Shown piece by piece: positions 1 through 64,000 of a stretch of 64,000 nucleotides of DNA. The translations under genes were made by a program, and so were the position numbers. Below the pieces are notes generated by a model that was not told the origin of the DNA, did no database searches, and saw only the letters and a program-made list of their open reading frames with translations. The stretch is from Escherichia coli (lineage in GTDB: Bacteria > Pseudomonadota > Gammaproteobacteria > Enterobacterales > Enterobacteriaceae), in the NCBI RefSeq assembly GCF_011045215.1, contig NZ_CP049201.1. One strand, given 5' to 3'. Each line of letters opens with the position of its first letter. The stretch's first letter is position 1.

Positions 1-1694
<1,694 letters not shown>

Positions 1695-1696
1695 CA

Positions 1697-2038
1697 ATGC
1701 GAATATTTGTCTACGGCAGTTTACGCCACAAACAAGGCAACAGTCACTGGATGACCAATGCCCAGTTACTGGGCGATTTCAGTATCGATAACTACCAGTT
1801 GTATAGCCTGGGCCACTATCCAGGCGCAGTTCCGGGGAACGGAACGGTACACGGTGAAGTTTATCGTATTGACAACGCCACGCTGGCCGAACTTGATGCC
1901 TTGCGCACCAGGGGCGGTGAATACGCGCGCCAGTTGATTCAGACGCCGTACGGGAGTGCATGGATGTACGTTTATCAACGACCCGTCGATGGATTAAAGC
2001 TAATTGAAAGCGGCGACTGGTTAGACAGGGATAAGTAA
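1697..2038 (+). CDS. ytfP: Gamma-glutamylcyclotransferase-family protein YtfP
   Basis: 113 aa, MRIFVYGSLRHKQGNSHWM N-terminus (GGCT/AIG2-like fold signature YGSL); conserved synteny. Confidence 0.85.
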   Translation: MRIFVYGSLRHKQGNSHWMTNAQLLGDFSIDNYQLYSLGHYPGAVPGNGTVHGEVYRIDNATLAELDALRTRGGEYARQLIQTPYGSAWMYVYQRPVDGLKLIESGDWLDRDK

Positions 2039-2050
2039 CCATATGCATAC

Positions 2051-2076
2051 GCCACCTTCGGGTGGCGTTGTTTTTT
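2051..2076 (+). terminator. Rho-independent terminator after ytfP
   Basis: GCCACC-TTCG-GGTGGC hairpin followed by GTTGTTTTTT. Confidence 0.6.
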
Positions 2077-2249
2077 GCGAGACGACTCGCATTCTGTTTT
2101 GTAATTCCCTCACCTTTTGCTTTTCTCTCCGAGCCGCTTTCCATATCTATCAACGCATAAAAAACTCTGCTGGCATTCACAAATGCGCAGGGGTAAAACG
2201 TTTCCTGTAGCACCGTGAGTTATACTTTGTATAACTTAAGGAGGTGCAG

Positions 2250-2501
2250 ATGCGTATTACCATAAAAAGATGGGGGAACAGTGCAGGTATGGTCATTCCC
2301 AATATCGTAATGAAAGAACTTAACTTACAGCCGGGGCAGAGCGTGGAAGCGCAGGTGAGCAACAACCAACTGATTCTGACACCCATCTCCAGGCGCTACT
2401 CGCTTGATGAACTGCTGGCACAGTGTGACATGAACGCCGCGGAACTTAGCGAGCAGGATGTCTGGGGTAAATCCACCCCTGCGGGTGACGAAATATGGTA
2501 A
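2250..2501 (+). CDS. chpS: Antitoxin ChpS (ChpBI) of the chpB toxin-antitoxin pair
   Basis: 83-aa product MRITIKRWGNSAGMVIP... (AbrB/MazE-like); 4-bp overlap with downstream toxin gene; SD GGAGG upstream. Confidence 0.85.
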   Translation: MRITIKRWGNSAGMVIPNIVMKELNLQPGQSVEAQVSNNQLILTPISRRYSLDELLAQCDMNAAELSEQDVWGKSTPAGDEIW

Positions 2502-2845
2502 AGAAAAGTGAATTTGAACGGGGAGACATTGTGCTGGTTGGCTTTGATCCAGCAAGCGGCCATGAACAGCAAGGTGCTGGTCGACCTGCGCTTGTGCTCT
2601 CCGTTCAAGCCTTTAATCAACTGGGAATGACGCTGGTGGCCCCCATTACGCAGGGTGGAAATTTTGCCCGTTATGCCGGATTTAGCGTTCCTTTACATTG
2701 CGAAGAAGGCGATGTGCACGGCGTGGTGCTGGTTAATCAGGTGCGGATGATGGATCTACGCGCCCGGCTGGCAAAGCGTATTGGTCTGGCTGCGGATGAG
2801 GTGGTGGAAGAGGCGTTATTACGCTTGCAGGCGGTGGTGGAATAA
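2495..2845 (+). CDS. chpB: mRNA interferase toxin ChpB (ChpBK), MazF/PemK family
   Basis: 116 aa; MazF-like sequence; overlaps antitoxin gene stop. Confidence 0.85.
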   Translation: MVKKSEFERGDIVLVGFDPASGHEQQGAGRPALVLSVQAFNQLGMTLVAPITQGGNFARYAGFSVPLHCEEGDVHGVVLVNQVRMMDLRARLAKRIGLAADEVVEEALLRLQAVVE

Positions 2846-2924
2846 GGTGTGTTTATTTATCGCGGGCATAAAAAAACCCTTACTAACCGAAGCCCGGCGT
2901 TCAGGGTTATTACGCCAGAAGAAC

Positions 2925-3455
2925 TTATTTATTCTTTGCGCGCTCGAAGGAGGCAACGATTTCAGCTTTAGCGGCTTCTGCGTTTTCCCAACCTTCAACT
3001 TTCACCCACTTGCCTTTTTCGAGGTCTTTGTAGTGCTCGAAGAAGTGAGCGATTTGCGCTTTCAGCAGTTCAGGCAGATCGTTAACGTCTTTAATGTGAT
3101 CGTATTCTTTGCTCAGCTTGCTGTGCGGAACCGCAACCAGTTTCGCATCTTCACCGGCTTCGTCGGTCATTTTCAGAACGCCAACCGGACGGCAACGGAT
3201 CACAGAACCCGGCTGCAGCGGGTACGGAGTTGGGACCAGTACGTCAACTGGGTCACCGTCCAGAGACAGGGTGTGGTTGATGTAACCGTAGTTGCACGGA
3301 TAGAACATCGCGGTGGACATGAAGCGGTCAACGAACAGTGCGCCGCTCTCTTTGTCGATTTCGTATTTGATCGGATCTGCGTTAGCCGGGATCTCAATAA
3401 CAACGTAGATGTCTTCCGGCAGATCTTTACCCGCAGGGACGTTGAGTAAGCTCAT
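2925..3455 (-). CDS. ppa: Inorganic pyrophosphatase
   Basis: 176 aa [23 protein letters not shown]...; family I PPase. Confidence 0.92.
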
Positions 3456-3764
3456 GTCTGTTTCCTTTAAAAATATGTGGCAAACAAGTGCCGAGTATTA
3501 TAGCCAACTCGCGCCGAATGTCTTCGCTTGTTTTCGTCTTCATTTTCCTTTTTCACCAGTTTTAAGACGGTATACAGAGCAGGAAAATCCATAACCGTAG
3601 CCGCATTTTTCATAGTGAGATGAAAGCGATTACAAACTTGTGATTAACGTTTTATTTACTTTTTTGAAGTGTGATGTAACGCAATCCGTTACATAACGAA
3701 TTGTCTATAGTTTTTTCGCGAACATCTTTTCACCAATAATAATTACTCCGACGAGGACAACCCT

Positions 3765-4721
3765 ATGTGGAAACGCTTACTTGTAGTCTCTGCAGTCTCG
3801 GCAGCCATGTCGTCTATGGCGTTGGCCGCTCCATTAACCGTAGGATTTTCGCAGGTCGGATCGGAATCCGGCTGGCGCGCCGCAGAAACCAATGTGGCGA
3901 AAAGTGAGGCCGAAAAACGCGGAATTACGTTGAAAATTGCCGATGGTCAGCAAAAGCAGGAAAACCAGATTAAAGCGGTACGTTCCTTCGTTGCACAAGG
4001 GGTGGATGCGATCTTTATCGCTCCGGTGGTCGCGACAGGTTGGGAACCGGTATTAAAAGAGGCGAAAGATGCCGAAATCCCGGTCTTCTTGCTCGACCGT
4101 TCCATCGATGTGAAAGACAAATCTCTCTATATGACCACCGTTACTGCCGACAACATCCTCGAAGGTAAGTTGATCGGTGACTGGCTGGTAAAAGAAGTGA
4201 ATGGCAAACCATGCAACGTGGTGGAGCTGCAGGGCACCGTTGGGGCCAGCGTCGCCATTGACCGTAAGAAAGGCTTTGCCGAAGCCATTAAGAATGCGCC
4301 AAATATCAAAATTATCCGCTCGCAGTCAGGTGACTTCACCCGCAGTAAAGGCAAAGAAGTCATGGAGAGCTTTATCAAAGCGGAAAACAACGGCAAAAAC
4401 ATCTGCATGGTTTACGCCCATAACGACGACATGGTGATTGGTGCAATTCAGGCAATTAAAGAAGCGGGCCTGAAACCGGGCAAAGATATCCTCACGGGTT
4501 CCATTGACGGTGTACCGGACATCTACAAAGCGATGATGGATGGCGAAGCGAACGCCAGTGTTGAACTGACGCCGAACATGGCGGGACCCGCTTTTGACGC
4601 GCTGGAGAAATACAAAAAAGACGGCACCATGCCTGAAAAGCTGACGTTAACCAAATCCACCCTTTACCTGCCTGATACCGCAAAAGAAGAGTTAGAGAAG
4701 AAGAAAAATATGGGGTATTGA
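3765..4721 (+). CDS. ytfQ: Galactofuranose ABC transporter periplasmic binding protein
   Basis: 318 aa with N-terminal signal peptide, sugar-binding-protein-like; operon with ytfRT-yjfF. Confidence 0.85.
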   Translation: MWKRLLVVSAVSAAMSSMALAAPLTVGFSQVGSESGWRAAETNVAKSEAEKRGITLKIADGQQKQENQIKAVRSFVAQGVDAIFIAPVVATGWEPVLKEAKDAEIPVFLLDRSIDVKDKSLYMTTVTADNILEGKLIGDWLVKEVNGKPCNVVELQGTVGASVAIDRKKGFAEAIKNAPNIKIIRSQSGDFTRSKGKEVMESFIKAENNGKNICMVYAHNDDMVIGAIQAIKEAGLKPGKDILTGSIDGVPDIYKAMMDGEANASVELTPNMAGPAFDALEKYKKDGTMPEKLTLTKSTLYLPDTAKEELEKKKNMGY

Positions 4722-4730
4722 GGGTTGCTA

Positions 4731-4842
4731 TGCCTGATGCCGATTCGTAGGCCGGATAAGGCGCTCGCGCCGCATCCGGCGATGGTGCACTGAAGCCTGA
4801 TGCGACGCTTACCGCGTCTTATCATGCCTACTGGGAGCACGC
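4731..4842. repeat. REP/BIME repetitive extragenic palindrome cluster
   Basis: Copies of GCCTGATGCGACGC...CGTCTTATCAGGCCTAC / GCCGGATAAGGCG...CGCATCCGGC motifs between ytfQ and ytfR. Confidence 0.8.
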
Positions 4843-4860
4843 TTTACACCGGGGGAAACC

Positions 4861-6363
4861 ATGACGACCGACCAACACCAGGAGATCCTCCGCACCGAAG
4901 GATTAAGTAAATTTTTCCCCGGCGTCAAAGCGTTAGACAACGTTGATTTCAGCCTGCGCCGTGGCGAAATCATGGCGCTGCTCGGTGAAAACGGGGCGGG
5001 AAAATCAACGCTAATCAAAGCATTAACTGGTGTATACCATGCCGATCGCGGCACCATCTGGCTGGAAGGCCAGCCTATCTCACCGAAAAATACCGCCCAC
5101 GCGCAACAACTCGGCATTGGCACCGTCTATCAGGAAGTAAACCTGCTACCCAATATGTCGGTCGCTGATAATCTATTTATAGGCCGCGAACCCAAACGCT
5201 TCGGCCTTCTACGCCGCAAAGAGATGGAAAAGCGCGCCACCGAACTGATGGCATCTTACGGTTTCTCCCTCGACGTGCGCGAACCGCTCAACCGCTTTTC
5301 AGTCGCGATGCAGCAAATCGTCGCTATTTGCCGGGCTATCGATCTCTCTGCCAAAGTGCTGATCCTCGATGAACCCACCGCCAGTCTCGACACCCAGGAA
5401 GTGGAGTTACTGTTTGACCTGATGCGTCAGTTGCGCGATCGCGGCGTCAGCCTGATTTTTGTCACTCACTTTCTCGATCAGGTCTATCAGGTCAGCGATC
5501 GGATCACCGTCTTACGCAACGGCAGTTTCGTAGGCTGTCGGGAAACGTGCGAGCTACCGCAGCTCGAACTGGTAAAAATGATGCTGGGGCGCGAGCTGGA
5601 TACCCACGCGCTACAGCGTGCCGGGCGAACATTGTTGAGCGACAAACCCGTTGCCGCGTTCAAAAATTACGGCAAAAAAGGAACGATCGCACCGTTTGAT
5701 CTCGAAGTACGCCCCGGCGAGATCGTCGGTCTGGCTGGATTGCTGGGATCAGGACGTACCGAAACCGCCGAAGTGATCTTCGGTATCAAACCTGCTGACA
5801 GCGGCACGGCGTTGATCAAAGGCAAACCGCAAAACCTGCGATCGCCACATCAGGCTTCGGTACTGGGCATTGGCTTCTGCCCGGAAGACAGGAAAACCGA
5901 TGGCATCATCGCTGCCGCCTCGGTGCGGGAAAATATCATCCTCGCTCTCCAGGCCCAGCGCGGCTGGCTACGTCCCATTTCCCGCAAAGAGCAGCAAGAG
6001 ATTGCCGAACGCTTTATCCGCCAGCTTGGCATTCGCACACCTTCAACTGAACAACCGATTGAATTTCTCTCCGGCGGCAATCAGCAAAAAGTGTTGTTTT
6101 CACGTTGGCTACTGACCCGACCGCAATTTCTGATCCTCGATGAGCCAACCCGCGGCATTGATGTTGGTGCCCACGCCGAGATCATCCGCCTGATTGAAAC
6201 GCTATGCGCCGATGGTCTGGCGCTGCTGGTGATCTCCTCCGAACTGGAAGAACTGGTGGGCTATGCCGACCGGGTGATTATCATGCGCGATCGCAAACAG
6301 GTGGCGGAGATCCCGCTGGCAGAGCTTTCCGTTCCGGCGATCATGAACGCCATTGCGGCGTAA
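4861..6363 (+). CDS. ytfR: Sugar ABC transporter ATP-binding protein (tandem ABC domains)
   Basis: 500 aa; Walker A GENGAGKST, signature LSGGNQQK, Walker B LILDEPT; two ATPase domains. Confidence 0.88.
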   Translation: MTTDQHQEILRTEGLSKFFPGVKALDNVDFSLRRGEIMALLGENGAGKSTLIKALTGVYHADRGTIWLEGQPISPKNTAHAQQLGIGTVYQEVNLLPNMSVADNLFIGREPKRFGLLRRKEMEKRATELMASYGFSLDVREPLNRFSVAMQQIVAICRAIDLSAKVLILDEPTASLDTQEVELLFDLMRQLRDRGVSLIFVTHFLDQVYQVSDRITVLRNGSFVGCRETCELPQLELVKMMLGRELDTHALQRAGRTLLSDKPVAAFKNYGKKGTIAPFDLEVRPGEIVGLAGLLGSGRTETAEVIFGIKPADSGTALIKGKPQNLRSPHQASVLGIGFCPEDRKTDGIIAAASVRENIILALQAQRGWLRPISRKEQQEIAERFIRQLGIRTPSTEQPIEFLSGGNQQKVLFSRWLLTRPQFLILDEPTRGIDVGAHAEIIRLIETLCADGLALLVISSELEELVGYADRVIIMRDRKQVAEIPLAELSVPAIMNAIAA

Positions 6364-6373
6364 GGAGAACAGT

Positions 6374-7399
6374 GTGATGCCTCAATCTCTTCCGGACACC
6401 ACTACGCCAAAAAGGCGCTTTCGCTGGCCGACGGGGATGCCGCAGCTGGTAGCACTATTGCTGGTGCTGCTGGTCGATAGCCTGGTAGCCCCGCATTTCT
6501 GGCAGGTGGTGCTTCAGGATGGGCGTTTGTTCGGTAGCCCCATAGACATTCTTAACCGTGCAGCTCCCGTTGCGTTACTGGCGATTGGCATGACGCTGGT
6601 GATCGCCACCGGTGGGATTGATCTCTCCGTAGGGGCGGTGATGGCTATCGCCGGAGCCACAACGGCTGCGATGACGGTCGCGGGATTCAGCCTGCCGATT
6701 GTTTTGTTAAGCGCCCTGGGCACCGGCATCCTGGCGGGATTGTGGAACGGCATACTGGTAGCGATCCTCAAAATTCAGCCGTTTGTCGCCACTCTGATCC
6801 TGATGGTCGCCGGGCGCGGCGTGGCGCAACTGATCACCGCCGGGCAGATCGTCACGTTTAACTCGCCGGATCTCTCATGGTTCGGCAGTGGATCGCTGTT
6901 GTTCCTGCCAACGCCGGTCATTATCGCGGTGCTGACGCTTATCCTGTTCTGGCTGTTGACCCGCAAAACGGCGCTGGGGATGTTTATCGAAGCCGTTGGT
7001 ATCAACATTCGGGCGGCAAAAAATGCCGGGGTAAACACGCGGATCATCGTCATGCTTACCTACGTGTTGAGCGGGCTGTGTGCGGCGATTGCGGGCATTA
7101 TCGTGGCGGCGGATATTCGCGGTGCCGATGCCAATAACGCCGGATTATGGCTGGAGCTGGACGCCATTCTCGCGGTGGTGATTGGCGGTGGTTCGCTGAT
7201 GGGCGGACGTTTTAACCTACTGCTTTCGGTGGTGGGGGCGCTGATTATTCAGGGGATGAACACCGGAATTTTGCTTTCGGGCTTTCCGCCAGAGATGAAC
7301 CAGGTGGTGAAAGCGGTGGTGGTTCTTTGCGTGCTGATTGTCCAGTCGCAACGCTTTATCAGTCTGATTAAAGGAGTACGTAGCCGTGATAAAACGTAA
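6374..7399 (+). CDS. ytfT: Sugar ABC transporter permease
   Basis: Polytopic membrane protein; SD AGGAG before GTG/ATG at 6374/6377; ORF track start 6353 probably too early. Confidence 0.8.
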   Translation: MMPQSLPDTTTPKRRFRWPTGMPQLVALLLVLLVDSLVAPHFWQVVLQDGRLFGSPIDILNRAAPVALLAIGMTLVIATGGIDLSVGAVMAIAGATTAAMTVAGFSLPIVLLSALGTGILAGLWNGILVAILKIQPFVATLILMVAGRGVAQLITAGQIVTFNSPDLSWFGSGSLLFLPTPVIIAVLTLILFWLLTRKTALGMFIEAVGINIRAAKNAGVNTRIIVMLTYVLSGLCAAIAGIIVAADIRGADANNAGLWLELDAILAVVIGGGSLMGGRFNLLLSVVGALIIQGMNTGILLSGFPPEMNQVVKAVVVLCVLIVQSQRFISLIKGVRSRDKT

Positions 7400-8381
7400 T
7401 TTGCCACTGATGATCACCATCGGCGTCTTTGTGTTGGGTTATCTTTACTGCCTGACCCAGTTTCCCGGTTTTGCTTCCACAAGAGTGATCTGCAATATCC
7501 TGACCGATAATGCCTTTCTTGGGATAATCGCCGTTGGCATGACCTTTGTGATCCTCTCCGGTGGGATCGATCTCTCTGTTGGTTCGGTGATCGCCTTTAC
7601 CGGCGTGTTTCTGGCAAAAGTGATTGGCGATTTCGGCCTCTCGCCGTTGCTGGCATTTCCGCTGGTGCTGGTAATGGGCTGTGCCTTCGGCGCATTTATG
7701 GGGCTTTTGATCGATGCCCTGAAGATCCCGGCGTTTATCATTACCCTTGCTGGGATGTTCTTTTTGCGCGGTGTCAGCTATCTCATCTCAGAAGAGTCGA
7801 TCCCGATAAACCATCCTGTTTATGACACGCTCTCAAGCCTTGTATGGAAAATCCCTGGCGGCGGTCGCTTAAGTGCGATGGGGCTGCTGATGCTGGCGGT
7901 GGTGGTTATCGGCATATTCCTCGCGCATCGTACCCGTTTTGGTAATCAGGTATACGCCATTGGCGGCAATGCGACGTCGGCAAACCTGATGGGGATTTCT
8001 ACCCGTAGCACTACTATTCGCATTTATATGCTCTCCACCGGACTGGCAACGCTGGCGGGGATTGTCTTCTCGATTTATACCCAGGCCGGATATGCGCTGG
8101 CGGGCGTAGGTGTGGAACTGGACGCTATCGCCTCAGTGGTGATTGGCGGTACGCTTTTGAGCGGTGGCGTTGGAACGGTATTAGGGACGCTTTTTGGCGT
8201 GGCGATTCAGGGACTGATTCAGACTTACATAAACTTTGATGGCACGCTGAGCTCATGGTGGACGAAAATCGCCATCGGTATTTTGTTGTTTATTTTTATA
8301 GCATTACAGCGTGGATTAACGGTGCTGTGGGAGAATCGTCAGAGTTCGCCAGTGACAAGAGTCAACATTGCGCAGCGATAA
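7386..8381 (+). CDS. yjfF: Sugar ABC transporter permease
   Basis: 331 aa hydrophobic permease paralogous to ytfT; overlaps ytfT stop. Confidence 0.85.
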   Translation: MIKRNLPLMITIGVFVLGYLYCLTQFPGFASTRVICNILTDNAFLGIIAVGMTFVILSGGIDLSVGSVIAFTGVFLAKVIGDFGLSPLLAFPLVLVMGCAFGAFMGLLIDALKIPAFIITLAGMFFLRGVSYLISEESIPINHPVYDTLSSLVWKIPGGGRLSAMGLLMLAVVVIGIFLAHRTRFGNQVYAIGGNATSANLMGISTRSTTIRIYMLSTGLATLAGIVFSIYTQAGYALAGVGVELDAIASVVIGGTLLSGGVGTVLGTLFGVAIQGLIQTYINFDGTLSSWWTKIAIGILLFIFIALQRGLTVLWENRQSSPVTRVNIAQR

Positions 8382-8413
8382 AAACGCCTCTCCGTGTGGA
8401 GAGGCGCAGGAGA

Positions 8414-9412
8414 TTACGCGTCCGGGAACTCACGGATAAAGCGTTCGACATCTTCAACCATATGGTCGTTGCCGACAAAGAACGAACGGCGCTGGTGCAG
8501 GGTTTCCGGGATAATATCCAGAATACGCTCTTTGCCATCGCTCGCTTTACCGCCCGCTTGTTCCGCCAGGAATGCCATCGGGTTGCACTCATACAGCAAA
8601 CGCAGTTTGCCGTCCGGGTGGCTGGCGGTGCTTGGGTAGAGATAAATACCGCCTTTCAGTAGGTTACGGTGGAAATCCGCAACCAGTGAGCCGATATAAC
8701 GTGAGGTATACGGGCGGTTGGTGGATTTATCTTCTTCCTGGCAGAATTTAATGTACTTCTTCACCCCGTTCGGAAACTTAATGTAGTTTCCTTCGTTGAT
8801 GGAGTAGGTTTTGCCTTTCTCCGGGAAGCGCATTCGTTCCTGGCACAGGCAGAAAACGCCCAGCGAAGGATCGTAAGTAAAGGCGTGAACACCGCATCCG
8901 GTGGTGTAAACCAGCATGGTAGAGGAGCCGTATACCACGTAACCTGCCGCAACCTGTTTGTTACCAGGCTGGAGGAAATCTTCTTCCGTTACCGGCGTGC
9001 CGACGGGCGTAACTCGGCGGTAGATGGAGAAAATGGTACCGACAGAGACGTTAACATCGATGTTGGACGAGCCATCCAGTGGGTCCATCAGCACCACGTA
9101 TTTTGCATGTTCACAGCCTTCAAAGACAACAATCTCATCTTCTTCTTCAGAGGCAATGCCCGCAACGATATCGCGTGCTTTCAGTGCGGCTTTCAGTTTT
9201 TCATTAGCGAACAAGTCGAGTTTCTGTTGAACCTCGCCCTGCACGTTCTCAGCACCGCTGGCACCCAGGATATCAACCAGTCCTGCTTTGTTGATATCGC
9301 GATGGATAATCTTGGCGCCCAGTTTTATTGCCGACAGCAAAGCAGTGAGCTCACCGGTAGCATGAGAAAACTCGTGCTGCTTTTCGACAATAAATTCACC
9401 TAACGTTTTCAT
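8414..9412 (-). CDS. fbp: Fructose-1,6-bisphosphatase class 1
   Basis: Product from [15 protein letters not shown]... (332 aa); ORF track 5' extension to 9595 is spurious (it overlaps the mpl start); ATG at 9412. Confidence 0.9.
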
Positions 9413-9587
9413 AAAACTTTCCCTGCAATGTTTATGGAGTAAAGCGACCGCAACAATCTTAACAAATAATCTCAATGTTGCGCTCAGGTGAATCGCGCCA
9501 GCAAATTGCGGATTATCCTGAAATGCGTTTCTCACTTGCCCGACATATGCGTAAAATGAGCGGCAGATTAAAAAAGGATAGTGACGT

Positions 9588-10961
9588 ATGCGCATTCATA
9601 TTTTAGGAATTTGTGGCACGTTTATGGGCGGTCTGGCGATGCTGGCGCGCCAGTTAGGCCATGAAGTAACGGGTTCGGACGCCAATGTGTATCCGCCGAT
9701 GAGCACCTTACTTGAGAAGCAATGCATTGAACTGATTCAGGGTTACGATGCCAGCCAGCTCGATCCGCAGCCGGATCTGGTGATTATTGGCAACGCCATG
9801 ACCCGTGGAAATCCGTGTGTGGAAGCGGTACTGGAAAAAAACATCCCTTATATGTCAGGTCCACAGTGGCTGCACGATTTTGTGCTGCGCGACCGCTGGG
9901 TGCTGGCCGTTGCCGGTACACACGGCAAAACCACCACCGCGGGAATGGCGACCTGGATTCTGGAACAGTGCGGTTACAAACCGGGATTTGTGATCGGCGG
10001 TGTGCCGGGGAACTTTGAGGTTTCGGCTCGTCTGGGCGAAAGCGACTTCTTTGTTATCGAAGCGGATGAGTATGACTGCGCCTTCTTCGACAAACGCTCT
10101 AAATTTGTCCATTACTGCCCGCGTACGCTGATCCTCAACAACCTTGAGTTCGATCACGCCGATATCTTTGACGACCTGAAAGCGATCCAGAAACAGTTCC
10201 ACCATCTGGTGCGTATCGTTCCGGGGCAGGGCCGTATTATCTGGCCGGAAAACGACATCAACCTGAAACAGACCATGGCGATGGGCTGCTGGAGCGAGCA
10301 GGAGCTGGTGGGCGAGCAGGGTCACTGGCAGGCGAAAAAGCTAACCACTGACGCTTCTGAATGGGAAGTCTTGTTGGATGGCGAAAAAGTGGGCGAAGTG
10401 AAATGGTCGCTGGTAGGCGAACATAATATGCACAATGGCCTGATGGCGATTGCGGCGGCTCGCCATGTTGGTGTAGCGCCGGCAGATGCCGCTAACGCGC
10501 TGGGTTCGTTTATTAATGCTCGTCGCCGTCTGGAGTTGCGTGGTGAAGCGAATGGCGTCACGGTATATGACGATTTCGCCCATCACCCAACGGCGATTCT
10601 GGCAACGCTGGCGGCGCTGCGTGGCAAAGTTGGTGGTACGGCGCGCATTATTGCTGTGCTGGAACCGCGCTCGAATACCATGAAAATGGGGATCTGCAAA
10701 GACGATCTGGCACCTTCATTAGGTCGTGCCGATGAAGTCTTCCTGCTGCAACCGGCGCATATTCCGTGGCAGGTGGCAGAAGTGGCAGAAGCCTGCGTTC
10801 AGCCTGCACACTGGAGTGGCGATGTGGATACGCTGGCAGATATGGTGGTGAAAACCGCTCAGCCTGGCGACCATATTCTGGTGATGAGCAACGGCGGTTT
10901 TGGTGGGATCCATCAGAAACTGCTGGATGGTCTGGCGAAGAAGGCGGAAGCCGCGCAGTAA
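9588..10961 (+). CDS. mpl: UDP-N-acetylmuramate:L-alanyl-gamma-D-glutamyl-meso-diaminopimelate ligase
   Basis: 457 aa Mur ligase family, GTHGKTTT P-loop. Confidence 0.9.
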
Positions 10962-10984
10962 TTCGGCCTCAGCCTGAGATAGCA

Positions 10985-11090
10985 TTGCCGGATAAGGCGT
11001 TTACGCCGCATCCGGCATTTGAGCATAGTGCCTGATGCGACGCTTGATGCGTCTTATCAGGCCTACAGGTGCACCGCATCCGGCAAACCA
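10985..11090. repeat. REP elements
   Basis: GCCGGATAAGGCGTTTACGCCGCATCCGGC and CCTGATGCGACGCTTGATGCGTCTTATCAGGCCTAC palindromic units after mpl. Confidence 0.8.
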
Positions 11091-11111
11091 TACTCACATC
11101 AACAACGAAAA

Positions 11112-11663
11112 TTACCCTTCGTTCTCCGCTAACTCGCGCAGATACTGGAAAATCTGGCGTGCGGATTTCGGCGGCTTATTCCCTTCTTTCTCTTTCTTCG
11201 CGTTGCGGATCAGCGTACGCAGTTGCTGACGATCGGCATCGGGCCACAGATTTAATACCTCAGCGATGGCGTCATCACCTTGATCGATCAGACGATCGCG
11301 CAGGTTTTCCAGTTTATGGAACAGCACCACCTGCTGGTTGTGACGGTTTTTCAGCTTATCCAGCGCCTGACGAATAGGCTCTACGTCGCGCTGGCGCAGC
11401 ATCTTACCGATGAGCTGCAACTGGCGGCGGCGACCTTCCATCTTAATACGCTGGGCGAGCTCAATAGCCGCGCGCAGATCCGCATCTAACGGGATCTTAT
11501 CCAGCGCGTTTTTCCCCAGATCAACAATTTCCGCGCCAAGGCGTTTTAGCTCCTCGGCATCACGTTTAATTTCACTTTTACTGACCCAGATAATTTCATC
11601 GTCTTCGTCTTCGATGTCATCACCGGGAACGTCGTCGAGCCAGTCTTCGGGCTGCTTAGTCAT
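11112..11663 (-). CDS. yjgA: Ribosome-associated protein YjgA (DUF615)
   Basis: 183 aa acidic N-terminus, conserved synteny next to pmbA. Confidence 0.85.
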
Positions 11664-11756
11664 CTCAGGCTCCTTAAAAAAAGAGGCTAATGTTACCAGT
11701 TAAGATGCGCACTGAAAAACGGTTCTCTGTTAGACTTCAGAGAAACTCTCTACATT

Positions 11757-13109
11757 ATGGCACTTGCAATGAAAGTAATCTCTCAAGTTGAAGCGCAGCG
11801 CAAGATTCTGGAAGAAGCAGTTTCCACTGCGCTGGAGTTGGCCTCAGGCAAATCGGACGGTGCGGAAGTTGCCGTCAGCAAGACCACCGGCATTAGCGTA
11901 AGCACGCGTTATGGTGAAGTGGAGAATGTTGAATTCAATAGCGATGGCGCGCTGGGGATCACTGTTTATCACCAGAACCGCAAAGGTAGCGCATCATCCA
12001 CCGATTTAAGCCCGCAGGCCATTGCCCGTACTGTACAGGCGGCGCTGGATATTGCCCGTTATACCTCGCCAGATCCCTGTGCCGGCGTGGCAGACAAAGA
12101 GCTGCTGGCCTTTGACGCACCGGATCTCGACTTGTTCCACCCTGCGGAAGTTTCCCCGGATGAAGCCATTGAACTGGCGGCCCGCGCAGAACAGGCGGCA
12201 TTGCAGGCGGACAAACGCATCACCAATACCGAAGGTGGCAGCTTTAACAGCCACTACGGTGTCAAAGTTTTTGGCAACAGCCACGGCATGTTGCAGGGTT
12301 ACTGCTCAACGCGTCATTCGCTCTCCAGCTGTGTAATTGCCGAAGAAAATGGCGATATGGAGCGTGATTACGCCTACACCATTGGTCGTGCGATGAGCGA
12401 TCTGCAAACGCCAGAGTGGGTTGGGGCCGACTGTGCTCGCCGTACTTTATCGCGCCTGTCACCGCGTAAACTCTCCACCATGAAAGCGCCGGTCATTTTT
12501 GCCAATGAAGTGGCAACCGGGCTTTTTGGCCATCTGGTGGGGGCGATAGCGGGTGGATCGGTTTACCGTAAATCTACCTTCCTGCTGGATTCGCTGGGTA
12601 AACAAATTCTGCCGGACTGGCTGACCATTGAAGAGCATCCGCATCTGCTGAAAGGGCTGGCGTCGACGCCATTCGACAGCGAAGGGGTGCGCACCGAGCG
12701 TCGCGATATTATTAAAGATGGCATCCTGACTCAGTGGCTGCTGACCAGCTATTCGGCGCGAAAACTGGGGCTGAAAAGCACCGGACATGCGGGCGGTATT
12801 CACAACTGGCGGATTGCCGGACAAGGTCTAAGCTTCGAGCAGATGCTCAAAGAGATGGGCACCGGGCTGGTGGTGACGGAATTGATGGGCCAGGGCGTGA
12901 GTGCAATTACCGGTGATTATTCCCGTGGTGCGGCGGGCTTCTGGGTAGAAAACGGCGAAATTCAGTATCCGGTTAGCGAAATCACCATCGCAGGTAATTT
13001 AAAAGATATGTGGCGCAATATTGTCACCGTCGGTAACGATATTGAAACACGCAGTAATATACAGTGTGGTTCTGTGCTGTTGCCGGAGATGAAAATCGCC
13101 GGACAGTAA
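11757..13109 (+). CDS. pmbA: Metalloprotease PmbA/TldE
   Basis: 450 aa [20 protein letters not shown]... Confidence 0.9.
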
Positions 13110-13288
13110 AAAACTGGCGCGACCTGCCGCGCTATAAACTAAAAAATTACACAAAATCATTCGCACTGCTTCGAGACGGAAAGTGAATGAGGGCCGGGGA
13201 GCGTACTCGCAGTACGTGACCCGGTCGAATGAGCGTAGTCGTCGATGAGGCAGTGTGAAGGATGAAGTGTAAATAAAAAAGGAAGTGA

Positions 13289-13678
<390 letters not shown>

Positions 13679-13722
13679 TTCCTCATTTCCCTGTTGCCTG
13701 CACTCAGGTAACAGGGAACTTA

Positions 13723-14187
13723 TCATCGCAAATGATGCACCACCTGATTGCTGCTGCCGCGCCAGATCAGGGAAGGGTCTTTTAAATCCTGCACAAATTT
13801 GCCGTCGACCAGCACGTTAATCAAATCAACAACCTGCATTTGCGCAGCGTTGAGTTCGTCGAGTTTATAGCCTGTCCACACCCAGATGTCTTTACCCGGA
13901 CACTCGGCGCGGATGCGTTGTACCAGTTTCAGAATATCCGGCACGTTTTGCGGATGCAGCGGATCGCCGCCGGAGAGGGAAATACCCTGGCGTTTGATAC
14001 GAGTGTCATTCAGATCGTTAATGATCTGGTCTTCCATTGCTTTAGTAAATGGCTGACCAGAATTTACCCGCCATGTGCTTTTGTTATAGCAACCGGGGCA
14101 TTCATGAACACACCCGGAGACAAACAGGGTGCTGCGTGTGCCGGGGCCGTTGACGATGTCGACAGGATAGTACTGATGATAATTCAT
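13723..14187 (-). CDS. nrdG: Anaerobic ribonucleotide reductase activating protein (radical SAM)
   Basis: 154 aa with CxxxCxxC (CVHECPGC) radical-SAM cluster motif. Confidence 0.9.
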   Translation of the reverse strand: MNYHQYYPVDIVNGPGTRSTLFVSGCVHECPGCYNKSTWRVNSGQPFTKAMEDQIINDLNDTRIKRQGISLSGGDPLHPQNVPDILKLVQRIRAECPGKDIWVWTGYKLDELNAAQMQVVDLINVLVDGKFVQDLKDPSLIWRGSSNQVVHHLR

Positions 14188-14220
14188 TATTTCGCCTGGC
14201 TTATCAGTCCGCGTGTAGGC

Positions 14221-14327
<107 letters not shown>

Positions 14328-14344
14328 TTAGCGCAGAGTGAAGA

Positions 14345-16483
14345 TTAACCTATCTGCCCATTTCCCAAATGTTTAACGCGGCGCTTAACTTCTTCCTGCT
14401 TACCGGCGTTAAACGGACGTGCATCCGGGCTACCTAAATATCCGCACACGCGGCGAGTTACCGACACACGGGAGGCGTCATGGTTACCACATTTCGGGCA
14501 AGTGAAGCCTTTGCTGGTGCACTCGAACTCACCGGTAAAGCCACACTCGTAGCACTCATCAATCGGTGTATTGGTGCCGTAATACGGTACATGCTGATAG
14601 CTGTAATCCCAGACATCTTCCAGCGCCTTCAGGTTGTGCTGAATGTTTGGATACTCGCCGTAGCAAATGAAACCACCGTTCGCCAGCGGCGGGTAAGGCG
14701 CTTCAAAGTCGATCTTGTCGTACGGGTTCACCTTCTTCTCCACATCGAGGTGGAAACTGTTGGTGTAGTAACCTTTATCGGTCACGCCCGGCACCACGCC
14801 AAACTCAGCAGTATCGAGACGGCAGAAGCGGTCGCACAGGTTTTCACTCGGCGTGCTGTAGAGACTGAAACCATAACCCGTTTCTTCTTTCCACTGATCC
14901 ACTGCCTGACGCAGACGTTCAACAATGGCGATACCTTTCGCGCGAAGCTGCTCGTTGTCGTAAACATGCTCGCCGCCGAACAGCGCGTTAATGGTTTCGT
15001 GGATGCCGATGTAACCCAGCGAAATAGACGCACGACCGTTTTTGAAGATTTCAGAAACATCATCGTCAGCATTGAGACGCACGCCACAAGCACCTTCCAT
15101 ATAGAGGATCGGGGCCACGCGCGCTTTCACGCCTTCGAGACGAGCGATACGGGTCATCAGCGCCTTACGTGCCAGCACCAGACGTTCATCCAGCAGCTTC
15201 CAGAAGGTGGCTTCATCGCCTTTTGCTTCCAGAGCAATACGCGGCAGGTTCAGGCTGATCACGCCGAGGTTGTTACGACCATCGTGGATCTGCTCGCCGT
15301 TTTCATTTTCCCACACGCCGAGGAAGCTGCGGCAGCCCATCGGGGTTTTAAACGAACCGGTGACTTTCACTACCTGATCGTAGTTCAGGATATCCGGATA
15401 CATGCGTTTGCTTGCGCACTCCAGCGCCAGCTGTTTGATGTCGTAGTTCGGATCGCCTTTTTTATGGTTCAGGCCATCGCGAATCGCAAACACCAGTTTC
15501 GGGAACACCGCAGTTTTACGGTTTTTACCGAGGCCTGCGATACGGTTACGCAGGATAGATTCCTGAATCAGGCGCGACTCCCAGCTGGTGCCCAGACCAA
15601 AACCAAAGGTTACAAACGGCGTCTGACCGTTGGCGGTGTGCAGGGTGTTTACTTCGTACTCCAGCGACTGGAAGGCATCGTAGCACTCTTTAATGGTACG
15701 AGAGTTAGCGTAGCCTTCGGCGTCCGGGATGTTCCACTCTTCTGCGGTCTTGCGATGTTTGTTGTAGCTGGCGGTGACAAACGGTGCCAGCACTTCATCG
15801 ATACGGTTAATGGTGGTGCCGCCATAAATATGGCTGGCGACCTGAGCAATAATCTGCGCAGTTACAGCGGTTGCCGTAGAGATCGACTTCGGCGGTTCAA
15901 TCTCGGCGTTCCCCATCTTAAAGCCCTGGGTCAGCATGCCTTTCAGGTCGATCAACATGCAGTTGAACATCGGGAAGAACGGCGAGTAATCGAGATCGTG
16001 ATAGTGAATATCGCCACGCTCATGTGCCTGCACCACGTCACGCGGCAGCAGGTGCTGACGTGCATAGTGTTTAGCCACGATCCCGGCCAGCAGGTCGCGC
16101 TGGGTTGGAATCACCTTGCTGTCTTTGTTGGCGTTTTCGTTGAGTAACGAGGCGTTGGTCTGCTCGACCAGGCCACGGATCTCCTGGTTCAGGCGACCGC
16201 GTTTTTCACGTTCAATGTCGCGATCGTGACGGTACTCGATGTAAGCACGAGCCAGTTGTTTGTATGGACCCGACATCAGCTGGTTTTCAACTGCGGTCTG
16301 GATCTCGTTGATATCCACCTGGTTGCGGCCCTGCATCTGCTCGCTGACAACCGCGGCAACAGTGGCGCAATAATCGGCATCATCGACTTCCGCTGCTTTA
16401 GCTGCACGCAGAATCGCTTCTTTGATGCGCTCTGATTTAAACGGCACTTTGCAGCCGTCTCGTTTCATCACATGCGGTGTCAT
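14345..16483 (-). CDS. nrdD: Anaerobic ribonucleoside-triphosphate reductase
   Basis: 712 aa; glycyl-radical C-terminus (...RVCGYLG...) and Zn ribbon CxxC...CxxC. Confidence 0.92.
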   Translation of the reverse strand: MTPHVMKRDGCKVPFKSERIKEAILRAAKAAEVDDADYCATVAAVVSEQMQGRNQVDINEIQTAVENQLMSGPYKQLARAYIEYRHDRDIEREKRGRLNQEIRGLVEQTNASLLNENANKDSKVIPTQRDLLAGIVAKHYARQHLLPRDVVQAHERGDIHYHDLDYSPFFPMFNCMLIDLKGMLTQGFKMGNAEIEPPKSISTATAVTAQIIAQVASHIYGGTTINRIDEVLAPFVTASYNKHRKTAEEWNIPDAEGYANSRTIKECYDAFQSLEYEVNTLHTANGQTPFVTFGFGLGTSWESRLIQESILRNRIAGLGKNRKTAVFPKLVFAIRDGLNHKKGDPNYDIKQLALECASKRMYPDILNYDQVVKVTGSFKTPMGCRSFLGVWENENGEQIHDGRNNLGVISLNLPRIALEAKGDEATFWKLLDERLVLARKALMTRIARLEGVKARVAPILYMEGACGVRLNADDDVSEIFKNGRASISLGYIGIHETINALFGGEHVYDNEQLRAKGIAIVERLRQAVDQWKEETGYGFSLYSTPSENLCDRFCRLDTAEFGVVPGVTDKGYYTNSFHLDVEKKVNPYDKIDFEAPYPPLANGGFICYGEYPNIQHNLKALEDVWDYSYQHVPYYGTNTPIDECYECGFTGEFECTSKGFTCPKCGNHDASRVSVTRRVCGYLGSPDARPFNAGKQEEVKRRVKHLGNGQIG

Positions 16484-16876
16484 GATCGCTCCATATTTTT
16501 AAGAACAGGTTATCCACAGAAATTGGGAAAGGCGTTTTCCGGTTTTTTCGTTTCGTTTTCCGGAGCTTTCCGCAATCGCCATCCGCTTATCCACAACGCC
16601 GCACCTTTTTCGTGGGGAGCTGTAGTAGCAATTATAGTCGATTAATACAACATATTGGGTTGGGACGCATTTTAAAGTCTATATATAGTGCTTTGCATCA
16701 AGGATGTTTGAACTTTTTTTGATGTAGCTCAAAGTAAAAAGCAGAGCGTACGGATGACGGGCGCTACAGCGTTATGTAAATTTTTTAATGAATTTGCTGG
16801 TTGAAAAATCAACAAAAACAACATGCTGACAGACAAAACCCCGGAATGACCGGCATTACCGGGGCTTAGGGAAGAT

Positions 16877-18532
16877 TTACTTATGTAACCACCAGACAGC
16901 CTCAAAAGGCCGTAAAGTCATGGCACAGGGTTGTGGTGAGGCTTCTTCGTAGTTATGCATCACAAGCTGCCAGTTGCCGCGCATTTGCTCTGGCTGCCAG
17001 GGTTGGATCTCACGGCTAAGGTTGGCAATGACCAGCAAGGTTTGCCCCTTCCATTCACGGCGATAGCACCACAATACAGGGCTGTTTGGCAGCAGATCCT
17101 GGTAATTGCCCCATGTCAGAACGGCTTCTTGCTTACGCAGTGCGATTAACTTTTGGTAGGTGTAAAACACCGAGGACTCATCGGTCAGCGCGGCTTCTAC
17201 GTTGATTTCCTGATAGTTATCGCCCAGGCTAATCCACGGTTCGCCAGCCGTAAACCCGGCATTATCGCCGTTGCTCCATTGCATGGGCGTGCGGCTGTTG
17301 TCACGGGATTTACTGGCGAGGATTGCCAATAACTCGTCGGCATCACGACCATCGTTGCGCAGCTCGGCAAACATATTGAGGCTCTCTACGTCGCGATAGT
17401 CAGTAATGCGCGTGAAATGCGGGTTGGTCATGCCAATCTCTTCGCCCTGGTAGATATACGGCGTTCCCTGCATGCCATGCAGCACCATCGCCAGCATTTT
17501 TGCCGCAGGCACGCGGTATTCACCTTCATCACCAAAGCGAGAAACAATGCGCGGCTGATCGTGGTTACACCAGAACAAGGCATTCCATGCCACGTTGTGC
17601 ATTCCTTGTTGCCAGTGGCGGAACAATGTTTTCAACGCCACAAAGTCAGGTTTAGCCAGCGTCCATTTTTCACCACCGGGATAATCGACCTTCAGGTGAT
17701 GAAAATTAAAGGTCATCGACAATTCACTGCCTGTCAGAGCCGCGTATCGCTGGCAATGCTCAAGGCTGGTGGAGGACATTTCACCTACGGTCATTAACCC
17801 GCGTGGCGTAAACACATCGCGGTTCATCTCGTGCAAAAACTCGTGTGCTCGTGGCCCGTCGGTGTAGAAGCGACGCCCGTCGCCGTCCAGGTCTTCAGGG
17901 AAACGCGGGTCTTTGGAGATCAGATTCACCACATCCAGGCGCAACCCGTCGACCCCACGATCGGCCCAGAACTCACAGACTTTTTTCAGCTCTGCGCGTA
18001 CCGCTGGATTCTCCCAGTTGAGATCCGCCTGTTCTGGTGCAAAGAGATGCAAATAGTACTGTTCGCTTTCCGCATGCCAGCGCCACGCACTACCGCCAAA
18101 TTTTGAACGCCAGTTGTTCGGTGGCGTTTCTGGTTCGCCATCGCGCCAGATATAAAACTGGCGGTAAGGGCTTTCTTTGTTCAGCGCCTCGCGAAACCAG
18201 GCATGTTGGGTAGAGGTATGGTTAAACACCATATCGAGAATGATACGAATCCCGCGCGATTTTGCCTGCGTCACCAGTTCGTCAAAATCGTCCAGCGTGC
18301 CGTAGGTGGGATCAATCGCCGTATAGTTCGCTACGTCGTAACCGTTATCGACCTGGGGAGAGACATAAAAGGGGGTTAGCCAGATGGCATCAACGCCCAG
18401 TTTATGCAGATAGTCCAGGCGTTGTATAACGCCACGTAAATCGCCGGTACCGCTACCCGTGGTGTCCTGAAAACTCTTTGGATAAATCTGGTAGATAACG
18501 CCGTTTTGCCACCAGTGGGGAAGATTAGTCAT
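16877..18532 (-). CDS. treC: Trehalose-6-phosphate hydrolase
   Basis: 551 aa from MTNLPHWWQNGVIYQIYPKSF (GH13); ORF track 5' extension to 18679 is spurious (runs into treB). Confidence 0.9.
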   Translation of the reverse strand: MTNLPHWWQNGVIYQIYPKSFQDTTGSGTGDLRGVIQRLDYLHKLGVDAIWLTPFYVSPQVDNGYDVANYTAIDPTYGTLDDFDELVTQAKSRGIRIILDMVFNHTSTQHAWFREALNKESPYRQFYIWRDGEPETPPNNWRSKFGGSAWRWHAESEQYYLHLFAPEQADLNWENPAVRAELKKVCEFWADRGVDGLRLDVVNLISKDPRFPEDLDGDGRRFYTDGPRAHEFLHEMNRDVFTPRGLMTVGEMSSTSLEHCQRYAALTGSELSMTFNFHHLKVDYPGGEKWTLAKPDFVALKTLFRHWQQGMHNVAWNALFWCNHDQPRIVSRFGDEGEYRVPAAKMLAMVLHGMQGTPYIYQGEEIGMTNPHFTRITDYRDVESLNMFAELRNDGRDADELLAILASKSRDNSRTPMQWSNGDNAGFTAGEPWISLGDNYQEINVEAALTDESSVFYTYQKLIALRKQEAVLTWGNYQDLLPNSPVLWCYRREWKGQTLLVIANLSREIQPWQPEQMRGNWQLVMHNYEEASPQPCAMTLRPFEAVWWLHK

Positions 18533-18581
18533 TACGTTATTCCTGCAAATGCGAGGGGGCGCAATTGCGCCCCGAAGAAAA

Positions 18582-20003
18582 TTAAACAATGTCCAGCGTG
18601 CCCAGGCGGTATTTCCGCTGATAGATAAACGAGGTGAGTACAATCGGGATGATGATGGCGATAGCCATTGCCAGCGCAAACACCTGCCAGTAGCTCGGTT
18701 GAATCGAGAGAATTCCCGGCAGGCCGCCTACGCCGATGCCATTCGCCATAACGCCGTTCAGGCCGCATAGCAATCCTGCCAGACCAGAACCAATCATCGC
18801 GCACAGCATCGGGAAGCGATATTTCAGGTTGATGCCGTACATTGCAGGCTCAGTGACCCCAAGCCAGGCGGAGATCGCCGCAGGCACGGAGATCTCGCGT
18901 TCATTGTGCTTGCGGCTGGAAATGATAATGCCTATCACGGCGGAGCCCTGAGCGATATTCGACAGCGCAATCAGCGGCCACACTGGCGTACCACCCATGC
19001 TTTGAATCATCTGCAAATCAATAGCAAGCGTGGTCTGGTGTACCCCGGTGATCACCAGCGGGGCGTACAGGAAGCCAAACAATGCCGCGCCAATCGGAGC
19101 AAAGCTGCCGGTCATCAGGTGACGTACCGCAAAGGCAACGCCATCGCCAATCATGCGACCAAACGGACCAATCAGCGCATGGGCGAGGAACACCGCGAGG
19201 ATCAGCGAACAGACGGGCACCACCACCAGATAGAGGTAATCTGGCACGATGCGTTTAAGGCGAGTTTCAATAACGCCCAGCGCCAGCCCGGCTAATAGTG
19301 CCGGGATCACCTGCGCCTGATAGCCCACTTTGGCGATGCTGAACATGCCAAAGTCCCACACTTCCGGCAGCTGCTGCCCGAGCAGATAAGCGTTCATCAG
19401 CTGGGGGGAAACCAGTGTCACGCCAAGCACGATACCAAGGATCGGCGTGCCGCCCATTTTTTTCACCGCTGACCAGCAAATCCCGACCGGCAGGTAGAAG
19501 AAGATCGCTTCACCGATCAACCACAGAAAATCGTAGATCGTTTGCAGGGAAGGGTACATTTGCGCCAGCGTTTGACCGTTGCTCATGGGCAAATCGCCGA
19601 TCACATTGCGAAAACCGAGGATCAAACCGCCGCTGATCAACGCGGGCAGCAACGGGAAGAAGATCTCCGCGAAATGAGAGATCAACTGCTCATGCCATTT
19701 CATATTCTGCCGGGCGGCTTTTTTTACCTGCTCTTTATCAACCTGCGCCTGTCCGGTTGACGCTATCAGTGCTTGATAGTAATCACCCACGTTGGTGCCA
19801 ATCACCACCTGAAATTGCCCGGCATTGGTGAAACAGCCTTTCACCATGGGGAGTTGCTCAATTTCTTTCGGTCTGGCATTGGCCGGTTGGTTGAGGACAA
19901 AGCGCAGGCGAGTAATACAGTGGCTCACCGTCGCAATATTGCCGCGCCCGCCGACCAGTTCAATCAACCGATCGATATCCGTTTGGTTTATTTTGCTCAT
20001 CAT
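18582..20003 (-). CDS. treB: PTS trehalose-specific EIIBC component
   Basis: 473 aa; EIIB cysteine motif (...VSHCITRLRF) then polytopic EIIC. Confidence 0.9.
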   Translation of the reverse strand: MMSKINQTDIDRLIELVGGRGNIATVSHCITRLRFVLNQPANARPKEIEQLPMVKGCFTNAGQFQVVIGTNVGDYYQALIASTGQAQVDKEQVKKAARQNMKWHEQLISHFAEIFFPLLPALISGGLILGFRNVIGDLPMSNGQTLAQMYPSLQTIYDFLWLIGEAIFFYLPVGICWSAVKKMGGTPILGIVLGVTLVSPQLMNAYLLGQQLPEVWDFGMFSIAKVGYQAQVIPALLAGLALGVIETRLKRIVPDYLYLVVVPVCSLILAVFLAHALIGPFGRMIGDGVAFAVRHLMTGSFAPIGAALFGFLYAPLVITGVHQTTLAIDLQMIQSMGGTPVWPLIALSNIAQGSAVIGIIISSRKHNEREISVPAAISAWLGVTEPAMYGINLKYRFPMLCAMIGSGLAGLLCGLNGVMANGIGVGGLPGILSIQPSYWQVFALAMAIAIIIPIVLTSFIYQRKYRLGTLDIV

Positions 20004-20121
20004 AAAGCCCCATGGCAGATGACATTTTTGGTTGGCTGCAGAATATATTGCGCGGAAAAATTTAAAAACGGGAACGTTCCCGAAACGCAGCGAAGATCAC
20101 AATTTATCGTTCAGGAAACGA

Positions 20122-21069
20122 TCAGGACAGGTTGGCGGGGATGATGATTTGTTGCGGTTCGCTGCGTCCGGTTACCTGCGCGATCAACTGGCAGGCCGCC
20201 TGGCGTCCAGCTTCGGCGTAACCAGGATCTACGGTGACGATCTCCGGATGAAGGAATTTCATTAACGGCGTATTACCGACGCTCGCCAGTTGCAAGGTGT
20301 CGATGCGTTGCTCTTGCAGGTATTTACTTGCGCCAAGTGCTAGCGTGTCGGTTGCGCACAGTAAGGCGGTAGTTTCAGGCGTAATCACTTTTGCTACGTT
20401 CTCATAGCCTTGCTTCATAGCAAGCCCTGGCAGAGCGGCAACGGGATGCAGTTTATGCGCTTTGCAGAACGCCAGGTAGGCTTCGTGACGTCGCTTACCG
20501 GTCGTCACGTCACTGTGCGGCACGCCGAGATAACTGATATTACGATGCCCCTGGTCATACAGCCGTTGCATCAGGATCTTGATTGCCCCTTCGTCGTCAT
20601 AACAGACCGAAGCAAAGCCTTTTGCGTCACGCGCCAGCAGAACCAGCGATGACTGCCAGTGGGCTAACATTTCTTCTGTTATGCCGGTAAAACCGAACAG
20701 CACTACGCCGTCGATATTACGCCGTTTCAGCACCCCCAAATGTTCGGCAACTAATTGCGGGGAAAACTGACTTTCCATCATGATTGGGTCGTAACCTTGT
20801 TCATAGAACGCTGGCAGCATGGTTTGAACGGCGAGATTTTCTGACAACGAATCCAGACGGGTAACAATGATGGCGACCACTTTATCGCTTTGCCCACGCA
20901 TAGCGCGCGCAGAGCGGGAAGGGGAAAATCCATGCTGATTCATCACTGCTTCAACACGCTCGCGGGTGCGCTGGCTCACGCCGCTTTCGTTATTCAGCAC
21001 CCGGGAAACTGTAGATTTCCCCACGCCGCTTAAGCGCGCGATGTCTTTGATGGTCAGCCGATTTTGCAT
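20122..21069 (-). CDS. treR: Trehalose operon repressor (LacI family)
   Basis: 315 aa; N-terminal HTH MQNRLTIKDIARLSGVGKSTVSRVLN. Confidence 0.9.
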   Translation of the reverse strand: MQNRLTIKDIARLSGVGKSTVSRVLNNESGVSQRTRERVEAVMNQHGFSPSRSARAMRGQSDKVVAIIVTRLDSLSENLAVQTMLPAFYEQGYDPIMMESQFSPQLVAEHLGVLKRRNIDGVVLFGFTGITEEMLAHWQSSLVLLARDAKGFASVCYDDEGAIKILMQRLYDQGHRNISYLGVPHSDVTTGKRRHEAYLAFCKAHKLHPVAALPGLAMKQGYENVAKVITPETTALLCATDTLALGASKYLQEQRIDTLQLASVGNTPLMKFLHPEIVTVDPGYAEAGRQAACQLIAQVTGRSEPQQIIIPANLS

Positions 21070-21253
21070 CCTGTTGTCCTGTAACGTGTTGTTTAATTAT
21101 TTGAGCCTAACTTTACCCGTGCATTCAGCAATGGGTAAAGTCTGGTTTATCGTTGGTTTAGTTGCCAGCAGGTATTATATCGCCATAGATGCTACGAATA
21201 TTATTGGATTCTCCTTATTATTTGCGGCGCTTTTTTCACTTACCGGAGGTTAT

Positions 21254-21307
21254 ATGGAACCTGATCCCACGCCTCTCCCTCGACGGAGATTAAAACTTTT
21301 CCGGTAA
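21254..21307 (+). CDS. mgtL: mgtA leader peptide MgtL (proline-rich, 17 aa)
   Basis: ATG at 21254 encodes [17 protein letters not shown] inside the long mgtA 5' leader. Confidence 0.75.
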
Positions 21308-21447
21308 GCCCGTCTTTTCACGGCGTTACCGGATGCGTAAGGCCGTGACGTTTTAACGTCCCTGCTCAGCTTTATTACCTTCAGGTAAGGCTTCGCCACG
21401 CCTGAAGACATTTCTGTACTGTTTCAGACAGTGCGGAGGGACTCCTT

Positions 21448-24144
21448 ATGTTTAAAGAAATTTTTACCCGGCTCATTCGCCATTTACCTTCCCGTCTGGT
21501 TCATCGTGATCCATTGCCTGGCGCGCAGCAGACAGTGAATACGGTGGTCCCGCCGTCCTTAAGTGCGCATTGCCTGAAAATGGCGGTGATGCCCGAAGAA
21601 GAATTGTGGAAAACGTTCGACACCCATCCGGAAGGGTTAAATCAGGCGGAAGTGGAATCTGCCCGCGAACAACATGGTGAAAATAAATTACCCGCACAAC
21701 AACCGTCGCCGTGGTGGGTACATTTATGGGTCTGCTATCGCAACCCCTTTAATATTTTACTCACCATTCTCGGCGCTATTTCTTACGCCACGGAAGATTT
21801 ATTTGCTGCGGGCGTTATCGCGCTAATGGTCGCTATTTCTACGTTGCTGAACTTTATTCAGGAAGCACGTTCCACTAAAGCGGCAGATGCCCTGAAAGCG
21901 ATGGTCAGCAATACTGCGACGGTGCTGCGCGTAATTAACGACAAAGGCGAAAATGGCTGGCTGGAGATCCCGATCGACCAGCTGGTGCCCGGCGATATTA
22001 TAAAACTGGCGGCGGGAGATATGATCCCGGCAGATTTACGTATCTTGCAGGCGCGGGATCTGTTCGTCGCTCAGGCGTCGTTAACCGGTGAGTCTCTGCC
22101 CGTAGAAAAAGCCGCTACCACTCGCCAGCCGGAGCACAGCAATCCGCTGGAGTGCGACACGCTGTGTTTTATGGGCACCACCGTGGTGAGCGGCACGGCA
22201 CAAGCAATGGTGATTGCTACAGGTGCCAATACCTGGTTTGGTCAACTGGCGGGGCGTGTTAGTGAGCAGGAAAGCGAGCCGAATGCCTTTCAGCAAGGGA
22301 TCAGCCGCGTCAGTATGCTGCTGATTCGCTTTATGCTGGTGATGGCACCGGTGGTGCTGTTAATCAATGGCTACACCAAAGGCGACTGGTGGGAAGCGGC
22401 GCTGTTTGCGCTTTCGGTCGCGGTAGGCCTAACGCCGGAAATGTTGCCGATGATTGTTACCTCGACGCTGGCGCGCGGCGCAGTAAAGCTGTCGAAACAG
22501 AAAGTGATCGTCAAACATCTGGATGCTATTCAGAACTTTGGCGCAATGGATATTCTGTGCACTGATAAAACCGGCACCCTGACACAGGATAAAATTGTGC
22601 TGGAGAATCATACCGATATCTCCGGTAAAACCAGCGAACGCGTGCTGCATAGCGCGTGGTTGAACAGTCATTATCAGACCGGACTTAAAAACCTGCTCGA
22701 TACAGCGGTGCTCGAAGGTACGGATGAAGAGTCAGCGCGCTCGCTGGCCAGTCGTTGGCAAAAAATCGATGAGATTCCGTTTGATTTCGAGCGTCGCCGG
22801 ATGTCGGTGGTAGTGGCAGAAAATACCGAGCACCATCAGCTGGTTTGCAAAGGTGCATTGCAGGAAATCCTCAATGTGTGTTCGCAGGTGCGTCACAATG
22901 GCGAGATTGTGCCGCTCGATGACATCATGCTGCGTAAGATTAAGCGGGTTACTGATACGCTGAATCGTCAGGGGCTGCGCGTGGTTGCGGTGGCGACGAA
23001 ATACCTGCCAGCGCGTGAAGGAGATTACCAGCGGGCGGATGAATCCGACCTGATCCTCGAAGGATATATTGCTTTTCTTGATCCGCCAAAAGAGACAACC
23101 GCTCCGGCACTGAAGGCATTAAAAGCGAGTGGAATTACCGTAAAAATCCTTACTGGCGACAGTGAGTTAGTTGCAGCGAAAGTGTGCCATGAAGTGGGGC
23201 TGGACGCGGGAGAGGTGGTCATTGGTAGTGATATTGAAACGCTATCTGACGACGAACTGGCAAATCTTGCACAGCGTACCACGCTGTTTGCCCGCCTGAC
23301 GCCGATGCATAAAGAACGCATTGTGACCTTACTGAAGCGCGAAGGGCATGTGGTTGGCTTTATGGGCGATGGTATTAATGATGCGCCCGCCTTACGCGCT
23401 GCGGATATCGGCATTTCTGTGGACGGCGCGGTAGATATTGCCCGTGAAGCGGCTGATATCATCCTGCTGGAAAAAAGCCTGATGGTGCTGGAAGAGGGGG
23501 TTATTGAGGGACGACGCACTTTCGCCAACATGCTGAAATACATCAAAATGACGGCGAGTTCTAACTTCGGTAATGTGTTCAGCGTGCTGGTGGCGAGTGC
23601 TTTCTTGCCCTTCCTGCCGATGTTGCCGTTACACTTGCTTATTCAGAACCTGCTGTACGATGTGTCACAGGTGGCGATCCCGTTTGATAACGTCGACGAC
23701 GAGCAAATTCAAAAGCCGCAGCGTTGGAATCCGGCGGATCTGGGGCGCTTTATGATCTTCTTCGGACCGATCAGCTCGATCTTCGATATTCTGACGTTTT
23801 GCCTGATGTGGTGGGTATTCCATGCCAACACGCCGGAAACGCAAACGCTGTTCCAGTCGGGATGGTTTGTGGTGGGCTTACTGTCGCAAACGCTGATTGT
23901 GCATATGATCCGCACCCGGCGTGTGCCGTTTATTCAGAGCTGTGCATCGTGGCCGTTAATGATCATGACCGTGATCGTGATGATTGTCGGGATCGCATTG
24001 CCGTTTTCACCGCTGGCCAGTTATCTGCAATTACAGGCGCTGCCGTTAAGCTATTTCCCGTGGCTGGTTGCGATTCTGGCAGGGTATATGACATTAACCC
24101 AGTTGGTGAAAGGGTTCTATAGCCGTCGTTACGGCTGGCAATAA
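21448..24144 (+). CDS. mgtA: Magnesium-transporting P-type ATPase
   Basis: 898 aa; DKTGTLT phosphorylation motif, GDGINDAPAL hinge motif. Confidence 0.92.
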   Translation: MFKEIFTRLIRHLPSRLVHRDPLPGAQQTVNTVVPPSLSAHCLKMAVMPEEELWKTFDTHPEGLNQAEVESAREQHGENKLPAQQPSPWWVHLWVCYRNPFNILLTILGAISYATEDLFAAGVIALMVAISTLLNFIQEARSTKAADALKAMVSNTATVLRVINDKGENGWLEIPIDQLVPGDIIKLAAGDMIPADLRILQARDLFVAQASLTGESLPVEKAATTRQPEHSNPLECDTLCFMGTTVVSGTAQAMVIATGANTWFGQLAGRVSEQESEPNAFQQGISRVSMLLIRFMLVMAPVVLLINGYTKGDWWEAALFALSVAVGLTPEMLPMIVTSTLARGAVKLSKQKVIVKHLDAIQNFGAMDILCTDKTGTLTQDKIVLENHTDISGKTSERVLHSAWLNSHYQTGLKNLLDTAVLEGTDEESARSLASRWQKIDEIPFDFERRRMSVVVAENTEHHQLVCKGALQEILNVCSQVRHNGEIVPLDDIMLRKIKRVTDTLNRQGLRVVAVATKYLPAREGDYQRADESDLILEGYIAFLDPPKETTAPALKALKASGITVKILTGDSELVAAKVCHEVGLDAGEVVIGSDIETLSDDELANLAQRTTLFARLTPMHKERIVTLLKREGHVVGFMGDGINDAPALRAADIGISVDGAVDIAREAADIILLEKSLMVLEEGVIEGRRTFANMLKYIKMTASSNFGNVFSVLVASAFLPFLPMLPLHLLIQNLLYDVSQVAIPFDNVDDEQIQKPQRWNPADLGRFMIFFGPISSIFDILTFCLMWWVFHANTPETQTLFQSGWFVVGLLSQTLIVHMIRTRRVPFIQSCASWPLMIMTVIVMIVGIALPFSPLASYLQLQALPLSYFPWLVAILAGYMTLTQLVKGFYSRRYGWQ

Positions 24145-24198
24145 AGAATAAACTGGGCACGATAGCCCCGATTCAGATTGCAGACAAAGTAAGCTTTG

Positions 24199-24292
24199 TT
24201 CATGCCGGATGCGGCGTAAATGCCTTATCCGGCCAACAAATTCAATAAATTGCAGGAATCACGTAGGCCTGATAAGCGTAGCGCATCAGGCG
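24199..24292. repeat. REP elements
   Basis: GCCGGATGCGGCGTAAATGCCTTATCCGGCC and TAGGCCTGATAAGCGTAGCGCATCAGGCG after mgtA. Confidence 0.75.
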
Positions 24293-24349
24293 ATTTTGCG
24301 TTTGTCATCAGACTTAATCCGGGCATGATAGCCCGGATTTCCATCAAGA

Positions 24350-24736
24350 TTAGCGACGAACAGCGATCGCTTCGATCTCAATCTTCACGTCTTTCGGCAG
24401 ACGGGCAACTTCAACGCAAGAACGTGCCGGGAAGGTGGCGTTGTGTTCGGTGAAGAAGGCTTCGTAAGTGGCGTTTACGGTTGCGAAGTCGTTCAGATCT
24501 TTTACAAACACGGTAGTTTTAACGATGTCGCCCACTTTCAGACCAGCGGCTTCGACGATCGCTTTTACGTTATCCAGCGACTGACGTGCCTGTGCAGCGA
24601 CGTCTGCCGGTACTTCGCCCGTTTTCGGATTTACCGGGATCTGACCGGAGGTGATGATCATATTGCCCAGATCAACGCCCTGTACGTAAGGGCCGATAGC
24701 TGCCGGTGCATTTTCCGTCGCGATAGTTTTGCTCAT
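24350..24736 (-). CDS. ridA: Enamine/imine deaminase RidA (YjgF)
   Basis: 128 aa from MSKTIATENAPAAIGPYVQG; ORF track upstream extension is spurious. Confidence 0.9.
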   Translation of the reverse strand: MSKTIATENAPAAIGPYVQGVDLGNMIITSGQIPVNPKTGEVPADVAAQARQSLDNVKAIVEAAGLKVGDIVKTTVFVKDLNDFATVNATYEAFFTEHNATFPARSCVEVARLPKDVKIEIEAIAVRR

Positions 24737-24808
24737 GATTTCTCCTTTATTACAGCGGTAAAAAGTCTGGCTCATTATAGGGAGCCAGACTTTTATTACC
24801 AACCGCAA

Positions 24809-37415: not shown

Positions 37416-37858
37416 TATTTCCAGGTTGCCGTATTCAGGTTGAAACCAGCCACGCGGTAGGCTTTATAGCGTTCGCGCGCCAGTTGTTTCAGAGAATCTT
37501 CATAAGGGACGAAGTCTACCACTTCTGTGAAAGCGGTGGCAAAATCTGCAAAGCTTGTTCGCAGACTAATCAATATATCGCGCGGGCTGCTGCTGCGCTT
37601 TTGCGGCCAGGCGATCTCCACCGGCGCACCGCCGCGCGGTCCTTCTCCCGCTAAATTATGCGGAACAAAGCTTTCTGCCGGACGCGCCCACAGGGCTTCA
37701 TCCAGCCGGTAAGCCTGCTTTTCATCTTCACAGGCGATGAGCACGCGCTTACCGCTGCGCCAACGTTCTGCGGCAATTTCACACACCAGTTGCTCAACGG
37801 CGCTTAAGCCATCGACGGTGGTGTCATTGTCCAGAAGGTAGAACGTCGCGTTTTTCAT
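37415..37858 (-). CDS. holC: DNA polymerase III chi subunit
   Basis: 147 aa [34 protein letters not shown]...; overlaps valS start. Confidence 0.9.
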
Positions 37859-37895
37859 AAATGGGGCTTCTTGTGGTGGATTTAAATACGCATCA

Positions 37896-39729
<1,834 letters not shown>

Positions 39730-39992
39730 CTACGCTCCTGAATCTTAAAGACAACGGCGGTGGCTACAGATAGAATTGCAAGCTTTCGTAACTCATGTCC
39801 GCTGTTGCGATGACTTCGTGTTAATCTTAACGTTATTACGGCATTGGCACGTCAGAACAAAATCTGAGAGGTGAATCCGTTGAGTATAATTATCTTAGCG
39901 ACGATTTCGACGACTCAAGAGAATAAATGACGTTTAAGCCATGAAACAAGCTAAAATCCTGCAAAAGACGAGTTTTTACGGGCGTATTTAAA

Positions 39993-41093
39993 GTGATAAT
40001 CATAAGATATCTGGTGCGGGAGACGCTCAAAAGCCAGCTGGCGATACTCTTCATCTTGCTTTTGATCTTCTTCTGTCAAAAGTTAGTGAGGATCCTCGGC
40101 GCAGCGGTTGACGGCGATATTCCGGCGAATCTGGTGCTCTCCCTTCTCGGGTTGGGCGTGCCGGAAATGGCGCAGCTTATCCTGCCATTAAGCCTGTTCC
40201 TCGGGCTGCTGATGACGCTGGGCAAACTGTATACCGAAAGTGAAATTACGGTAATGCATGCCTGCGGCCTGAGCAAAGCGGTTCTGGTGAAAGCGGCAAT
40301 GATCCTTGCGGTATTCACGGCAATCGTCGCGGCGGTTAACGTGATGTGGGCGGGACCGTGGTCATCGCGTCATCAGGATGAAGTGTTAGCAGAAGCGAAA
40401 GCGAACCCTGGCATGGCGGCGCTGGCGCAAGGGCAATTCCAGCAAGCGACTAATGGCAGCTCGGTGCTGTTCATCGAAAGCGTTGACGGCAGCGATTTCA
40501 AAGATGTGTTCCTCGCGCAAATTCGACCAAAAGGTAATGCACGTCCTTCTGTGGTGGTGGCCGATTCCGGACATTTAACCCAGCTGCGCGACGGCTCCCA
40601 GGTCGTCACTCTCAACCAGGGAACGCGCTTCGAAGGCACTGCACTGTTACGTGATTTCCGCATTACGGACTTCCAGGATTATCAGGCGATCATTGGTCAC
40701 CAGGCGGTGGCGCTCGACCCGAACGATACCGACCAGATGGACATGCGTACATTGTGGAACACTGACACCGATCGTGCCCGCGCAGAACTGAACTGGCGTA
40801 TCACGTTGGTATTCACCGTGTTTATGATGGCACTTATGGTCGTACCGCTGAGCGTGGTTAACCCACGTCAGGGACGCGTACTGTCGATGCTGCCAGCCAT
40901 GCTGCTGTATCTACTTTTCTTCCTGATCCAGACCTCCCTGAAATCGAACGGCGGTAAAGGTAAGCTGGACCCGACGCTGTGGATGTGGACCGTTAACCTG
41001 ATTTATCTGGCTTTGGCGATTGTTCTCAACCTTTGGGACACCGTGCCGGTCCGCCGCCTGCGCGCCAGTTTTTCGCGTAAAGGAGCGGTGTGA
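39993..41093 (+). CDS. lptF: LPS export ABC transporter permease LptF
   Basis: 366 aa MIIIRYLVRETLKSQLAILFILLLIFF (GTG start). Confidence 0.9.
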   Translation: MIIIRYLVRETLKSQLAILFILLLIFFCQKLVRILGAAVDGDIPANLVLSLLGLGVPEMAQLILPLSLFLGLLMTLGKLYTESEITVMHACGLSKAVLVKAAMILAVFTAIVAAVNVMWAGPWSSRHQDEVLAEAKANPGMAALAQGQFQQATNGSSVLFIESVDGSDFKDVFLAQIRPKGNARPSVVVADSGHLTQLRDGSQVVTLNQGTRFEGTALLRDFRITDFQDYQAIIGHQAVALDPNDTDQMDMRTLWNTDTDRARAELNWRITLVFTVFMMALMVVPLSVVNPRQGRVLSMLPAMLLYLLFFLIQTSLKSNGGKGKLDPTLWMWTVNLIYLALAIVLNLWDTVPVRRLRASFSRKGAV

Positions 41094-42175
41094 TGCAACC
41101 TTTTGGCGTACTTGACCGCTATATCGGTAAAACTATTTTCACTACCATCATGATGACGCTGTTCATGCTGGTGTCGCTGTCGGGCATTATCAAGTTTGTC
41201 GATCAGCTGAAAAAAGCCGGGCAGGGGAGTTACGACGCGTTAGGCGCAGGAATGTATACCTTGCTGAGCGTGCCGAAAGATGTGCAAATCTTCTTCCCGA
41301 TGGCGGCTCTGCTTGGGGCGTTGCTTGGTCTTGGGATGCTGGCGCAGCGCAGCGAACTGGTGGTGATGCAGGCTTCTGGTTTTACCCGTATGCAGGTGGC
41401 GCTGTCGGTGATGAAAACCGCCATTCCGCTGGTCTTGCTGACGATGGCGATTGGCGAATGGGTCGCGCCGCAGGGCGAGCAGATGGCGCGTAACTACCGT
41501 GCGCAGGCGATGTACGGCGGCTCGTTGCTCTCTACCCAGCAAGGTTTATGGGCGAAAGATGGCAACAACTTCGTCTACATTGAGCGGGTTAAAGGTGACG
41601 AAGAGTTAGGTGGCATCAGTATTTATGCCTTTAACGAGAATCGTCGTCTGCAATCCGTACGCTATGCCGCTACCGCGAAGTTTGACCCGGAACATAAAGT
41701 CTGGCGTCTGTCGCAGGTTGATGAATCTGATCTGACCAATCCGAAACAGATCACCGGTTCGCAGACGGTGAGCGGCACCTGGAAAACCAACCTCACGCCG
41801 GACAAACTGGGCGTGGTGGCGCTGGACCCGGATGCACTCTCCATCAGTGGTTTGCACAACTATGTGAAGTATCTGAAGTCGAGCGGTCAGGATGCCGGAC
41901 GTTATCAGCTCAACATGTGGAGCAAAATCTTCCAGCCGCTATCTGTGGCGGTGATGATGCTGATGGCGCTGTCGTTCATCTTTGGCCCACTGCGTAGCGT
42001 ACCGATGGGCGTGCGTGTGGTCACCGGTATCAGTTTCGGTTTTGTCTTCTACGTACTGGACCAGATCTTCGGTCCGCTGACGTTGGTTTATGGTATCCCG
42101 CCGATCATCGGCGCACTGTTGCCAAGCGCCAGCTTCTTCTTAATCAGCCTGTGGCTGTTAATGAGAAAATCGTAA
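41093..42175 (+). CDS. lptG: LPS export ABC transporter permease LptG
   Basis: 360 aa from MQPFGVLDRYIGK; overlaps lptF stop. Confidence 0.9.
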   Translation: MQPFGVLDRYIGKTIFTTIMMTLFMLVSLSGIIKFVDQLKKAGQGSYDALGAGMYTLLSVPKDVQIFFPMAALLGALLGLGMLAQRSELVVMQASGFTRMQVALSVMKTAIPLVLLTMAIGEWVAPQGEQMARNYRAQAMYGGSLLSTQQGLWAKDGNNFVYIERVKGDEELGGISIYAFNENRRLQSVRYAATAKFDPEHKVWRLSQVDESDLTNPKQITGSQTVSGTWKTNLTPDKLGVVALDPDALSISGLHNYVKYLKSSGQDAGRYQLNMWSKIFQPLSVAVMMLMALSFIFGPLRSVPMGVRVVTGISFGFVFYVLDQIFGPLTLVYGIPPIIGALLPSASFFLISLWLLMRKS

Positions 42176-42190
42176 CCGAATGAACGAATA

Positions 42191-42220
42191 AAGGGAGCGA
42201 AAGCTCCCTTTATTATTGTT
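42191..42220 (+). terminator. Rho-independent terminator after lptG
   Basis: AAGGGAGC-GAAA-GCTCCCTT hairpin followed by TATTATTGTT. Confidence 0.65.
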
Positions 42221-42335
42221 AGCAAAGTGTGCTTCGTTCATTCCTGAAAAATAATTAAAATTCAATATATTGCTGTGGGGTGGGCATGATAAGACGCGCC
42301 AGCGTCGCATCAGGCAAAGACAAATCTCGCCTGAC

Positions 42336-43838
42336 TTACCTTCTTCTCCCCCCCAGCAAACTCCCCAACATCCCGCGTACAATCTGATTCGTCACCTGGC
42401 GAGCGGCGCTTTTGGCCATTGTTTGCACCACACCATCTTTCTTCCCGCCGCGTGGTCCGGTAGTGCCAAACAAAATATCCTTCAATCCACCAAGAATGCC
42501 GTCATCCACCGCTACCTCTTTCCCTTTCGCGGGGGGATTATTTTGCTGCTCGGTACTGGCCTGAAAGCCTTTTTGCAACATCTCATAGGCGGATTCCCGG
42601 TCCACCTCATCCTCATATTTGCCATACACCGGGGAGTGATTAATCAAGCCATTACGCTCATCTTCCGTCACCGGCCCCATCCGCGAACAAGGCGCAATCA
42701 CCATCGCCCGTTCCACCACAGAAGGACTTCCTTTTGCATCGAGAAACGAGATTAACGCCTCGCCGGTCCCCAGTTCCTGGATTGCCTTTTCGGTATCAAA
42801 TGCAGGGTTGGGGCGCATGGTTTGCGCCGCAGCTTTTACCGCTTTCTGATCTTTGGGCGTAAAAGCACGCAAAGCGTGTTGAACGCGATTACCGAGCTGC
42901 CCGAGCACATTATCCGGAATATCAGACGGGTTTTGCGAAACGAACCAGACGCCCACGCCTTTTGAGCGAATAAGCCTTATCACCTGCTCAATCTTATCCA
43001 GCAGTACCTGCGGTGCATCGTTAAACAGCAGATGTGCTTCGTCGAAGAAAAACACCAGTTTTGGCTTCTCGAGATCGCCCGCTTCCGGCAATTGTTCATA
43101 CAACTCTGAAATCATCCACAGCAGGCTGGCGGCGTACAGTTTCGGCATCTGATAAAGTTTCTCGGCGCTGAGGATATTGATAACGCCTTTACCGTTGGCA
43201 TCGGTGCGCATCCAGTCTTTGATATCCAGCATCGGCTCACCAAAAAAGTGTGTTGCGCCTTGCTGTTCCAGCGATAACAGCCCGCGCTGGATGGCACCAA
43301 CCGATGCGCTACTGATATTACCGTACTGATTCTGGAAAGATTTGGCGTTATCGCCGATGTACTGGGTAATCGCCCGCAAATCTTTAAAGTCGAACAGTAA
43401 CAGCCCCTGATCGTCAGCAATGCGGAAGATGATATTCAGCACGCCAGATTGCACATCGTTGAGATTCAACAGCCGCGCCAGCAACAGCGGCCCCAGATCC
43501 GAAACCGTCGCCCGCACCGGATGGCCTTTCTCGCCAAAGATATCCCACACCACCACCGGATTGGCATGCGGTTGCCAGTCATTGACGCCGATATTTTTAA
43601 GCCTTGTGAGCAGTTTTTCCGATGCCGTTCCTGCCTGCGCGATACCGGTCAGATCGCCTTTCACATCAGCCATAAACACCGGCACGCCGATTTCCGACAA
43701 TGACTCTGCCAGTTTTTGCAGCGTAACGGTTTTACCCGTCCCCGTTGCGCCAGTAATCAGCCCGTGACGGTTAGCCATTCCCGGCAGTAAAAACAGTTCT
43801 GTGTCCGGCGTGCGGGCAATTAACAGGGGTTCGCTCAT
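42336..43838 (-). CDS. yjgR: P-loop ATPase YjgR (DUF853)
   Basis: 500 aa from [12 protein letters not shown]..., Walker A GATGTGKT. Confidence 0.85.
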
Positions 43839-43967
43839 GAGATTTCCTCCAGTTTCCTGCCTGGAGTATAGGCAACGGCTGCGCACTCTTCACCGCCAAA
43901 TTCAGCAGATTGCGAGACGCCTTCCAAAGAGATTTAAGTGCCGGGCGACAGGCACCCGGCAAAGAGA

Positions 43968-44987
43968 TCAGAAGTCAGCTTTCAGAACCACGCGGTAACG
44001 CGCCTTACCGTCGCGCACATGCTGGATGGCGTCGTTAATTTTCGACATCGGGAACAGTTCGGTAGTCGGCGCAACCTTGCTGCGGGCGGCAAAGCGCATC
44101 AGCTTACGCAACTCATAAGGTGTACCGGTAGCAGAGCCAGAGACACTGCGATCGCCCGCAATCAGCGTAAAGGCCGGAACCGGCAACGGCGTGAGAACCG
44201 CACCGACTGTATGGAAATTACCGCCATAGGTCAGCGCCTCAAAATAAGGCTGCCAGTCGAGGCTGACGTTCACAGTATTGATAATGAGATCAAACTGCCC
44301 CGACAGGGCTTTCAGTGCCTGCGGATCGCGGCTATTCACCACTTTATCGGCACCCATCGCCAGTACTTCCTGCTCTTTCGCCGGATTAGAACTAAAGGCC
44401 GTCACCTCGCATCCCATTGCGTGCAGAAGTTTTATAGCGATATGCCCCAGCCCGCCAATACCAATTACCCCAACGCGGCTGGTAGCAGTGATATGGTGCA
44501 TCAACAGTGGTTTAAAGACCGTGATACCGCCGCACAACAGCGGCCCGGCGGACTCGATATCAATATTTTCTGGCAGTGGAATCACCCATTGCCAGTCCGC
44601 ACGCAACTTCTCGGCAAAGCCACCGCGATTCATAATCGTCGGCACCGCACCTTGCTCGCAGTTGATCTGATTACCGCTAATACAGGCGTCGCAATGCCCG
44701 CAGCTACGCGCCGTCCAGCCAATCCCGACACGCTGACCGACCTGCAAACCTTTATCCTGCGCGGCGCTCCCGAGCGCCACCACGCGACCAATCACCTCAT
44801 GCCCGGCAACCAGCGGATATTGCGAAAATCCCCATTCGTTATCGATCATCGACAGATCGGAATGGCAGATCCCGCAGTAATCCACCTGCACTTCAACATC
44901 TTGTGGCCTCAGCTCACCGGGATCGTACTCATAAACTTCCAGTTCGCCGCCCGCTTCTTTTGCGGCATAGCTTTTTATCATCGACAT
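43968..44987 (-). CDS. ahr: NADPH-dependent aldehyde reductase Ahr (YjgB), Zn-dependent MDR family
   Basis: 339 aa from [32 protein letters not shown] and CGxCxxC zinc motifs. Confidence 0.9.
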
Positions 44988-45182
44988 TTTTTGGTCCTTC
45001 TCTGGTGTTGTTTGGGAAGTGTAGAGCATGGCAGGGCGGGGTGCCTGGAGTGTGACAAAGGTTACACATCGCTGTATGCAATGCTGAAAATTTCAGCACT
45101 TAGCGAGGTGCGAGCAAGCTGGCGCTTGCATGGTGGCGTGCGACAGGTATAATCCACAACGTTTTCCGCATACCTCTTCAGT

Positions 45183-45267
45183 GCCGAAGTGGCGAAATCG
45201 GTAGACGCAGTTGATTCAAAATCAACCGTAGAAATACGTGCCGGTTCGAGTCCGGCCTTCGGCACCA
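45183..45267 (+). tRNA. leuX: tRNA-Leu (anticodon CAA)
   Basis: 85-nt sequence GCCGAAGTGGCGAAATCGGTAGACGCAGTTGATTCAAAATCAACC...GGTTCGAGTCCGGCCTTCGGCACCA; anticodon loop TTCAAAA; long variable arm; CCA end. Confidence 0.93.
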
Positions 45268-45456
45268 TAAAAAGCTTTTTTCAAGTCTACCAACGTCTAC
45301 TTTAGTCCATAAAAACAGTAAGTTAAGCAGAGTTTTGGCCTTTCTTAGTCTGTTCACGTCTACTTACTTCTATCCACATATACCAACGAATGATGGTATA
45401 ACTGGTGGTATCTTCGGTTCGATTGATTTTGATACCAACAGCGGAGGTATCAACTG

Positions 45457-46707
45457 ATGGCACTTACTGATATCAAAGTTAGGACTACCAAGCCCTCCGA
45501 CAAACCTTTCAAACTCACAGATGGGCAGGGTATGCACCTGCTGATCAACCCCAATGGTTCAAAATACTGGCGACTCCAATACCGTTTCGATGGCAAACAG
45601 AAAGTTTTAGCATTGGGTGTTTATCCAATGGTCTCTCTTGGTGAAGCTCGCAGGAAACGAGATGAGGCTAAAAAGTTGGTATCTGATGGTATCGACCCTT
45701 CCGAGAAGAAAAAGGCAGACAAGATCGAGCAGAGCGAAGCTCTTACTTTTGAATCTGTTGCCAGGGACTGGCATAAGGCTTGTAAAAGGAAATGGTCAGA
45801 TTCCCATAGCGAGAGAGTTCTAAAAAGCATGGAAGATGGTCTCTTTACTGCTCTTGGTAAAAGAAAAATATCCGAGCTTAATACCAGAGATCTTCTTGCC
45901 CCTATCAAGGCTGTTGAAGCTTCTGGGCGACTGGAAGTTGCTTCCCGCCTACAGCAAAGAACAACGGCAGTGATGCGATATGCTGTCCAGAACGGGCTGA
46001 TAGATTACAACCCTGCCCAGGAGATGGCAGGAGCTATTGCAGTAGCTAAAAGAGTCCACAGGCCAGCTTTGCCATTCGAACGATTCTCAGAACTTTTAGA
46101 ACGAATTGATAGTTTCAAGGGTAGAAAACTCACGAAGTTAGCCGTAAAGCTGACATTGCTCATTTTCATTCGTTCCAGTGAACTTAGGTTTGCTCGTTGG
46201 TCAGAGATAGATTTCGACAATGCCATGTGGACTATCCCTGGGGAACGTGAGCCATTGCCAGGGGTCAAACATTCTCATCGAGGCTCAAAAATGAAGACAC
46301 CACACCTCGTGCCGTTAAGTCGCCAGGCTATAGAACTCCTCAAAGCTATCAAAGAAATCAGCGGTGAATGTGAACTTGTATTCATTGGTGATCATGATTT
46401 TAGAAAGCCTATGAGTGAAAACACGGTAAACAAGGCTTTAAGGTCTATGGGCTACGACACTACGGTTGAAGTATGTGGACATGGTTTTCGTGCGATGGCA
46501 TGTAGTGCGTTGATCGAATCGGGAAAATGGTCAAGGGATGCTGTTGAACGGCAGATGAGCCACCAAGAGCGAAACTCCGTTCGTGCTGCCTACATTCATA
46601 AAGCAGAACACCTTGATGAAAGAAGGCTTATGTTGCAGTGGTGGGCTGATTACCTTAATGCCTTGAAAGATAGGTTTATCAGTCCCTTTGATTTTACAAC
46701 AAAGTAG
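45457..46707 (+). CDS. intB: P4-family tyrosine integrase (IntB-like) with N-terminal DUF4102-type domain
   Basis: 416 aa, MALTDIKVRTTKPSDKPFKLTDGQGMHLLINPNGSKYWRLQYRFDGKQK N-terminus typical of tRNA-associated island integrases; C-terminal HGFRAMA...R...Y catalytic region; lies 190 bp from the leuX 3' end. Confidence 0.9.
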   Translation: MALTDIKVRTTKPSDKPFKLTDGQGMHLLINPNGSKYWRLQYRFDGKQKVLALGVYPMVSLGEARRKRDEAKKLVSDGIDPSEKKKADKIEQSEALTFESVARDWHKACKRKWSDSHSERVLKSMEDGLFTALGKRKISELNTRDLLAPIKAVEASGRLEVASRLQQRTTAVMRYAVQNGLIDYNPAQEMAGAIAVAKRVHRPALPFERFSELLERIDSFKGRKLTKLAVKLTLLIFIRSSELRFARWSEIDFDNAMWTIPGEREPLPGVKHSHRGSKMKTPHLVPLSRQAIELLKAIKEISGECELVFIGDHDFRKPMSENTVNKALRSMGYDTTVEVCGHGFRAMACSALIESGKWSRDAVERQMSHQERNSVRAAYIHKAEHLDERRLMLQWWADYLNALKDRFISPFDFTTK

Positions 46708-46794
46708 CTTGATCAACGATTAACTATCCACTGGCATAGCCGTGTGATATGATTACAATGGCTATATTTTTAATTTAAATTTAATAGGTAAAAA

Positions 46795-47934
46795 ATGTCC
46801 ACAATTAACCCCGCAATTTTTTCTTTTTTCTCTGGTTCAGGATTTCTTGATCTTGGATTTGAAAAAAATGGTTATGAAGTGGTTTTCGTGAATGAATACC
46901 ATGCTCCGTTTATGGATGCATATAAACATTCGAGGAAAAAATTAAATATAGCACCACCTCGTTTTGGGTATGCAGAGTGCAGTATTGAAGATGTAGAACA
47001 TGAAAAAATTAAGTCTTCTATGCTTCAACTTAAAAATGAGGGGCGATTGACTGGATTTATTGGTGGTCCACCATGCCCGGATTTCTCTGTAGCGGGTAAA
47101 AATAAAGGTCGAGATGGTGAAAACGGTCGGCTTTCACAAAGCTATATTGATATCATTCTTGAAATGAAACCAGATTTCTTTCTTTTTGAGAATGTTAAAG
47201 GTCTATACCGTACCAGTAAACATAGGGAATTTTTTGACCATTTAAAAACTCAATTAGAATCGGTTGGTTATTGTTTGCATGAAAAACTAATAAATTCTAT
47301 TGAATATGGTGCTCCTCAAGATAGGCAACGAATCATATTGATTGGTTTCCTTGATGAAAAATATGCAAGCCAATTCAATTGGGGGCAAAGAGTCTACCCT
47401 GAAAGAACTGCATTTGAATATAAATGGCCGACGACAAACCAATTTTCAGAAAACACTTCTGTTATAAAACCAAAGGGTATCCCAGAAGAGTTAACAGTAG
47501 AGCATTGGTTCAAGAAAAACCAGGTTGATAATCATCCAAATGCAAAGCATGTATTCGCGGCAAGAGCAGGGCTTGCGAGGTTTTTGACTGTCGAAGAAGG
47601 GGATGATAGTAAAAAATCCTATAAAAGGTTACATAGATGGAGATTTTCACCAACTGCTGCTTACGGTAATAATGAGGTACATTTACATCCTTATAAACCA
47701 AGAAGAATTACTGTTGCCGAAGCATTAGCAATTCAGTCTTTACCAAAAGAATTTGAATTACCTGCTTATATGACTCTGTCTAATATGTTTAAAACTGTCG
47801 GTAACGGTGTACCCTACTTAGCAGCGGCCGGTATTGCCAAATCTATTATAGAGCATTTAGGAATCGAATATGAGAGTAACTGCGGCGAACTTAGCACAGG
47901 CGATTGCCAATCTACCAAGAAACACGCAGTTTAA
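46795..47934 (+). CDS. DNA (cytosine-5)-methyltransferase
   Basis: 379 aa with C5-MTase motifs: I FSGSGFLDLGFE (FxGxG), IV GGPPCPDFS (Pro-Cys), VI FLFENV, VIII QDRQR, X GNGVP near C-terminus; AT-rich. Confidence 0.85.
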   Translation: MSTINPAIFSFFSGSGFLDLGFEKNGYEVVFVNEYHAPFMDAYKHSRKKLNIAPPRFGYAECSIEDVEHEKIKSSMLQLKNEGRLTGFIGGPPCPDFSVAGKNKGRDGENGRLSQSYIDIILEMKPDFFLFENVKGLYRTSKHREFFDHLKTQLESVGYCLHEKLINSIEYGAPQDRQRIILIGFLDEKYASQFNWGQRVYPERTAFEYKWPTTNQFSENTSVIKPKGIPEELTVEHWFKKNQVDNHPNAKHVFAARAGLARFLTVEEGDDSKKSYKRLHRWRFSPTAAYGNNEVHLHPYKPRRITVAEALAIQSLPKEFELPAYMTLSNMFKTVGNGVPYLAAAGIAKSIIEHLGIEYESNCGELSTGDCQSTKKHAV

Positions 47935-48946
47935 TTATGTAAATGTGCGAAATTCGGGAAGAATCATTGTAACGAATGTTCAACTTCCCGAAGGCCCAAT
48001 AGAATTCAAAAGATTCGATCCAAAAAAGGGTGAGACACTGCATAGTTCTAAATCGGAAAGCATCTCCACACAAATGTTGTGGAGATTGGCTAATGCTTTA
48101 CAGGAAGATGTCCCTGTCAATTTGGATCGTATTTTTGGTGCAAGCTATAATACACGTGCTGTTCTCGAAAGCCTTTTGGCCCATACTCCTGAGTTTTATT
48201 GGTGTAAGCTTGATCGCCTTGAGGTAATGAACACTCAGAAAAATATTAAAAAAGGTCACAAGCACCTTATTTATAGACCAAATGACCCACATGAAAATGG
48301 TGTAGCAATAGAACATACTACTAATGTTATAATTTCTGAAATGAATTTAGATGTTGTCCATCAATCAGTTGATATAGAGACAATCTTACCTACTAAAGGA
48401 ATGACGATTGAGGAAAAAAGACGTCATGCACAAATTCAAATCTCATTAGTAAAAATAGGTCATTACTTAGGTTATCGGACATGGGTTGCAGCAAATGATC
48501 GTGGCCTCCAATATAATGGAAAATCTATAGCCCAAATGGATGGGGTCATAGATAATTTAAGAAATGAACAAGTGCTTCAATCATATGATAAAGCTATCAA
48601 AGAAGCTCGGCTTATAGATTGTATTTGGTTTCGAAATGGAAAATTAATGCCTGCAGTTATGGAGATTGAGCATAGCACTGGTATTAAAAGTGGTTTGGTA
48701 AGGATGAAACAATTTTATGATTATGCACCACAGTTAAAAAATATACGTTGGACCGTTGTGGCACCTGACGAATATAGAAATAAAGTTATAGAGTTTTCTA
48801 ATATGCCACAATTTAAAGAATTAGATACTCGATTCTTCCCCTATTCTGCTGTAGAGGAACTCTATTCATTATGTGCAAGAAGGAATCCTCAAGGAATTAC
48901 AGACGATTTCCTTGATGCATTCATGGAAAAGTGTGTGACACATTAA
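47870..48946 (+). CDS. Putative nuclease-like partner of the methyltransferase (candidate restriction endonuclease); function inferred
   Basis: 358-aa ORF; ATG with AGGA SD overlaps MTase 3' end by 65 nt (translational coupling); C-terminal D...E-x-E-x(6)-K-like stretch (LIDCIWF...VMEIEHSTGIK) compatible with a PD-(D/E)xK core. Confidence 0.45.
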   Translation: MRVTAANLAQAIANLPRNTQFNYVNVRNSGRIIVTNVQLPEGPIEFKRFDPKKGETLHSSKSESISTQMLWRLANALQEDVPVNLDRIFGASYNTRAVLESLLAHTPEFYWCKLDRLEVMNTQKNIKKGHKHLIYRPNDPHENGVAIEHTTNVIISEMNLDVVHQSVDIETILPTKGMTIEEKRRHAQIQISLVKIGHYLGYRTWVAANDRGLQYNGKSIAQMDGVIDNLRNEQVLQSYDKAIKEARLIDCIWFRNGKLMPAVMEIEHSTGIKSGLVRMKQFYDYAPQLKNIRWTVVAPDEYRNKVIEFSNMPQFKELDTRFFPYSAVEELYSLCARRNPQGITDDFLDAFMEKCVTH

Positions 48947-49083
48947 TCCTTCATAATCAGTTACCGGAGCAAATTACTTTTCTCCGGTTGGTTAACTGAA
49001 TATTAGTATTAAAATCTGATGGTGTTTATTTTATAAATATCAAATGTAATGGTATTTTCAATAATTATATCTAAGAGCGGTTT

Positions 49084-49893
49084 ATGAGAGTAATTAGCCC
49101 CTTTGAGGAATTGAAGAACTGGTTTAATCTTGATAACTATGAACCGATAAAATCGTTTACAATCAAGGAACTACATAGAGAGATTGTCTTTAGAGAAGCG
49201 ATTTTCGACAGTGTAAATTTTGGATGGGAAGATGATAATCAAAATTTAAGGTCTATCCTTGAAGGTAATCCTATTTTAAGCAGACAAGATAATAATCATG
49301 GTCATTTTGGCAAGGGCCAAAGACATGTTGCGCAGGTTAGCTTTGGTGATATAAAAAAATTAGAGAATAAGTTGATAATGTTTAGCATGGATTTTTTTGA
49401 AGAAAATGGTGATTTCAAAAAAGAGTTGAAAAAGAAACCAATAACAAAAACTATGAGAGACTTTTTTCTCAACAAAAATAGCAGCAAGATGTATGTATCA
49501 TTTGATTTGGGGTTATCTAGTGATGAGGAAATTATATCAGCCCTGCAAACTATGCTTCCAACTCTAAGGAAAGAATACGAGATTGACCCAGTAAAAACAG
49601 AAAAGATAGGGCTCGCAAAAATAAGAAAACTTGTCGATTACAACATTATTCCTATGATGGACTTACTAATTTGGTCAAAATTCAAAAAAGCAAAAATCTC
49701 AAATATGGTCTTGTCTCGTGTGTTGTATCCTGATTTCACTCACGAGATTAGAGGCGAAGATCACATTAAAGATACAGACAGGCCCATTGCTGAGAAGGCT
49801 TTAAATGGAGAGATAACTCGTAGTTTGGAGTACTTTCTTAGTAAAAACAGTCATCTCATCAACATACCGATTTCAGAACTCGGATCTCTCTAG
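49084..49893 (+). CDS. Hypothetical protein (269 aa), no recognisable motif
   Basis: Long AT-rich ORF, same strand as R-M-like pair. Confidence 0.55.
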   Translation: MRVISPFEELKNWFNLDNYEPIKSFTIKELHREIVFREAIFDSVNFGWEDDNQNLRSILEGNPILSRQDNNHGHFGKGQRHVAQVSFGDIKKLENKLIMFSMDFFEENGDFKKELKKKPITKTMRDFFLNKNSSKMYVSFDLGLSSDEEIISALQTMLPTLRKEYEIDPVKTEKIGLAKIRKLVDYNIIPMMDLLIWSKFKKAKISNMVLSRVLYPDFTHEIRGEDHIKDTDRPIAEKALNGEITRSLEYFLSKNSHLINIPISELGSL

Positions 49894-50058
49894 CTATAAA
49901 TCATCATGCAATTGTCAAGGGGATGGTGAAAATATTTTTCTTCCCCTAAATTTCTCTCCATTCTTTCCTCATCTAAATTTTCAGTTATCAGCACTCCCTT
50001 CATAGATACAAATCTGTGTGGCTAATATCTCCTTAACGGAAGCGGAGGAGACAGCCAA

Positions 50059-50265
50059 ATGAATACAACCAATCAAAGCTTAATTCGTTTACCAGAAGTC
50101 TTGAAACGAACTGGTTTCGGCAAGGCCTGGATCTATCGTCTGATCAGTGAAGGTCGGTTTCCGGCACCCGTTAAGATCGGAATTCGTGCCGTTGCTTTTG
50201 TCGAGAGTGAAGTTGACGAGTGGATTCTATCAGTTATCGAAACAAACAGAATTAAAGTTGCTTAA
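50059..50265 (+). CDS. alpA: AlpA-family transcriptional regulator / excisionase-like DNA-binding protein
   Basis: 68 aa; LIRLPEVLKRTGFGKAWIYRLISEGRFPAPVKIG...VAFVESEVDEWI matches the AlpA/MerR-like HTH of prophage CP4-57-type regulators. Confidence 0.85.
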   Translation: MNTTNQSLIRLPEVLKRTGFGKAWIYRLISEGRFPAPVKIGIRAVAFVESEVDEWILSVIETNRIKVA

Positions 50266-50286
50266 TTAAACCTAGGAGAGATTTTT

Positions 50287-50601
50287 ATGAATATCGAAGA
50301 ATTTATGAATGAAGAAAACCATATGTGCAATTTAGGCGAGGATCTTTTTTGCAAGATCTTCGAACCCGGAGCGATTTATGATTTGCCGAATAGCGATTTT
50401 AATAAAGAAATCATTTACTGGCTCAGTCAGTATCTTGTCGGAAATTTGAGACAACCTTTAGACGCGATCTCTGAGCTTGATATTTTCGAGCAGTTTTATG
50501 TTTACGAGACATGGTTCTCGCTAATTAAATGCCCAGATGAAATTAGAAATTTATCGAAACGGATAATTCGATATCAGATTGGGTTAAAAACCATTCTTTG
50601 A
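50287..50601 (+). CDS. Hypothetical protein (104 aa)
   Basis: ORF immediately downstream of alpA, 21-nt gap. Confidence 0.5.
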   Translation: MNIEEFMNEENHMCNLGEDLFCKIFEPGAIYDLPNSDFNKEIIYWLSQYLVGNLRQPLDAISELDIFEQFYVYETWFSLIKCPDEIRNLSKRIIRYQIGLKTIL

Positions 50602-50732
50602 AAGAACCTATATTTAGTACTATTTTGTAAATTGCATTGTTGAAATGATAGTGCTATTTGCTTTTTGATTTACAAAACATCTTTAACTTCTTTTAAAATA
50701 ATGGGTTAACTATTTTAAGTGAAAAGAAAGGA

Positions 50733-50762
50733 TTATAATATCCCTCTAGAGGGATATTATAA
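50733..50762. promoter_or_regulatory. 30-bp perfect palindrome upstream of the recombinase operon (candidate operator or recombination site)
   Basis: TTATAATATCCCTCTAGAGGGATATTATAA is perfectly self-complementary; lies about 130 bp upstream of the first recombinase gene in an AT-rich leader. Confidence 0.5.
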
Positions 50763-50893
50763 ATTTTCGGCCGGTATGCGTCATTGTAAAAGGGAATAAT
50801 ATTAAATTCAGGAAAATATATTTGTAAATTGCTTATGTTATATGCTTTATTTATTTTCACTGACAATTAAATGTAAATAGAGGCGATATTACT

Positions 50894-52156
50894 TTGAAAT
50901 ATAAAATAAAAAGATTGAAGAATAAAGATGGTATCAGAAGTTGCATTATTATTAATGAGAGCAACGGATTACCCTTGGTTTATTCTAACTTATATATGAG
51001 TGTTATTTCACGAACAAATAGCTATTCATTTTCAACAATGGAAGCAATAGCAAATGCTTTGCTTTTATTTGAAAGATATAATGCTTACATGAATGTGGAT
51101 GTTTTTGATATGGTAAATCCTGACATCGAAAAACTTGTCTCGAACAAAGGATATTTATTCGGGTTAATGAATGCCCTTTCTTACAGAAACGACTTAGAGA
51201 ATGTTACAAGCATTCTTAAAGAACAACATGTCTCTAAAAGAACCCTTTATTTCAAGATAATGACAATTGAAAATTACGTCAAATGGTTTTTTGATAACAT
51301 TGCTATCAATAATATTGATTCTTCTCGTTATGAAGCAATCAGTCGAGCATTTGATTTTATAAAGCCAAGAATAGAGAACGGAAAGAATTACAATATTGAA
51401 AGCGAAAGCAAATCATTGACAAATGAGCAAGTTACAACTTTGACTGATATGGTAAGTGTTAAATCTAAGATTAATCCATTTTCGGAGCATGTAAGGTTTC
51501 GAAATAATCTAATAATTAAAATTTTATTAGAGACAGGTATTAGGGGAGGGGAACTACTTAATATTAAGTTGGTTGATTTTGACTATGTCCACAAAAGTCT
51601 ATGCATAGTAAGAAGGCCAGATGATCAAAACGAACCACGATTAAGGCAACCATTGGTTAAAACTTTAGAAAGAAAAATACCATTGAGTATAGAATTGACT
51701 GAGTTAATACAGAATTATATTAGTGATTTCAGAGGTAAGCAGTGTCATGCAGGGGAGCATGACTATCTGCTTGTTACTCATAGCAGTAAAGGTCAATTAG
51801 GTCATGCATTAACTATTTCAGGTTATCAGAAAATTTTCGAACAAATTAGGAAAAATAGTAATGTTTTGAGCGATATTGTGGGGCATTCGCTAAGACATAC
51901 TTGGAATGTGAAATTCTCAGAAATGATGCTCATGAATTCGAACTCTCAGGAATATATTACTTATGAGAAAGTAAGAAATTATCTTATGGGGTGGAAAAAG
52001 AATAGTACAACCTCAGATATCTATAACCAAGCATTTATAGCACAAGAAAGCCGAAAAATAATGGCTGTTATTAATCCACTCAAAAACATAGTAGAGGACA
52101 AATCCAATGTTTCAAACTCTAAGAAAGCTACAAGAAAGTCAATATTCGGTTTTTGA
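50894..52156 (+). CDS. Tyrosine recombinase 1 of a three-recombinase operon
   Basis: 420-aa ORF (TTG at 50894; first ATG at 50996); conserved ETGIRGGELLNIKLVDF (box I Arg), HSLRHTW (HxxR) and ...SDIYNQ (Tyr) catalytic elements. Confidence 0.75.
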   Translation: MKYKIKRLKNKDGIRSCIIINESNGLPLVYSNLYMSVISRTNSYSFSTMEAIANALLLFERYNAYMNVDVFDMVNPDIEKLVSNKGYLFGLMNALSYRNDLENVTSILKEQHVSKRTLYFKIMTIENYVKWFFDNIAINNIDSSRYEAISRAFDFIKPRIENGKNYNIESESKSLTNEQVTTLTDMVSVKSKINPFSEHVRFRNNLIIKILLETGIRGGELLNIKLVDFDYVHKSLCIVRRPDDQNEPRLRQPLVKTLERKIPLSIELTELIQNYISDFRGKQCHAGEHDYLLVTHSSKGQLGHALTISGYQKIFEQIRKNSNVLSDIVGHSLRHTWNVKFSEMMLMNSNSQEYITYEKVRNYLMGWKKNSTTSDIYNQAFIAQESRKIMAVINPLKNIVEDKSNVSNSKKATRKSIFGF

Positions 52157-53432
52157 AACCAAGGATGGTAATTTCAAAGTGAACTTTTCTTATTCCAAGT
52201 GGAAGATAAGTGAAAGTATAACATTGAACATTGATTCTTTAAGAGTGGTCATCAGTGCATATATACCTATCAAAACCACTTTGGCATATTTCGCTATAAA
52301 TTATAGTGCCAGTTATACTAAGAAAATGTTTTATGCAGTAAAGCATTACATTAAGGCCTGTAATACGAATGATAGCTTGTTTTCTAAAGATTGCATAAAG
52401 TATTACTATAAAGTTGTGAGCTCATTAGATTACACACATGCAGAGACAGTCAAATATTTTTTTATGAAGATGAGTGGTCTTTACCCATCTTTGTTTTCGG
52501 CAGAAGCAATCATATTTTTAGAAAATATTAAAGTTAAAAAAACAAATGCAAACAAGTCTATAAAGACACATGATTATAAAAAAGGTCCCTTTAGTGACTC
52601 GCAATTAAAGGTAATTATAGATTCTGTAGCGATAGCTTATAAGGAAGAAAAGGTAAGTCTGTCAAACTATCTGCTAACCTTCCTTGTTGCATATTCCGGG
52701 CGGCGACCTATGCAAATATCTCAACTTGAAGCTGGTGATCTCTTTGCTTTTAATGGAGAGTACTTTCTCAATATCCCAAGAATTAAACAACGAAATGGAT
52801 ATAGAAAAGAGTTTAGAAAATTACAAATTCCAGAAGAGCTTTTTAGCCAATTGACATATCTCGTTGAAGCTGTGAATTCGCTGGTCAGTGACACATTAAA
52901 AATCGATTTAAGTGAAAAACAAAAGAGAAAACTACCAATTTTTATAAACACATATCCATTCAAAAAAGGATGTGTTGAGCTAAACATGATTGAAAGTGGT
53001 GGATTAAAACTTAACCCCTATGCCATAACACTAAAAATAAGGAACACTATAAATCGTTCAATAAATGAATATCAAGCCTATCTGGGGTGTATAAATTCGC
53101 GCAGATTTAGATATTCATTAGGCACTAAGGTTGCACAATTGGGTTATAGTCCTTCACTGATAGCAAATGTTTTGGACCATTCTTCAATCAATTCTGTTAT
53201 GAGTTATATAGAAAATACAGCGGAAAATGGCAAGAGAATTAATGAAGCTGTAAATGAACTAATGAAGCCACTGGCTAACAAATTTATTGAGGGAAAAGAG
53301 CTTCAGAAAGAGTTAGATTCTTTGAAGCATTTGATAGAAGAATACTGCGGTGGATATAAAACTAACTCTTTTGATAATACAGCAATATCGTTAGTAACTA
53401 ATTCTATCGACGATATGATCAATAGCATTTAA
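52107..53432 (+). CDS. Tyrosine recombinase 2 (divergent catalytic motifs)
   Basis: 441 aa; SD AGAGGA before ATG; AYSGRRPMQISQLEAGDL (box I), RRFRYSLG...LDHSSINSVMSYIE (box II-like with Tyr); overlaps upstream gene by 50 nt. Confidence 0.7.
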   Translation: MFQTLRKLQESQYSVFETKDGNFKVNFSYSKWKISESITLNIDSLRVVISAYIPIKTTLAYFAINYSASYTKKMFYAVKHYIKACNTNDSLFSKDCIKYYYKVVSSLDYTHAETVKYFFMKMSGLYPSLFSAEAIIFLENIKVKKTNANKSIKTHDYKKGPFSDSQLKVIIDSVAIAYKEEKVSLSNYLLTFLVAYSGRRPMQISQLEAGDLFAFNGEYFLNIPRIKQRNGYRKEFRKLQIPEELFSQLTYLVEAVNSLVSDTLKIDLSEKQKRKLPIFINTYPFKKGCVELNMIESGGLKLNPYAITLKIRNTINRSINEYQAYLGCINSRRFRYSLGTKVAQLGYSPSLIANVLDHSSINSVMSYIENTAENGKRINEAVNELMKPLANKFIEGKELQKELDSLKHLIEEYCGGYKTNSFDNTAISLVTNSIDDMINSI

Positions 53433-53447
53433 AAGAAGGATAAAGTG

Positions 53448-55052
53448 ATGAAAGAAATCCATGATAAAATGATTAATAACTTCATTATCGCTAATAAGGC
53501 CCATGCGAAAAATTTTGGAAATTTTGAGTGGGATAATTCAAGTTGGGGAGGCGGAATTACATTTTTTAGCGGAATCAAGGTTAGAATGGGGAACAAGAAT
53601 AAGAAATTAATGAATTATAACATTGCAGAGTTCGCAAAAGCATATGTATGGCATGAGTGCTTTCATGATTTATCTGTAGCTTTCAGAGTGCTGAGATTAT
53701 TTAGGATATTAGAAATTGCCATAGGTAAAACAAATAAAGAAGTTAAGATTTCAAGTATAGATCATAAAGTATTAGATGAAGTTATGACTATTGTTCAAGA
53801 AAATTTTGCAATATCCACTTCTTATAAAATATATTTAGATCTTAGGGTATTATGTTCTTTTATGTCTAAGAACGAAATGTTGCCAGAATCCATTACACGA
53901 TGGTCATATCCATTTAAGGCATATGATGCTTACACAAATAGCACAATGGATTCGATGGGAAATTTATCCAATCAGAAAAAACTTCCTGATGAAAAGGCTA
54001 TAGATTTTATTGGTAAAATATTTAGCTCTAATCCAGTTAATGAAAGGGATATATTTACATCTTCTATTTTTGCATTGCTCTTATGTGCTCCATCTCGAAT
54101 TAGTGAAATTATGCTTTTAGAAGAGGACTGTGAAGTTATAGTTGAAGATAGTAATGGCATATCAAGATATGGTTTGCGATTTCTTTCTCTGAAGGGCTTT
54201 GGATACAATACCAAATGGATTCCAGACTGTATGGTTTCTGTAGCTTCAAAGGCTATCATGCGATTGAAAAAACTTACAAGGAATGCAAGGGTTGTTTCTC
54301 GGTTAATAAAAGCAGGGGAAATTAATTTATACGAGTCATTAAACAAAAGTGCGTTTGATTGTTTAACAATTGAAGATCTCCACAAACTTGGCTTTGTTAT
54401 AAATCAATTAAATATCTCCCAAGAAAATCTAAAATTCTTGGCTAAGATAAAACATGGTACAGTCAGTGTAAAAGCATTTTGGATTTATATAGAGCGAAAG
54501 AATGTTAATTCTGAAAATATTAATGCTAATTTATGCTCCATAAATCATAATTTATTGGACTCTATCAAGGGTGCTGATATTTTTACAACAATTAAGGCAT
54601 CTTCAAAGTATTTTAGAGCGGATTTTCGCACCGATAATATGAATAACATATTTCATAGGAATATACATTTTAACTGTGATGGTTCTGTTTTAATTTTCCG
54701 CAGCCATCAAATTAGACATTTACTTAATACTATAGCTCAACGAAGCGTATTGTCAGAGATACAAATTGCCCAATGGTCTGGGAGAAGGAGTGTTAAGCAG
54801 AATTCAGTATATGATCATATGTCTCACAACGAGTTATCAGAACTATCAAGGAAACTATTGAACGGAAACACCTACGAAGAAACAAAAATTTCAGCATCTT
54901 CATTTAATGAACAATCGATTATTATGAATTTGATTAAAGATAAATTTGAAAAACTAGAATTAAAAATCCAAAATTCAGATCCAAGAAAAAGAAAATATAT
55001 TCTGGAAAAAATTAAAGATTTAAGATTGGAAATTGAATACATATTAATGTGA
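53448..55052 (+). CDS. Tyrosine recombinase 3
   Basis: About 534 aa (GTG-ATG at 53445/53448); CAPSRISEIMLLEEDC (box I), HQIRHLLNTIAQ (HxxRH), ...SVYDHMSHNE (Tyr). Confidence 0.7.
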   Translation: MKEIHDKMINNFIIANKAHAKNFGNFEWDNSSWGGGITFFSGIKVRMGNKNKKLMNYNIAEFAKAYVWHECFHDLSVAFRVLRLFRILEIAIGKTNKEVKISSIDHKVLDEVMTIVQENFAISTSYKIYLDLRVLCSFMSKNEMLPESITRWSYPFKAYDAYTNSTMDSMGNLSNQKKLPDEKAIDFIGKIFSSNPVNERDIFTSSIFALLLCAPSRISEIMLLEEDCEVIVEDSNGISRYGLRFLSLKGFGYNTKWIPDCMVSVASKAIMRLKKLTRNARVVSRLIKAGEINLYESLNKSAFDCLTIEDLHKLGFVINQLNISQENLKFLAKIKHGTVSVKAFWIYIERKNVNSENINANLCSINHNLLDSIKGADIFTTIKASSKYFRADFRTDNMNNIFHRNIHFNCDGSVLIFRSHQIRHLLNTIAQRSVLSEIQIAQWSGRRSVKQNSVYDHMSHNELSELSRKLLNGNTYEETKISASSFNEQSIIMNLIKDKFEKLELKIQNSDPRKRKYILEKIKDLRLEIEYILM

Positions 55053-55061
55053 GGAGATTAT

Positions 55062-55460
55062 ATGGCAAGAAAGTTTTATGATAAAGAAATAAAAGCTATT
55101 GTTAAACTTATTGAAACCTGGAGTAAGCCTGATTTCACTTGGGATTCTTTATGCGTGGCTTGCAAAAAAATTTTAGGTAAAGTACCTACACGGCAAGCAT
55201 TAAGCCAGCATAGTGAGATTGTCGTTGCGTATAGGACCAGAAAAAGATCTGGTATGGTTAAACGTCAAAATACGAAGTTACCCGGTAGCCTGAGCCTTGC
55301 GGCGAAAAGAATAGAACGACTTGAAAATGATAATTCGGCACTAAAATATGAAAATAATAATTTACTGCTTATGATTCAAAGAATGCACGAAAATGCTTAC
55401 AGGCATAATATATTGGCTTCTATTCTTGAAGAAGAATTTCCACAGAGAGCAAGAAAATAA
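55062..55460 (+). CDS. Small basic protein, fourth gene of the recombinase operon (possible DNA-binding accessory factor)
   Basis: 132 aa, starts 9 nt after recombinase 3; Lys/Arg-rich with predicted coiled-coil C-terminus. Confidence 0.55.
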   Translation: MARKFYDKEIKAIVKLIETWSKPDFTWDSLCVACKKILGKVPTRQALSQHSEIVVAYRTRKRSGMVKRQNTKLPGSLSLAAKRIERLENDNSALKYENNNLLLMIQRMHENAYRHNILASILEEEFPQRARK

Positions 55461-55545
55461 TATTTTGATAGGTTTTATCTATTGACAGGTGATGTTAATA
55501 TGGTATTTGTAAATATAGTCAGGAAGACAAAACTAACTTGCAAGG

Positions 55546-55983
55546 ATGCAATTTATGGACAAACAACACAATTTTCCAGTGGAAACACTGGAAGAGCAGC
55601 TTATTATTATCGTTGATAAATATATCTCAAAACGGTACCAGCCGGGCGATAAAAGTTTCTCATACCAGCTATACCTGCTTTTTGTTGGCTATCACTTAAA
55701 GTATTTCTACCCCAAAAAACTTTATACTCGCTCTAATCGCAACATAGACAACATTATGACAATGTTTAGTTCTGTATACAAATGTCTTACAAGTACTTTG
55801 TTACAGCGATTAAATAATAAGGAAGCTGTTATCAGGGAGCTAAACTCTCTCGTTAACTATATTGATAACAATCAAGAACGAGCAGAAGAAATCTTTATAG
55901 CTATCAAAACTCAATATGAGATAAAAGCAATAGAGAAAGAACTAACCCATGAAGTCGTTAGAGTAAAAAATGTTAGATTATAA
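55546..55983 (+). CDS. Hypothetical protein (145 aa)
   Basis: ORF ending at an intrinsic terminator. Confidence 0.5.
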   Translation: MQFMDKQHNFPVETLEEQLIIIVDKYISKRYQPGDKSFSYQLYLLFVGYHLKYFYPKKLYTRSNRNIDNIMTMFSSVYKCLTSTLLQRLNNKEAVIRELNSLVNYIDNNQERAEEIFIAIKTQYEIKAIEKELTHEVVRVKNVRL

Positions 55984-56010
55984 AAGCTCCCGAAAGGGAG
56001 CTTCATTTTA
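55982..56010. terminator. Bidirectional intrinsic terminator
   Basis: AGCTCCC-GAAA-GGGAGCT hairpin with flanking A/T runs between convergent genes. Confidence 0.7.
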
Positions 56011-56023
56011 CTAATTTTCTTTA

Positions 56024-56287
56024 TTAATAACTTCCTACTTGCCAGCCATCATCTGATTTTATTAATTTAACTGTTCCAGCTTGCTTTGTTCCGCTCATAT
56101 CCATAATTATATTGCACTTATAGCTTTTATCAGATTCTTTTGTGCAATCTACTTTTTTTACTGAAGTCAGATAGCTTCCAGTCCATTTTCGCATAGCTTT
56201 AAAAATATCATCTTGGGAAGGCTCACTACTACATGCAGTAAGAAGAAATACGGAAATAATAACAGCAAGGACCGAAGATATTTTCAT
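56024..56287 (-). CDS. Small lipoprotein
   Basis: 87 aa; signal peptide with lipobox LLTAC. Confidence 0.6.
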   Translation of the reverse strand: MKISSVLAVIISVFLLTACSSEPSQDDIFKAMRKWTGSYLTSVKKVDCTKESDKSYKCNIIMDMSGTKQAGTVKLIKSDDGWQVGSY

Positions 56288-56311
56288 TAGACTTAATCCT
56301 GATTAAGTATG

Positions 56312-56698
56312 TTACTGAAAAATGCCAGATTTTGTATTATTATTATCAGTAGAGAATGTCCATTTGCTGACAATTTCGCCTTTAAAATCTATTTCAAGAG
56401 TTTTGGACTGAGTCTGTGAACCACCAGTTAGTAGCCCAACTACAGGAATGAAAGTCGAGGCATTGAACTGATTGTTATACATAAAATATCTCCATTGCTC
56501 GTTGCCATCATCAAGAGTCGTTCTTGTATCTGGTTCACCTAACTTAGCGAGTAGCTCGTTCTTAGTAGTCTTGTTTTTAATGATCTTTGACTGAAGACTT
56601 TGTGCAGTTTCATTTTCAATTTGTTGGTTCCCGGATGTTGAGCAGCCAGAAATTAAAAATATTGCAATGAAAAAGGCGGTAACAATAGATTTATTCAT
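56312..56698 (-). CDS. Lipoprotein
   Basis: 128 aa; signal peptide with lipobox LISGC. Confidence 0.6.
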   Translation of the reverse strand: MNKSIVTAFFIAIFLISGCSTSGNQQIENETAQSLQSKIIKNKTTKNELLAKLGEPDTRTTLDDGNEQWRYFMYNNQFNASTFIPVVGLLTGGSQTQSKTLEIDFKGEIVSKWTFSTDNNNTKSGIFQ

Positions 56699-56727
56699 TC
56701 TATCTTCCTTATTATATTTGGTCAGGG

Positions 56728-57006
56728 TTAACTTTTATGTGTGAAAACGGCTCTGTGGGCAAATTTCTTGCGTAAATAAAATCTTAAAGAAATTGCTGAG
56801 GCAAAATAGATAACGACAGTTAATATAAAACTTTGACTGATAGCGAATATGAAGAAAGCAATTACTAACAGCACAATTCCTATGAGTAAAGCTAACCAGG
56901 CCGAAGGTTCACCATAATTTATTGTTGCGTGACAGCCGATACAGACACGAACTCCGAACGGACTCTCTTTGAAGCAGAACGGGCACTTAATGGTCTCTTT
57001 ACTCAT
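56728..57006 (-). CDS. Small membrane protein with N-terminal zinc-ribbon
   Basis: 92 aa; CPFC...CIGCH then one hydrophobic helix. Confidence 0.5.
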   Translation of the reverse strand: MSKETIKCPFCFKESPFGVRVCIGCHATINYGEPSAWLALLIGIVLLVIAFFIFAISQSFILTVVIYFASAISLRFYLRKKFAHRAVFTHKS

Positions 57007-57259
57007 ACAAACTCCGTTTATTCAACAGGTTCCTGATACTACAAATTGTTTAAAAATCATCAGGTTCTTTTCAGGGATTCTCGATGAATAATTATCTTTA
57101 GTAAAATCACTTGTACCGATCGATGTTTGAATCATGATAGGTAAAAACTATCATAACTAGATTATCGATCTGTATTAACGATCAATAATTTCTTGACATA
57201 ATATAAATTAGTTACTGTATAGTTAAGAGTGTTTGAGAATAATCAATACAAGTAATTGT

Positions 57260-58405
57260 CTATAAACGAATTTTTATCGCCTTGTTTAAAGGTTTCATTG
57301 CGTAGATATTTGAGAAGGTCGTGTGTGTTTTGTGAAGAATGGTCTTACCAAAGCTTCTCAGAAGCTCGATGTAATGCTTTATGGAAGCAAGCCACTCTAC
57401 GAATCTGAGATGCTTTTGCCGTTGTACTGCATTTTTTTGAAGAATCTTTCCTACGATTTCGTTTCGTTTGTCTTCTCTAAGCCGTAATTCCAGTTCTGCA
57501 ATTTTTTCAACGATACTTTCCTTTCTCTCAGTGGTTTTCAACACTGTTGCAGGAGCAGGAGCAGCAGGTTGGTCTTTTGTCGATATGTCGCTTCGTAGAG
57601 CTTCTAAGTGGTCGGGGTTGTAGTTAAGCCGATTACTGAGATTTGCCCAGGAGTAGCTCTTGCCCAATTGTGAAGCTTTGAAAGCTATGCCTGTGTATTC
57701 GAAAGAGAAGCCGTTCATTTTACCGGTAGAGGCAATATTGGCCTTCCAAGATACTTCAGCTTCTTCCAGCCTCTTGATAAAAGTTAGAAGGTCCGGCTTA
57801 TCAGATAAACTTTTATCAAGTATCTGCTGCAGAGCTTCTCTTGGTGAAAGCACCCCGGTTCGTTCCGATAGCATTTTCTCATTACGGGACACTCTCTTCC
57901 GCTTCGGTTGTGCTTGCGAGGGGGGAGATGCAGTTTTGGTCACTGTCAGGCCATGAGCGATTTCGAGTTTACTGATGATCTGTGTGCTGATGAGGTTTTC
58001 GTTCCTACCCAAGTAGAGCTTCCCACCATTGAGATCTATGCGACTTGCGATAATGTGTATGTGCTGGCCATCGTCGTCATGAAGCACATAGCAACGAAGG
58101 TGAGTATCCCTGAACCCCATCCTCTTCATGTAGTCATCTGCGATAATGGACCACTGTTCATTCGTTAGTGTTTCACCGTCGGGTAAGCGAAGTGAGTTGT
58201 GCCAAACGGGTTTTGCGACATCTAGGCGAAGATGCTTGGTGCTATCGAATTCAGCGATCATTTCAACGGCTGAATCACTTAACATGTTCCCGCCAATGAC
58301 GACTGGATCGCTTTTGTGGTGTGCTCCCGATTGTAATACATAACGAACAACACCAGCGAAGCTCTTACCCCTCTTGATCTTCCGCATACCCTTCACGAGG
58401 GACAC
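57260..58405 (-). CDS. Mobilisation relaxase (MobA/VirD2-like nuclease domain)
   Basis: 381 aa; three-histidine relaxase motif HDDDGQHIHIIASRIDL; immediately downstream of a MobC-like gene. Confidence 0.75.
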   Translation of the reverse strand: MSLVKGMRKIKRGKSFAGVVRYVLQSGAHHKSDPVVIGGNMLSDSAVEMIAEFDSTKHLRLDVAKPVWHNSLRLPDGETLTNEQWSIIADDYMKRMGFRDTHLRCYVLHDDDGQHIHIIASRIDLNGGKLYLGRNENLISTQIISKLEIAHGLTVTKTASPPSQAQPKRKRVSRNEKMLSERTGVLSPREALQQILDKSLSDKPDLLTFIKRLEEAEVSWKANIASTGKMNGFSFEYTGIAFKASQLGKSYSWANLSNRLNYNPDHLEALRSDISTKDQPAAPAPATVLKTTERKESIVEKIAELELRLREDKRNEIVGKILQKNAVQRQKHLRFVEWLASIKHYIELLRSFGKTILHKTHTTFSNIYAMKPLNKAIKIRL

Positions 58406-58739
58406 TCCAAAAATCTGTTCTTAACAAGTTGTGACGAAGCTCTTCAAGTTGTCGCTTCACAGCGAAAAGCTCTGTATGAGTAAGCTGGCTATCTTTACTC
58501 TTACTGTCGATATGGAGAGCAATACGATTCAACTTTTGTGATATGTCAGACAATTTTTTCCAGGCTTCAGTATTAATTGTCGGTACTACTGGTGGCAGGT
58601 TTTGCAGAAATGACATGCGGAGCCATTCACCTTTACTTTTATTACCTCGTTTTATATTTAAAATCTGTAATTCATTGTTGTTGAGTCGAACACTTATACA
58701 ATGTATTCTAATTCTGTCATCTAATCTTAATTTAGCCAT
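58365..58739 (-). CDS. MobC-family relaxosome accessory protein
   Basis: 124 aa; overlaps relaxase start by 41 nt; sequence pattern typical of MobC. Confidence 0.65.
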   Translation of the reverse strand: MAKLRLDDRIRIHCISVRLNNNELQILNIKRGNKSKGEWLRMSFLQNLPPVVPTINTEAWKKLSDISQKLNRIALHIDSKSKDSQLTHTELFAVKRQLEELRHNLLRTDFWSVPREGYAEDQEG

Positions 58740-58885
58740 ATAAGTTCCTTTTATATGATTTAATATGATTAATGATAGTTATTATTTCCCATTAGTCAAT
58801 AGCAGAACGGTTTTGATATATGGGTTTAATGTGCTAAAAATAAATCTCTCTGAAATAAAGTATTCAAAGATTCCCTAAATTAAAA
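58740..58885 (-). promoter_or_regulatory. Candidate oriT / mob promoter region (inferred from position only)
   Basis: AT-rich 146-bp gap upstream of mobC with short direct repeats (ATATGATT TAAT ATGATT AATGAT). Confidence 0.3.
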
Positions 58886-60049
58886 TTAAGGATGATCTAT
58901 TGAAACAAACTTTTGACTAAACTCCAGCCATCTTGCATTATCAACATCCTTCACAAAAGCAATCAGACCTGCGACATGATTGTAAAAGCCAATTGGAGAG
59001 TCAAATTTTTCATGTCTTGCAACTTCTGAGAGACCAAATTTTTTTATTGAGTAAAGGTGGCGTTCAATACGTTTATAAGTTTGTTTAGATAATCGAGGGA
59101 CATTGCCATCAACAAGTAATCCTAAAACTATTTTTTTTGAACCAGGTCCAGCTACTCTTATTTTGCTTACGTTTTCTTTGAAATGGTGCTTACGAATGAT
59201 GCTGATAATGTTATTTTGTATTTTTCCAACCGAAACACCGTCGGGTAGAGTACCACCGCAGGATAATGTTATATCATCAGCATATCGAGTATAAGTGAAG
59301 CCATATTTATTAGCATATTCAGATAGAGAAATATCTAACTTTACAGTGGCTAAATTACTAAGCATTGGGCTACTCGGTGCCCCTTGAGGTAGCACTCCTA
59401 ACGGCCATGGTTCTGATATGTCCCAAAAAAGGCTCTTCTCTTTATTTTGTCCGTAAAGCTTATATTCCTTAGTTGAGTGCTTAGGAACAGAAATTAGAGA
59501 TTGTAAATGTTGTGGTAAACGTATAGTTGTGCATAGCCTTGATAGTTCAAATGCTATTAATGGCCGATATCCAGCATTTTTAAAAACCATATAAACATCA
59601 GATTCATTTATTGAATAAAAGAAATCGGAAATGTCGAATTGGAAGAGCCATTTAGCACCACAATGCTGTTCTGCACATTTTCTGATGCCACCATTAGGAT
59701 GGAAAGCAAAAGAAGTATTATGGGGAACTAACTTTTTTAATATTTCACTATTGATGAAATGCTGTACTTTAAATATCTCGCCAGTTACAGCATGAATATG
59801 GCGTCTTCCACCTGAACGTTTTTTTATAGCAAACATGCGATAATTTGCTGATTCACGGCGGCGTGATACAGTGGATCGTAGCAAGCGATAATCAACACCA
59901 GTAATTTTTGAAAGATGGCGTAATGTAAAAATTACAGGGAGATTATTTTTCTTCAGATTACTTGCATAATTTCTTAAGTTTAGAGCCTGTGTCTTCCCTA
60001 AGGATGACTCTGCATTTTGATAAAGTTGGTGTGCTGACCAGATTTCCAT
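58886..60049 (-). CDS. Retron-type reverse transcriptase
   Basis: 387 aa; RT motifs FQFDISDFF (A), LPQGAPSSP (B'), YTRYADDITLS (C); by-eye alignment to remembered retron Ec86 RT (QGAPSSP.LANL...YTRYADDLTLS, IDLEDFFPS); C-terminal VLGLLV in place of the retron VTG. Confidence 0.85.
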   Translation of the reverse strand: MEIWSAHQLYQNAESSLGKTQALNLRNYASNLKKNNLPVIFTLRHLSKITGVDYRLLRSTVSRRRESANYRMFAIKKRSGGRRHIHAVTGEIFKVQHFINSEILKKLVPHNTSFAFHPNGGIRKCAEQHCGAKWLFQFDISDFFYSINESDVYMVFKNAGYRPLIAFELSRLCTTIRLPQHLQSLISVPKHSTKEYKLYGQNKEKSLFWDISEPWPLGVLPQGAPSSPMLSNLATVKLDISLSEYANKYGFTYTRYADDITLSCGGTLPDGVSVGKIQNNIISIIRKHHFKENVSKIRVAGPGSKKIVLGLLVDGNVPRLSKQTYKRIERHLYSIKKFGLSEVARHEKFDSPIGFYNHVAGLIAFVKDVDNARWLEFSQKFVSIDHP

Positions 60050-60237
60050 TCACCTATCCTTTGAGCCCAGGGGGCCATCAGTGTCATACATTTTCCGAGT
60101 CCTCGATGGCCGTTAATGTATGACATTGAAGGGCGGCGTAGCCGCCTTTGCGTCAGATCTTTCCAGAGATGTTTCTCCAACATCCCCATCCGTTGTAACA
60201 AAAGCCACAACAGATTCTGTCAAACAAGCGGTGAACT
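60050..60237 (-). ncRNA. Candidate structured ncRNA (possible retron msr-msd-like template) in the PRTase-RT spacer
   Basis: 188-nt non-coding spacer directly upstream of the RT; 15-bp stem (60078-60092 pairs with 60115-60129, one G-U) with 22-nt loop; adjacent GGCGGC-GTA-GCCGCC hairpin (60132-60146). Confidence 0.4.
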
Positions 60238-61458
60238 TCACTCATCATTGTTTAACGGCTGAACGGAGTGCTGATCAGCACACCAAGACTCTGGAATGTA
60301 AAGACCAAAATCCCATACACTATCGTTTTTAACATGCCTAGAATTTACAAGTATGTCAAGTCCGAATTTAGATAATCGTTTTTGAGTTGTCAATAGTCCT
60401 AATGTCTCTGCATATATGAGTAGTTTTTCTACATACGAACAATCAACATTCAAACGTAAGGCAATGCTTTTGTTATCTCTGACACCTCTTTTTATAAGTT
60501 TTAGTAAATTTATAATTTCGGGAGATAAAGATGAATGGGGGGAAGTGTTATGCTTTGTTCCATTTTCTAACAAGGCAAGCAGCCATCCTGGAATTGCTCT
60601 ATCAGGCATTAGTCCTTGCCATTTTTTATTAGAAAACCATAGTATTCCAGGAAGGTTATTAGGGACGCTATGATAAAAAATTATATTAGATAAAACATTA
60701 CCATAGCCAAGACGAGCCCATGGAGGAATTTTGGTTTGATTTTTACAAAGATTGATTATTTCATTATACTGCTCACCCCACCGAGTTTCTAACCAATTTT
60801 CATTATATACGATGTTACTTATGAAATTGATTTTTTCAGATTTTCTATATTTTCTTACTCCATGGTCTGAGCCGCGAATAGTATTGATTATTCTATTTTC
60901 AGAACCTAGTGTTCTGGCGAAAGAAATTAAAGTTAATCTTACTAGTCCTAAACTCCACCAACTTAAAAAGGTAGGGTTATCGAGCATGGCATTAATAAAT
61001 CCGGATACTCTATCACCACTACCAATCGAATCATCAATAAGTAAAAAATCGTTGACTTTAGATTTTTTCAGATCATTGAGTGATGGATGATCTAAAAACA
61101 TAGTTTTATTAGACCGCACAAGGTTTGAAATAATTGAATATACTAAGTCTTCGCTACCTTGCGAATGACCTGGTCTATTAACAACATCACCATTAAGGTC
61201 CCATAATACTTGTTTGTCTGGATCTAATTTGCGAACTGAATAAAGGGCATAATTTTTATTTTTTGGTAAATCAGAAATGCTCTTTTGAAGCCATATGGTA
61301 AACTCATCTCTACTTACAAAAGTTAACTTGCTCAAGATGTTTTTTGCAATCGCTTTTTGGCTGCTATTAAATTGCATAAGCCATTGAGCTATTTCCTGAG
61401 AGGATTCAATTTTTTCTACTGAAAGTATTTTAAATTTAGGTTTGTCTCTTGTTTTCAT
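60238..61458 (-). CDS. Phosphoribosyltransferase-like protein (putative RT-associated effector)
   Basis: 406 aa; PRPP-binding-like motif KVNDFLLIDDSIGSGDR (hydrophobic strand, DD, small-Gly); encoded immediately upstream of and co-directional with the RT. Confidence 0.55.
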   Translation of the reverse strand: MKTRDKPKFKILSVEKIESSQEIAQWLMQFNSSQKAIAKNILSKLTFVSRDEFTIWLQKSISDLPKNKNYALYSVRKLDPDKQVLWDLNGDVVNRPGHSQGSEDLVYSIISNLVRSNKTMFLDHPSLNDLKKSKVNDFLLIDDSIGSGDRVSGFINAMLDNPTFLSWWSLGLVRLTLISFARTLGSENRIINTIRGSDHGVRKYRKSEKINFISNIVYNENWLETRWGEQYNEIINLCKNQTKIPPWARLGYGNVLSNIIFYHSVPNNLPGILWFSNKKWQGLMPDRAIPGWLLALLENGTKHNTSPHSSLSPEIINLLKLIKRGVRDNKSIALRLNVDCSYVEKLLIYAETLGLLTTQKRLSKFGLDILVNSRHVKNDSVWDFGLYIPESWCADQHSVQPLNNDE

Positions 61459-61693
61459 TTTTTTTAACCACTGTCAGGGCAATTGTTATTTCATAACATA
61501 AAAAGTAATGATGGTAAAGGTTTTGTTGTATCATTAACCTTCTTTATAACTGAGTAGACTAAGTTTAGTACTCTTATACGAAGCTAAATGAGCTAAATAT
61601 TAAATACTAAAATGTAATGGCGGATATTTTTCAACCGAAGGGCGAAAAACAAGGGAACGCAAAGAAGCGGAGCTTCGATGAGTTAGCCCTTGC

Positions 61694-62296
61694 TTATTCA
61701 TATGATTTGTATTTCTTTTCATCTACTAAATTTATTATGGACGATGAGGTTTTATATATCAACTTTACATTGTGTAAAGATATATTGTGTTTGCTAATAA
61801 AATATAAAAGATCCAATAGCATCTGTTCTTGCCGTTCTTGTGGAAACTCTAATTTTACGATTGGAGTAAATTCAACAATAAAACCACTATTCAACAGTAG
61901 TTTTATGTAGCTAAATGAGTTTGGCGTAACTGTTTTGATTTTTATTATTTTATTAGTAATTAGATGCTTATGGTTTATAATAATGTGAGGGTTGAGCAGT
62001 GCCATATCATATGACATGAATGTTAAACCATGACTATCTATTATGTTCAAGTCGATACCAAGTTGTATAAACATATCGATTATTGCTTTGCTATGTATCC
62101 AGTTATAAAATAAAGGTGTCCTTCCATAGTTATCTAAATGATTTAGGTCGGCTCCTGCAGCTAAAAGAGATGTTGTAAGTAAATAGTCATTAGAATAAAA
62201 TAATGGTGTACGACCACAATTATCCTTTAAGTTTATTAAACCATTGTCTATGAATATATTAGATAAATTATTGTGCATTTTACCTCCTTTTATCAT
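61694..62296 (-). CDS. Ankyrin-repeat protein
   Basis: 200-aa ORF; two clear ankyrin repeats (GRTPLFYS...LLAAGADLNHLDNYGRTPLFY) plus degenerate third (DSHGLTFMS). Confidence 0.6.
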   Translation of the reverse strand: MIKGGKMHNNLSNIFIDNGLINLKDNCGRTPLFYSNDYLLTTSLLAAGADLNHLDNYGRTPLFYNWIHSKAIIDMFIQLGIDLNIIDSHGLTFMSYDMALLNPHIIINHKHLITNKIIKIKTVTPNSFSYIKLLLNSGFIVEFTPIVKLEFPQERQEQMLLDLLYFISKHNISLHNVKLIYKTSSSIINLVDEKKYKSYE

Positions 62297-62339
62297 TATG
62301 TATATTAAAAAAAGGAGGTTGTCAATATTTAGAGGTTAG

Positions 62340-62588
62340 TTAACCACCAAATGTTTTTTTCTTAGGTTGTGGGGGCTCTGCATTAAGTATGATAGTTTTA
62401 ATATTTGCATTTATTTGATTGATATTATCAGTCAATATATTAATAACTGATAATGCTTCTACAGGTGTGCTAAATGATGATTCTAAAAACACGCCTGAGC
62501 CTTTCAAAAATATATGGTAAGTGAGTATGCCATTTTCTTCATTTTCATATATATCATAAAGTTCATTTACTGTTTCGTACAATTTCAT
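62340..62588 (-). CDS. Hypothetical small protein (82 aa)
   Basis: ORF between the ATPase-partner pair and the ankyrin gene. Confidence 0.45.
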   Translation of the reverse strand: MKLYETVNELYDIYENEENGILTYHIFLKGSGVFLESSFSTPVEALSVINILTDNINQINANIKTIILNAEPPQPKKKTFGG

Positions 62589-62643
62589 TATTATACTCCT
62601 TGATAATGATGGTTTATTTCAATGGGCTCGCGATATCACTACC

Positions 62644-63519
62644 TTATAAATGATCTCCAATGTGAGCAATAGCGATTTGTGCCGGTCTATCAGGAATTCT
62701 ATTAAAGAAGCCAAAGTATATTCTATTGTAGTAATAAGTTCCTTTTCGATTAGTATTGTCCATGTATTCAAGTTTATAATGGAATTCACAATTCACGTCT
62801 TTATAGATACAATCACCCACTTTAAAATCACGTTTTAATTCCCCTATGGCTCGTTTATTTTTGCCTCCACCTTCTGGTGTTACAAGATAAGGTAACGATG
62901 AATTCATAATTCTAATGTTATGTTGTGAGTCATTAGGTATAATTGTATAGTTATTAACAAAATAAAGAAATTCAGTGATGCTTTTCAAAAAATTTTCATA
63001 TCCACCTTCAATTTTCCTAATAAAATTAAAGGTTTGTGGTGGGTTATCCAAAAAAATGACATTCTTGAAAATGTTTTTAATATTGTCAGCATATTCATCA
63101 CAATCCGATGGGAATTCATCAAGGATTTTCTTAGAAAGATCAATTATTTCACTTTCACTAGAAACTGTATTATCCTTTTTTAAAGGTATGTCTGGAGATT
63201 GATAGGCACAGAGTTTTCTTTCGGCAAGTATCGATGGGGATGTATTGATGATATTTAGAAGTTCATTGCAGCCTATTTCATCCAATAAACTAATTTGGCC
63301 TATTTTATAATACTCATTAACAAGGCCACCGTAATCAGGGTTTGTTGAAAATAATTTAGTGACAAATTTTCCATCAAATTCATTGGAGCGAAGAAACTTT
63401 ATAAAATCTGAATCCACTCTCTCTACAAGTGCTTTAAGATCTTTAATCTGGTTAAAAATCTTAATTTGTTCTTCTTCAAGAGAAAAACTATCTATGAACA
63501 AGCAAACACCTGCTTTCAT
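62644..63519 (-). CDS. Hypothetical protein, partner of upstream ATPase (possible degenerate HNH-like nuclease)
   Basis: 291 aa; starts 9 nt after the ATPase gene stop; C-terminal C-x6-C-x2-H-x9-N-x10-N segment (DCIYKDVNCEFHYKLEYMDNTNRKGTYYYNRIY) loosely HNH-like. Confidence 0.5.
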   Translation of the reverse strand: MKAGVCLFIDSFSLEEEQIKIFNQIKDLKALVERVDSDFIKFLRSNEFDGKFVTKLFSTNPDYGGLVNEYYKIGQISLLDEIGCNELLNIINTSPSILAERKLCAYQSPDIPLKKDNTVSSESEIIDLSKKILDEFPSDCDEYADNIKNIFKNVIFLDNPPQTFNFIRKIEGGYENFLKSITEFLYFVNNYTIIPNDSQHNIRIMNSSLPYLVTPEGGGKNKRAIGELKRDFKVGDCIYKDVNCEFHYKLEYMDNTNRKGTYYYNRIYFGFFNRIPDRPAQIAIAHIGDHL

Positions 63520-63528
63520 GAAATCCCC

Positions 63529-64000
63529 TTAATTTTCAATATCAGGAGTATTAAATGATCCTGTCATAATGGTATACATATCAATTGATTGCTGGTCAAA
63601 GAATCCTTTCGGCCAACTAGAAAGTTTTCCATCTTTGCCAATAGATATCTTTTCTGCAGTAGATTCATTATTCTCATGTGAAATATAAAATAACGAAATT
63701 AGCTCAGGTGAAAAGTCAGGAGATGTTCTTGCTACGACACGGATTCCGTTGAGAAGGTGATCGCTATGAGTTTCTATGAATACCTGTACTCCCGCTTGAG
63801 CAGTGTAAGCTATTAATCTACCCATATAGCTTTGTCCTCTAGGGTGCAAATGGGCTTCCGGGTTTTCTAAAACTACTAATTCGCCCGGTTTTGCTAAAAG
63901 TAATGCTGAAACAATACTCAAAGCATAGCTATAACCAAAACCAATGTTTTTGGGTTTAGTTTGTTTTCCTGACTCAGCCTGTATTGTGTTATAAGCAATG
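63529..64000 (-). CDS. ABC/AAA15-type ATPase, C-terminal part (DUF3696-like); 5' end beyond window
   Basis: Frame open to window edge (ORF-track 'M' is TTG); ...GFGYSYALSIVSALLLAKPGELVVLENPEAHLHP (signature/Walker B/D-loop) and FIETHSDHLL (H-loop). Confidence 0.7.
   Translation of the reverse strand, partial: IAYNTIQAESGKQTKPKNIGFGYSYALSIVSALLLAKPGELVVLENPEAHLHPRGQSYMGRLIAYTAQAGVQVFIETHSDHLLNGIRVVARTSPDFSPELISLFYISHENNESTAEKISIGKDGKLSSWPKGFFDQQSIDMYTIMTGSFNTPDIEN

Follow-up and report, generated by a model that had tools for sequence, protein, structure and literature searches.

A Menshen-type nsnA-nsnB-nsnC locus in a leuX-integrated defence island of Escherichia coli

Menshen has been validated as an anti-phage system on a prototype from Solibacillus silvestris StLB046, the only one for which phage resistance has been shown (PMC12065111 and PMC10952713, relaying Millman et al. 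2022). AlphaFold 3 models place its NsnB-NsnC pair in one architectural class with PtuA-PtuB and AriA-AriB, and the DUF3696 tail of NsnB is predicted to clamp the N-domain of NsnC (PMC12065111). A GxG signature and an EN Walker B motif are described in the same paper as deviations specific to NsnB. [quoted passage not shown]

Several described systems come close to this design. Loci named 'ptuXYZ' (bioRxiv 10.1101/2025.01.28.635273), which were reported independently, have the same build, in which a DUF262 protein is accompanied by a P-loop ATPase like PtuA and by a protein with PIN-like and YoeB/HigB-like BECR parts. By this description the name appears to be another one for Menshen-type loci, although the preprint regards the DUF262 protein as a nuclease and not as a sensor. 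In Septu, as in Menshen, the role predicted for the ABC-type ATPase oligomer is an asymmetric clamping and gating of a nuclease effector, and PARIS is similar in that a DUF3696-type ABC ATPase restrains an effector until triggered. GmrSD, SspE and BrxU share with NsnA the DUF262 (GmrSD_N) NTPase/sensor domain.

A three-gene operon across the window edge

The window (the whole stretch of 64,000 nucleotides that was analysed) ends inside an ATPase gene. An earlier note on this DNA took the truncated gene, together with a 291-aa partner 9 nt downstream, for a two-gene defence system. We conclude, with a probability of about 0.88, that the two are the last genes of an intact three-gene Menshen operon, nsnA-nsnB-nsnC, on the minus strand; the Menshen identity of the locus is itself very likely. 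Menshen being already described, the locus is an ordinary member of it and a new two-gene system is ruled out.

The part of the operon beyond position 64000, namely nsnA and the first 227 codons (681 nt) of nsnB, was read from a public contig (L003) that is 100% identical to window positions 57549-64000 over 6452 nt and runs on past the edge. It supplies nsnA (638 aa) and the full ATPase gene for which the earlier note had called (nsnB, 383 aa), of which 156 aa are translated in the window up to the stop at 63529-63531. Since this 5' part was taken from the identical contig, its presence in the exact source genome is very strongly implied; nsnB would begin there at ~64680, and nsnA would occupy ~64683-66599 on the minus strand. 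The same three proteins are consecutive in one E. coli genome in GenBank (QIF15126, QIF15125 and QIF15124). Spacing is tight: 2 nt separate nsnA from nsnB, and between nsnB and nsnC the minus strand reads GAA AAT TAA ggggatttc ATG, so this second gap is exactly 9 nt, as the earlier note had it. Gene order and close packing are those of the S. silvestris prototype. That prototype is Type I, whereas the operon found here is Type II, because its NsnA carries an N-terminal extension of ~270 aa.

The earlier note would have given up its reading if the pair were not co-conserved. The trio of GmrSD_N protein, DUF3696 ATPase and ~300-aa NsnC was found in 7 of 7 contexts: the window with L003, E. coli IAI1, Salmonella, V. 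cholerae, Shewanella (where NsnB is split), L014 and L015, two of the loci being metagenomic. The DUF262 gene lies 2 nt 5' of the ATPase gene in every locus examined; it is this gene, here just past the window edge, that overturns the two-gene reading. The proposal of a DUF3696 ABC ATPase with a co-transcribed effector as an anti-phage operon is, on the other hand, right. The family matches are strong, and nsnB and nsnC are not chance open reading frames. A promoter and terminator scan of 61400-64000 gave nothing informative above the shuffled background. The GenBank labels 'DUF262', 'DUF3696/AAA ATPase' and 'hypothetical' can be replaced by nsnA, nsnB and nsnC, and the locus should stay out of counts of new two-gene systems.

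The chromosome is of Escherichia coli type, and the operon belongs to a defence island that is integrated at tRNA-Leu (leuX). The AT-rich, island-like setting beside a retron-like module was correctly recognised before: from ~46000 up to its end the window has a GC content of 32-39%, compared with ~52% upstream, and a type III-A retron occupies 58886-61458 (reverse transcriptase 5.6e-160, PRTase 2e-93). The Rfam scan of 57000-64000 returned no retron RNA and no other family, and the plasmid collection gave no match. The island is mobilisable, with a relaxase and recombinases. Neighbours considered as partners were dropped. None of the Salmonella, Vibrio, Shewanella and IAI1 loci has the 82-aa and ankyrin-repeat genes that follow nsnC here, and functional coupling of Menshen to the retron finds no support, the same retron-plus-relaxase module carrying different cargo in E. 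coli 300444.

Anatomy of the three proteins

Table 1. Positions of the nsnB and nsnC features in the window
Feature	Position	Strand	Basis or remark
nsnB 3' part (aa 228-383 of 383 + stop)	63529..64000	-	translation; PADLOC NsnB; Menshen ABC ATPase
NsnB signature-like motif GFGYS, aa 247-251	63928..63942	-	sequence; GxG replaces canonical SGG
NsnB Walker B LVVLEN, aa 268-273	63862..63879	-	sequence; EN dyad instead of DE
NsnB H-loop ETHSDH, aa 303-308	63757..63774	-	sequence
NsnB DUF3696 C-terminal helical tail, aa 325-368	63577..63708	-	Pfam DUF3696 5.1e-11
nsnB-nsnC spacer	63520..63528	-	9 nt; minus-strand sequence TAAggggatttcATG; AAGGGG ribosome-binding site overlaps nsnB stop
nsnC, 291 aa + stop, Menshen effector	62644..63519	-	PADLOC; homologues; AlphaFold2
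NsnC N-terminal PIN-like (inPIN-type) domain, ~aa 1-110	63190..63519	-	hypervariable part of NsnC
NsnC helical middle region, ~aa 111-207	62899..63189	-	AlphaFold2 secondary structure; mean identity to homologues 42%
NsnC C-terminal BECR-like (RelE/YoeB/YafQ/HigB fold) putative RNase domain, aa 208-291	62647..62898	-	

NsnA, read from L003, matches the PADLOC NsnA model at 2.4e-115 and contains GmrSD_N (DUF262) at aa 277-409 (Pfam). Its motifs QRKDRIW (aa 282-288), DGLQR (aa 324-328) and FHRIN (aa 391-395) agree with the Menshen set QRxxxW, DGxQR and FxxxN, except that motif I holds one extra residue (QRx4W against QRx3W). As in the described Menshen proteins, a DUF262/ParB-like domain is present and DUF1524 is absent (Pfam); NsnA is therefore no GmrSD-type type IV enzyme, which would have DUF1524 fused to it, and the nuclease-type effector is here a separate, ATPase-gated protein. 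The N-terminal extension has no Pfam match; within it, 125 aa bearing the motif GSGSSRNQPETIFANLPYIQHFKY form a conserved domain.

The ATPase matches PADLOC NsnB at 1.8e-56 as the fragment in the window and at 1.2e-110 as the full-length protein, in which Pfam finds AAA_15/AAA_21/AAA_23 and DUF3696. Walker A (GNNSVGKS, aa 30-37) falls outside the window; the signature, Walker B, H-loop and DUF3696 tail that the earlier note had read in the truncated gene are all inside it (Table 1). The EN Walker B and GxG signature agree with the NsnB-specific deviations of PMC12065111, and with the DUF3696 tail they make this protein like the NsnB of described Menshen systems. A housekeeping ABC or RecF protein, which would have spoken against the defence reading, is rejected: matches to ABC, RecF and SMC families are at P-loop level and far under the curated cutoffs (NCBIfam RecF 33 bits against 172).

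Weaker PADLOC matches go to AriA (2e-13 for the fragment; 7.8e-30 for the full-length protein, at partial coverage) and to GajA, in the ATPase part only. The kinship to OLD/Gabija that had been suggested does not hold, NsnB (383 aa) ending in DUF3696 with no Toprim domain found by Pfam. The likeness to Septu and PARIS holds as an analogy of ATPase-effector mechanism only and not as family membership. For Septu, NCBIfam PtuA (NF041760) scores 31 bits, in the P-loop region alone, against a cutoff of 500; moreover, the PtuB HNH partner is missing, a DUF262 gene is added and the effector fold is of RNase type. For PARIS, AriA is the second-best PADLOC match, but the NsnB model is ahead of it by 80 orders of magnitude, the operon has three genes and there is no AriB/DUF4435/Toprim partner.

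NsnC matches PADLOC PDLC03915 at 6.3e-94 (aa 1-291 against model positions 1-301 of 301) and has 39 full-length homologues. The AlphaFold2 model (pLDDT 88, pTM 0.86) shows a predicted two-domain fold, PIN-like and BECR-like, which is of nuclease type; the earlier note had named the lack of such a fold as a point against its reading. The architecture is the published one for NsnC, in which the N-domain resembles an inactive PIN and the C-domain has a BECR fold with invariant residues of the His/Arg/His type. In the hypervariable N-domain, C6, F12, F39, F42, S45 and Y71 are the few residues that are conserved. The HNH-like Cys/His/Asn cluster pointed out before is real and conserved (NCEFHYK, aa 243-249: N243, E245, H247 and K249 invariant in the 39 homologues, C244 in at least 90%), but an HNH domain is not: Pfam finds neither HNH nor DUF4435 in any of the 39 members. 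Neither does Pfam match NsnC to RelE, YoeB, Gp49 or Toprim, nor PADLOC to PtuB or AriB.

Twelve polar or charged residues of the C-domain are invariant, the His/Arg/His set among them, and E245, H247, R266, H286 and H290 are candidate catalytic residues. Aligned by hhalign with E. coli YoeB, whose sequence was verified against PDB 2a6q, the NsnC family reaches a probability of 2%, which amounts to no sequence-level relationship, and a residue-by-residue catalytic mapping therefore stays putative. The NsnC profile has no match at E<=1 among PDB sequences, and Foldseek of the model against the PDB yields nothing at E<=0.001, with weak PIN matches only (1v8o, probability 0.75). NsnC is no member of the RelE/YoeB/YafQ/HigB toxins: the similarity is one of fold, an antitoxin-like gene is not adjacent, and, unlike in those toxins, the domain forms one protein with a helical linker and a PIN-like domain.

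Proposed mechanism and competing readings

The analysis shows directly which three genes these are, how they are ordered and packed, that they are co-conserved across genera, that the catalytic-type motifs are intact and that NsnC has a two-domain fold. From PMC12065111 and the anatomy described above we infer a chain of sensor, transducer and RNase, to which we would give roughly even odds. NsnA, to which a ParB-like DUF262 NTPase domain, a DNA-binding domain and a sensor domain at the N-terminus are ascribed, would sense incoming phage DNA. An NsnB oligomer, in a complex with NsnC that is predicted to be 4:2, would grip the PIN-like N-domain of NsnC between paired DUF3696 tails. The NsnA signal, together with ATP binding or hydrolysis by NsnB, might then release or activate NsnC, whose RelE/YoeB-like C-domain would cut RNA, halting translation and aborting the infection.

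What NsnA might sense is given a more specific answer by a reading that we consider unlikely, though worth setting out. It takes the Menshen clade with long NsnA as restriction-modification-like: C5-cytosine methylation would be the self signal, NsnA would sense unmethylated sites, and in E. coli the methylase at 46795-47934 would protect the host. The general idea is raised in PMC12065111. In 4 of 4 loci examined outside the enterobacterial island (one each assigned to V. cholerae and Shewanella, two on unassigned contigs), nsnA is immediately preceded by a C5 methylase, and no restriction enzyme lies close by. Among themselves these methylases share 56-69% identity, and with the island methylase of the window 51-58%, rising to 73-90% in alignment columns 301-360, close to the C-terminus. 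Furthermore, the island methylase is carried by 12 genomes out of 5426, and the 7 complete E. coli genomes with nsnAB all belong to these 12, each having the orthologue at the opposite end of that leuX island. Shared island ancestry would nonetheless explain the co-occurrence in E. coli, where the IAI1 layout is the same, and next to the window methylase stands a Type II restriction enzyme of its own (REase_II 2e-124). No methylase is adjacent in the Salmonella and L002 loci, nor is there one among the three genes of the validated operon (PMC12065111). If the reading were true, Menshen would be restriction-modification-like with an ATPase-gated RNase, and not a DNase, as its restriction arm, and a natural swap of nsnC alleles would retune effector recognition. 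The island methylase being orthologous to those at Menshen operons of other genera, methylation dependence is testable.

The roles of NsnA and NsnC might also be exchanged, NsnA being the nuclease (ParB/Srx-like DUF262, as suggested for 'PtuX' in 10.1101/2025.01.28.635273, where it is called a putative nuclease) and NsnC an adaptor or specificity subunit. The hypervariable N-domain of NsnC is what one would expect of a specificity module. Nevertheless this exchange seems improbable: NsnA lacks DUF1524, which serves GmrSD and SspE as nuclease domain, and the 12 invariant residues of the NsnC C-domain fit catalysis better than scaffolding.

It might be argued from the toxin-type fold of this C-domain, and from the mobilisable island with its relaxase and recombinases, that the operon is an addiction or stabilisation module, with NsnC as a RelE-like toxin checked by NsnB and defence secondary or absent. 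We regard this as very improbable. The Menshen family is validated as anti-phage and a small labile antitoxin gene is absent. In addition, the C-domain is found almost only in the third gene of nsnABC (every checked context was Menshen); 71 of 93 representatives measure 270-325 aa, and nearly all among the matches listed have the domain at the extreme C-terminus.

Finally, a self-contained Septu/PARIS-like system of an AAA_15 ATPase and an HNH-like nuclease, for which the AriA and GajA matches and the shared architectural class of PMC12065111 might be invoked, can be given hardly any weight against the constant DUF262 gene, the PtuA score and an NsnC devoid of PtuB, AriB, HNH and DUF4435 matches.

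To return to the Menshen operon with its proposed sensor, transducer and RNase: for the question of how Menshen works, this island of E. coli is a ready-made natural experiment. Near-identical NsnA and NsnB occur with strongly different NsnC alleles, which makes the swapping of effector or specificity testable in a model host. Compared with E. coli IAI1, NsnA is 99.4% and NsnB 98.7% identical, against 46.8% for NsnC; this divergence, restricted to NsnC, fits the known polymorphism of that protein. At the DNA level, the identity between the window and IAI1 drops sharply at the nsnB stop and nsnC start.

The operon at the window edge

The two genes at the end of the window are part of an ordinary, intact member of the described Menshen system, cut by the window edge. 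Menshen is already known, so this is not a new system; its operon, nsnA-nsnB-nsnC, encodes a DUF262 protein, an ABC ATPase and a 291-aa partner. The earlier note correctly described the sequence as a gene pair with ATPase motifs and a 9-nt gap, lying in an AT-rich region with a retron-like module nearby; both genes are on the minus strand. The nsnB fragment encodes a signature-like motif (GFGYS), Walker B (LVVLEN) and an H-loop (ETHSDH), and after them a tail that ends with SSWPKGFFDQ. Around the nsnB stop and nsnC start the minus strand is TAAggggatttcATG: exactly 9 nt separate the two genes, and the nsnB stop codon is overlapped by a ribosome-binding site, AAGGGG. With PADLOC the fragment is matched by NsnB at 1.8e-56 (against 2e-13 for AriA and 4e-10 for GajA, the next defence ATPases). 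The 291-aa protein is matched over its full length by one NsnC model (6.3e-94) and partially by two others (one via the N-terminal 97 residues only, the other via 114-291 only).

Features at the window edge and in the surrounding island (window coordinates)
Feature	Position	Strand	Details
tRNA-Leu(CAA) gene	45183-45267		
Tyrosine integrase	45457-46707		follows tRNA-Leu(CAA)
Type II restriction-modification pair	46795-48946		PADLOC MTase_II 1e-163 (C5 methylase, 46795-47934), overlapping REase_II 2e-124
Three consecutive large ORFs (420, 441, 535 aa)	50894-55052		first two tyrosine recombinases
MobA/P-type relaxase (381 aa) and overlapping 124-aa MobC-like gene	57260-58739		
Type III-A retron	58886-61458		reverse transcriptase 5.6e-160, PRTase effector 2e-93 (PADLOC)
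nsnC	ATG at 63519, end 62644	minus	ORF, 291 aa
nsnB, 3' part	TAA stop at 63529-63531; open at window edge	minus	156 residues translated

Searching for exact copies of the 291-aa protein yielded six contigs, including one that continues past position 64000 (L003) and is 100% identical to window positions 57549-64000 (6452 nt). Here NsnB is complete (383 aa) and a 638-aa GmrSD_N gene lies 2 nt upstream, which overturns the proposal of a two-gene system. PADLOC identifies the full-length proteins as NsnA (2.4e-115) and NsnB (1.2e-110), and in window-equivalent coordinates the operon would run from 66599 down to 62644. Pfam places GmrSD_N (DUF262) at 277-409 of NsnA, without DUF1524, and AAA_15/AAA_21/AAA_23 plus DUF3696 (at 325-368) on NsnB; NsnC matches no Pfam family. 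NsnA carries QRKDRIW, DGLQR and FHRIN. In NsnB the Walker A motif is GNNSVGKS (with K36), the signature is GxG, Walker B has an EN dyad, and the H-loop is present. The EN dyad and GxG signature, which NsnB here has in common with Menshen NsnB, are NsnB-specific departures from canonical ABC ATPases (PMC12065111). In GenBank the same three proteins, identical in sequence, follow one another (QIF15126, QIF15125 and QIF15124) on a single E. coli chromosome, where they are labelled only DUF262, AAA/DUF3696 and hypothetical.

The N-terminal domain of NsnA (aa 1-125; L003 6921-7300) has a strongly conserved motif, GSGSSRNQPETIFANLPYIQHFKY..KKH, and no Pfam match. It is also found in 235-aa proteins (P0091 and P0092) with unrelated C-termini.

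NsnC and conservation of the trio

In the published NsnC an inactive PIN-like N-domain is joined to a BECR RNase C-domain that has a His-Arg-His set (PMC12065111); the window protein reproduces this architecture, which also agrees with that of the independently described PtuZ, its apparent counterpart in the ptuXYZ operon (10.1101/2025.01.28.635273). We aligned the window NsnC with 38 cluster representatives (31-57% identical; 39 sequences in all) from Enterobacterales, Vibrio, Shewanella and Thalassotalea. On average the homologues share 29% of residues with the window protein at aa 1-110, 42% at aa 111-210 and 64% at aa 211-291, and the invariant polar or charged residues are confined to the C-terminal third (E216, R230, N243, E245, H247, K249, D254, N265, R266, Y268, H286 and H290). 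No HNH signal turned up anywhere in NsnC, for which the earlier note had suggested a weak HNH-like cluster. Foldseek against PDB gave nothing significant for NsnC, and hhalign of the NsnC family against E. coli YoeB (YoeB sequence checked against PDB 2a6q) gave no sequence-level relationship: the C-domain fold is RelE-like, yet the domain is not a RelE-family member at the sequence level.

A C-domain profile searched against 1.84 billion representative proteins (E<=0.001) found 93 proteins, 71 of them 270-325 aa long; in nearly all of those listed the domain occupies the very C-terminal end. Among these 71 the window C-domain is found in 70, the middle region in 19 and the N-domain in only 6 (phmmer E<1e-3). 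These counts indicate that the C-domain is essentially NsnC-specific and the N-domain hypervariable, the latter as already published (PMC12065111).

Around NsnC homologues the trio recurs as a GmrSD_N protein (629-661 aa), an AAA_15/DUF3696 ATPase (371-384 aa) and NsnC (292-316 aa). It is present in Salmonella (NsnC 56% identical), V. cholerae (40%) and Shewanella (38%), and at two metagenomic loci where NsnC has only the C-domain in common. In Shewanella nsnB is split into two ORFs of 158 and 216 aa (L012, the Shewanella locus, 4840-5997); a frameshift has probably inactivated this copy.

Between the retron and nsnC (61694-62588) lie a 200-aa ankyrin-repeat gene and an 82-aa gene. PADLOC, NCBIfam and PHROGs assign neither product with confidence; the 200-aa protein shows weak, sub-threshold ankyrin-type matches only. 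Both genes accompany the window nsnC allele in 6/6 identical-element contigs and are absent from other Menshen loci. Not being conserved with nsnC, they were rejected as system components.

Related systems and possible mechanism

Every testable defining feature of Menshen is present at this locus. The Septu/PARIS analogy of the earlier note holds insofar as NsnB-NsnC, like PtuA-PtuB and AriA-AriB, would pair an effector with an ATPase that gates it; family membership fails, since the PtuA score of 31 bits falls short of the cutoff (500) and HNH is lacking (Septu), and there is no DUF4435 or Toprim partner (PARIS). OLD/Gabija lacks its fused Toprim domain here, and GmrSD its DUF1524.

The Menshen prototype protects against phage, and resistance is lost when the DUF262 gene is mutated or deleted (PMC10952713). 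A 2025 preprint describes higher-order Menshen complexes; for the OLD-nuclease group, to which it assigned Menshen, it reports that model substrates were not cut in vitro. Directly established here are the identities of the genes, their order and spacing, the intact motifs, the two-domain fold and co-conservation. Combined with the published work (PMC12065111), this anatomy suggests that NsnA (ParB-like NTPase, DNA-binding and extra N-terminal domains) would sense phage DNA, and that NsnB would assemble as a tetrameric ABC ATPase, gripping the NsnC N-domain with its paired DUF3696 tails. ATP binding or hydrolysis might then release or activate NsnC, whose BECR domain would cut RNA and abort the infection. 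What the locus still offers is a tractable model, in E. coli, for studying how Menshen works.

Island, nsnC allele and neighbouring cargo

From ~52% upstream, GC content drops at ~46000 to 32-39% and stays in that range as far as the window end. Together with the tRNA gene and integrase (45183-46707), this drop marks where a leuX-type genomic island begins on the left; the island extends beyond the window edge. In E. coli IAI1 this island occupies the same tRNA-Leu site, and the layout of its left end is the same (ahr, tRNA-Leu, integrase, methylase and onward). NsnA and NsnB are 99.4% and 98.7% identical to their IAI1 counterparts, against only 46.8% for NsnC. At the nucleotide level identity is ~100% through nsnB, 93% at 63621-63562, 73% at 63561-63502 and ~55-60% across the remaining nsnC, which places the recombination junction at the nsnB stop/nsnC start. 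The downstream cargo differs too: IAI1 carries an Abi-family gene, the window the 82-aa gene, ankyrin-repeat gene and retron. The nsnC difference is a local case of known NsnC polymorphism (PMC12065111).

Menshen often adjoins methylases (PMC12065111). At four loci (V. cholerae, Shewanella and the two on unassigned contigs) the gene immediately preceding nsnA encodes a C5 DNA methylase, and none of the four has a restriction enzyme nearby. These methylases are 56-69% identical to one another; full-length comparison gives 51-58% identity to the window methylase (73-90% over alignment columns 301-360 near the C-terminus), which sits at the other end of the island from Menshen. Among 5426 complete E. 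coli genomes nsnAB occurs in 7 and the methylase/restriction-enzyme pair in 12, which include 7/7 of the former. We regard this co-occurrence as a lead rather than evidence, because shared island ancestry can explain it.

The three consecutive ORFs, also present in IAI1, look like a recombinase-trio mobile element within the island; the third matches no family. The island is probably mobilisable, and its relaxase module has 81-83% DNA identity to the IAI1 copy, with wholly different cargo between this module and nsnC.

In the interval from the PRTase start to the ankyrin-repeat gene (~61627-61705), ~70-80 nt match unannotated DNA of several other E. coli genomes at 95-99% identity. No Rfam family was found at this stretch, which may be the retron msr/msd non-coding RNA. 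In E. coli 300444 a similar order (relaxase, 124-aa gene, 387-aa reverse transcriptase, PRTase-like protein) stands beside different cargo (caspase, TIR, cyclase), so that the retron appears to be an independent cassette, uncoupled from Menshen.
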